Assembly: GCA_026387835.1 (NCBI GenBank)
Contig: JAPLKZ010000005.1
Span: forward strand, 249,596 to 281,595
Length of the DNA: 32,000 bases
Source: Candidatus Saganbacteria bacterium
Lineage (GTDB): Bacteria; Margulisbacteria; WOR-1; JAKLHX01
Reading direction: 5' to 3'
Below, in pieces: positions 1-32,000 of this stretch (positions are counted from its first letter, which is position 1; each line of letters starts with the position of its first letter). A program made the position numbers and the translations under genes. The notes under the pieces are model-generated. The model was not told the origin of the DNA and made no database searches. It saw only the letters and a program-made list of their open reading frames with translations.

Positions 1-163
1 GGTACACACAGAGTGATCCTCCGACGCGTTCATTTTTAAAAATATAATGTACAAGAATCTCTTTTATATCTACGATATTAATATGATTGATATAATGTGA
101 TAATTAAGATAAAGGAACGGTATCGGCTTATTCATTCAAAATCGCCCATAAAAGGCTTAAAAA

Positions 164-1087
164 ATGGTTGATATCAAAAAGATCATTGTTGGTGCAGAAG
201 GACCCTGCAGCTCATGGATGCAGGGCTTTGACCCCAGTGACCGTAAAACCGGAAATACTATGTCTAAACTAATTAAAAAATATAATGACAAACACACGGA
301 CAGTAAGCTAGGGTTATCATTCACCAGAGACAATGCGACTGCCAGGTTCACGATCAGTAATTCGCGTTCAGTCACAAAAGGAACAATGAACGACTTGTTT
401 TCTTGCGAGGATTATTTTTTTTCATATCCAAAGATAGACGAAGAACGCGATCATAACGGAAACCTGCAAGGGTCCCTTGTTTTCAGCAACCCGAATAAAG
501 ATCAGAGAACCGGCAAGAGAATAATAAACGGGCAGGTCACTACAAAACTTATAGAGAGCTCTCCTGATTCGAAGACAGCCAAGGAAATTCCTGTAGGCGC
601 ATGTTTTCTGGCTGAGTATAATAAAGAAACTACCGCTCTCCAGACAAGGTTCCTAGAAACATGCATAGCAGTGACTTTTTACGAACCGGGTACAAAAACC
701 GGGGTCCTCGCGCATTTCGACAGCCAGGAAAAAGCCAAAGAACTAAAAAATGTGATTAATACCCTTAAAAATAAAGGGATCGATCTTTCAAAAGTACAGG
801 TCAGCATCATCGGAGGGGACGGGTCCGATCCATCTAACAGGACATTTATCGAGATCAGCAAGATCCTGGACGATGAAATGGTCCCGATCACCGAGACTAA
901 TATCGGGTTCCACGCCAGCCGGCCGTTCAATATAAATCTTGATCTGTCAAACGGGAAAATAACCAGCTATAAAGAAACGATCCAATATAAAAACGATCCA
1001 TCTTACAATGAGAATTTCTTTAAAAAATTCGGGGATTTCACCGAAAGGAACAATTTGGTGATAATCGATGAACTGCCTGACATTTAG
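164..1087 (+). CDS. Hypothetical protein with a C-terminal CheD-like (Cys/His deamidase fold) domain
   Basis: 307-aa ORF. The segment TCIAVTFYEPGTKTGVLAHFDS ... VQVSIIGGDG fits the CheD pattern: a Cys, a His 17 residues later, and a downstream GG motif. The N-terminal ~160 aa are unrecognised. The start is uncertain, with an alternative Met at 260. Confidence 0.5.
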   Translation: MVDIKKIIVGAEGPCSSWMQGFDPSDRKTGNTMSKLIKKYNDKHTDSKLGLSFTRDNATARFTISNSRSVTKGTMNDLFSCEDYFFSYPKIDEERDHNGNLQGSLVFSNPNKDQRTGKRIINGQVTTKLIESSPDSKTAKEIPVGACFLAEYNKETTALQTRFLETCIAVTFYEPGTKTGVLAHFDSQEKAKELKNVINTLKNKGIDLSKVQVSIIGGDGSDPSNRTFIEISKILDDEMVPITETNIGFHASRPFNINLDLSNGKITSYKETIQYKNDPSYNENFFKKFGDFTERNNLVIIDELPDI

Positions 1088-1164
1088 GCGCCTGGTCGTA
1101 CTATTAAATATATTTTGACAACCTGAACCCCTTCAATGCCTAAGTAAAACCCTCCAGAACAATA

Positions 1165-1193
1165 TTCACAACAGCTTCTTTGCAGTATATAAT
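1165..1193 (+). promoter_or_regulatory. Sigma70-like promoter upstream of tRNA-Ser(CGA)
   Basis: ttcaca (1165-1170), a 17-nt spacer, then tataat (1188-1193), about 55 nt before the tRNA. Confidence 0.4.
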
Positions 1194-1247
1194 GGTAAGC
1201 GGAGGAGTGGCCCCCGATAGGGAATCGGGGCAGGCGAGTGGTTTAAT

Positions 1248-1335
1248 GGAGGGATGGCCGAGTGGTTGATGGCGGCGGTCTCGAAAACCGTTTCCCGATC
1301 TAATCGGGACGCAGGTTCGAATCCTGCTCCCTCCG
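1248..1335 (+). tRNA. tRNA-Ser (anticodon CGA)
   Basis: Hand-folded cloverleaf. Acceptor GGAGGGA/TCCCTCC, anticodon loop CTCGAAA, long variable arm TTCCCGATCTAATCGGGAC, T-arm GCAGG-TTCGAAT-CCTGC, discriminator G. Confidence 0.9.
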
Positions 1336-1356
1336 ATTTTTTATGGGAGGTCATTT

Positions 1357-1839
1357 ATGAAAGTATTGGTAGCCTATTATTCGAGGGATGGTGCGACAAG
1401 GAAAGCGGCGGAAAGCATCGCGGGCATATTGAAATGCGATATCGAGGAGATAATCGACACCAGGAACAGGAAGGGCCTGTGGGGTTTCATGACCGGCGGT
1501 TTTGACGCGCAGTTCAAAAAACTGACAGTCATACAAGAGATGAAAAAAGATGCTTCGGCTTATGACCTGGTCGTGATCGGGACACCTATATGGTCTTCGA
1601 AAATGGTCCCGGCAATAAGGACGTATATCATCCAGAACGTAAAAAAAATGAAAAACATAGCAATATTCTGCTGCTTCGGAGGATACGGAGATAAAAAAAC
1701 TTTCAATGATATAGAAACACTGTGCGAGAAACGCGCGGCGTCAAAAGCATCGTTCAAGAGAAATGAAGTGAAGACCGGCGAGTTCATCCAGAAGGCAAAA
1801 GAATTTGCGGGCGAGATACAGAACAGGGAGGCGATCTAA
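1357..1839 (+). CDS. Flavodoxin-like fold protein
   Basis: 160-aa ORF. It has the N-terminal MKVLVAYYSRDGATRKAAE motif and DLVVIGTPIW, both typical of flavodoxin-family proteins. Confidence 0.75.
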   Translation: MKVLVAYYSRDGATRKAAESIAGILKCDIEEIIDTRNRKGLWGFMTGGFDAQFKKLTVIQEMKKDASAYDLVVIGTPIWSSKMVPAIRTYIIQNVKKMKNIAIFCCFGGYGDKKTFNDIETLCEKRAASKASFKRNEVKTGEFIQKAKEFAGEIQNREAI

Positions 1840-2010
1840 ATGAACAAGTTCACGATGATGAAGGCCGGCGGTCTTTTAACACTGGTATTGCTCGCATGCA
1901 CGGCAATTATAGGATATCTCCATCTTGGAATTAAGCTGCATGTGATCTTTGCTATGCTGACACTGGTAGCTGCTTTATCGCACGTGTTTATTGTTATAAA
2001 GAAGGCTTGA
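1840..2010 (+). CDS. Small hydrophobic protein (56 aa), possibly translationally coupled to the flavodoxin-like gene
   Basis: The ATG directly follows the upstream TAA (taaATG). The ORF reads MNKFTMMKAGGLLTLVLLACTAIIGYLHLGIKLHVIFAMLTLVAALSHVFIVIKKA, which gives two predicted TM helices. It is below the ORF-track length cutoff. Confidence 0.4.
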   Translation: MNKFTMMKAGGLLTLVLLACTAIIGYLHLGIKLHVIFAMLTLVAALSHVFIVIKKA

Positions 2011-2078
2011 GTTTGAGTGTGAGTTTTGAGTGTTGAGTTTTTTACTCAAGACTAATTACTCAAACTTAGTACTTAAAT

Positions 2079-2165
2079 GGAGGGGTGGCCGAGTGGTTGA
2101 AGGCGCTCGCCTGGAAAGCGTGTTTACGTGAAAGCGTAACGTGGGTTCGAATCCCACCTCCTCCG
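2079..2165 (+). tRNA. tRNA-Ser (anticodon GGA)
   Basis: Hand-folded. Acceptor GGAGGGG/CTCCTCC (one G:U pair), anticodon loop CTGGAAA, long variable arm, T-arm GTGGG-TTCGAAT-CCCAC. There is one T:T mismatch in the anticodon stem. Confidence 0.85.
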
Positions 2166-3602
2166 ATGATTGAGATATTGAGCGTTTTTAAAAAGCGGCC
2201 GCCAGCCGATCCTAGAATCAAATTGTAATTTTTTGCCTTTCAAAATAAAGTTCGAGCCGATATTTTTTAGGAATGTAAGGATTTCTTCATAATTATTTGT
2301 GGCGATAAGATTTTTGGCTTGGCATCCGGATAAAATAATCTCTTTCATCGGTTCGAGCCAATTATTTCCCTTTTGTTCAAAATCCTTTATCTTTTGTTGT
2401 ATGTCCAGCTTTTCGTTTAATAGGGCATTCTTTTTTACCTGATATGTTTCCGGGTCTATGCCTTCCCCCTCTATGAACAGATCAAGCAGTTTATCCATTT
2501 TTACTGCAATATCAGATTTCTTTTGTTGCAGATTTTGAACAAAAGATTTTGTTTCTGCTTGAGCAAGCTCTTTTTCGTTATTGAGGTCTATCAGCATTTT
2601 CTTCACCCAGTCATCAGGGATTATCGTTTTGCTGATAGCATCTTTCATCTGATCGATTATGGATTCCTGGCGCGTATATTTCTCATCACACTTTTGCTTT
2701 TTCTTAGTGCAGCGATAATAGATATGGCCTTTTTGCTTTTCGGCGGTTATCATACAACCACAATTGCCGCATCGCATCAGTCCAGAAAAAGCAAATTCAT
2801 GTTTTCGTTTGCGCTTTTTCTTGCCTCTATTGGCCATTACTTGTTGAGCTTGCTCATATAGAGATTTGGAAATAATTGGCTCGTGAGTTCCTTCGTGCAT
2901 TTCTCCGTTATATCGGAATACTCCATAATAAAAAGGACTTTTTAACATGTGCTGGACACGGGCAGGAACGAGGATATATCCACGATAGCTTTTCATCCCG
3001 GCTCTTTCAAGGAATTGCTTTATTGAAAGCAATGTATAGTCACCGGTTGCATACAGCTCAAATGCCTTTCGTATTAGCGGAGCTTTTTCAGTATCAACTT
3101 CAATTCCTTTTGTCTTGTAATTGTTTAGATACCCCAATGGAGCAAATGCAGGCCAAATACCGTTACGCACTTTCTGCCGATGTCCTCGTTTTACATTCTC
3201 GCTTAGATTATCTATGTAATACTTGCTTTGGCCAAAGGCGATATTTAACATGAATTTTCCTTGAGGTGTAGAATCAAACCAGAAGGTCGGGAACTTGAGA
3301 TCTTTCAGCCTGCCCGTGTCCAGCAAGTAAATAATTTTGCCTCCATCTATTGAATTGCGTGCTAATCTGTCCGGATGCCAAGCCAAAACGCCACAAGCTT
3401 CACCTTTTTCAATCCGATCAAGCATTTCATTGAATATTTCTCTGCCGGGTTCTTTGGCAGTTTTTGCCTCGCAGAGCGAGGCGACGATTTCAAGTTTTTC
3501 TTTGGCGGCAAATTCTTTTAGCTCAACCAATTGTGCCTCAATGGATAATATCTGTCTTTCTTCCGAATCAGTTGATTTCCGGGCATAAAGGAAATACTTC
3601 AT
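2124..3602 (-). CDS. Large serine recombinase (resolvase/invertase catalytic domain + recombinase domain + zinc ribbon + coiled coil)
   Basis: N-terminus MKYFLYARKSTDSEERQ carries the catalytic Ser motif. DRLARN follows, then RCGNCGCMITAEKQKGHIYYRC (zinc ribbon). The ATG at 3602 is preceded by aaaggaggaggg, so the TTG at 3620 in the ORF track is likely spurious. The last 13 codons are antisense to tRNA-Ser(GGA). Confidence 0.9.
   Translation of the reverse strand: MKYFLYARKSTDSEERQILSIEAQLVELKEFAAKEKLEIVASLCEAKTAKEPGREIFNEMLDRIEKGEACGVLAWHPDRLARNSIDGGKIIYLLDTGRLKDLKFPTFWFDSTPQGKFMLNIAFGQSKYYIDNLSENVKRGHRQKVRNGIWPAFAPLGYLNNYKTKGIEVDTEKAPLIRKAFELYATGDYTLLSIKQFLERAGMKSYRGYILVPARVQHMLKSPFYYGVFRYNGEMHEGTHEPIISKSLYEQAQQVMANRGKKKRKRKHEFAFSGLMRCGNCGCMITAEKQKGHIYYRCTKKKQKCDEKYTRQESIIDQMKDAISKTIIPDDWVKKMLIDLNNEKELAQAETKSFVQNLQQKKSDIAVKMDKLLDLFIEGEGIDPETYQVKKNALLNEKLDIQQKIKDFEQKGNNWLEPMKEIILSGCQAKNLIATNNYEEILTFLKNIGSNFILKGKKLQFDSRIGWRPLFKNAQYLNHRRRWDSNPRYAFT
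2163..2239. repeat. IR-A left copy (imperfect inverted repeat flanking the recombinase gene)
   Basis: It is the reverse complement of 3693-3762. Identical blocks are ccgatgattgagat (14), gtttttaaaaagcggccgccagccgatcc (29), aaattg (6) and aattttttgcctt (13). The left copy has a 7-nt variable patch and a 7-nt indel. Confidence 0.85.
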
Positions 3603-3759
3603 AATCCCTCCTCCTTTCAATATAGATATCGGTCAAAAAGCCCGCTTTTGGCCAGCTTCATTTGGAGTATTTATTGCTCCAAATGGAGCTGTAAGGCAAA
3701 AAATTCCAATTTGGATCGGCTGGCGGCCGCTTTTTAAAAACGGCGGAAATCTCAATCAT
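2166..3759 (-). mobile_element. Putative minimal integrative element carrying only the serine recombinase, inserted at the 3' end of tRNA-Ser(GGA)
   Basis: Terminal inverted arms abut the tRNA discriminator base. Joining the inner arms gives the palindrome atctcaatc-AT-gattgagat. Joining the outer arms gives the quasi-palindrome ctccg-AT-cggga. Confidence 0.5.
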
Positions 3760-3762
3760 CGG
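3693..3762. repeat. IR-A right copy
   Basis: It is the reverse complement of 2163-2239 (see the left copy). It includes an inverted copy of the recombinase 3'-end sequence. Confidence 0.85.
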
Positions 3763-3870
3763 GAACTATATAAAAATATCAGAACCGAGATGACCGCCGA
3801 TCCTTAGGGCGGCGGTTGCCGCCGTCCAACCGCCGCCCCGTTCCCGCTGCTGGGCGACCTTTTCGGATTG
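3759..3870. repeat. IR-B left copy (112-bp inverted repeat)
   Basis: It is the reverse complement of 8433-8544, with 2 mismatches by manual alignment. It is GC-rich and contains an 11-bp-stem hairpin. Confidence 0.9.
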
Positions 3871-3936
3871 AAAAACTGCCAAAGAACCCAAAAATATCGG
3901 CTCAAACTTTATTTTGGCCAAAAGCGGGCTTTTTGA
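3871..3936 (+). pseudogene. Mosaic remnant of a second serine-recombinase locus
   Basis: 3871-3889 is identical to the reverse complement of 3447-3465 (codons KTAKEP). 3890-3916 matches the reverse complement of 2241-2267 at 26/27 (codons KNIGSNFIL). 3916-3936 is identical to the reverse complement of 3633-3653, the region upstream of the recombinase gene. Confidence 0.7.
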
Positions 3937-4014
3937 ATTCCGGATTGTCCCCGACCACCCACCCCTGAATAAATTGATAAATAACGCAATTATTGTTAGT
4001 ATTATATTGAAAGG

Positions 4015-4035
4015 TAGCATATCAATAATATGCTA
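4015..4035. promoter_or_regulatory. Palindromic candidate operator upstream of the HTH gene
   Basis: tagcatat-caata-atatgcta has perfect 8-bp arms and lies 17 nt before the HTH ATG. A possible promoter is ttgata (3975-3980), 17 nt, then tagtat. Confidence 0.4.
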
Positions 4036-4051
4036 TCAATTAAATGATATA

Positions 4052-4258
4052 ATGTCAATAAATAATAATATAGGAAAGAATATCAAACGTTTACGCACAA
4101 AATTAGGCTTCTCGCAAGAGACCTTGGCTGTAAAATCAGATGTAAAATACACGACTCTTACTAAGATTGAGAGTAATGTTATAAAGAAACCCTCAGTATT
4201 GCTAATGGCAAAAATCGCAAATATATTAAATGTTCAAATTGAGGAGCTAATAAAATAA
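4052..4258 (+). CDS. XRE-family helix-turn-helix protein (68 aa; C-protein/controller-like)
   Basis: IGKNIKRLRTKLGFSQETLAVKSDVKYTTLTKIESN is a canonical HTH_3 motif. I chose the internal Met of ORF 3914..4258, because the upstream part of that ORF lies in the recombinase-remnant sequence. Confidence 0.8.
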   Translation: MSINNNIGKNIKRLRTKLGFSQETLAVKSDVKYTTLTKIESNVIKKPSVLLMAKIANILNVQIEELIK

Positions 4259-4262
4259 CCAT

Positions 4263-4958
4263 ATGAAATATGAATTGGAAATTTATAATAGAAATGTGCC
4301 TGATGAGCATCTTCTTGATGATTTAAAAGCAGTTGCTAAGAAATTAGGCAGGTCTTCTGTGACTCATGAGGAATATAATAAAAATGGGAAGTATAATAGT
4401 ACAACTTATATGCGAAGATTTGGTGGTTGGTTTAAATCGTTAGAAATGGCAGGGCTCCAAAAAACAAGAACGCCAGCTAATGTTTCCGAAGATGACTTGT
4501 TTAACAATATTGAAGAGATTTGGATAAAACTCGGCAGACAACCACGATATCAAGAAGTTAGAACCCCATTATCAAAATATTGTGCAGGAACATACGAAAA
4601 CAGATTTGGAACATGGCGGAAGGCACTAGAAGCTTTCATAGATTATATTAATAAGGATCAAGATAAATGTTCAAATGAAATATCTCAAAAAGAGATAAAA
4701 TCCGGAGAGACTTCTAAATCTAATAAACACATAAAGATGACAAAAAGAGAAATATCGGATAGATTGCGTTTCCGGATATTATTAAGAGATGGTTTTACGT
4801 GCAGAAAATGTGGCCGCAGTCCGCTGAAGAATCCAGGAATCGAATTGCATGTTGATCATATCCTTCCTTGGTCCAAAGGTGGCGAGACAACGATTGAGAA
4901 TCTCGAGACGAAATGCGAAAAATGCAATCTGGGTAAAGGGAATGCATTTGATGTTTGA
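4263..4958 (+). CDS. HNH endonuclease with two N-terminal homing-endonuclease-associated repeats
   Basis: C-terminus HVDHILPWSKGGETTIENLETKCEKCNLGKGN is an HNH motif. Two repeats of the type L..LGR.....EY........STY.RRFG.W..AL occupy the N-terminal half. The start is 4 nt after the HTH stop. Confidence 0.85.
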   Translation: MKYELEIYNRNVPDEHLLDDLKAVAKKLGRSSVTHEEYNKNGKYNSTTYMRRFGGWFKSLEMAGLQKTRTPANVSEDDLFNNIEEIWIKLGRQPRYQEVRTPLSKYCAGTYENRFGTWRKALEAFIDYINKDQDKCSNEISQKEIKSGETSKSNKHIKMTKREISDRLRFRILLRDGFTCRKCGRSPLKNPGIELHVDHILPWSKGGETTIENLETKCEKCNLGKGNAFDV

Positions 4959-5012
4959 TTCTTATATAGAAATGGGTAATGTCTTAGAGCAGTTAATAAG
5001 GATTGTAATAAC

Positions 5013-5924
5013 ATGGCAAATATAACATGCAAAGCGAATAATCTAAGCGGGAAAAGATGCAAAAGGAATCCTCTGAAATCTGGGTTTTGTCCAACTCATG
5101 ACCCGGAAATATTAAATAAAAAAGAAGAACAGAAGAAGGCTGATGAAAAAAAGCGACAAAAAATAGATGAATTATTATCTATTGTCACAAAAACATGTAA
5201 GGCAAATGGTTGGGGCTGGGAAGTTGATGCATTTGATGATAATGATTTTTCTTCAGCCATTGTTAATGTTCATAAATATGTTTCAGGTCAAGACATTTCA
5301 GCATTGTTTCACATTAATATATCAAAAGACAATATTCAGTATAGGATTGAGAAAACATCATTTTACGGATACGGCGTTGAGGCATTAATGAGTTCAATAT
5401 CAAGTGCATTTGAAAGAAAAGGATTTGTTAGTCCAAAATCACTAGGAGGTGAACCAAATAAAAAGAATTCCTTATTAGATGTTTTGCCGATAATATTTGA
5501 ACGATTTCATGTTGTGGCAACGCAGCTGTCAAATCGTTATAATAAGAGACCTACATTGACAATTTCTGATGAATATGACGTACAGGATCTTTTACATGCT
5601 CTCCTTCGAGTTCATTTTACCGATGTTAGGCCAGAGGAGTATACTCCCAGTTATGCGGGATCATCTTCAAGAATAGATTTCCTTCTCAAAGATGAGAAGA
5701 CGCTTCTTGAGGTTAAATATGCAACAACTTCCTTAAAGGACAAAGCGATTGGAGAACAGTTAATAATAGATGTTGAGAAGTATAAAAGACACACCGATTG
5801 TGAAAACTTGTTTTGTTTCATATATAATCCAGGTTTTTCTATTAAGAATCCAAGCGGGCTAGAAAAAGATTTGTCAGGAAAAAATGGTAATATTAATGTT
5901 AAAGTATTCGTTTACCCAAAATAA
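5013..5924 (+). CDS. Predicted PD-(D/E)xK-like nuclease with an N-terminal Cys/His knuckle
   Basis: DEYDVQDLLHALL...RPEEYTPSYAGSSSRIDFLLKDEKTLLEVKY shows a D...E-x-K arrangement. The N-terminus is CKANNLSGKRCKRNPLKSGFCPTH. The family assignment is from memory of similar proteins and has not been searched. Confidence 0.5.
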   Translation: MANITCKANNLSGKRCKRNPLKSGFCPTHDPEILNKKEEQKKADEKKRQKIDELLSIVTKTCKANGWGWEVDAFDDNDFSSAIVNVHKYVSGQDISALFHINISKDNIQYRIEKTSFYGYGVEALMSSISSAFERKGFVSPKSLGGEPNKKNSLLDVLPIIFERFHVVATQLSNRYNKRPTLTISDEYDVQDLLHALLRVHFTDVRPEEYTPSYAGSSSRIDFLLKDEKTLLEVKYATTSLKDKAIGEQLIIDVEKYKRHTDCENLFCFIYNPGFSIKNPSGLEKDLSGKNGNINVKVFVYPK

Positions 5925-5932
5925 AATAGAAA

Positions 5933-5989
5933 CTAAAAGAATTTGCCGCCAAAGCTCTTGGCGTTTCAATAGAGGAGTTAATGAAATAG
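5933..5989 (+). repeat. Cassette-junction direct repeat C1 (recombinase-gene segment + HTH 3' tail remnant)
   Basis: 5933-5954 is identical to the reverse complement of 3500-3521. In frame it reads KLKEFAAKALGVSIEELMK followed by a stop, 1 nt before the ATG at 5991. Confidence 0.8.
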
Positions 5990-5990
5990 C

Positions 5991-6821
5991 ATGAAAAATA
6001 AAACACTCGCAATTTTCGGTATAGGAACGTATATCTTATCTGTCTTGTTGTCTGCTACAGATTCGGGAGGCAATTCTGTTGCGCCAATTACATTAATCTC
6101 AATATCGGGAATAGCAACCGCGGTATTTATCATTATGGCGATAGTCCGCCTCTGGAAGGAAGAAAAAGGCGCATCAATAACACTTGCATCTTCGGCTATT
6201 ATTCTTTTTATATTGTCAGTAGTTCAGGGTTTTGCCTCACCTTCGTACGGAAGTCCACTCATCATTATGTTAAACATAACCAAAGTATTTTATTTCATCG
6301 CATTTATTTGGACGATAATAGTACTTTATAGAAGTAAAGTAATTAATTCGCACATGATTACCAAAATAGATAATTATCACTTAAACCAACCCGTAAATGA
6401 AGCGCCGGATTTGAAGGAATACACAGCCGAAGAATATCAAATGTTTGAGATGGCTGGATATAAAAGGATATCTGAAAATGAAAAAATCTTTAGAGGCGGA
6501 ATTGTTAAATTCGCTTATATTCCGTGGGGCGAAACAACTATCGGAACTATAGATAATAAAATCTACAAAATATCGTTACAATTAATCACCCAAAACGAGA
6601 TCTTAGCAAAAGAAGTGTTTAAAACCACCCTCAATTACTTAATAGAACAAATGGACAAATATAGTGAACATCCATTTCTATCTAATAAATATATTTGGGA
6701 TGCACCTGAGGGGAATATCATTTATGAGCAAATAAATAGATTTAATCAGCATTGCATAAACATTTTTATTACTTCAAGCTCTATAAGAGATCAAGTGAAG
6801 AATTATATTTCAAAACACTAG
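5991..6821 (+). CDS. Hypothetical membrane protein (N-terminal multi-TM region + soluble C-terminal domain)
   Basis: 276-aa ORF. The first ~115 aa contain about 4 hydrophobic helices. No motif was recognised. Confidence 0.55.
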   Translation: MKNKTLAIFGIGTYILSVLLSATDSGGNSVAPITLISISGIATAVFIIMAIVRLWKEEKGASITLASSAIILFILSVVQGFASPSYGSPLIIMLNITKVFYFIAFIWTIIVLYRSKVINSHMITKIDNYHLNQPVNEAPDLKEYTAEEYQMFEMAGYKRISENEKIFRGGIVKFAYIPWGETTIGTIDNKIYKISLQLITQNEILAKEVFKTTLNYLIEQMDKYSEHPFLSNKYIWDAPEGNIIYEQINRFNQHCINIFITSSSIRDQVKNYISKH

Positions 6822-6832
6822 GGGGAAAATAT

Positions 6833-7360
6833 ATGATTATTAAAGTTATTGTTGAAATCATTTTAGGATTTATTTTGTTGGGAGTTAGTTCTGCTTTTTG
6901 GAATTGTGTTAAATCTCCGAAATTCTTAGCGAATGTGCTGGGTGATTATGACGAATTAAAAAGGTTTTTCCATCATCTAGGGAAAGAAAATATTAAACAC
7001 GAAAGTGAAGTTGTTGATCCGAAAATTGGATTTTCGGCAAATATCGTTTTATGGATTAAAGCGAGCCTATCGGCGCTGGACAAAACACGCAACATGTTGC
7101 TGGTTGTAATAATAGGAATCTTTATCGGAAGTTATTTTCTAGGAAATATTTTCCTCTTAATCAATGCTGTTTTATTCTTTATAATGGCTTTCCCAAGCAT
7201 TTCTGCTGCTGCTAAAAATAATATAATTACTGATATTCATACGATAATGCTTAATGTCTACAAATGGAACAAAGTAAATCATGCTGAATGTGAGAGGTTT
7301 TGTAACTTAGAGCAGCCAAGGATTATGAAAAATATTTATAGAGTAGTAACTGAAGAATAA
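6833..7360 (+). CDS. Hypothetical membrane protein
   Basis: I chose the internal ATG at 6833, which is preceded by ggggga. The track start at 6752 overlaps the previous gene. Hydrophobic helices occur at the N-terminus and mid-protein. Confidence 0.5.
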   Translation: MIIKVIVEIILGFILLGVSSAFWNCVKSPKFLANVLGDYDELKRFFHHLGKENIKHESEVVDPKIGFSANIVLWIKASLSALDKTRNMLLVVIIGIFIGSYFLGNIFLLINAVLFFIMAFPSISAAAKNNIITDIHTIMLNVYKWNKVNHAECERFCNLEQPRIMKNIYRVVTEE

Positions 7361-7413
7361 AAGGATTTGCCGCCAAAGCGTAGGGCGTTTCAATTGGAGA
7401 TTTAATAAAATAA
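7359..7413 (+). repeat. Cassette-junction direct repeat C2 (degenerate copy of C1)
   Basis: 44/55 identical to 5935-5989 by hand alignment. It reads KGFAAKA(stop)GVSIGDLIK(stop) and ends 4 nt before the ATG at 7418. Confidence 0.75.
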
Positions 7414-7417
7414 ATTT

Positions 7418-8401
7418 ATGTCATTATTTAAGAAAAAATTAACCGAGCAAGAAGCCGCCTCTCATTTTGTCCTTTATATTACAAAAGAGGCACAAAGTGC
7501 ATGGCCTGCCATTTATAAAAGTCTTCAAGATTCTTTTAAAGATAAATTTGTTGTAGAAGACGAAACAATGGCAGCATTTGATTTGGCTCTTGCCGCAATC
7601 GCCCAAGATTTACAGGCGGTAAATAATTTATTTCCAAAAGACCAAGCAGAAAGAATTGAAAAATGGGTTTTAAAATGCATTAATACTGAAGATTGGGGCG
7701 AATATGCGGTTGGCGAAGTGAAAAAATATGGGGAAAGATTTCAAAAGGATATTCAAAATATCAATGCCGGTGGCGATCCTTTGAGCGCCATCCCAACTCG
7801 CTTACTCCAGCAATGGCTAGGAAAAAATATTCAAGGCTTTGATGTAGAAATGAACGGAAAGAAAACCGGAATTATAAGCCCCTTTCTTCTTATGATGGTT
7901 TCCAGTATGCTTGCCGCCTTTCTTGGAACTTGGAAAAAACTAAAGGATGATTTTAATCTTGTTGAGGGCGACATACCTTTTGATGAAAAACCAAGTGGCT
8001 TGAAAGATTATGTACCCGAGCCGGATGAAAAAAAGCCTAACGGAACTATTCAATATTATGATGAAAACGGGAACCTAAAAGAGAAATGGTTGCCACCGGA
8101 ACAAATAAATGAACTTTTAAAGAAAGACGGCGCAAAGCGACTTTATAAAGTACTCGTTAAGGGACATTGGGACGGTGTTAAGGAAGCCCTTTGGGAACTT
8201 TCTGATGATACTGCTCAAAAATATGTTGATGAAAATGGTTATGCTTATGCAATTTGCACTTACGACACAGGAGAATTAAAATATTACTTTATTTCAAGAA
8301 GATTATGGGAGAAACAAGAGCAAATGGGAAAAATCTTGATGGATCAAAATTTATCACCGGAACAACAGCAAGAAGCAGTTAGAAAATTAATGGATGACTA
8401 A
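7418..8401 (+). CDS. Hypothetical protein (one central hydrophobic helix)
   Basis: 327-aa ORF with AT-rich codon usage like its neighbours. No motif was recognised. Confidence 0.5.
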   Translation: MSLFKKKLTEQEAASHFVLYITKEAQSAWPAIYKSLQDSFKDKFVVEDETMAAFDLALAAIAQDLQAVNNLFPKDQAERIEKWVLKCINTEDWGEYAVGEVKKYGERFQKDIQNINAGGDPLSAIPTRLLQQWLGKNIQGFDVEMNGKKTGIISPFLLMMVSSMLAAFLGTWKKLKDDFNLVEGDIPFDEKPSGLKDYVPEPDEKKPNGTIQYYDENGNLKEKWLPPEQINELLKKDGAKRLYKVLVKGHWDGVKEALWELSDDTAQKYVDENGYAYAICTYDTGELKYYFISRRLWEKQEQMGKILMDQNLSPEQQQEAVRKLMDD

Positions 8402-8432
8402 AATTTCCGCCAAAGAAAAACTTGAAATCGTC
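8402..8432 (+). repeat. Junction repeat C3 / recombinase 5' fragment abutting IR-B
   Basis: 8407-8432 is identical (26 bp) to the reverse complement of 3483-3508 (codons AKEKLEIV). Confidence 0.8.
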
Positions 8433-8544
8433 CAATCCGAAAAGGTCGCCCAGCAGCGGGAACGGGGCGGCGGTTGGATGGCGGCAACCGCCGCCCTAAG
8501 GATCGGCGGTCAGCTCGGTTCTGATATTTTTATATAGTTCCCGA
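8433..8544. repeat. IR-B right copy (112-bp inverted repeat)
   Basis: It is the reverse complement of 3759-3870 with 2 mismatches. The hairpin ggcggcggttg-gatggcgg-caaccgccgcc lies at 8466-8495. Confidence 0.9.
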
Positions 8545-8545
8545 A

Positions 8546-9694
8546 TTATTTCTTCCGCAGCACCCACATCATCTCTTTCACTCTTATATTCCTGTTCCTA
8601 AGGTTCCTTGACCCTCGGTAAGTATTATATTCGCTTGACATAAGCTTCCATTTTCCGTGTTTGGACAGGATGGACTTGAAAGTCTTAACGGGGATTATCC
8701 CTTCATCATTGTAAGAGATAACGATGAATTTAGCTCTGGTGTTTTTCAGAAGTTGGTCCATTGCCTCTTCGGCAAGATGCCTTTTGTTATAAACGGACTT
8801 GTTCCAATCCCGCGTGATCCCGCTGACGCCGTCCTGGATATAAAAGTTTTTATAGTCATTTATAAGGTTCAGCATGAAATAGTTTGACCCGTAAGGATGC
8901 TGGTTATAGGGCGGGTCAAGATAGACAAGATCGAACTCCGGAAGATTTGTGTCTTTAACAAGCCGATTAATATCTTTTTTTAGTACAACGACCTTACACT
9001 CGATATCAGAGAATACCGGCACTTCAAGGGTTATTTCCTTTTTTATCCTTGAGAGGGCATTCTCGCCTTTGCCTCCGAAATGGCCGATGCCGTTCTTCTT
9101 GTGGAACCCTTTGAAGACGCCGGAAGTGTTCGTGTGTATAGATGCTTCCACCAGAAGCGATGCAAGACAGAAGACGCGGTATTTTTCGGGAACGTCTTTG
9201 TCGATGAGTTTCCTAATATTATCGATGACCTGAGCGTTCTTGCTCGTATAAAAAACCCGCTCTCCGGATTTAATATCCATATCATCCTTTGGCGAATAAT
9301 TGAGGCTGATGAAACCTGGCTTATTTATGGATAATTTACGATCATTTAGAATGTCTATGTAATATTCAAGCTTTTTAACATTTATCTCTGATCTGTTTGC
9401 AAGATAACATCTGTTTAGCGTAAAACTGTAATTCTCAAGGTCATTGGCATACAGGACCTTTGCGTAATATTTCAAAAGCCTCGAAACTGAGCCGCTTCCC
9501 GCGAAACCGTCAAGGATAACAAGTTTTTCTTTGTTAAGTATTTTCTTAACTTTAGCAAACCCCTTATTAAGAAAGGAAAGGAGCGACCTTTTATTGCCGA
9601 GATAAGTTATCAGCTGAGAAGAAAAATATGGGGCATCTAAGTCAAGGTATTCCGGGGCATTGCCGGAAAATAAAGATCGTTGTATGTGTGCCAT
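8546..9694 (-). CDS. N6-adenine DNA methyltransferase, D12 (Dam-like, alpha) class
   Basis: YLGNKR is followed by the FAGSGS AdoMet motif, with DPPY (VYLDPPYN) about 200 aa downstream. This motif order is typical of alpha-class adenine methyltransferases. Confidence 0.8.
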   Translation of the reverse strand: MAHIQRSLFSGNAPEYLDLDAPYFSSQLITYLGNKRSLLSFLNKGFAKVKKILNKEKLVILDGFAGSGSVSRLLKYYAKVLYANDLENYSFTLNRCYLANRSEINVKKLEYYIDILNDRKLSINKPGFISLNYSPKDDMDIKSGERVFYTSKNAQVIDNIRKLIDKDVPEKYRVFCLASLLVEASIHTNTSGVFKGFHKKNGIGHFGGKGENALSRIKKEITLEVPVFSDIECKVVVLKKDINRLVKDTNLPEFDLVYLDPPYNQHPYGSNYFMLNLINDYKNFYIQDGVSGITRDWNKSVYNKRHLAEEAMDQLLKNTRAKFIVISYNDEGIIPVKTFKSILSKHGKWKLMSSEYNTYRGSRNLRNRNIRVKEMMWVLRKK

Positions 9695-9783
9695 TAACTA
9701 TGGGGTAATTTTAACATATAAATCTTTAACTGAAAAATACTTGCCATTTTTCCGATATATGTTATTATAATGCCAAATAATCA

Positions 9784-10269
9784 ATGAGAAAGATCTCCAA
9801 AACAAAAGCAATTGCATTTGTAATTTTGTGTTATCTGCTGGCTTTGCCGGCATTATCTGTCCCTGTATTTTTAGACGCCGGATTGAACGCGGGGAACTCC
9901 TCAGACGGCTCTATATCCGGCAAGAAGAATGCATGGTCCAGCAAATCGGGAAAAGATATGGTGTTCTGGATAAAGGTCCAGCCCGGATCCGATCTTGAAG
10001 AAGGTGAAATCAGATATCAGTTCATGCTTGACATGACGGCTCCCGATAAAGAAATGGTTCTTTCAGAAGGCCCTTATAATTTCGATAACGGCGGGGAAGG
10101 CAGGATATTCAAGAATACCTGGTATTTTGCGAACGCCAGGACGATCAATTTTCCGACGCCCGAAGTGTACGGTACCTGGGAGGTCGGCTTCAGTCTGCGG
10201 AACAAAAACACCGGAGAAGTGATAAAGGCAAAGACATTCAACTTCGAGTTCATCGACTCGACAAAGTAA
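9784..10269 (+). CDS. Secreted hypothetical protein (paralog of the next gene)
   Basis: It has a signal-peptide-like N-terminus. It shares MVFWIKVQP / EGPYNFD..G...IFKNTWYF.NA / GTWEVGF motifs with 10289..11056. A possible promoter is ttgcca-17-attata upstream. Confidence 0.6.
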   Translation: MRKISKTKAIAFVILCYLLALPALSVPVFLDAGLNAGNSSDGSISGKKNAWSSKSGKDMVFWIKVQPGSDLEEGEIRYQFMLDMTAPDKEMVLSEGPYNFDNGGEGRIFKNTWYFANARTINFPTPEVYGTWEVGFSLRNKNTGEVIKAKTFNFEFIDSTK

Positions 10270-10288
10270 AAGAAAAGGAGAAAAAGGA

Positions 10289-11056
10289 ATGAAGAAGACA
10301 GTGCTTGCGGCGGCGGTACTTATTATGACGGCGGCATGTGTTTTTGCCGCGCCGGAGTTGAAGGACCTGGGGGTGAGCGCGGGGAGTTTTACGGAGAACA
10401 AAGTACTGGAAACGAAGACAGTGTGGATGTCCCAGCCTGAACAGTGGATGGTGTTCTGGGGCAAGATCGAGCCGAAATCGGATTATGACGGTGATTCCCC
10501 GAGATATTACGGCAAGATAGAGTTCATTTCTCCGGACAACACGCTCAAGATGACGGAAGGGCCGATCGCTTTTGACCCTGACGGGACCGCAAAAATATTT
10601 AAGACAACATCATATTTTATAAATGCAAAAACGCCTGAGGTGCCGAAGCCTTTTGTATTCGGAAGGTGGACAGCGAATTTCTACATGTTTGACGAGAGGA
10701 ATTCAGAGACGGTCCTTGCAAAGACCGCAAATTTCGAACTGATGGAGATGAGGCCAGTAGCCCCGGCAGTCACTACGCCGGAAGCCGTTTCACCGAAGCC
10801 CAGCACTACGGTCGTACCAGTTACACCTGGCATAATGGCGACAGTAGAACCGTCGGCTGTAGGGACCTTTCCGACGCCTGAGGTGAAGTCTGGAGCGGAC
10901 AAGGCAAATGAAGAAGAAGTAAAAAAGTTAAAAGCCGAGCTTGACGAAATAAAAAAGCTGCTCGAAAAAAAGAACGAAAGACCGGCAAGAAAAGCAAGGC
11001 CAAAGCCGGCGCAAAAAAAAGCCCCTGTAATACAAAAGACAAAAAGCACGATCTGA
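10289..11056 (+). CDS. Secreted hypothetical protein with a Pro/Thr-rich linker and a Lys-rich coiled-coil tail
   Basis: Signal peptide MKKTVLAAAVLIMTAACVFAAP. The domain is homologous to the upstream gene. The C-terminus is EEVKKLKAELDEIKKLLEKKNERPARKARPKPAQKK. Confidence 0.6.
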   Translation: MKKTVLAAAVLIMTAACVFAAPELKDLGVSAGSFTENKVLETKTVWMSQPEQWMVFWGKIEPKSDYDGDSPRYYGKIEFISPDNTLKMTEGPIAFDPDGTAKIFKTTSYFINAKTPEVPKPFVFGRWTANFYMFDERNSETVLAKTANFELMEMRPVAPAVTTPEAVSPKPSTTVVPVTPGIMATVEPSAVGTFPTPEVKSGADKANEEEVKKLKAELDEIKKLLEKKNERPARKARPKPAQKKAPVIQKTKSTI

Positions 11057-11113
11057 ATAAAACCGCCGTCTTTAATTGCACGCCAAACGATTTTTTGTTA
11101 GCATAAGATTGAT

Positions 11114-12583
11114 ATGCAGATAAACCTCGCCGGATACAATATCGATGCTGAAGTTCTGGAAGAGCTGAAAAAAGGGCCCGTCCAAAGGCAGGATGTCACG
11201 CCCGAGACGATCTCGGCCGCTTACGCGAGGATCAGCCGCGATCCGAGGCCGATCGACGAACTGCGCAAAGCCGCAAGGCAGGAGGTTGAAAAGGCCAGGA
11301 AGTCGAACAGCAGCATCATATTCAAAATGGGACATCACTCTGTGGCCGAGCACGCCGTATTCAATTTTGATCTGATCGCCATATCGCGCCTCGCCGTGGA
11401 ACACCTGGAGCATTTCAGGCTCTGTTCCTTCACGGAAAAATCCCAGAGATATATAACCCTTGAAGATGATTTTGTGGTCCCGGAAGAAATAAAAGGTTCA
11501 AAAGCTGAAGGGATCTTTGTTTCAACGATAAAGGAACAGAACAGGCTGTACCACCGGCTGAACGAAAAATTGCAGGCCTATGTCCTGAAGAAACACGCTG
11601 TCCTGGCAAAGGACCCGAAGAACGGAGTCCTTCTTGAAGGCTGGGCCAAAGAGGACGCGAGGTACGTGACAGCTCTTGCGACACAGGCGCAGCTGGGCCT
11701 CACGGTGAACGCCAGGAACCTTGAGCTCATGTTCAGGCGTTTCGCGTCGCAGCCCCTCTCAGAGATAAAAGAAATATCGAAAAAGATGTACGGGCTTGCG
11801 GCAAAGATAGCGCCTTCCATTATCTTATTTACGGAAGCGAATGAATTTGACGCAAAAACTTACCAGGAAATTAAATCCAAAATAAATTCAAAAATCAAAA
11901 TTCATCATTCAAAACAACCTGAAGTCAGGTTGATCGATCATACGAAAGATGCCGATGATGTTTTGGTGGCGAGCCTGATGTTCGCAGTGAGCGGAGAGGA
12001 TTTTGAAAGCTGCGAAAAGAAGGTCAAAAAAATGTCCTTGGCAGAAAAAGAGCTTATTGTTAAAACCTCCGGCAAATACATGCAGTTCTATGATACGGTA
12101 CTCCGCGAGTTCGAGAACATCGATGTGACATTTGAAGTAATGCTGTCATCATCCTGTTTTGCGCAGCTTAAACGGCACAGGATGGCGACGATAATAACAC
12201 AGCCGTATGATATCTCTCTCGGTGTGACAGTGCCGCCGTCGATAGACGAAATCGGCATGAAAAAAGCCTTTATGGAGATCATTGCAAGAACGGAAAAAGC
12301 TTATGAGATCGTCATGAAGACAAACTCTGCCGCAGCTCCTTACGTATTGACGAATGCTCACAGGAGAAGGGTCCTGTTCAAATGCAATGCCAGGGAACTG
12401 TATCATCTGTCCAGGCTTCGGGAGGACAGCCACGCGCAGTGGGACATCTGCAATATCTCAAGGATAATGAGCGAAGAAACTAAAAAGGTCATGCCTTTTG
12501 CGATGATGTTCATCGGGGGGAAGGACGGATATCCCGGGATCTATAAAAAGATATTTGGTGAATATCCGAAGGTGATGGGGTGA
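11114..12583 (+). CDS. thyX: Flavin-dependent thymidylate synthase, fused two-domain form
   Basis: The first half has HHSVAEHAVFNF...FTEKSQRY (ThyX core with an S.RY motif). The second half has LKRHRMATIITQ (RHR motif). At 489 aa it is about twice a single ThyX domain. Confidence 0.75.
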   Translation: MQINLAGYNIDAEVLEELKKGPVQRQDVTPETISAAYARISRDPRPIDELRKAARQEVEKARKSNSSIIFKMGHHSVAEHAVFNFDLIAISRLAVEHLEHFRLCSFTEKSQRYITLEDDFVVPEEIKGSKAEGIFVSTIKEQNRLYHRLNEKLQAYVLKKHAVLAKDPKNGVLLEGWAKEDARYVTALATQAQLGLTVNARNLELMFRRFASQPLSEIKEISKKMYGLAAKIAPSIILFTEANEFDAKTYQEIKSKINSKIKIHHSKQPEVRLIDHTKDADDVLVASLMFAVSGEDFESCEKKVKKMSLAEKELIVKTSGKYMQFYDTVLREFENIDVTFEVMLSSSCFAQLKRHRMATIITQPYDISLGVTVPPSIDEIGMKKAFMEIIARTEKAYEIVMKTNSAAAPYVLTNAHRRRVLFKCNARELYHLSRLREDSHAQWDICNISRIMSEETKKVMPFAMMFIGGKDGYPGIYKKIFGEYPKVMG

Positions 12584-12597
12584 GGGCAGGGAAAAAC

Positions 12598-13461
12598 ATG
12601 CTTAAAAGAATTTTGCTGTTAATTTTAGCGGGAGCTCTTATTTTTCAACCATCATTTGCCGCCGGCAGGTTCTCCGGCCTTGAAGGCAAGTTGAGGTCTA
12701 TCGCATATAAGAACTACGGCAGGCAGGTGTTCCGCGGATACTTGATCGGTGTATCGTTCATCGATGTCAATACAAAAAGGGCCGTCTCGGTGAACGGGAG
12801 CAGGCCTTTTCCCGCGGCATCCATAATAAAACTGCCGGTGATGGCATGCTTGTTCTCCATGTCCGACCGTAAGCAGATAAATTTGGGGGAGCACATCTAT
12901 TTTTCGGATGAAGACAAGCTTCCCGGTGCCGGGATACTGCGGTGGCTGCAGCCGAACAGGTATACGCTATGGAATTACTGCAGGATGATGATATCTCTTT
13001 CCGATAATACGGCGACAAGGATCATCATAGGAAGGATAGGCAGAAAAGCCGTGAACAGGTACTGCAGGAAGACAGGACTTTATAAGACCTATTTGTTGAA
13101 TGCGAATCCTCTCACTGAACCTCCGGACAGGACGGTTAACATCACGACCCCTAATGATATCGCAAAATTGCTGCTGAGGATACAGAAAGGGGCGGGCTTT
13201 ACTTCTTCGTCGAGAAAGGACATGCTTTCGTTCATGTTCAGCCAGAAGTACAGGTTCGGCATTCCGTTCGTTTTGCCAAAGGGCTTTAAATGCGCCAACA
13301 AGACCGGCAATATTTCTAACGTCCTCCATGACTGCGCTGTCGTGTACGCCCCGCGCGGCAAATATGTCCTCTGCGTTTTTACGAAAGGTTTCAGGCATGA
13401 CCGGAGCGCGAGGGTGGTGATAAACAAGGTCTCGGCAGCCGTGGCGGGTTATTATAAATAA
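12598..13461 (+). CDS. Class A beta-lactamase-like serine hydrolase (secreted)
   Basis: Motifs ASIIK (S-x-x-K), LSDNTAT (SDN) and NKTGN (KTG). Signal peptide MLKRILLLILAGALIFQPSFAA. I preferred the ATG at 12598 over the GTG at 12580. Confidence 0.7.
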   Translation: MLKRILLLILAGALIFQPSFAAGRFSGLEGKLRSIAYKNYGRQVFRGYLIGVSFIDVNTKRAVSVNGSRPFPAASIIKLPVMACLFSMSDRKQINLGEHIYFSDEDKLPGAGILRWLQPNRYTLWNYCRMMISLSDNTATRIIIGRIGRKAVNRYCRKTGLYKTYLLNANPLTEPPDRTVNITTPNDIAKLLLRIQKGAGFTSSSRKDMLSFMFSQKYRFGIPFVLPKGFKCANKTGNISNVLHDCAVVYAPRGKYVLCVFTKGFRHDRSARVVINKVSAAVAGYYK

Positions 13462-13582
13462 AATAAGTTATAATTATTATATGAGATTAAAGATCATCCC
13501 GATATCTTTGGTGATAGCGGTCACGCTTTTTGCTGGGTTATTACAACTTTAAAAAAGCGTCAAAAAAGATTTTCCCGTCACA

Positions 13583-14155
13583 TTGGAAGGCAGTGTCCTT
13601 CAGTTCGCGTCGAAATACCTCACCCAGGATTGTATGGTTATATCAAAATCAAAACATCTTATTTATTACTGCAATAATGGTTTTATCGTGCGTAATGTGT
13701 CATGGAAAGGTTTCGACCTGAAATTCCCGGCGCCAATTGCTATCGGCATGGGCGGCAGGTATGAGACACCGGCAGGGGAGTATTATATCTGCCAGAAAAA
13801 TGCGGACAGCCGCTTCACGCTTTTTCTGGGACTGAGCTGGCCGAACATCGCGGATGCCAATAAGGCGGTAGAGTTGGGGTCCAGGTTGAGCGCTTCCGAT
13901 TACAGGAGGATCGTGGCAGCTAATATTTTGAGGGCCCAGCCGCCCTGGGACACCCCGCTGGGCGGGACATACGGGATCCACGGTGCGCCTACATATATGA
14001 AATATGCCATCGACAGGATGGAGAAGAAAGATCCGGACCTTATTTATGTAACAAAAAGAGACAATACAAGAGGATGCGTGGCAGTGGAGCACCGCTACCT
14101 GAAATTTCTATTTGCCAATGTCGATGAAGGCACCCCGGTGCTGATAGTAAATTAA
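13583..14155 (+). CDS. L,D-transpeptidase (YkuD) catalytic-domain protein, possibly interrupted (see finding)
   Basis: YGIHGAP...TRGCVAV is the His/Cys catalytic motif. The ORF as tracked starts at a TTG. An in-frame signal-anchor ORF from ATG 13481 is separated from it by TAA at 13550-13552. Confidence 0.65.
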   Translation: MEGSVLQFASKYLTQDCMVISKSKHLIYYCNNGFIVRNVSWKGFDLKFPAPIAIGMGGRYETPAGEYYICQKNADSRFTLFLGLSWPNIADANKAVELGSRLSASDYRRIVAANILRAQPPWDTPLGGTYGIHGAPTYMKYAIDRMEKKDPDLIYVTKRDNTRGCVAVEHRYLKFLFANVDEGTPVLIVN

Positions 14156-14212
14156 ACCTGTGCAAGGAATGCGATTTCTTCTATTCCTGCTGGGGAGAGT
14201 CCGAATACCCGG

Positions 14213-15457
14213 CTACTTCTTCAGCTTGAAAAGCGTCTCCACATCACCAAAGGCCTCAAAGGTCTCCTTGTTCACGTAAACGATGACCTTTTTGGTCTTT
14301 ATCCATTCCCCTTCCTTTTCTATATGGACGTTGCCTGTCATCGTGATCGTCTCTTTATTGTCGTCATAAAAAGCGTGGTCCGCCTTTGCGTTCTTTCCTT
14401 TTTGGATAACAAATACTTTACCGTCCGCTGTCGCATTGCCGTTCCTTGTCGAGACTTTCAGGCTGTCGCAGTTCAAAAGAACCCCTTCGCTCATTATTTT
14501 TTTTGCTTCCGTATTCCTGATCTTGAGGACGGTCCGTTCTTTAAGAATGTGGCCGCCTTTTTTGATGAAAGCCCTGACATTTTTTATAAGTGTCGCCGTC
14601 TGTTCTACGTCGTCAAATGAAAGCGCGTCCGACGAGGCGATCTTGCTTTTCTGCGTCAGTTCTACATGGCCGTTCATCAGGCCGCTGTAATCTTTTGTCG
14701 AGAAAGAGAGATCATCGGACTTGATATCGGTCATCACCGCCTTCTTTTTTACGCGGACCCTCACTTTATTGTAAGCCTTAAGCGTATCCTGTCTGAAATA
14801 GCTTTCCATCGTTGTCGCACCTATTGTATAGTCGCCGGCCTTTATGTGCGGGCCGGATGTCATAGTGCCGATGTTCTTTTTATGGTTTATGTCGATGTGT
14901 CCGGTCGTAGCGGTGTATTTCCTGTCAAAGACCCGCACATCATCGGCATTCGACCTTTTCTGGGGTGAGGAATACCAGAGATAAGACGCCAGGACCTTCG
15001 TGAATCCTTTTGAAGGTTCTTTCAGGACCTCGGTGGTGCTGGCATGCGCCACATCGATGCTTGCTTCCAGAGGCTGCGGCTCCGCGGTTGATGAGAAGGC
15101 CTCTATCCTGCTGTTGTAATTCGTGACGATGACCCTTTTTGCCCGCAAGTCTTTTATTATCAGCCTTCCTTTTTTGAATACATTTCCTTTGTCGACGTCC
15201 TCGAATTCGATGATGTCCTGGCCTCTGTTGGCGGAAAGCCTTTTTGAAGATATTTCCCAGTTTTTTTTGCCGTCCTCAAAACCGGTGACGCTTATATTGT
15301 CAGCGTGCAAAACTTTTTCTTTCCTCACGTCGGAAAGAAGCCTTATGTCGGGCACGATGATATAAAGCAGTGCCAGGCCGGCCGTGAAAGCGACGGCAGT
15401 AAATATAACTGATCTTTTACTGTCCAGACCTTCAAAAAAACGGCGCATTTTTATCAT
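14213..15457 (-). CDS. LptC/LptA (OstA)-like periplasmic protein with an N-terminal membrane anchor
   Basis: N-terminal TM VIFTAVAFTAGLALLYIIV. Repeated beta-jellyroll-like segments, for example ADHAFYDDNKETITMTGNVHIEKEG, resemble OstA/LptA motifs. Confidence 0.45.
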   Translation of the reverse strand: MIKMRRFFEGLDSKRSVIFTAVAFTAGLALLYIIVPDIRLLSDVRKEKVLHADNISVTGFEDGKKNWEISSKRLSANRGQDIIEFEDVDKGNVFKKGRLIIKDLRAKRVIVTNYNSRIEAFSSTAEPQPLEASIDVAHASTTEVLKEPSKGFTKVLASYLWYSSPQKRSNADDVRVFDRKYTATTGHIDINHKKNIGTMTSGPHIKAGDYTIGATTMESYFRQDTLKAYNKVRVRVKKKAVMTDIKSDDLSFSTKDYSGLMNGHVELTQKSKIASSDALSFDDVEQTATLIKNVRAFIKKGGHILKERTVLKIRNTEAKKIMSEGVLLNCDSLKVSTRNGNATADGKVFVIQKGKNAKADHAFYDDNKETITMTGNVHIEKEGEWIKTKKVIVYVNKETFEAFGDVETLFKLKK

Positions 15458-15503
15458 AGAAAAAAGGATACCATAATTGACACTTTTTTAGAAGTGATGA
15501 TAG

Positions 15504-16670
<1,167 letters not shown>

Positions 16671-16721
16671 TGTAGGGGCGGGGTGATCTCCGCCCGGGCC
16701 CGGGAAAAAGAACTAAAAATG

Positions 16722-16757
16722 CCCCGCACTTTGGCACAAAGTGCGGGGTTCATTTTC
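16722..16757 (+). terminator. Intrinsic terminator/attenuator-like hairpin between gap and pgk
   Basis: ccccgcacttt-ggcac-aaagtgcgggg (11-bp stem) is followed by ttcattttc. Confidence 0.5.
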
Positions 16758-16773
16758 AGAAGGAGGATAAAAG

Positions 16774-17964
16774 ATGAAGAAATGCATTTCTGACCTGAAA
16801 GATAGTGAACTGAACGGCAAGAGAGTGCTTGTAAGGGTCGATTTCAATGTGCCGCAGGATAAAGCGGGCAATATTACGGACGACAGGAGGATAAGAGAAT
16901 CGCTCCCGACGATAAAATATCTTATAGATAAAGGATCAAAAGTGATCCTCGTCTCCCATCTCGGCAGGCCCAGCGGTGTGACACAGGAGCTGAGGATGAA
17001 CCCCATAGCAAAAAGGCTCGAGGAACTGCTGGGGAAGAAAGTCCTGAAACTAGATGACTGCATCGGAGAAGAGGTCGAGGATGCCGTTTCAAAGATGAAT
17101 AACGGCGACGTGACGCTGCTCGAAAACGTGAGGTTCTATAAAGAAGAAGAGGCGAACGATGAGAACTTCTCCAAAAAACTTGCCGCTTTGGCCGATGTCT
17201 ATGTCAACGACGCGTTCGGTACGGCTCACAGGGCCCACGCTTCAACTGAAGGTGTCGCTCATATCCTTCCGGGAGTCTGCGGGTTTCTGATCAGAAAAGA
17301 GCTTGAGTTCCTCGGCGGCGCGCTTACAAACCCGAAGAAACCGTTCGTCGCTATAATCGGCGGAGCTAAAGTCTCATCAAAAATAACCGTCATAAAGAAC
17401 CTGGCTCAGAAGGTGGATACTCTGGTGATCGGAGGCGGGATGATATTTACTTTCATGAAGACCCAGGGTTTTGAGATAGGAAAATCTCTGGTCGAAACAA
17501 AATTCCTTGACCAGGCAAAGGTAATATGGTCGCAGCTGAAAGGGATGCCGAATTTGAAGCTGATAGTCCCTGTAGACCATGTGGTGGTCGCCGAGTTGAA
17601 AGCAGACGCGCCGTCAAAAGTCGTGCCAAATGATGGTATCCCCGCCGACATGCTTGGCGTCGATATAGGACCCGAGACGATAAAACTGATAAAAGATGAG
17701 ATCAAAAATGCCGGGACCGTGGTCTGGAACGGACCTATGGGCGTTTTTGAGATAGATAAGTTCGCAAAGGGTACCAACGAGGTCGCAAGAGCGCTTGCCG
17801 ATTCAAAAGCCGTGACCATAGTTGGGGGAGGAGATTCCGCGGCGGCGGTAGAAAAAGCGGGCGTCGCCGATAAGATAACACATATATCCACCGGCGGCGG
17901 AGCTTCGCTGGAATTTCTGGAGGGCAAAATACTTCCGGGCATCGCGATACTGCAGGACAAGTAA
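16774..17964 (+). CDS. pgk: Phosphoglycerate kinase
   Basis: [27 protein letters not shown] and GGGDSAAAV motifs. RBS ggagg. Confidence 0.95.
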
Positions 17965-17965
17965 A

Positions 17966-18475
17966 ATGGCGAACACAAAAACGCTGGTAGTGATCAAACC
18001 GGACGGTATAAAAAAGTCCCTGACAGGGAACATTCTTTCCCGTCTTTCCGAGACAAAACTGCGTATCATAGGAGCAAAGGTCCTTCATGTGACGAGGGAG
18101 CTTGCCGAAAAGCATTACGCGCACCTGAAGGACAAGCCGTTCTTTAAGAGCGTTGTCGACTATATATGCGGCGATGTTTATGACGAGCCTTACAGGAGGG
18201 TCCTTGCCCTGGTTTATACCGGGCCGGACGCGGTAAAAAAAGTAAGGCAGCTTGCGGGCGTCACAAATCCTGAAGAAGCCGATGCCTCTTCGATAAGAGG
18301 CCAGTACGGCAGGATCACTTCAAAAGGCATATTTGAAAATGTTCTCCACTGCTCGGCAACTCCCGAAGAGGCGGAAGTCGAGATTAAACTTTGGTTTGAT
18401 CCGGATGAAATTGTAGAAGCCATATATCCTACAGAGACGATCGAAACCAAAGTTAAAAAAAGATCCTGGAAGTAG
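17966..18475 (+). CDS. ndk: Nucleoside diphosphate kinase (slightly extended form)
   Basis: TLVVIKPDG, KPFF, IRGQYG and NVLHCS (catalytic His). The start is 1 nt after the pgk stop. Confidence 0.85.
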   Translation: MANTKTLVVIKPDGIKKSLTGNILSRLSETKLRIIGAKVLHVTRELAEKHYAHLKDKPFFKSVVDYICGDVYDEPYRRVLALVYTGPDAVKKVRQLAGVTNPEEADASSIRGQYGRITSKGIFENVLHCSATPEEAEVEIKLWFDPDEIVEAIYPTETIETKVKKRSWK

Positions 18476-18483
18476 TAAAGCAA

Positions 18484-18554
18484 GGGCCTATGGTTCAGTG
18501 GTAGAACACGGCGTTCGCAACGCCGAGACCTGAGTTCGACTCTCAGTAGGTCCA
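18484..18554 (+). tRNA. tRNA-Ala (anticodon CGC)
   Basis: Acceptor GGGCCTA/TAGGTCC with the G3:U70 identity pair. Anticodon loop TTCGCAA. T-arm CTGAG-TTCGACT-CTCAG. Confidence 0.85.
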
Positions 18555-18653
18555 TTAATATTTTTCTGCGAACTAACATTATCAGACAATGACAAAACCT
18601 GGAAGTGCTACAACTTCGCGGTTTACGGGGGATTTAAGAAGGCAGGTTACCGG

Positions 18654-18869
18654 CTAGATCAAACCTTTGAACGGGTTGCCGATGAACGCGACGATGATGA
18701 CCTGGACGCCGTAAAGGATGAGGCTCCACGCCACCGATGAGATGATCCATGACTTTGTCCCTGACTCGCCGAGCCATCTCAGTATCCACACTCCGAGCGC
18801 AATGAGAGCGATGCCTGATACAATGCCGGTGAAGATAGCCATGGATATATTGTACATCAGAAAAGACAA
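18654..18869 (-). CDS. Small membrane protein (2 TM)
   Basis: 71-aa ORF with two long hydrophobic helices. There is no recognisable family, and an internal Met start is possible. Confidence 0.45.
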   Translation of the reverse strand: MSFLMYNISMAIFTGIVSGIALIALGVWILRWLGESGTKSWIISSVAWSLILYGVQVIIVAFIGNPFKGLI

Positions 18870-18993
18870 AATATATCGTGAAAAATAATGTGAAATTTAT
18901 TAAAAAGGCACACGATATAATTATAAGGTCAAAAACCGGCAGATCAAAGCTGTTGTCGGTTGTGATCCCAATAAAGACAGAAGGAGAAAAGTA

Positions 18994-19542
18994 ATGAGCG
19001 GAATTAATGGCGGAAGTTTAGCGGTCCCGGTTACAGCCGATGAATACAAAAGACTGTCAGCCCTCAAAAAAGAAGGATCTGCAAGAAACACGGAAGTCGG
19101 GTCTGCAGGTTTTGGAGAAAGGCCAGTAATCTTGCTGGCTGCAGCGCAGCCGGTCGCATCAGCCCCGTCGCCGCAGTCGGCACCGGACACTTCGGAACAG
19201 AAAAAAATAAAAGGGTTGATCGATGTATTTAAAAGCCGTAACTACGTTTGGATCCAAGAAGCAGTCGAAGCTTTGCAAAAAATCGGAAGTCCTGCAATCC
19301 CGGCCATTGTCGAAGCGCTGAAAGACAATGAATGGATCGTTCGATATCACGCCGCCTATACACTAGGTGAATTTGGCGATAAACAGGCAGTCCCGGATCT
19401 CGTGAAAGCATTGAACGATAGTGAAAGCCTTGTTCGCCTGTCTGCACAACAAGCAATCGAAAAGATAAAAAAAGCACAAACTCAACCTGTTGCAAAACCC
19501 GGCACCATACCGCTCGAAAAGCCTGCGGGGGTCAAGAAATAG
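18994..19542 (+). CDS. HEAT-repeat (PBS-lyase-type) protein
   Basis: AVEALQKIGSPAIPAIVEALKDNEWIVRYHAAYTLGEFGDKQAVPDLVKALNDSESLVRLSAQQAIEKI fits the HEAT_PBS pattern. RBS aaggag. Confidence 0.7.
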   Translation: MSGINGGSLAVPVTADEYKRLSALKKEGSARNTEVGSAGFGERPVILLAAAQPVASAPSPQSAPDTSEQKKIKGLIDVFKSRNYVWIQEAVEALQKIGSPAIPAIVEALKDNEWIVRYHAAYTLGEFGDKQAVPDLVKALNDSESLVRLSAQQAIEKIKKAQTQPVAKPGTIPLEKPAGVKK

Positions 19543-19731
19543 GCAGATAAGTCACTTTATAGCTCCTTGAACGAGACATAGTTGACTACAGGGACATCCC
19601 AGTCGGTGATCTGCCCGATAGATCAGAAAAGACAAAATCCGAAATTCGAATATCGGATGTTTCGCGCATACCCTCCAATGTGTTAAATAATCCGGAACAT
19701 TTTTACTTATTGGTGGAGACGGCTAGATCCT

Positions 19732-21018
19732 TCAGCATTCCTCGGGAGGTGTCGTTATCTCCGAAGCTTCAAGGATCCCCTTTTCTACATAGATGGGCCT
19801 TATTACTTTCCTGATATGCGGCAGGCGTACGTAAAACAGCGCTGATGCAATGAGGCACATGATCCCGTTTATCATGACCGCGGTCGGTGCTCCAAGATTG
19901 TGGGCGAGCGTCCCGGCGATTATGCTTCCGAACGGCGCCATTCCTAGAAAAGCCATCGAATAGAGGCTCATGATCCTTCCTCTCTTGTTGTCAGAGACGA
20001 TAGTCTGCAGCACAGTGTTGCTTCCTGCGATCTGCGTCAGCATCCCGAACCCCACGACAGGCATCAGTATGAGCGACAAGATATAAATCTTAGATAGTGA
20101 GAACAGGATCAACCCCGCGCCAAAGAGGGCTGTGCCGAAGTTCATCAACTTATTGAGTCCGACGACGCTTTTGCGCGAGGCAAGGAACAGACCTCCTGCA
20201 AGGGCTCCCATTCCCGCTCCGGACATCAGGAAACCGAGTGTCTGAGGCCCTCCGTGAAGGATGTTCTTCGCGAAAATAGGCATCAGTATCGCATACGACA
20301 TCCCTGCAAGGCTCACCATGCTGATGAGCAGGATTATGTCCCTTATCGCCTCATTATGATAGGCGTAAGACAGGCCATCTTTGAATTCCCTGAAGAAAGG
20401 CTTTGCCACTCTCTTTTCCTCAGTGGCCGTGATCTTCATCATCATCAGTGATATTATAACGGCGACATAGCTTACTGCATTGATAAGAAAACAGTAACCT
20501 TCACCGAACATCGCGATCAGCACTCCCGCGACAGCAGGTCCGATGAGTCTCGCGCTGTTAACCATTGATGAGTTAAGCGCTATCGCATTTCCCAGGTCCT
20601 CTCTTTTGACCATCTTGACCACGAAGGACTGTCTTGCCGGCATGTCGATCGAGTTAACGAGCCCAAGGACCGCTCCCAGTAAATAAAGGTGCCAGACCTC
20701 GATCCTGCCTGAAAGTACAAGAGATGCAAGCGCAAGCGCCTGAAAAAGGGAGATGGTCTGAGTGATGATGAGGACCTTCTGCTTATCCCACCTGTCGACC
20801 ATCACTCCCGCGAAAGGCGCAATGATGAACGCCGGTATCTGGCTTGAGAACGCCACGGCTCCGAGGACAAAAGCTGAGTTCGTCATCCTATACGCCAGCC
20901 AGCCCACCGCGACGGCCTGCATCCATGTCCCGATCAGCGATATGCTCTGGCCCGCAAAAAACAAACGGTAGTTGCGGTTCTTCAGTGCGCGGAATATGTT
21001 CGCAAAAGATCCATTCAT
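19732..21018 (-). CDS. MFS transporter
   Basis: 428 aa with about 12 hydrophobic segments. N-terminus YRLFFAGQSISLIGTWMQ is typical of the MFS_3/EntS-like subgroup. Confidence 0.8.
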   Translation of the reverse strand: MNGSFANIFRALKNRNYRLFFAGQSISLIGTWMQAVAVGWLAYRMTNSAFVLGAVAFSSQIPAFIIAPFAGVMVDRWDKQKVLIITQTISLFQALALASLVLSGRIEVWHLYLLGAVLGLVNSIDMPARQSFVVKMVKREDLGNAIALNSSMVNSARLIGPAVAGVLIAMFGEGYCFLINAVSYVAVIISLMMMKITATEEKRVAKPFFREFKDGLSYAYHNEAIRDIILLISMVSLAGMSYAILMPIFAKNILHGGPQTLGFLMSGAGMGALAGGLFLASRKSVVGLNKLMNFGTALFGAGLILFSLSKIYILSLILMPVVGFGMLTQIAGSNTVLQTIVSDNKRGRIMSLYSMAFLGMAPFGSIIAGTLAHNLGAPTAVMINGIMCLIASALFYVRLPHIRKVIRPIYVEKGILEASEITTPPEEC

Positions 21019-21100
21019 GACTAATTTTATTATATCATCAGCGGTGCGTCATCAAAGAACTTCCGGTCGGCGTCCGAATAAACGACGAAGACGATCTTAA

Positions 21101-21814
21101 CTACCTGCAGTAAAGGTCGTTCTCTATCCTGTTCAACAGATCTGTGCGGTCATCGCTGACGGACATGTTGGTGATGCCTCCGATCGCCTGCATCACGGTG
21201 GTCACATCCTTCATCGATGATTCCGCGTCCTTGAACTGATGGTCGCGCGGTATGTAGTACACAAAGACGATGGTCGGCAGTCCGGCGGCACTGATCGCGT
21301 TACGCGTCGTTGTGACCTCTCCGGAAGAAGTCACGATCTCAAAATCCGGAAAAGGCCGGCCGTAGACCGCGGAGATCATGGTCAGGTCCATTTTCTTGCC
21401 GGTCCTGTCACCTGAAGTCCTCCCGTTCTCGACAACAGCCTTAAGCGCCTCACCCATATTTTCGATATCTCCGAGTATCCGGTTATCCTCGAATTTGGTA
21501 TCCCTCATCAGAAAGCATTCGAAAGCGCCGAAGCCGTTCCTGTCAAGAAGGACCGCTTCATCCTGGCGCAGACCTTTCTTATTGATCCAGTCCGCAAGAA
21601 ATGCCGGTTTTCCCCCGGCTTTATTTGTGTCCCAATTGAGTTCCGGGGTGTAATAGAACTTGATGTCCTGGAACTTCGATTCATTAAAAGTCGGGTTTTT
21701 AGGGCCCAGATTGATGGCGACGACATTCTTCGGGGCGTAGGGCATTGCAGCGAAAGAGACCGCGGACAGCACGGCGGCAAATATGACGGCTGACACGAAC
21801 AGGTGTTTTTTCAT
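21101..21814 (-). CDS. Secreted hypothetical protein
   Basis: Signal peptide MKKHLFVSAVIFAAVLSAVSFAA. RBS aaaggag. No motif was recognised. Confidence 0.55.
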   Translation of the reverse strand: MKKHLFVSAVIFAAVLSAVSFAAMPYAPKNVVAINLGPKNPTFNESKFQDIKFYYTPELNWDTNKAGGKPAFLADWINKKGLRQDEAVLLDRNGFGAFECFLMRDTKFEDNRILGDIENMGEALKAVVENGRTSGDRTGKKMDLTMISAVYGRPFPDFEIVTSSGEVTTTRNAISAAGLPTIVFVYYIPRDHQFKDAESSMKDVTTVMQAIGGITNMSVSDDRTDLLNRIENDLYCR

Positions 21815-21943
21815 TTTCTTTTCTCCTTTAATACCACATAATACACTTTATTTTAGTATAATTTCAAGGGCGGGGGGAAATATTAAACTTTATCTTGCAT
21901 TTTTCCATTGACAACGAGTGCCGGAATGATAAAATATCTATAA

Positions 21944-22801
21944 ATGAAAAAACTGATCGCATTAATACTGGCGGCATCTTTAATAGCAAACTTTACTGTA
22001 GCTTCTGTTTCAGCAGCGAAGAAAAAAGCCCCGAGAAAGCCGGGGAAGAGGATCGTCAGGACCGTGAAGAATAAAAAGGCCGTGAAGAATAAAAAACCCG
22101 CGAAGAAGACAAAAGCTGCAAAGAAGACGAAAGCCGCAAAGAAGACAAAAGCCGCAAAGAAGACAAAGGTCACGAAGAAAGCAAAAGCCGCGAAGAAAAA
22201 GATAACAGCAAAAGCTGCGAAGATAAAGAAAGCCGCAAAGAAGCCGGCTTTAAAGCCGACACTAAAAAAAGCTCCGGCAACACCGTGGGTGCCGCCGTTA
22301 CCTGAAAAAGTAACTCCTGCCCGGGTATCAACTGCAGCGGCAATTCCGGTTGTCCCGTCACCATGGGGCTTGACCATAGGGGCTAACTTTGGCGTGTCCG
22401 CGGGTCTTACGGCTGCATCGGCAGTGTTAGATTATCCGCTCACAAGATTTATCCGGGGTGCGAAGGTGAGGTTAGGCGGAGATTATCTCACGGGAGCCAG
22501 CGGAAAGGATACCGACCTGAAGATAGCCACGCTGAAATTAGGCGGCATTTACGCGCTCGATATGCTCAAAATGCAGGACGTGCCGGTCGACTGGTACATC
22601 GGGGGCGGGATAATCGTGCCTCTGAAGGTCAGCGGCGGAAGGACCGGTTCATACGGCCTTGAAGCTTATATCGGCGCTAACATCGCGGTATTTGATATTG
22701 GCGCCTTTAATGCGCAGTTTGGATACTCTGCAATAAAATATGGCGGTGCTAGTGCAGCAAAAGGCGGCATAGCGACGATCGGATACGCGTACACGTTCTG
22801 A
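21944..22801 (+). CDS. Outer-membrane beta-barrel-like protein with a polylysine (AAKKTK-repeat) N-terminal region
   Basis: It has a signal peptide and then a ~100-aa Lys/Ala-rich tract. The Gly/aromatic-rich C-terminal domain with alternating pattern ends in YAYTF, an OMP-type terminal Phe. Confidence 0.6.
   Translation: MKKLIALILAASLIANFTVASVSAAKKKAPRKPGKRIVRTVKNKKAVKNKKPAKKTKAAKKTKAAKKTKAAKKTKVTKKAKAAKKKITAKAAKIKKAAKKPALKPTLKKAPATPWVPPLPEKVTPARVSTAAAIPVVPSPWGLTIGANFGVSAGLTAASAVLDYPLTRFIRGAKVRLGGDYLTGASGKDTDLKIATLKLGGIYALDMLKMQDVPVDWYIGGGIIVPLKVSGGRTGSYGLEAYIGANIAVFDIGAFNAQFGYSAIKYGGASAAKGGIATIGYAYTF
22100..22171 (+). repeat. 4 x 18-bp in-frame tandem repeat (AKKTKA units)
   Basis: The units are gcgaagaagacaaaagct, gcaaagaagacgaaagcc, gcaaagaagacaaaagcc and gcaaagaagacaaaggtc. 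Confidence 0.85.
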
Positions 22802-22815
22802 CCGGTTAAAATAAA

Positions 22816-22875
22816 CCCCCCTGTCACTTCGTGACATCCCTGCCTGCCGGCAGGCAGGTCTCCTTGTCAGGGGAG
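22816..22875. other. Compound palindromic element directly after the OMP gene stop
   Basis: Outer cccctg/cagggg arms enclose the hairpin gtcac-ttc-gtgac (22823-22835) and the perfect 20-bp palindrome cctgcctgccggcaggcagg (22839-22858). No T-run follows. Confidence 0.6.
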
Positions 22876-22995
22876 AACTAAAATTTGGATTTCTATTTTC
22901 CCTGCCCAAGATCAAAATCGAGTGAAATTTATAAAAAATACCATCGATACTCTTTCAGCCGATGACGATCCGGATATTAAAGGGAGAAAATAAAA

Positions 22996-24249
22996 ATGCA
23001 GACAACTAGGACTTCTTTTGCAGCAGCGTTAAGGACGAGCAGCAGGATCGATGTCGCCGCCAGGATAACTTCGGCAAGACTTTATTCACCTAATGGTGAT
23101 TATTGGAGATCCCGTGCCAGTATTCCGGGAGCTGTCCGTGCATTAAATGAAAAAATAATAGATAAGAAAATGGTCGCGGCTATATTTGCTGATGACAAAA
23201 TGCCCGTTGCCAGGGCTGCGGATATATTAGCTAGAGTAGAAATGGCTGCGGGAATTTTGGCTGATGTCAAAATGTCTATTAGCAGGGCTGCGGGTATATT
23301 AACTGATGACAAAATGCCTTTAGAGAAAGCTGCGGGTATATTAACTGATGACAAAATGCCTTTAGAGAAAGCTGCGGGTATATTAGCTGATGACGGTATA
23401 TTAACTGATGACAAAATGCCTTTAGAGAAAGCTGCGGGTATATTAGCTGATGACAAAATAGATTTAATGAAAGTTGCGGCTATATTTGCTGATGACAAAA
23501 TGCCCGTTGCCAGGGCTGCAGGAATATTTGCTGATGGCAAAATGCCTGTTGCCAGGGTTGCGGGAATATTAGCTTATCTCAAAATACCTGCAAGCAGGGC
23601 TGCGGGTATATTAGCTGATGACAAAATGCCTGCTAGCAGGGCTGCGGGAATATTAGCGCATGATCTTATTAATCCTTGGAGGGCTGCGGGTATATTAACT
23701 GATGACAAAATGCCTGTTGCCAGGGTTGCAGGAATATTAGCTGATTACAAAATGCCTGTTGCCAGGGCTGCGGATATATTAGCTGATGACAAAATATCTT
23801 TAGAGAAGGCTGCGGGTATATTAGCTGATGATAAAATGAGTCTTTGCAGGGCTGCGGATATATTAGCTGATTACAAAATGCCTGTTGCCAGGGCTGCGGA
23901 TATATTAGCTGATGACAAAATATCTTTAGAGAAGGCTGCGGGTATATTAGCGCATGATCTTATTAATCTTTGGAAGGCTGCGGGGATATTGGCTGACGGG
24001 AAAATGCCTTTAGATAGGGCCGTGAGAATATTAGCATGTGATCTTATTAATGTTCAGAAAGCTGCGGGTATATTAGGTGGCGGCATAATGCCTATTACCA
24101 GGGCCGCGGATATATTAGCCGATGAAAAAATCTCTTTAGATAAGGTTGCAGGCATAATCGGGGAAATGCCGGACGTAAACGCAATTTACATCTTAGCTGA
24201 AATGGGAGACGAACTCGTAAGACGAATTATTGAGAAGATAGGAAAATAA
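22996..24249 (+). CDS. 14-residue tandem-repeat protein A (about 25 repeats; MgtE_N/FliG-like helical C-terminus)
   Basis: Consensus unit AAGILADDKMPxxR, encoded by 42-bp DNA repeats. RBS agggag. The N-terminal ~50 aa and the C-terminal ~35 aa are homologous to the next gene. Confidence 0.7.
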   Translation: MQTTRTSFAAALRTSSRIDVAARITSARLYSPNGDYWRSRASIPGAVRALNEKIIDKKMVAAIFADDKMPVARAADILARVEMAAGILADVKMSISRAAGILTDDKMPLEKAAGILTDDKMPLEKAAGILADDGILTDDKMPLEKAAGILADDKIDLMKVAAIFADDKMPVARAAGIFADGKMPVARVAGILAYLKIPASRAAGILADDKMPASRAAGILAHDLINPWRAAGILTDDKMPVARVAGILADYKMPVARAADILADDKISLEKAAGILADDKMSLCRAADILADYKMPVARAADILADDKISLEKAAGILAHDLINLWKAAGILADGKMPLDRAVRILACDLINVQKAAGILGGGIMPITRAADILADEKISLDKVAGIIGEMPDVNAIYILAEMGDELVRRIIEKIGK

Positions 24250-24250
24250 A

Positions 24251-25588
24251 ATGCAGACAGCAAGACCTTTTTTTGCGGCGGCGGTAAAAACAAGCAGGGC
24301 CGATATTACAACAAGGATAGCTTCAGCAAGACTAACATCCCCAGGTAATTACTGGAGGTCCCGTGCCAGTATCCCTGAAGCGGTCCTCGTGCTCGGCAAT
24401 GAAAAGACGGATTTAGGAACGGTCGTGCGCATATTCGCCGATTACAAAATGCCTGTCGGCAGGGCTGCGGGAATGCTGGCCGGAATGCACAGGGCTGCTG
24501 AAATATTAGCTGACACAGGAATGCCTGCGCTCAGGTCTGCGGAAATATTAAAATGTTTTACTTTTGATGCCGGCACGGCTTCGTGGATATTTGCCGATAA
24601 AAAAATGTCTATAAGCAGAGCTGCGGCTATATTGGCTGAAAGGACGATAACTTCAGATAAGGCCGCAGAAATACTTGCTGATGGAAGAATGCCTTTAGAT
24701 AAAGTTGCGGGAATATTTGCCGATATCAATATGACCGGAAGCCGGGCCGCAATTATTCTGGCAGATGAAAAAATGCCCCCAGTCCGGGTTGCGAGGATAT
24801 TAGCGCACGATCTTATTGAGCCCAGGAAGGCCGCTGATATATTATCTGAAAATACAATAGGAATAGTAAAAATTGAGGCAATATTTGCCGATGAAAGCCT
24901 GCCTTTAGAGAAAGCTGCAGTCATTTTAAATGATGACAGGTTGACTGTAGAGAAAGTCGCTGCGACTTTAAATAACGGCAAAATGCCTCTCAGCAGGGCC
25001 GCGGGTATTTTAAATGACGGCAAAATGACCGTTGCCAGAGCGGTTTCAATAGTAGTACATAACAATATGGATGAGAGAAGAATCGAGACAATATTTGCTG
25101 ATGACAGAATGCTGCCGGACAGGGCCGCTGCAATATTGGCTGATGAAAAAACAACCGCTCATAAGGTCATGAGAATATTAGCCTTTGAAAAAATGCCTGC
25201 AAGCAGGGCCGCGGCAATATTAACTGATGACATAATGTTCCCGTGCAGGGCTGCAGCAGTATTTGCCGATGAAAAAATGCCGGCCCGCAGGGTTTTGAAT
25301 ATACTGGCTGATGACAAGGTCTCAGTAAGTAGGGCTGCGGCAATATTGGCTGATGAAAAGATGCTTGCAAGCAGAATCGCGGATATATTTGCGCAAGTAA
25401 TCAATATCGACTATCAAACTGCCAGCCCGCTCAGGGTCACTTATGACAAAACAATGCCTTTAGAAAAGGCCGCGGCGATAATCGGGGCAATGCAGGACGA
25501 AAGAGCCGTCAAAATATTAGCTGAACTGGCAAACGACGTCGTAAAAATGTTCATTGACGAGATGGAAAAAAAGGAAGAGCAAAAATAA
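24251..25588 (+). CDS. 14-residue tandem-repeat protein B (diverged paralog of A)
   Basis: The start is 1 nt after the stop of A. It has the same N-terminus (MQTARPFFAAAVKTSRADITTRIASARLTSPGNYWRSRASIPEAV) and the same repeat type, but the repeats are more diverged. Confidence 0.7.
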   Translation: MQTARPFFAAAVKTSRADITTRIASARLTSPGNYWRSRASIPEAVLVLGNEKTDLGTVVRIFADYKMPVGRAAGMLAGMHRAAEILADTGMPALRSAEILKCFTFDAGTASWIFADKKMSISRAAAILAERTITSDKAAEILADGRMPLDKVAGIFADINMTGSRAAIILADEKMPPVRVARILAHDLIEPRKAADILSENTIGIVKIEAIFADESLPLEKAAVILNDDRLTVEKVAATLNNGKMPLSRAAGILNDGKMTVARAVSIVVHNNMDERRIETIFADDRMLPDRAAAILADEKTTAHKVMRILAFEKMPASRAAAILTDDIMFPCRAAAVFADEKMPARRVLNILADDKVSVSRAAAILADEKMLASRIADIFAQVINIDYQTASPLRVTYDKTMPLEKAAAIIGAMQDERAVKILAELANDVVKMFIDEMEKKEEQK

Positions 25589-25691
25589 AGCAGGTCATAA
25601 CTCAGCATTAGATGATATCGTAGTATGTTCGCAAGTCATTCCAACTGTTTGAATATTCATAAATCTTCTGTCAAAGAATGTTCCTTTTCCA

Positions 25692-25721
25692 TTGACTAAT
25701 CAAACCATATCGTTTTATAAT
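25692..25721 (+). promoter_or_regulatory. Sigma70-like promoter for the deoxyhypusine-synthase-like gene
   Basis: ttgact (25692-25697), an 18-nt spacer, then tataat (25716-25721), about 20 nt before the ATG. Confidence 0.45.
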
Positions 25722-25740
25722 GAAACAACAGAAATAAATC

Positions 25741-26733
25741 ATGAACAATAAAGAACAATTTAAGGCCATCAAAAATTTCATCGACCACAACTACCGGCAC
25801 TTCAACGCAGCGGTCGTGAAAGATGCTTCCGCCGCTTATGTGGAGCACCTGGGCAAAGGCGGAAAAATGTTCCTTGCGATGGCGGGCGCCATGAGCACCG
25901 GAGAGATCGGGCTCACGCTTGCGGAGATGATAAGGCAGGACAAAATCCACGCGATATCGACAACAGGCGCGAACCTTGAAGAGGACATATTCAACCTTGT
26001 CGCCCATGACTTTTACGAAAGGGTTCCCGGCTACAGGTATTTTACAAAAGACGACGAGGAAGCACTTCTTGCAAGACATATGAACAGGGTGACAGATACA
26101 TGCATTCCCGAAGAAGAAGCGATGAGAAGGATAGAGAGGATAGTCCAGAAATACTGGTACAAGGCTGAAAAAGAAGGGAAAAGATATTTTCCTTACGAGT
26201 ACATGTACAGGATCATCAGGGACGGAGTGCTGAAAGAAAGTTACCAGATAGACCCGAAAGATTCCTGGCTGATAGCAGCATGCGAAAAAGATCTCCCGAT
26301 ATTCGTCGGGGGCTGGGAAGATTCAACGATAGGCAACGTCCTTGTCGCAGACCATAAAAGAGGAAATATCAAAGACATGTCTATCGTGAAGACCGGGCTC
26401 GAGACCATGAGCTTTTTGATCGACTGGTACAAAAAGACATCTAAAGACCACCCGATAGGCTTTTTCCAGATAGGGGGCGGCATAGCAGGGGATTTCCCGA
26501 TATGTGTCGTGCCTTTGATCGAGCAGGACCTTTTTGAGAAAGATGTCAGGAAGTGGGGATATTTCTGCCAGATATCCGACAGCACCACGTCTTACGGTTC
26601 TTATAGCGGCGCGGTCCCTAATGAAAAGATCACGTGGGGCAAACTGGGAAAAGAAACTCCAAGTTTTGTAATTGAAAGCGACGCGACGATAGTAGCCCCT
26701 CTGATGTTCTCGTATATCCTCGGCCAGGAATAG
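25741..26733 (+). CDS. Deoxyhypusine synthase-like protein (bacterial DHS/homospermidine-synthase-like family)
   Basis: FLAMAGAMSTGEIG, AISTTGANLEEDIF and IGGGIAGDFP resemble DHS family motifs. The assignment is from recall and has not been searched. Confidence 0.65.
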   Translation: MNNKEQFKAIKNFIDHNYRHFNAAVVKDASAAYVEHLGKGGKMFLAMAGAMSTGEIGLTLAEMIRQDKIHAISTTGANLEEDIFNLVAHDFYERVPGYRYFTKDDEEALLARHMNRVTDTCIPEEEAMRRIERIVQKYWYKAEKEGKRYFPYEYMYRIIRDGVLKESYQIDPKDSWLIAACEKDLPIFVGGWEDSTIGNVLVADHKRGNIKDMSIVKTGLETMSFLIDWYKKTSKDHPIGFFQIGGGIAGDFPICVVPLIEQDLFEKDVRKWGYFCQISDSTTSYGSYSGAVPNEKITWGKLGKETPSFVIESDATIVAPLMFSYILGQE

Positions 26734-26734
26734 C

Positions 26735-27262
26735 TTACTTCAGCTTTATACCGTTCCAGTCACCGCCGTCTTTACCGTCCCCGTACCACCAGTGGCCGTT
26801 GATGCTGTTCCCGTCGGAAGACAGGGTAAATGTGCATTTTCCGCTGCATTGCGGGGCGGAATAAGTGGGAGCTTCAGACCAGGTGCCTTCCATGGTCTTT
26901 CCGTCCGCAGCGAGGTTGGCTTCTATCTTACCGCTATTATATGTATAATCCCCTATAACTTTCATTCCGTACACGGCAAATGTCAGGACTCCCCATTTTG
27001 AGTTCCATTTACCTTCAAATCCTTTTACATAACCCGCGGGATCAGAGGATGTTCCGGCTGCCGTTACTGCAGGGACCGTGGCAGATCCGGTGATCTCGCC
27101 CGTGCCAAGCTCTATCTTTGAGATGTTAACGGCCGGCTGGGTGAGAGTAAAGATCTGTTTTGCCCCGTCCTTGAATGTGACGGACATCTCCTGGGCAGCG
27201 GCGCTGACCGAAAGAATTATAGAAAACAACAGTAAAAGAATAGCGGTCCTTTTTAAGATCAT
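26735..27262 (-). CDS. Secreted hypothetical protein
   Basis: I chose the internal Met with RBS aaaggag and signal peptide MILKRTAILLLLFSIILSVSAAAQE. The track start at 27328 adds 22 unlikely residues. Confidence 0.55.
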   Translation of the reverse strand: MILKRTAILLLLFSIILSVSAAAQEMSVTFKDGAKQIFTLTQPAVNISKIELGTGEITGSATVPAVTAAGTSSDPAGYVKGFEGKWNSKWGVLTFAVYGMKVIGDYTYNSGKIEANLAADGKTMEGTWSEAPTYSAPQCSGKCTFTLSSDGNSINGHWWYGDGKDGGDWNGIKLK

Positions 27263-27389
27263 ATTAAGCTCCTTTCTGAAAATACTAATTTTAGTGTACA
27301 AAAACAGGAAGGAAGTGTCAAGCGGCAAAAAGAGCAGTTGATTAAGGTCTTGACGGATGTTATGTTTATAATATCGGGAGGACGAGGTA

Positions 27390-28094
27390 ATGCATATACC
27401 GGACGGTTTCTTAGACCCAAAAATGTCGGCGGGGATGATGGGTGCGGCGGCTGTGGCGCTTGCTTATTGTATGGCTAAGGTCAGGCAGGCGGTGACAGCA
27501 GTTGTTCCGGGAAAGGTCATGGCAGCTGCCGGAGCGGGAGCAAATAAAGTTCTCGGCGGAAGCCGGAGAGTTCTCACAAAGATCGGAGAACAAAAGATCT
27601 ATAAGATGGGGATGGTAGCTTCTCTTGTGTTTGCGGCGCAGATGTTCAACTTTCCGGTAAGCAACGGAACTTCAGGTCATCTGATAGGTGGTGTGCTTGC
27701 GGCTGTACTTCTGGGGCCTTTCGCGGGAACAATAGTGATAGCAACGGTTTTAATAATGCAATCTATATTTTTTGCGGACGGCGGACTTTTTACGCTCGGA
27801 GCTAATATTATCAATATGGCGGTCGTAGCTTCGTTCGGGTGCTATTACATATATTATTTCGCCAAGAAAATTATGCCGGAGTGGAGCGCGGTGGCGATCG
27901 CTTCATGGGTGTCGGTGATGCTTGCGGCGGCGATGTGCTCGTTGCAGATCGGATTTTCAGGCGCCATCGCGTTAAGAACGGTTTTTTTGGCGATGATAAA
28001 AGTCCATGCGGTCATAGGAATAGCTGAAGCGCTCATTACAATAGCGTTCATAGGTGTTTTCAGGCGTCTTGCTGGTAATGAGGACGCAAAATGA
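27390..28094 (+). CDS. cbiM: CbiM/NikM-type cobalt/nickel transporter substrate-capture component
   Basis: It has the invariant N-terminus MHIPDGFL, multiple TM helices and RBS gggagg. Confidence 0.85.
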   Translation: MHIPDGFLDPKMSAGMMGAAAVALAYCMAKVRQAVTAVVPGKVMAAAGAGANKVLGGSRRVLTKIGEQKIYKMGMVASLVFAAQMFNFPVSNGTSGHLIGGVLAAVLLGPFAGTIVIATVLIMQSIFFADGGLFTLGANIINMAVVASFGCYYIYYFAKKIMPEWSAVAIASWVSVMLAAAMCSLQIGFSGAIALRTVFLAMIKVHAVIGIAEALITIAFIGVFRRLAGNEDAK

Positions 28095-28360
28095 AAAAGA
28101 TATTCTGGTTTTCTATCGCCATAGCCATGCTTGCCGCTTTTTTTGCCTCAACATTTCCCGACGGGCTCGATTTTACCGCAGAGAAACTTGGATTTGGTAA
28201 ACTGGCAGTCGAAAGATCTTCTATCATGACGAGATACTGCTTTCCGTTCATCGGCAGTGGGATTATCTCTACATTTATTGCCGGAGCCTGCGGGGTGGTC
28301 CTGACGGCCGGGATATTTTATTTTGCGGGAATGTATTTTCGAAGGATCAACCAACGATAG
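28091..28360 (+). CDS. PDGLE-domain small membrane protein (CbiN-like partner of CbiM)
   Basis: The FPDGLD motif follows an N-terminal TM helix, and there is a C-terminal TM helix. It overlaps the cbiM stop by 4 nt. Confidence 0.7.
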   Translation: MKKIFWFSIAIAMLAAFFASTFPDGLDFTAEKLGFGKLAVERSSIMTRYCFPFIGSGIISTFIAGACGVVLTAGIFYFAGMYFRRINQR

Positions 28361-28376
28361 AAAGAACAACCTTTAA

Positions 28377-29090
28377 ATGCTTAAAAAGTATTTACCGCTG
28401 CTGATATTTTTCTTTTTTGTAATGCCTTCTTATGCAGCCAGGCCTCTTGTGACGGACGATTACTCCACATTAGAGCACGGAAAATATGAGACAGAAACCG
28501 GCTTTAATATTATCAGGCAAAAGAACGACAATACGGTCTCAAGCGGTTTTGTCTTCCTGTTGAGAAGAGGGGTAAGCCCGGACATGGAACTTATGCTGGA
28601 GCTTCCGTACAATACATCGGATATTCAAAGAACAGCGGATGCTGTTATCCATGCAAAATTGAAGCTGATCAAATTGGGGGCGGATGAAGGCCTCGCTTTA
28701 AGAGGCGATCTGAAGCTTACTAATGGAAGCCCAGTGCCAAGCCTTGGTTCCGGCTTTACCGATTACGGGGCTGTACTTCTGCTAACAAAAAGATATTTAG
28801 GTGCGAAGTTCGACTTGAACGCGGGTTATATCGTAGTCGGAGACGCCGCCAACAGTCCGTGTGATGATATGTTTGTTTATTCTGCTGCCGTCGAAAAAGT
28901 ATTGACGGAGAGTTTCAATATTGTCGCTGAGTACTTTGGTTCATCATGTCAGATAAAGACCACAGGCAAACTGCAGATCGGTGGGCAATGGCAGGTGACT
29001 AAGGGCGCAAGATTTGATGCGGGTTATTCAATTGCCATGACAGAGGCATCGAGTAATGTCGCGACGATCGGGCTTACATCAAAATTTTGA
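28377..29090 (+). CDS. Outer-membrane beta-barrel protein (MetA-pathway/transporter-like family)
   Basis: A signal peptide is followed by ARPLVTDDYSTLEHGKYETETG, typical of that barrel family. The C-terminus ends in a terminal Phe (TSKF). Confidence 0.55.
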   Translation: MLKKYLPLLIFFFFVMPSYAARPLVTDDYSTLEHGKYETETGFNIIRQKNDNTVSSGFVFLLRRGVSPDMELMLELPYNTSDIQRTADAVIHAKLKLIKLGADEGLALRGDLKLTNGSPVPSLGSGFTDYGAVLLLTKRYLGAKFDLNAGYIVVGDAANSPCDDMFVYSAAVEKVLTESFNIVAEYFGSSCQIKTTGKLQIGGQWQVTKGARFDAGYSIAMTEASSNVATIGLTSKF

Positions 29091-29102
29091 TATAATAAAA
29101 AT

Positions 29103-29354
29103 ATGCCAACATACGAATATAAATGCGCCTCATGCGGCAAGACCTTCGAGGAGTTCCAAAGCATAAAGGACAAGCCTTTAAAGGAGTGCAATTTCTGCAA
29201 GGGCCCCGTGAGGCGGATGATCCACGCGGCGGGGATAGTGTTCAAGGGATCGGGATTTTACGTGACGGATAATACCAGGGATAAGAAAACCGCTGAAACT
29301 TACATCTCTCCTCCCAAGAAAAAAACCGAACCAAAACAGGCGGATAAAAAATAA
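29103..29354 (+). CDS. FmdB-family zinc-ribbon protein
   Basis: MPTYEYKCASCGKTFEEFQSIKDKPLKECNFCKG... is the CxxC-x-CxxC signature of this family. Confidence 0.8.
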   Translation: MPTYEYKCASCGKTFEEFQSIKDKPLKECNFCKGPVRRMIHAAGIVFKGSGFYVTDNTRDKKTAETYISPPKKKTEPKQADKK

Positions 29355-29374
29355 ACTTTTGGCAAAACCCCCGA

Positions 29375-29403
29375 TTGACACACATATAATAATATAGTAT
29401 AGT
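29375..29403 (+). promoter_or_regulatory. Near-consensus sigma70 promoter upstream of the 23S rRNA leader
   Basis: ttgaca (29375-29380), a 17-nt spacer, then tatagt (29398-29403). Confidence 0.5.
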
Positions 29404-29462
29404 TACATACGTATGACGACAACTAAGACCTGAAAGGGAAATCTCATCAGACCCTTTAAGCA

Positions 29463-29487
29463 AAGCGCTGATGAGCGCTTTTTTTTC
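29463..29487 (+). terminator. Intrinsic-terminator-like hairpin with a T-run
   Basis: aagcgct-gatg-agcgctt runs into a stretch of 8 or more T. Confidence 0.6.
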
Positions 29488-29673
29488 GTCTATACAGGGC
29501 AGTTCCGGGGGCAATAATGATTGCCGGGGACGTTAAGCTCAAGAACCTTGATAACTAAATAAGGTAATCCGCGTGTAAAGAAGAGGCGGGGATCTGACAC
29601 AAGGATCCCTGCGACGCGAATCTTTCCGCCTGTTTTGCGACAGGGCGGAACAGATGCGTTAACTAGTGATTGT

Positions 29674-32000
<2,327 letters not shown>

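Follow-up and report, generated by a model that had tools for sequence, protein, structure and literature searches.

A probable 6.4-kb large serine recombinase element with a duplicated, inverted attachment arm at the 3' end of a tRNA-Ser gene

The tRNA-Ser locus and its recombinase gene

The window analyzed here is a stretch of 32,000 nucleotides from a metagenome-assembled genome (MAG) of Candidatus Saganbacteria bacterium. It contains a tRNA-Ser(GGA) gene on the plus strand (2078-2166), identified by ARAGORN and Rfam, and on the minus strand a gene for a large serine recombinase (LSR) of 492 amino acids (2124-3602). The protein combines the Pfam domains Resolvase (E-value 2e-19), Recombinase (6e-17), and Zn_ribbon_recom, the zinc ribbon (1e-9). 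Its C-terminal domains match the A118 integrase 4kis, and the NCBIfam equivalogs XisF and CcrA/B/C all score below their cut-offs. A protein of a Candidatus Saganbacteria MAG is 100% identical to it, and relatives with 60-75% identity occur in many phyla.

Within the tRNA gene we located the T-loop box GGTTCGAAT (2144-2152) and a putative crossover dinucleotide CC (2163-2164). Judged by sequence, the T-arm and the 3' strand of the acceptor stem resemble an attB-type arm, since the 10-nt spacer between box and CC matches attB positions 11-19. Directly downstream lies a terminal copy of the P arm (2165-2239), the presumable right arm of attL, with 66 of 79 positions identical to the reverse complement (rc) of 3692-3762. 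The tRNA owes its last bases to this arm, which on the opposite strand codes for the C-terminal tail of the recombinase; the recombinase open reading frame reads across the P arm into the antisense tRNA.

Two further features distinguish the recombinase gene. Codons ∼28-52 form the A-pal-K block (3447-3521, minus strand) with the motif pal, GCCTCGCTCTGCGAGGC, at 3466-3482. Its nucleotides are nearly invariant across loci with ∼30% protein divergence, variation being confined to the pal loop, and fragments of the block adjoin both B arms described below. The leader of the gene (3633-3692, minus strand) consists of a terminator-like T hairpin (3633-3654), which is identical to rc(3915-3936) in 22 of 22 positions, and the hp palindrome (3655-3692); the order of hp and T is kept in all loci. 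Upstream of this leader, an internal copy of the P arm in rc orientation (3693-3758) forms an intact B'|P site together with 3759-3870; an identically arranged site precedes the recombinase gene of each canonical locus.

A near-perfect inverted repeat brackets the regulator and cargo genes

The B unit is present as a left, internal copy (3759-3870, plus strand), which we take for an attP-type arm, and as a right, terminal copy (8433-8544, plus strand), presumably the left arm of attR. Both are 112 nt long, 98% complementary, and 4562 nt apart (self-BLAST E = 6e-54). A global alignment gave 110/112 matching positions with mismatches at 3790 and 3824, confirming the near-perfect repeat with two mismatches of the preliminary description. 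Other details of that description were borne out as well: the hairpin ggcggcggttg-N8-caaccgccgcc with its 11-bp stem is found at 8466-8495 inside the right arm, and the B unit is GC-rich (0.60) in an AT-rich context (0.34 in the cargo block). The left arm, said to start where the recombinase element ends, abuts the recombinase upstream region, and the right arm, placed 1-2 nt from a methyltransferase stop codon, ends at 8544 with that stop codon starting at 8546. The association of the repeats with a serine recombinase and a mobile cargo block is likewise supported by our analysis. If joined, B followed by B' would make a perfect palindrome.

Each B arm carries the box GGTTCTGAT, on the minus strand in the left arm (3786-3778; putative crossover CC at 3761-3762) and at 8517-8525 in the right arm (putative CC at 8541-8542). 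Beyond the CC of the right arm come “ga”, the native tRNA end that was displaced, and then the native trailer. The inner ends of both arms are fused to fragments of recombinase codons 34-52. Next to the left arm, inverted fragments of the recombinase gene occupy 3871-3936 (plus strand): K (3871-3889; codons KTAKEP), C (3890-3916; KNIGSNFIL), and T (3915-3936), with 19/19, 26/27, and 22/22 positions identical to the resident gene, respectively. All canonical loci share the K|C junction. Abutting the right arm, the A fragment (8401-8432, plus strand; EFAAKEKLEIV) matches over 32 nt at 94%, its r2 part over 26/26, and rc(r2)-rc(r1) adjoins the far B unit in every locus. The bracketed block does look topologically like a circle opened within a recombinase gene. 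Altogether, six nested inverted pairs surround the recombinase, with the B pair as the largest; the others are P (2163-2240/3692-3762), C (2241-2267/3890-3916), K (3447-3465/3871-3889), T (3633-3654/3915-3936), and A (3483-3514/8401-8432).

Between the B arms, a gene for an XRE-family HTH regulator (4052-4258, plus strand; Pfam HTH_3) is oriented divergently from the recombinase gene and preceded by a promoter-like site at 3974-4002. This regulator is a core gene of the element family: tblastn matches were obtained in 58 loci, always ∼130-150 nt past rc(K) and on the opposite strand. The region downstream (4263-8401, plus strand), annotated by Pfam and PADLOC, encodes an HNH endonuclease (4263-4958), a protein with a DpnII/MboI-type restriction endonuclease domain (5013-5924), membrane proteins (5991-6821 and 6752-7360), and a 327-amino acid protein of unknown function (7418-8401). 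Except for the HNH gene and one membrane protein gene, each found in two others, none of these genes occurs in the other loci, so that they represent variable cargo rather than core. A module junction, in which the 3' end of an XRE gene is fused to 22 nt of recombinase sequence (codons LKEFAAK, r1), is located at 5933-5988 (plus strand) with a second copy at 7358-7412, and was found in this window alone among about 90 loci. The type II D12-class DNA methyltransferase gene beyond the right arm (8546-9694, minus strand; Pfam, PADLOC MTase_II 6.5e-111) is outside the element and is the right flank of attB; no such gene was found beside the far arm in other loci.

The doubled architecture is shared by a family of tRNA-associated islands

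More than 30 related metagenomic loci include sufficient flanking sequence, and nested inverted repeats are found in every one of them. Between elements, the repeats share ∼67% identity. Wherever a second B copy is detectable, it is inverted (31/31 loci) and 88-100% identical to the first, at least 93% in all but two cases, and the two are separated by 0.7-6.1 kb. In all cases rc(A) comes after this second copy, and the DNA before it is variable host sequence, frequently a terminator hairpin. In about 50 loci, the recombinase gene is bordered by P and rc-P, a pair 78-112 nt in length that extends into an antisense tRNA. A conserved rc(K)+B unit fills the 125-160 nt upstream of P. The two P arms of the window are 84% identical to each other, compared with mostly 98-100% elsewhere, so this copy of the element may be old or inactive.

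The boundaries of the element lie at the tRNA and at the outer end of the far B unit. In locus L002, a B unit with 99% identity borders on another host gene (a macB-type permease), which identifies the right arm as a terminus. Most of 120 recombinase homologues run through rcP into the antisense tRNA (..NWRRGWDSNPR), and the reading frame continues into whatever is located across the junction, be it antisense tRNA, B unit, or T/XRE. The islands insert at the 3' end of tRNA-Ser genes, or of tRNA-Trp or tRNA-Asp genes in diverged branches, and tandem arrays with hybrid junctions occur.

An intact attP-like copy is always located exactly between the divergent regulator and recombinase genes, and the 19-28 nt recombinase gene fragments remain exact copies of the resident gene. 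More than 90% of the loci, from different phyla, keep the doubled inverted architecture; single-copy derivatives (L007-10) are rare. The mirror-image layout is the standard design of a widespread and apparently undescribed cross-phylum island family. The preliminary description had called the architecture unusual for an LSR locus, which is correct in comparison with textbook LSR loci but not within this family, where it is canonical.

The B unit shows attP-type and the tRNA attB-type spacing

There are only four occurrences of the box motif in the window, one in each B copy and the others in two tRNA-Ser genes. Its distance from the putative crossover differs between these contexts: the spacer between box and CC is 10 nt in the tRNA and 15 nt in the B unit, and GTTCGAA lies 18 nt (tRNA) or 23 nt (B') from the shared core. 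The same shift of 5 nt away from the crossover was found in 27 of 28 loci, and in left arms only. In LSR attachment sites, the ZD motif is located at positions 16-24 in attP and 11-19 in attB (PMC3783163). By this rule, the additional 5 nt mark the B unit as attP-type and the tRNA arm as attB-type. No inverted copy of the box was found in the right arms (P and host trailer), whereas canonical LSR sites are quasi-palindromic. The active ends of the B arms are the outer ones (tcggg...), where motif and host junctions are located, and not the cggattg ends.

Flipped isomers and a circle or tandem junction

One orientation dominates: the complete loci, of which there are more than 30 with the window counted, have a single arrangement. 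An intact flipped isomer, in which the relative orientation of the two arcs is reversed, is found on one contig (L071), and there are two classes of derivatives that had flipped and subsequently suffered a deletion, L007-10 and L065/68/70/79. The latter class is explained by a flip of the cargo arc followed by deletion between direct A repeats. The existence of this isomer and of both derivative classes suggests that the arcs can invert. Locus L094 contains the junction rec-rcP|B-rc(A) of a circle or a tandem insertion, which are indistinguishable at this site. For the host of the window, no close relative with an unoccupied site was found, and no candidate for a recombination directionality factor was recognized among the core genes.

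A model for the element

Based on these observations, we propose that the locus is, with good probability, a 6.4-kb LSR element (about 2165-8542) inserted at the 3' end of tRNA-Ser(GGA), in which the 112-bp repeats represent a duplicated attP-type arm. Its attP region of about 180-200 nt would consist of the B unit, which mimics the T-arm and acceptor end of the tRNA, and the P arm, which restores the end of the tRNA and codes for the tail of the recombinase. Two inverted copies of this region would be present in the element. The copy used for integration would now be split, with its P half in attL (2165-2239) and its B half in attR (8433-8544), and the other would be intact (3693-3870) between the recombinase gene and the divergent XRE gene. 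The 112-bp repeat would therefore pair the B halves of the split and the intact copy, and the block between them would be the cargo arc. The intact internal copy may serve as a partner site or as an operator controlling the recombinase gene.

Recombination would take place at the CC, and presumably only the arm bearing the motif is read specifically, so that attL would stay a target and attR a donor. Each arc could then invert; for the recombinase arc, the sites involved would be tRNA|P and the internal B'|P. In no isomer other than the observed one are all six repeat pairs inverted, which leaves no possibility of a deletion and might explain why it predominates.

Whether the doubled inverted attP is a working device, with a recombinase that reads only the tRNA-like arm, is a more speculative step, which we put forward tentatively and consider rather doubtful. 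Such half-site logic has not been described for LSRs. If it applied, integration would be reversible without a directionality factor, and resident elements would stay open as targets for newcomers. The enzyme could also invert its own gene, with tRNA|P and the internal B'|P as the two sites. In one orientation convergent tRNA transcription would silence the gene and in the other tRNA transcription would drive it, a self-contained on/off switch of mobility. It would, moreover, be a natural broad-host integrase that reads a near-universal tRNA T-arm/acceptor sequence across phyla.

Alternative explanations

Alternatively, the doubled attP and the gene fragments could be a frozen accident, namely relics of an ancient event in which one element inserted, nested or in tandem, into another element's recombinase gene, the copies being kept alike by gene conversion without present function. 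The B arms are indeed joined to A, K, C, and T of a second, circularly permuted and almost wholly deleted recombinase gene, tandem and nested arrays are frequent in the family, and the K|C deletion junction common to all loci indicates a single ancestral event. We nevertheless consider this origin unlikely, because the architecture persists across phyla although the simpler single-copy forms L007-10 do arise, exact fragments of 19-28 nt are hard to obtain by gene conversion alone, and the intact copy always sits precisely between the two divergent genes. Somewhat less probable still is an invertible segment with both orientations coexisting, one of two readings offered in the preliminary description. 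In a phase-variable form of this reading, the recombinase would flip the 4.6-kb block between the 112-bp arms and so switch the expression of cargo or regulator. A near-perfect inverted repeat beside a serine recombinase fits this idea, and at the family level L071 and the flip-then-deletion derivatives, including the cargo-arc class L065/68/70/79, lend it weak support. But the complete loci share their one orientation across independent assemblies, both arms are attP-type and point outward, a pair that LSRs normally do not recombine, and flipped forms, which create direct repeats, are seen mostly as deleted derivatives. In addition, the promoter-like site of the XRE gene is part of the block and would flip along with it, so that inversion would alter no obvious promoter-gene link.

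The other reading of the preliminary description, namely that insertion of the gene block split a foldback or MITE-like palindrome of 224 bp, located downstream of the tRNA, at its center (cggattg|caatccg), is very improbable. It would account for the palindrome that the joined arms would form and for their inner ends being two halves of a contiguous recombinase sequence A...K, as integration of a circle at the center would produce. However, no uninterrupted form was found among ∼30 loci with both arms, where the shortest block measures 727 nt and always contains the XRE gene, and the functional motif and the host junctions are found at the outer arm ends. Apart from its two copies in the window, the 112-bp unit had one true match in a search of 185,579 genomes; the B unit is therefore not a dispersed repeat. 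That the layout stems from a chimeric or mis-joined metagenomic contig is hardly conceivable: the window does come from a MAG and many related contigs break at repeats, but dozens of contigs that were assembled in different projects and with different assemblers show the same layout, and both copies have sequence specific to their element.

The element was also compared with established classes of mobile DNA. A terminal-inverted-repeat transposon, including LSR transposons of the Tn4451/Tn5397 type, was rejected because the recombinase gene is located outside the 112-bp repeats and the element ends P and B are unrelated. An SCC-type cassette was dismissed since the scores of the Ccr models (45-83 bits) are below their cut-offs (700-900), insertion is into a tRNA gene and not rlmH, and the neighboring gene encodes a D12 DNA methyltransferase. 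The element is not a phage.

Comparison with known systems

With the LSRs of A118/LI, Bxb1, and phiC31, the element shares the Resolvase, Recombinase, and zinc-ribbon architecture, a donor arm whose motif is 5 bp farther from the crossover than in the target, and hybrid junctions upon integration. In contrast to these systems, the family targets tRNA 3' ends in hosts from many phyla, carries the motif on only one arm of each site, retains a second, intact and inverted attP copy, and reuses hybrid sites in tandem arrays, with no directionality factor seen.

The hin serine recombinase gene lies within a segment bounded by inverted recombination sites, and the res site of Tn3/gamma-delta is located between divergently transcribed genes. 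By analogy to Hin/Gin/Cin, the recombinase gene described here is also contained in a segment bounded by inverted sites, and the internal site between divergent genes could, as in res, double as an operator. Unlike in either system, the enzyme is a large serine recombinase and not a small invertase or resolvase; compared with Hin/Gin/Cin, the repeats span about 100-200 nt instead of 26 bp, and one orientation dominates in nature. In Mx8 intP of the Myxococcus phage and the SSV-type archaeal integrases, attP overlaps the integrase gene itself, as does the P arm that encodes the recombinase tail. Those enzymes are tyrosine recombinases, whereas the present one is a serine recombinase, and the catalytic part of its gene is left unsplit by integration.

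Small islands at tRNA 3' ends with variable, often defense-type cargo are also known from NBU2 and mv4 (tRNA-Ser) and from the tycheposons, tRNA-associated cargo islands (bioRxiv 10.1101/2020.12.28.424599), and successive elements stack at one site in the tandem accretion of SCC-type cassettes. These systems mainly use tyrosine recombinases, or Ccr recombinases at rlmH, instead of an LSR at a tRNA gene, and none has been described with two inverted copies of its attachment region.

Inverted repeats around the recombinase gene

The inverted repeat formed by 3759-3870 and 8433-8544 is real: a repeat finder recovered it with a length of 112 nt and 98% complementarity, and self-BLAST of the window returned it with E = 6e-54. 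Global alignment of the two arms gave 110/112 identical positions, in agreement with the two mismatches counted by eye in the preliminary description. Its further observations on this unit, here termed B (B' in reverse), hold as well: the GC content is 0.60 vs 0.34 in the enclosed block, each unit contains a hairpin, and the right arm lies 1 nt from the stop codon of a methyltransferase gene. The proposal to examine the unit as a folded RNA led no further. In a consensus fold of 24 B units the GC hairpin is conserved, but covariation is nearly absent (-0.61 kcal/mol), which gives no grounds to assume a structured RNA. With Rfam, neither a gathering scan of the window nor a permissive scan of 3400-4300 detected an RNA family at the repeat or close to it. 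A scan of the genome collection for the hairpin pattern gave six matches, five of them chance GC palindromes and one a true unit, in the related locus L002.

Repeat finder, self-BLAST and alignment also revealed that six inverted pairs, of which the 112-nt repeat is the largest, are nested and centered on the gene of a large serine recombinase (LSR; 2124-3602, minus strand). Pair P, the other attachment arm, occupies 2163-2240 and 3692-3762 (66/79 identity) and pair T 3633-3654 and 3915-3936 (22/22). The remaining three are fragments of the recombinase coding sequence: C (2241-2267 and 3890-3916, 26/27; codons KNIGSNFIL), K (3447-3465 and 3871-3889, 19/19; KTAKEP) and A (3483-3514 and 8401-8432, 32 nt; EFAAKEKLEIV).

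Attachment sites and boundaries of the element

The 3′ end of the recombinase gene overlaps that of a tRNA-Ser(GGA) gene (2078-2166). Leftward from the core shared by tRNA and B unit, the sequence GTTCGAA starts at 18 nt in the tRNA and at 23 nt in the B unit, and this shift of +5 was found in 27 of the 28 loci where it can be measured. In the window, the spacer between the T-loop box (GGTTCGAAT) and CC measures 10 nt in the tRNA and 15 nt in both B copies. Across the 32 kb, the box pattern is restricted to four places, the two B copies and two tRNA-Ser genes. The second of these genes (CGA, 1247-1336), whose identical box lies at 1314-1322, is unoccupied. The two genes are separated by a small membrane ORF and a flavodoxin gene (1357-2010); the related element L007 likewise has a flavodoxin, there as cargo.

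In LSR sites, the zinc-ribbon-domain motif is located at positions 16-24 of attP half-sites vs 11-19 of attB (Rutherford et al., PMC3783163). The motif positions in the window equal these values if the crossover takes place at the first CC of CCGCCA (“cc-ga” in the window). Based on this match, we assign B'/P as the putative attP, tRNA/P (2163/2165) as attL and B'/host (8542/8543) as attR, which gives an element of ~2165-8542 (6378 bp). The “ga” at 8543-8544 and the 3′ end of the methyltransferase gene would then be the original end and trailer of the tRNA, now displaced, and the empty site in this host is predicted to read ..cccacctcct-cc-ga-attatttcttcc. A search for an empty attB via the neighboring flavodoxin gene gave a best non-self match of 59% identity, on a 1.2-kb contig. 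No inverted copy of the box was found in the right arms, that is, in P and the host trailers, and the latter are mutually unrelated across loci.

The simplest description is that the element carries an attP region of ~180-200 nt twice, in inverted orientation. Integration consumed one copy, whose P half now lies at the tRNA and whose B' half lies at the far end, while the other is intact at 3693-3870; the B halves of both copies make up the 112-bp repeat. These copies delimit a recombinase arc (2165-3758) and a cargo arc (3871-8432).

Conservation of the architecture in related loci

The window was compared with 80 metagenomic loci and several contigs fetched via protein look-ups, all oriented on the recombinase gene; more than 579 relatives were found in one metagenome scan. 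In about 50 loci the recombinase gene is flanked by an inverted pair of 78-112 nt, mostly 98-100% identical, which extends ~5-6 nt into the antisense tRNA 3′ end. The targets are tRNAs of four Ser isoacceptors and, in diverged branches, tRNA-Trp (L084, L087 and L092) or tRNA-Asp (L086). In L084 the box of the B unit is changed to TCGTAAT, matching its tRNA-Trp target, with the ~+5 spacing kept.

Upstream of the flanking pair lies a conserved unit of 125-160 nt, consisting of the reverse complement (rc) of K, a GC-rich hairpin, the T-arm-like sequence GTTCGAAttttTTCGAAC and ..ACA-CCGCCA. Wherever a second copy of this unit is detectable (31 loci), it is inverted, 0.7-6.1 kb distant and 88-100% identical, with at least 93% in all but two; in loci lacking it, the upstream sequence is shorter than ~1.3 kb. 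After the far copy there is invariably rc(A), and before it tggcgg and unrelated host DNA, often with a terminator hairpin. The unit in L002, which shares 99% identity with that of the window, borders on a macB-type permease gene at its stop codon and not on a methyltransferase gene. A gene for an XRE regulator is present in 58 loci, always just past rc(K) and transcribed away from the recombinase gene. Since all 31 second copies are inverted and the placement of the XRE gene is shared, the layout of the window represents the canonical architecture of the family. The architecture was initially judged unusual for an LSR locus; this holds for textbook LSR loci but not for the family itself. An accident or an assembly artifact as its source is rejected by its recurrence across related loci.

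The two attP copies are near-identical within an element and divergent between elements, where the B unit shows a conservation of only ~67% per column. The P arms of the window are only 84% identical, and this copy may therefore be old. In every locus the arms are bordered by exact fragments (K, C, A and T), and the K/C junction is shared. The stretch of the recombinase gene from A to K (~75 nt, 3447-3521, minus strand, codons ~28-52) is nearly invariant in nucleotides, while the proteins differ by ~30%. It contains a 17-nt palindrome, GCCTCGCTCTGCGAGGC, and variation is confined to the palindrome loop. This near-invariance suggests a cis-acting site within the gene. Many elements contain an insert of 35-45 nt, made of two small hairpins, exactly between the parts r2 and r1 of A (L002, 4572-4610; many far ends in L014-L054).

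Inversion, deletion and tandem arrays

The preliminary description considered an invertible segment as one reading of the repeat, and this is weakly supported, at the level of related loci. L071 shows an intact flipped arrangement on a single strand (recombinase-C-rcP/B-K-C-T-XRE). L007-10 contain one B' and one P in the order tRNA/P-hp-T-rec-T-XRE-cargo-A-B'/host, the expected product of a flip of the recombinase arc and subsequent deletion between the C copies thereby made direct. In L065/68, L070 and L079, cargo-r1-r2-pal-K (pal, the palindrome) is joined to a recombinase gene without its first ~27 codons, as expected from a flip of the cargo arc followed by deletion between directly oriented A copies. 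Together, these loci indicate that both arcs were inverted during the history of the family. On the other hand, all complete canonical loci represent one and the same isomer. Only in this isomer are all six repeat pairs inverted, so that it alone would be protected from deletion. An origin of the repeats in LSR crossovers of the antiparallel or second-site kind was rejected, since the junctions it predicts (tRNA/B and rcP/P) are not observed. Integration through the second attP copy was not observed in the compared loci.

The junction in L094 (recombinase-rcP/B-rc(A)) is that expected of an excised circle or a same-type tandem. Tandem arrays with hybrid B2'/P1 junctions were found in L033, L060, L066, L075, L096 and L097, indicating that a tRNA arm with a foreign right arm still serves as a target. 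Many contigs have their ends precisely at the far B unit and the tRNA, which fits a unit that is repeated and mobile. In the tandem arrays, the family is stacked at one tRNA-Ser gene with members of another LSR family (~50% identity, or an enzyme of 577 aa).

Gene content

The recombinase (492 aa) contains Resolvase, Recombinase and zinc-ribbon domains. In its C-terminal domains it matches the structure of the A118 integrase, and it scored below the cut-off for all named NCBIfam equivalogs. It is 100% identical to a protein from a Candidatus Saganbacteria MAG. The bracketed block encodes the XRE regulator, an HNH endonuclease, a DpnII/MboI-type restriction-endonuclease-domain protein (5013-5924), membrane proteins and one unknown protein. 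The type II D12 methyltransferase gene (8546-9694) lies beyond the right arm and thus outside the att boundary, on the opposite strand. With a GC content of 0.41 vs 0.476 in the host, its region may stem from an older island. Elsewhere in the window, the two adjacent ORFs 22996-24249 and 24251-25588 contain long arrays of a tandem repeat of 42 nt (14 residues) at 23159-24140.

At two junctions of 55 nt (5933-5988 and 7358-7412), a 22-nt piece of the recombinase reading frame (codons LKEFAAK, the same sequence as rc 3500-3521) is fused to an XRE gene at its 3′ end (..ALGVSIEELMK-stop). Because of these r1/XRE-end junctions, the cargo block looks like three modules merged via deletions between stacked elements. 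An integron-like cassette array was rejected: among ~90 loci the junctions were found in the window alone, and attC-like sites are absent.

Proposed working of the element

The site identities, the boundaries and the conserved duplication are established, and flipped, tandem and circle-type junctions exist. From these we infer that the recombinase would chiefly recognize the tRNA-like arm, in which case attL would stay target-like and attR donor-like, and integration may be reversible without a directionality factor. The partner of attL in inversion of the recombinase arc would be the internal B'/P site. This site lies between a promoter-like site of the XRE gene (3974-4002) and a leftward TTGACA-17-TAGCAT site (4058-4030), and three terminator-like hairpins follow it before the recombinase start. 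By analogy to res in Tn3, such a layout would also suit an autoregulatory operator. An RNA duplex between leader (rc(K), rc(C) and P) and recombinase ORF was discarded, as the pairings would cross each other.

Relation to known systems

These findings delimit the elements of a very widespread family of small LSR islands and identify their attachment sites and core genes. At 60-75% protein identity the family spans from Saganbacteria to relatives annotated from Nitrospira, Brocadia, Thermodesulfovibrionales and several Patescibacteria. Viral contigs hold a single distant relative (46%), which argues against a phage. By replicating the 5-bp attP/attB half-site rule across ~30 independent elements, the family provides a natural test of it. 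The sequences suggest that the recombinase requires one specific arm only, drawn from a universally conserved tRNA feature, which bears on the mechanism of LSR directionality and on integrases for genome engineering. The concerted evolution of two inverted 200-nt attachment copies and the exact recombinase-gene fragments flanking them are now open to testing.

In a search of full-text literature, no account was found of LSR elements that sit at tRNA-Ser ends and have their attachment region duplicated in inverted orientation. Among tycheposons, a few LSR-bearing islands are located at tRNA genes, with no such duplicated architecture reported (bioRxiv 10.1101/2020.12.28.424599). We rate the element as an LSR integrative island in a variant form without earlier description in the literature searched.

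Follow-up and report, generated by a model that had tools for sequence, protein, structure and literature searches.

Why should an island built around one recombinase gene carry, at the inner edges of a pair of long inverted repeats, short reverse-complementary copies of pieces of a recombinase locus? The island lies in the window analysed here, the whole stretch of 32,000 nucleotides of DNA from Candidatus Saganbacteria. The initial annotation took the copies for scraps of a second, related recombinase gene, brought in on a circle that was opened within that gene, joined to the repeat arms and then mostly deleted. The question matters beyond this locus: large serine recombinases, important both for engineering genomes and for driving the transfer of islands, are generally taken to require no more than two short double-stranded sites.

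The island and its complementary boxes

The island, a large-serine-recombinase element that has integrated at a tRNA-Ser gene's 3′ end, is made of two units: a recombinase unit between the arms of the inverted repeat IRa, and a unit consisting of an HTH gene plus cargo between the arms of the inverted repeat IRb (Table 1). IRa, an 80-nt repeat flanking the recombinase gene, was absent from the initial annotation; its inner arm touches IRb, and a core TCGG is common to the outer end of IRb and IRa′. Because CCGA is shared by all three junctions (tRNA..CCGA/IRa, IRa′/TCGG/IRb and IRb′..CCGA/flank), the middle junction is read as repeating, in inverted form, the joint expected between the outer ends after excision. 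The core is CCGA here and CCGCCA in most relatives, with a symmetric CG in both. The GC content is 30-41% in the island (30-38% in the cargo) versus about 48% outside. In most loci checked, the outer IRa end adjoins the 3′ end of a tRNA-Ser gene of any anticodon, and rarely that of a tRNA gene for Arg, Trp or Tyr; the outer part of IRb in relatives resembles a tRNA 3′ end. The window has two tRNA-Ser genes, CGA (1247-1336) and GGA (2078-2166), on the same strand and 830 nt apart. Only the second holds an island; the CGA copy is island-free, yet relatives use tRNA-Ser genes of any anticodon.

Table 1. Coordinates of the island's features and predicted junctions in the window.
Feature	Coordinates	Strand	Basis and remarks
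tRNA-Ser(GGA), insertion target	2078..2166	+	ARAGORN, Rfam; 3′ end ..CCTCCGA adjoins IRa
Large serine recombinase gene	2124..3602	-	ATG at 3602; Pfam Resolvase, Recombinase and Zn_ribbon_recom
IRa, outer arm by the tRNA	2163..2242	.	inverted-repeat search, BLAST; inner half encodes C-terminal tail KGKKLQFDSRIGWR
S2′ box, last conserved codons KNIGSNFIL	2241..2267	-	partner of 3890-3916
Nested internal helices in coding sequence	2312..3388	-	2312-2337/3363-3388, 2950-2966/3309-3325, 2354-2369/2868-2883, 2370-2384/2531-2545
S3′ box, codons KTAKEP	3447..3465	-	partner of 3871-3889; cognate-specific matching
pal hairpin	3466..3482	.	7-bp stem, 3-nt loop; exactly between S4′ and S3′
S4′ box, codons LKEFAAKEKLEIV	3483..3521	-	partner of 8401-8432, 5933-5954 and 7358-7378
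S1′ box	3633..3654	-	5′ of ribosome-binding site; partner of 3915-3936
pal2 hairpin	3655..3689	.	between IRa′ and S1′; BLAST pairing 3653-3667/3677-3691
IRa′, inner arm upstream of recombinase	3690..3762	.	inverted-repeat search
IRb, proximal arm	3759..3870	.	inverted-repeat search (112 nt, 98%); GC-rich, internal hairpins
S3 box copy	3871..3889	+	inverted repeat; adjoins IRb, no gap
S2 box copy	3890..3916	+	inverted repeat; relatives' geometry
S1 box copy	3915..3936	+	inverted repeat; relatives' geometry
Divergent promoter-like region, S block to HTH gene	3974..4058	.	consensus matches only; recombinase-direction site 4058->4030
12-mer identical to recombinase ribosome-binding-site region	4003..4014	+	not part of the box system
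XRE-type HTH gene	4058..4258	+	Pfam HTH_3; beside S1 in main-clade relatives examined
Variable cargo	4263..8401	+	HNH nuclease 4263-4958; DpnII/MboI-type restriction enzyme 5013-5924
Cassette border	5933..5988	+	first 22 nt of S4 joined to 3′ end of an HTH gene (LKEFAAK/ALGVSIEELMK, stop)
Cargo genes, product unknown	5991-6821, 6752-7360, 7418-8401	+	
Second cassette border, like 5933..5988	7358..7412	+	inverted and direct repeat search
S4 box copy	8401..8432	+	inverted repeat; adjoins IRb′, no gap
IRb′, distal arm	8433..8544	.	inverted-repeat search; outer end ..GTTCCCGA, then host-side flank
Predicted excised joint of the island			..TATATAGTTCCCGA / TGATTGAGAT
Predicted empty site after island loss			..CCTCCTCCGA / ATTATTTCTTCC
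Predicted cargo-flip junction			..CCTTTTCGGATTG / GACGATTTCAAGTTTTTC
Predicted box-to-box inversion junction			e.g. IRb-S3, then GGCAGAGAAATATTC

The recombinase has the expected domains (PF00239, 2e-19; PF07508, 6e-17; PF13408, 1e-9), its translation contains a visible YARKST motif, and it is 100% identical to a protein of a Candidatus Saganbacteria metagenome-assembled genome. At least 7,968 homologs at E<=0.001 were found among the 8,000 scored, with identities of 55-75%. It falls below the curated NCBIfam cut-offs of the XisF (100.6 versus 375 bits), CcrB (82.9 versus 900) and IS607 (24.3 versus 110) models, as well as those for CcrA and CcrC; its best matches, all weak, are XisF, CcrA/B and the A118 integrase, the last being its nearest solved relative. 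The recombinase frame has no stop inside the element: it runs through IRa and ends within the tRNA in antisense (2124-2240). The lengths of homologs (480-595 aa) are in line with a frame that reads out through IRa, and the IRa-encoded tail KGKKFQF..GKIGWR is conserved. In a Kiritimatiellia metagenome-assembled genome (L060:261-5075), a 3.4-kb insertion splits the recombinase gene at codon 72, with both parts on the same strand. Consensus matching placed promoter-like sites in the recombinase direction upstream of the box block and found none between IRa′ and the recombinase start.

Four of the five matches reported initially proved to be far beyond chance (BLAST E of 1e-8 to 2e-4). The copies of S3 (19/19) and S2 (26/27) stand as described; the match to the region upstream of the recombinase start, given as 3916-3936, was borne out as S1 (22/22); and that at 8407-8432 (26/26 with 3483-3508) extends to 8401-8432 versus 3483-3514 (30/32) and is called S4. 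The pieces do lie at the exact inner edges of the 112-nt repeats, the HTH gene does stand behind upstream sequence of the recombinase type (S1), and the palindrome gcctcgc-N3-gcgaggc, here named pal, is the sole separator of the two gene segments copied at those edges. The fifth match, the 12-mer tatattgaaagg likened to the region near the ribosome-binding site, is present, at 4003-4014 rather than 4004-4015, but its significance did not hold up: it is at chance level because it has only 12 nt and an E of 2.7 and relatives do not conserve it. The initial annotation had also missed that recombinase codons LKEFAAK are copied twice more, at 5933-5954 (22/22) and 7358-7378 (20/21). The island contains 18 exact inverted matches of at least 13 nt versus 1.3 in composition-matched shuffles, and nearly all involve the recombinase locus. 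All long matches (at least 19 nt) to that locus are inverted, and none lies outside the island; the sole exact direct match is a 14-mer (3491-3504 versus 9520-9533), near chance.

Some resemblances and candidate functions of the box sequences were considered. S2′ (ATCGGCTCGAACTT) resembles a T-arm-like stretch of IRb (ATCGGTTCGAATTT), for example at L007:9835-9872, and the joined S2 and S1 read like a shortened tRNA 3′ end (GGCTCGAA..N10..GCCA), so that they may mimic the target half-site of the recombinase. Inspection by eye of the box boundaries revealed no shared sequence that would mark recombinase cutting sites. The frame from S3 through S2 and S1 into the HTH gene is open in the window, but it is frameshifted or stops early in most relatives, and a latent fusion protein was rejected; the box block has no conserved reading frame, and protein coding is excluded. 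Likewise, a fused recombinase-HTH protein (P0038) is not a designed domain fusion; it arises by read-through past the last conserved codons in a rearranged locus.

The cargo unit is variable. The block common to different hosts stops at the stop codon of the HTH gene, and the 2.09 kb from there to the end of IRa are 94-99% identical among unrelated hosts while the cargo differs. Both cassette borders in the window join S4 to the 3′ end of an HTH gene at a shared CGCCAAAG. The HNH nuclease, directly behind the HTH gene, has two homing-endonuclease-associated repeats, and it sits in an island that resembles filled and empty sites. The only methylase is a Dam-like enzyme of the D12 class (8546-9694), encoded just outside IRb′ on the opposite strand to the restriction enzyme, with its stop codon 1 nt from the IRb′ junction. 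Low GC content persists to about 9750, past IRb′; an older, larger island enclosing the methylase was considered and rejected, as no second tRNA-end remnant is found at its boundary.

Conservation, covariation and geometry

Relatives of the recombinase occur in at least 534 species-representative genomes, with hosts that include Patescibacteria, Nitrospira, Thermodesulfovibrio, Omnitrophota, Kiritimatiellia and Gammaproteobacteria, and in one cultured isolate with the island, Schleiferia thermophila DSM 21410. The family is almost absent from viral contigs, where there is one distant match, and a phage origin of the island was rejected on this ground. Of the 37 main-clade loci for which 350 nt or more of upstream sequence were available, 33, from many phyla, have the same box order adjoining the same repeats: flank, IRb′, S4, cargo, HTH, S1 S2 S3, IRb, IRa′, S1′, recombinase, IRa, tRNA. 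Every main-clade locus whose flank is long enough has the IRb pair, and the IRa arms of relatives are 73-111 nt long and 98-100% complementary. A distant clade (about 52% identity) has both repeat pairs and lacks the boxes and pal; therefore, the boxes arose once and have been kept since.

That the window, which comes from a metagenome-assembled genome, was misassembled around inverted repeats that can confuse assemblers (breaks and an N gap do occur at such repeats) is scarcely credible when more than 30 independent assemblies, including that of the S. thermophila isolate, have the same structure. The related possibility raised in the initial annotation, a common dispersed repeat with no connection to recombinases, deserves as little credence, there being no copy outside the island in the 32-kb window.

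Each box tracks the sequence variants of its own recombinase gene. Perfect matches of S3 were found in 17 of 34 cognate pairs of box and gene versus 0 of 175 non-cognate pairs, and those of S2 in 14 of 34 versus 3 of 181; arms and boxes are 98-100% complementary within a locus and differ between loci. Identity at synonymous codons is 0.8-0.93 at S4′, S3′, S2′ and the helix arms described below versus about 0.6 elsewhere, reaching its highest value in the gene at S4′ (0.87-0.93), with 0.82-0.88 at S2′. It is well supported by these comparisons that the boxes have been kept by selection since their origin and that their complementarity is what selection acts on.

The same observations bear on the explanation given initially. 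It accounts for the order of the pieces, which indeed matches a recombinase locus that has been cut at the 17-bp palindrome and circularly permuted, and the distant clade with repeats and no boxes agrees with a single origin. However, the architecture recurs in 33 of 37 relatives whose recombinases are only 55-75% identical, the matching is specific to the cognate gene, and the targets are under synonymous constraint. The boxes match the resident gene and follow its variants rather than those of a related gene decaying in this genome, and no relative carries an intact second recombinase at the box position. Neutral debris would not outlast nucleotide divergence of about 33%. As a recent event in this genome, the proposed insertion and decay are refuted, and recent neutral debris is a very improbable account of the boxes; a single ancestral event of the same kind, in the ancestor of this clade, is a possible origin for them.

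The coding sequence of the recombinase has structure of its own. It holds four exact inverted repeats of 15-19 nt, absent from the initial annotation, and eight nested helices with compensatory changes and suppressed synonymous variation. In 40 sequences and over 124 pairs, the helices and pal are 77.7% paired versus 34-48% when the partners are slid; changes on both sides of a pair occupy 204 cells versus about 110 with slid partners and 91±8 in shuffles, and none of 500 shuffles reaches the observed value. In pal, five of the seven pairs have changes on both sides, the stem variants being GCCTCGC/GCGAGGC, GCTTCGC/GCGAAGC, GCTTCCT/AGGAAGC and GCCTCCT/AGGAGGC, and these compensating changes alter amino acids. 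In relatives, pal2 is a hairpin of 13-20 nt with different compensating stems. Mismatches in the long arms and boxes have no wobble bias. The internal helices have 1.5-fold more wobble pairs when read on the recombinase antisense strand (330 versus 223), an excess that is weak as an indication of RNA structure; that strand is the one that a read-through transcript from tRNA-Ser would copy. An assignment of the acting strand from wobble pairs was rejected as weak, given 1.5-fold in helices and none in arms or boxes. In a search of positions 1-12000 with Rfam, two tRNAs were the only models to reach threshold, and no known RNA family was found.

The pairings converge on two points. At the first junction, 3870 pairs with 8433, 3871 with 3465, 3466 with 3482, and 3483 with 8432, so that four helices meet with no unpaired base. 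At the second junction, IRa:IRa′, S2′:S2, S1:S1′ and pal2 meet with 0-2 bases of slack; one sub-clade, lacking pal2, forms a three-way junction instead. In 24 loci, each joint has a gap of 0±2 nt, and between S3 and IRb the gap is 0 in most. The joined S2 and S1 in the cargo unit spell the joined ends of the recombinase unit, and S4′, the hairpin and S3′ in the gene spell the joined ends of the cargo unit. S1 pairs with positions -52 to -31 of the recombinase gene and S3 with codons 47-52; in the distant clade, the ribosome-binding site and start codon are covered by helices. Because the four box pairings and IRa cross one another, they do not make one simple nested fold. By this geometry the boxes appear to tie the recombinase and cargo units together with precision, an architecture of which no description was found in the literature searched.

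Natural rearrangements and the state in which the boxes would act

Relatives contain rearrangements whose breakpoints lie exactly at S2, S3 and S4. Locus L015 has its cargo unit in the opposite orientation to that of L019, a near-identical relative. Four loci (L024, L040, L058 and L044) read cargo-S4-pal-S3-recombinase body, with codons 1-28 lost. In L024 both outer junctions are kept, therefore a flip was followed by deletion between direct copies of S4; a simple inversion at S4 was rejected for loci of this type, in which the flank adjoins IRb′ directly, as deletions leave it. Four more loci (L001-L004) read tRNA-IRa-S1′-rec-S2′-S1-HTH, an order that results when the recombinase unit flips and the stretch between S2 copies is then deleted. 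In metagenomes, the junction predicted to join IRb, S3 and the recombinase body turned up once.

Downstream of its simplified element, L001 carries a second tRNA-Ser gene (GCT) along with a recombinase that is shorter (260 aa) and has S2-like and S3-like sequences of its own (L001:10887-12563), which suggests tandem residents at one target. Ten assemblies (L005, L008, L009, L011-L014, L016, L034 and L053) break or have an N gap exactly in IRb or at S3′ or S2′, as is expected if populations hold more than one arrangement. Short contigs of 1.4-1.6 kb were considered as free circles of the recombinase unit and rejected; they have no terminal repeats and are fragments ending at boxes. L016, considered as a form without the internal repeat, has a scaffold gap.

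The rearrangements lend some plausibility to a view in which the boxes serve programmed DNA rearrangement, as stretches of double-stranded homology or as secondary sites for recombination. A crossover joining a box to its inverted partner would turn round the 5′ end of the recombinase gene, the whole gene or the internal att copy as an on/off switch; one joining direct copies would leave the island fixed or reshaped, with cargo cassettes stacked. The exact coincidence of natural breakpoints with repeats and boxes, the metagenomic junction, the cassette borders of the window at the S4 motif and the frequent breaking of contigs at these points all fit, as do perfect Watson-Crick identity with no wobble, the presence in S4′ of CCGCCA, the junction core of most relatives, and a sequence GCCAAA(A)G common to S1′, S3′ and S4′. 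Against this, every product seen is a dead end or simplified, no reversible inverted state is proven, the boxes, at 19-28 bp, barely reach the usual homology limit or fall short of it, and the eight nested helices and the compensated pal and pal2 are left unexplained. Deletions between direct repeats harm the element, so selection should purge the boxes unless they are otherwise useful. Programmed rearrangement, the main rival, is put at well under even odds.

The reading preferred here, with a probability of roughly one half, is that boxes S1-S4 are a functional pairing network acting in a single-stranded state, RNA or ssDNA, that probability being split about evenly between the two molecules. 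A single-stranded state is favoured because of the nested helices, the compensated hairpins, the exact geometry, the helices covering the ribosome-binding site and the promoter-like sites. We infer the state, the molecule and the outcome along the following lines. The network would act when one strand of the element is unpaired, either as a long transcript (for example, read-through from tRNA-Ser or the recombinase leader) or as ssDNA during transfer or replication. Once folded, it would keep the two units' ends side by side and mask the 5′ region of the recombinase gene, and it would thereby govern expression of the recombinase or how the ends of the element rejoin. Against this reading, the box pairings cross one another and mismatches in the arms and boxes lack a wobble bias. 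The placement of S4 at a distance of 1-10 kb across translated cargo is awkward for RNA. Repeat arms of 85-314 nt with 98-100% identity also fit homogenisation at the DNA level, and the rearranged relatives show that the boxes also appear to act as double-stranded recombination points. We know of no serine recombinase that uses folded single strands.

A stronger version, that the life cycle of the island depends on an element-wide single-strand fold, is unlikely. In such a fold the internal copy of the end-joint would pair with both ends and rebuild a duplex attachment site, the host flanks would be left as flaps at the crossover point, and, through the four boxes and two hairpins, the loops of the recombinase and cargo units would become fixed in a pair of four-way junctions. 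If true, it would be the first structure-guided step (ssDNA or long RNA) known for a serine recombinase and could explain how a two-gene element without transfer genes spreads across phyla. At a more general level, the family keeps a costly self-complementary network even in streamlined Patescibacteria, and the part inside the recombinase coding region overrides amino-acid conservation. This points to an unrecognised control or mechanism, which may be silencing of expression in the integrated state, rearrangement of the units or single-strand end joining. The cultured host S. thermophila DSM 21410 offers a testable model, and such islands, along with their cargo (here a restriction enzyme), can be sought by box order and junction geometry, which make a clear marker.

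Comparison with known systems

The recombinase has the same three-domain build as the enzymes of other large-serine-recombinase elements (the A118, SPbeta and phiC31 phage integrases, CcrAB of SCCmec, XisF of Anabaena and TnpX of Tn4451), and like those elements the island has cargo and a single specific target at the 3′ end of a gene. Unlike them, it keeps an intact inverted copy of its own end-joint inside, its repeat arms are 80-300 nt versus about 50 bp for the usual att sites, its recombinase frame has no stop inside the element, and its boxes are complementary to its own gene.

Integron attC sites and CTX phage attP(+) likewise have inverted copies of the attachment region that could pair within one strand, and the island resembles them in that pairing, which is near perfect, is kept while the sequence varies. 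Those systems use tyrosine recombinases (IntI and XerCD), and their arms are tens of bases apart; in contrast, the island recombinase is of the serine type, its arms are 1.4-10 kb apart, and its single-stranded stage is hypothetical.

If the island were excised as a circle, it would hold two long inverted repeats and two unique parts like the yeast 2-micron plasmid with its FLP/FRT system; in both, one unique part encodes the recombinase, and relatives of the island have either part flipped (L015 and L001). The recombinase class differs, however, one repeat copy doubles as a chromosomal attachment site, and the circle is only hypothetical.

Fold-back inhibition and RNA-OUT of IS10 and the sib control of lambda int share with the island an upstream complement to the 5′ region of the recombinase gene. 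In the island, as in those systems, the complement would be in transcripts starting outside the gene, and the partners depend on the arrangement. Unlike those of IS10 and lambda sib, the complementary pieces of the island are encoded apart from their targets and therefore must co-evolve; they are also four in number, with one kilobases away, and no wobble tolerance was seen. IRb was considered as an intrinsic terminator for a small antisense RNA, a candidate weakened by conservation of the hairpin and not of the U-tract. The island has the defining features of none of these systems, whether attC and CTX attP, 2-micron, or fold-back and antisense control.

As in Hin/Gin, shufflons and intragenic invertons, inverted repeats bracket a segment found in both orientations among relatives. 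The island enzyme is a large serine recombinase and not a small invertase like Hin and Gin, and the crossing repeat pairs involve the coding sequence of the recombinase itself. Across the flip point, the relatives compared share no conserved promoter or coding fusion.

Other repeats were observed elsewhere in the window. Two adjacent genes at 22996-25588 (417 and 445 aa) consist almost wholly of repeats of a motif of about 13 residues (..KMPVARAAGILAD..), and positions 22001-24000 contain 96 exact direct repeats of at least 13 nt. The protein encoded at 21944-22801 combines a long repeat rich in lysine and alanine (KKTKAAKKTKAAKK..) with a beta-rich C-terminal part behind it, and the repeat causes a long open frame on the opposite strand.

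Follow-up and report, generated by a model that had tools for sequence, protein, structure and literature searches.

Putative recombination joints in the cassette-like cargo operon of a serine recombinase island from Candidatus Saganbacteria

A 32,000-nt stretch of a Candidatus Saganbacteria genome (contig JAPLKZ010000005.1; here termed the window) contains a small integrative island of 6.4 kb (2163-8544), which lies at the 3' end of a tRNA-Ser(gga) gene and encodes a large serine recombinase (LSR), R1. Two short direct repeats within the island, J1 and J2, each join a segment shared with the recombinase gene, termed k, to the remnant of an HTH gene tail. We conclude that J1 and J2 are probably recombination joints of a cassette-like cargo operon in which the retained tail supplies a ribosome-binding site.

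RESULTS

The island and its recombinase

The backbone of the island consists of the following features.

2078-2166, + strand: tRNA-Ser(gga), the integration target (ARAGORN, Rfam tRNA)
2124-3602, - strand: R1, LSR of 492 aa (Pfam Resolvase, Recombinase, and Zn_ribbon_recom)
3447-3521, - strand: k (3483-3521), the palindrome pal (3466-3482), and C (3447-3465), inside R1 codons 28 to 52
3633-3762, + strand: region upstream of R1, with X (3633-3654), a hairpin (3655-3689), and A' (3690-3762) (inverted repeats I2, I6, and I9; self-BLAST)
3759-3870, + strand: left arm Y of a 112-nt inverted repeat whose arms are 98% complementary (repeat search)
3871-3936, + strand: "ghost" recombinase pieces C (3871-3889), B (3890-3916), and X' (3915-3936) (inverted-repeat search, self-BLAST)
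8401-8432, + strand: T, terminal copy of k (repeat I3), adjoining the right inverted-repeat arm at precisely the point at which pal starts in R1
8433-8544, + strand: Y', the right arm of the inverted repeat, which contains a terminator-like hairpin (8499-8522) and ends in the core CCGA (8541-8544), the distal island boundary

R1 has the domains of an LSR, with Resolvase, Recombinase, and zinc-ribbon matches at E values of 2e-19, 6e-17, and 1e-9. It is a 100% match to P0001, a protein of a Candidatus Saganbacteria MAG, and its homologues number in the thousands (~8000 loci), some of which, such as L031 and L056, have arms that are 100% identical; those at 50 to 75% identity come from Patescibacteria, Saganbacteria, Margulisbacteria, Omnitrophota, Nitrospira, Brocadia, and others. 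The R1 open reading frame (ORF) extends into the tRNA gene, and its last ~80 nt form the arm A (2163-2242). Both element ends and the tRNA target share a short crossover core, which is CCGA in the tRNA 3' end (2163-2166), tcgg at 3759-3762, and CCGA at 8541-8544. The same arrangement is found in related loci, where the recombinase 3' end adjoins a tRNA 3' end and the cores of 3 to 9 nt are tRNA 3' ends; the targets of family members are Ser, Gln, Trp, Arg, Leu, and Glu tRNAs in many phyla. A sister island, L136, is inserted at tRNA-Ser(gga) in a different gene neighborhood. An empty site from the exact host was not recovered. The distal boundary is supported by contigs on which an MTase next to the island is followed by host genes. 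An Rfam scan of positions 1000 to 10000 returned two tRNAs and otherwise a single subthreshold hit, on the strand opposite the first tRNA.

The same backbone is found in ~30 related loci from many phyla. These loci also keep the order X-hairpin-A', in which A' duplicates the 3' end of the recombinase gene in inverted orientation. In all loci, the inverted-repeat arms overlap by the core of 3 to 9 nt. The Y motif resembles a tRNA T-arm but lies ~6 bp farther from the core. Together, Y and A' make up an intact copy, in inverted orientation, of the junction expected in the circular form, a predicted attP-like site (S2, with the core tcgg at 3759-3762). Tandem direct integration was considered as the source of this internal Y'|A' junction and was rejected because the junction is inverted relative to the outer ones.

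Copies of recombinase segments and constraint on k

The ghost pieces C, B, and X' are perfect or near-perfect inverted matches to 3447-3465, 2241-2267, and 3633-3654, respectively, and they lie in a single open frame that continues into the HTH gene at the head of the cargo. The join of B and X' to the HTH gene is also present in L017, where recombinase and HTH gene are fused at B in a 559-aa ORF (P0038). Across the ~30 loci, such short copies covary with the recombinase gene of their own locus. This also applies to T, which is present in related loci, covaries with the k of each, and carries k without any HTH tail. In the window, T is 94% identical to 3483-3514 across 32 nt, of which 26 match perfectly (repeat search, self-BLAST). 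The initial annotation had noted this recurrence at 8402-8418 as a shortened version; the copy is present and is longer than described. Many T copies in the family carry two variable (paired) hairpins at one point, just after the heptamer GCCAAAG.

Among family loci, k is nearly invariant at the nucleotide level. Conservation of its third codon positions is 0.73 to 0.81, compared with a background of ~0.5, and k is constrained as a nucleotide sequence, synonymous positions included. Pairing within pal is kept by compensatory changes (36 double-change cells versus 12 in shuffles; 0/500). Nested helices are limited to b, c, d, and pal, within the recombinase ORF; a single nested RNA or single-stranded DNA fold that pairs X/X', B/B', C/C', A/A', Y/Y', and k/T was rejected because these pairs cross one another. 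At Ser-tRNA loci, the idea that the k-core mimics the att core (tRNA ...CCGCCA) looked attractive. This candidate was rejected, since the cores CCACCA and CTGCCAA coexist with an unchanged k-core; in loci with a divergent k, k does not match the locus's own att core.

The cargo operon and its joints

The cargo is one operon that encodes an HTH protein, an HNH endonuclease, a REase-like protein, two membrane proteins, and a 327-aa protein.

4052-4258, + strand: XRE-type HTH gene, head of the cargo operon (Pfam HTH_3, 1.6e-13; PADLOC control-protein-like matches)
4263-5924, + strand: module 1, an HNH endonuclease with HNH_repeat (4263-4958) and a REase_DpnII-MboI-domain protein (5013-5924) (Pfam, PADLOC)
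5933-5989, + strand: joint J1, k left part and core (5933-5954) followed by an HTH-tail remnant that carries GAGGAG and a stop codon, 1 nt before the ATG at 5991
5991-7360, + strand: module 2, two predicted membrane proteins (5991-6821 and 6833-7360) (ORFs)
7358-7413, + strand: joint J2, k left part and core (7358-7378) followed by a decayed HTH tail that contains an in-frame TAG and ends 4 nt upstream of the ATG at 7418
7418-8401, + strand: module 3, a 327-aa protein (homologue search)

A promoter scan placed a promoter-like site at 3974-4002, upstream of the HTH gene, and a scan for terminator-like sites between the cassettes found none. The cassettes are complete genes, each with its own ATG. 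The HTH gene ends in ..IEELIK-stop, 4 nt upstream of the HNH ATG at 4263, and the GAGGAG in its tail probably serves as the Shine-Dalgarno site of the next gene. The module 2 proteins had no matches in Pfam and PADLOC searches. The 327-aa protein has ~110 homologues at up to 85% identity, and the few with source names come from very different phyla.

J1 and J2 are direct repeats, 82% identical over 55 nt (5934-5988 versus 7358-7412; repeat search), with an E value of 1.4e-7 in a self-BLAST of 1901-10000. The initial annotation had described them as HTH 3' tail remnants fused to a recombinase-gene segment, and this description was borne out. The k part of J1 (5933-5954) is a perfect 22-nt inverted match to 3500-3521 (E value of 7.5e-6 within the locus), and that of J2 (7358-7378) matches 3500-3520 at 20/21 nt. 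J1, J2, and T are mutually direct, and the k within R1 is inverted relative to all three. On these matches, k may be regarded as the source-like sequence of the junction repeats. The 22-nt identity is not evidence of recent copying from R1, as k is nearly invariant across the family.

The reading frames of J1, J2, and the HTH gene end as had been reported, with stops 1 and 4 nt before the next ATG. In frame, J1 reads K-LKEFAAKALGVSIEELMK-stop, with a stop preceding, and J2 reads KGFAAKA-stop-GVSIGDLIK-stop. Both joints carry a Shine-Dalgarno-like GAGGAG or GGAG, and J1 is dyad symmetric about the joint (CGCCAA-AGCTC-TTGGCG). The peptide motif AAKALGVS is common among HTH proteins generally. 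A proposed third remnant, at 4985-5003 between the two genes of module 1, matches J1 TAGAGGAGTTAAT at 12/13 with marginal significance (shuffle p of ~0.02); it has no k-core and is not significant against J2 or the HTH tail. The octamer TTGCCGCC, which had been suggested to link the joints and the 112-nt inverted repeat, sits in a G+C-rich hairpin of that repeat, and we treat the match as coincidence.

Recurrence of joints and breakpoints in related loci

J-type joints or k-bounded arrays recur in five related loci (L108, L104, L110, L068, and L132). The same type of joint precedes unrelated genes in L108, L104, and L110, which come from other metagenomes, in agreement with the earlier proposal of a cassette array with a conserved joint. 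L108 has three joints, one ahead of each gene, of which J3 matches k at 21/22 nt; its array, headed by X'-HTH, shares 89% identity with the LSR element L045. In L068, there are three blocks, each terminating in k and a partial Y'. Judged by their N-terminal sequences, the cassettes of related arrays look like small, varied adaptive proteins (VOC-, SRPBCC-, and arginase-like). When metagenomes were searched for the J pattern, 16/21 matches were chance, and the 8 matches in IMG/VR viral contigs were all unrelated coding sequences.

The order in L132 is HTH gene, tail, and 327-aa gene, so that the 327-aa cassette follows a near-intact HTH gene. Its homology to the window begins at 7372, inside GCCAAAG of the k-core; the J2 tail and downstream gene are 90% identical to L132, where the HTH gene body replaces the k left part. 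By hand count, the J2 tail and the tail of the L132 HTH gene directly preceding the cassette are identical at 44/49 positions. A further gene is inserted in L132 between the 327-aa gene and T, with k-cores on both flanks. The sister island L136 shares the tRNA and a backbone 90% identical to that of the window. It carries unrelated cargo, with homology lost at 3969 and regained at 8416; the cargo has been swapped between X' and the k-core.

Other loci, L017 (above) among them, show products of recombination at the repeated segments. In L040, L047, and L029, cargo is fused to a 5'-truncated recombinase exactly at k. L133 is without a recombinase and keeps only the HTH tail. Its three-gene set (269, 180, and 327 aa) has no k-core ahead of the 327-aa gene; therefore, some gene boundaries are not module boundaries. 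No homology to the L133 269- and 180-aa pair was found for the two membrane proteins of module 2.

Evidence sought for ongoing switching

We found no evidence of ongoing switching: the cargo contig was identical in at least five samples, and neither circles nor variant cassette orders were seen. An exact look-up of inversion products (R1 N terminus with J1 tail, R1 N terminus with T/Y', and T with R1 body) found none on record, while the same look-up retrieved R1 and the native T ORF. The missing products are weak negative evidence on switching. Logan contig ends at 8436/8442 were considered as the trace of an inversion at T. This candidate was rejected, since L133-type elements share T-Y' and differ at 8406 and ~8445; the graph break near 8436 is explained by these co-occurring elements. 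The array in this strain appears fixed.

DISCUSSION

Recombination joints and the alternatives

We consider J1 and J2 to be the probable recombination joints of a cassette-like operon. In the sequences compared here, this reading draws on the anatomy of the joints, the conservation of the family backbone, the recurrence of joints and k-bounded blocks, the breakpoints at the k-core, and the replacement of cargo in the sister island. The left half of each joint would be the conserved k up to GCCGCCAAAG, which normally ends a cargo block beside the distal att arm, and the right half would be the last ~35 nt of an HTH gene formerly at the head of the block that follows. If so, the array is composed of at least three cargo blocks from different elements. 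The blocks may have been joined at the shared heptamer GCCAAAG, which is found in k and in the last HTH helix, either by short-homology recombination or by the recombinase itself. The HTH tail would have survived because it contains a stop codon together with the GAGGAG/GGAG ribosome-binding region of the following gene. We infer recombination rather than duplication as the origin of the joints. J1 and J2 break at the same k|tail position, so that a single duplicated joint could also be the ancestor of both, in place of two independent recombinations.

The breakpoint recurs in several independent contexts, namely, the J joints, the T hairpin inserts, the gene insertion in L132, and the cargo swap in L136. 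Such recurrence is more readily reconciled with a site-specific process than with sporadic recombination at short homologies. It also speaks for taking the joints as functional sites and not scars, on an active integron-like platform whose LSR acts on k-cores and whose circular J-site cassettes (k left part, core, and tail) enter at T or at the HTH 3' end and may leave again. Several lineages have J joints that break just after GCCAAAG, in each locus T remains identical to k, and the synonymous constraint on k and the dyad of J1 would fit such sites. We hold this platform to be possible but rather unlikely: k has no clear likeness to attP or attB half-sites, and its core does not covary with the att core, so that loci with CCACCA or CTGCCAA mostly keep k GCCGCCAAAG. 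LSRs are known to pair attP strictly with attB, and the absence of circles, variant orders, and recombinant ORFs, with one contig form in the five or more samples, also speaks against it. Fixed joints, for their part, leave the family architecture unexplained, including the inverted attP inside the element and the exact duplicates of C, B, and X. A broader proposal would cover these features by making the LSR family a cassette-capture platform, with the k-core (in its T copy) as a second dedicated site for the insertion and exchange of promoterless cassettes and with the internal inverted attP and C/B/X serving programmed inversions or deletions; we think this unlikely, if conceivable.

The remaining explanations are much less probable than recombination joints. 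According to the initial annotation, inversion between k (3500-3521) and J1 (5933-5954), J2, or T would act as a switch that places the recombinase promoter and ~40 codons before the cassettes and inactivates the recombinase. The inverted orientation of k in R1 would allow this, and recombinase-truncating recombination at k did occur in L040, L047, and L029. However, those loci join cargo to the recombinase body and not the recombinase 5' end to cassettes, and the left flank of L047 is host|Y instead of A|Y; they therefore look like deletions and not reversible inversions. All cassettes already belong to a single operon that has a promoter-like site of its own, no record of the predicted fusion ORFs was found, the break at 8436 is accounted for by T-Y'-sharing elements, and the contig does not vary among samples, which makes a working switch very unlikely. 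The joints might instead be a duplicated translation-initiation or intergenic element with an incidental likeness to the recombinase gene, as each provides GAGGAG or GGAG and a stop just ahead of an ATG and as AAKALGVS is widespread in HTH proteins. This idea, very improbable in our estimate, is largely refuted by the k identity (22/22 and 20/21, E value of 7.5e-6; 21/22 in L108 J3) and by the family distribution, in which k forms the left half of joints in independent metagenomes and T is k without a tail. Least probable of all, and to our minds extremely unlikely, is the comparison made earlier with polymorphic toxin/immunity orphan modules or a C-terminus-swapping shufflon, for which only the superficial pattern of repeated joints ahead of successive genes speaks. 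A shufflon swaps the 3' end of one gene through inverted short repeats and the tyrosine recombinase Rci; here, the intercassette repeats are direct, every cassette is a full gene with its own ATG, and the recombinase is serine type and not Rci-like. For orphan modules, a large 5' toxin or adhesin gene as a shared expressed coding unit is missing, a Pfam search found no toxin-delivery domains, and the joints are noncoding, lying outside long ORFs with stops before and within them.

Comparison with known systems

The SCC/SCCmec composite islands use the LSRs CcrAB or CcrC at the 3' end of rlmH/orfX. Like them, this is an LSR island with highly variable cargo, whose modules are separated by short direct repeats containing a displaced gene 3' end (the HTH 3' tails in J1 and J2) and persist in the array without recombinases. 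It differs in its target, a tRNA 3' end and not rlmH, and in its repeats, which derive from its own HTH tail and a recombinase piece and not from the end of the chromosomal target. To our knowledge, SCC elements do not carry an internal inverted attP or recombinase-fragment repeats, both of which are present here. In our judgement, the R1 clade is distinct from Ccr.

Integrons combine the tyrosine recombinase IntI, an attI site, the promoter Pc, and cassettes bounded by attC sites, which are imperfect palindromes. The likeness lies in codirectional, mostly promoterless genes behind one promoter, in conserved bounding sites, and in the same cassette occurring in different arrays. The short dyad about the J joint and the two variable hairpins at the same point in many T copies may or may not correspond to the attC palindromes. 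In contrast, the sole recombinase here is of the serine type and not an IntI, and the putative site lies partly within recombinase coding sequence. The yeast 2-micron plasmid, with Flp and two long inverted repeats, is comparable in that the predicted circle would hold two inverted site copies (A|Y and Y'|A', ~200 nt each) that would split it into two invertible segments. It differs in enzyme class and biology, and flipping in the present family is suggested by the L017 and L040/L047 arrangements. In tycheposons and other tRNA cargo islands, repeated integrations push older elements inward and leave degenerate remnants; these remnants are partial tRNAs, and 910 of the 937 elements surveyed have tyrosine recombinases (bioRxiv 10.1101/2020.12.28.424599). 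Tycheposons are likewise small cargo-carrying elements at tRNA genes, whereas the remnants here are k-cores and HTH tails and the recombinase is a distinct LSR. A literature search found no paper with the k sequence or describing this architecture.

Implications

The backbone is unusual in having an intact inverted attP upstream of the recombinase gene, perfect coevolving copies of four recombinase segments, and a covarying palindrome and long-range helices inside coding sequence. We know of no current model of LSR elements that accounts for any of these features, which could inform the control of LSR directionality or expression and are relevant to the use of LSRs in genome engineering. If the family were a capture platform, it would be a serine-recombinase counterpart of the integron, spread over the candidate phyla radiation (CPR) and many other phyla, and its programmed rearrangements would also remodel the recombinase gene itself into short, HTH-fused, and 5'-truncated forms. 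If the k-core joints are true exchange points, these islands would be a compact and very widespread vehicle that moves genes or small operons, including nucleases, restriction-modification (R-M) genes, or other defense genes, between distant phyla, with a joint that keeps each incoming gene translatable.

The island and its serine recombinase

The island in the window, which we read as extending from 2163 to 8544, consists of the following parts.

Features of the island
2078-2166: tRNA-Ser(gga); the recombinase 3' end runs into this gene
2124-3602, minus strand: R1, a large serine recombinase (LSR) with Resolvase, Recombinase and Zn_ribbon_recom domains
3633-3654 and 3915-3936: X and X', short perfect copies
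3690-3762: A', copy of a recombinase-gene segment, upstream of the recombinase
3759-3870: Y, left inverted-repeat arm, 112 nt, 98% complementary to Y'
3871-3889: short perfect copy of recombinase-gene segment C, next to Y
3890-3916: short perfect copy of recombinase-gene segment B, near Y
8433-8544: Y', right inverted-repeat arm, 112 nt, holding a terminator-like hairpin

Y and Y' enclose low-GC cargo that reads as a single putative operon: a promoter-like site (3974-4002), an XRE HTH gene, an HNH nuclease, a REase_DpnII-MboI-domain protein, two membrane proteins, a 327-aa protein and the terminator-like hairpin in Y'. CCGA/TCGG is found in three places: where the tRNA ends (2163-2166), where the left arm starts (3759-3762) and where the right arm ends (8541-8544). 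The island junctions are read as tRNA/A on the left, where A is the recombinase 3'-end arm, Y'/host on the right and A'/Y internally; the last would reproduce the expected circle junction, intact and inverted, as an attP-like site. A Candidatus Saganbacteria MAG has the exact R1 protein among its annotations.

In the window, the A and A' arms (2163-2242 and 3690-3762) share only about 90% identity, against 100% in most relatives. By eye, A' (..FKNGGNLNHR) is nearer the recombinase end of a sister element (..FKNGGYISHRR) than R1's own end (..FKNAQYLNHRR), a possible sign that the element is older or recombinant. Two tRNA-Ser genes, cga (1247-1336) and gga (2078-2166), lie on either side of a small ORF that may be flavodoxin-like. 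Locus L022 has the same tRNA-Ser pair with its element at the cga gene; thus, related recombinases use neighboring Ser tRNAs. One nucleotide beyond the island end, a D12-class (Dam-like) adenine methyltransferase (8546-9694, minus strand) adjoins host genes in other assemblies; the island's 5013-5924 protein has the REase_DpnII-MboI domain.

A conserved backbone with variable cargo

Scanning a single genome from each species yielded 80 loci with recombinase homologues at 50 to 75% identity, the majority in Patescibacteria and the rest in many other phyla. About 30 loci with enough flank had a common layout which, in recombinase reading direction, is host/Y; reverse-complement k; cargo; X, B', C'; Y'/A'; hairpin, X'; recombinase (k, pal, C ... 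B, A); /tRNA. Here, k, pal and C are adjacent segments of the recombinase gene; the cargo is variable (0.9 to 8 kb), and the reverse-complement k is a recombinase 5' fragment. As a rule, Y and Y' match at 100% within a locus, as do A and A', and the arms overlap in a 3- to 9-nt core equal to the tRNA 3' end. A motif like the tRNA T-arm (TTCGAAC) is conserved in the Y arm, where its distance from the core is about 6 bp greater than in the tRNA. Such an offset is expected between the attP and attB half-sites in LSR-att structures.

Nearly all family members also have the predicted circle junction as an inverted, intact copy (recombinase 3' end joined to Y arm; window 3690-3870; S2 sites of L027-L060). 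This copy precedes the recombinase start by 60 to 250 nt and in most cases matches the outer arms at 100%; candidate roles for it are operator, second attP and flip site.

Junction repeats join a recombinase fragment to an HTH tail

The initial annotation described repeats in which a recombinase-gene segment is fused to an HTH 3' tail remnant ahead of cargo genes. A repeat search placed these, J1 and J2, as annotated (5934-5988 versus 7358-7412; 82% over 55 nt), the reading frames and distances to the next ATG were correct, and the HTH gene end (4232-4265) fell with both into one three-member repeat family. In a self-BLAST of 1901-10000, J1 matched J2 at E = 1.4e-7, 3500-3521 and 5933-5954 formed a perfect inverted match of 22 nt (E = 7.5e-6), and 3500-3520 was identical to 7358-7378 at 20/21 positions. 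The copy at 8402-8418, thought to be shortened, is instead longer: both searches showed this terminal k copy, T (8401-8432), to match 3483-3514 over 32 nt (26 perfect). A proposed third remnant (4985-5003) is marginal, matching part of J1 at 12/13 positions (p about 0.02) but lacking the k-core.

Constraint on k and the adjoining palindrome

Among family loci, k (AAAGAATTTGCCGCCAAAGAAAAACTTGAAATCGTC) is almost invariant at the nucleotide level. Its third-codon-position conservation is 0.73 to 0.81, versus a background of about 0.5, and C, B and two internal segments show comparable peaks. In the palindrome after k, 84.8% of cells are paired versus 72% in shuffles, and compensatory changes preserve pairing (36 double-change cells versus 12 in shuffles; 0/500). 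T carries lineage-specific variants common to each locus's own recombinase gene, indicating that the two are held alike by conversion or common constraint.

The palindrome (pal, 3466-3482; GCCTCGC-TCT-GCGAGGC, codons ASLCEA) co-varies across the family. Its position corresponds exactly to two boundaries, that of terminal k with Y' and that of Y with the C copy, an arrangement that looks as if the Y'/Y pair stood in for pal in a circularly permuted ghost recombinase gene. The recombinase ORF (window 2354-3325) also contains nested long-range perfect inverted repeats of 15 to 17 nt at conserved positions (recombinase nt 278-294/637-653, 720-735/1234-1249 and 1058-1072/1219-1233). Across 41 homologues, these have 49, 37 and 74 double-change cells versus 31, 12 and 28 in shuffles, which suggests a structured mRNA or single-stranded DNA stage. 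Many terminal k copies, the window's T not among them, are split directly after GCCAAAG by two small hairpins whose sequence varies between lineages while the arrangement is conserved (L136 4283-4360; L017 7671-7739; L031 about 6130; L037 about 1612; L068 3334/4364/6543).

Recombinase genes cut at k or fused at B

In three loci (L040 1120-2517, L047 2429-3655 and L029 10001-11386), the recombinase is cut exactly at k and joined behind cargo, in the order HTH, cargo, k, pal, C, recombinase body, A/tRNA. These genes lack codons 1 to 27, including the catalytic serine, and their ORFs still exceed 400 codons; the cargo ORF upstream in L040 shares its frame with the truncated recombinase, with one TAG between. 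L017 has a single 559-aa ORF (P0038; L017 3719-5398) in which the recombinase continues at B into X'-HTH. This in-frame fusion to the HTH domain through X' was found on 7 contigs, and the equivalent stretch, despite lacking most or all of the recombinase, is stop-free in the window (3871-4258) and, beginning at X', in L047. Both forms would be expected from deletions between direct copies after one of the two inverted-repeat-bounded segments had flipped. Since both arrangements fit deletion after a flip, we infer that such segments flip on evolutionary time.

The same joint in other arrays and cargo exchanges

When JGI metagenomes were scanned for the k-core followed by the tail, 21 stretches were found, 5 of them genuine J-type joints. 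The L108 array reads X'-HTH, two ORFs, J, gene, degenerate J, gene, J, gene; at the start it shares 89% identity with LSR element L045 in the X'-HTH region. In L068, each of three cargo blocks is terminated by k, split by two small hairpins, and partial Y'. Alignment of joints gave an invariant part, TTTGCCGCCAAAGC.TT.GGCGTTTC, with more k or unrelated sequence to its left and the HTH tail to its right. Intact HTH genes read ...GCCAAAGCGCTTGGCGTTTC... at the equivalent place, showing that the heptamer GCCAAAG is common to k and the last HTH helix.

The 327-aa protein (7418-8401) has about 110 homologues (up to 85% identity), most on short contigs; the few with source names come from very different phyla. 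In L132, its gene is preceded by an HTH gene with an internal stop, and 90% identity to the window begins at 7372, inside GCCAAAG; to the left lies HTH body in L132 versus the left part of k in the window. L132 has a further gene, of 208 aa and flanked by k-cores, that separates the 327-aa gene from T. Downstream of the 327-aa gene, L133 has T (a 35/35 match to k of the window's recombinase), Y', core and host genes; there is no recombinase, and after tRNA/A' only an 18-codon HTH tail is left. The L133 1-260 derivative retains both att arms (tRNA/A' and Y'/host), this tail and three cargo genes, and could be a non-autonomous element mobilizable in trans. The 327-aa gene of L135 lacks all of these signals. 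The sister island L136 shares the tRNA, a 92% identical recombinase and a backbone 90% identical at the nucleotide level. Its cargo is unrelated to the window's: homology ends at 3969, just after X', and restarts at 8416, in the right part of k.

Origin of the joints

The nearest analogues are SCC composite islands, which have an LSR and direct repeats bearing the displaced end of a gene; integrons, with their arrays of promoterless cassettes; and tRNA islands of the tycheposon type. Unlike the present family, all three lack k-type joints, an internal inverted attP and co-evolving recombinase-fragment repeats, and a literature search found no account of the LSR island family or the k sequence.

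J1 and J2 are probably hybrid joints in which a k site that closed a cargo block meets the 3' end of the HTH gene that opened the following block. The HTH tail would be retained because its stop and GAGGAG/GGAG serve the next gene, as in the tail-only remnant of L133. Joining could have occurred by short-homology recombination or by recombinase catalysis. An identical breakpoint recurs in several independent settings, which favors a site-specific process. Caution comes from the k-core and att core, which do not co-vary, from the array being fixed in at least 5 samples and from the absence of predicted recombinant ORFs from records. A serine-recombinase cassette platform is a real, though unproven, possibility.
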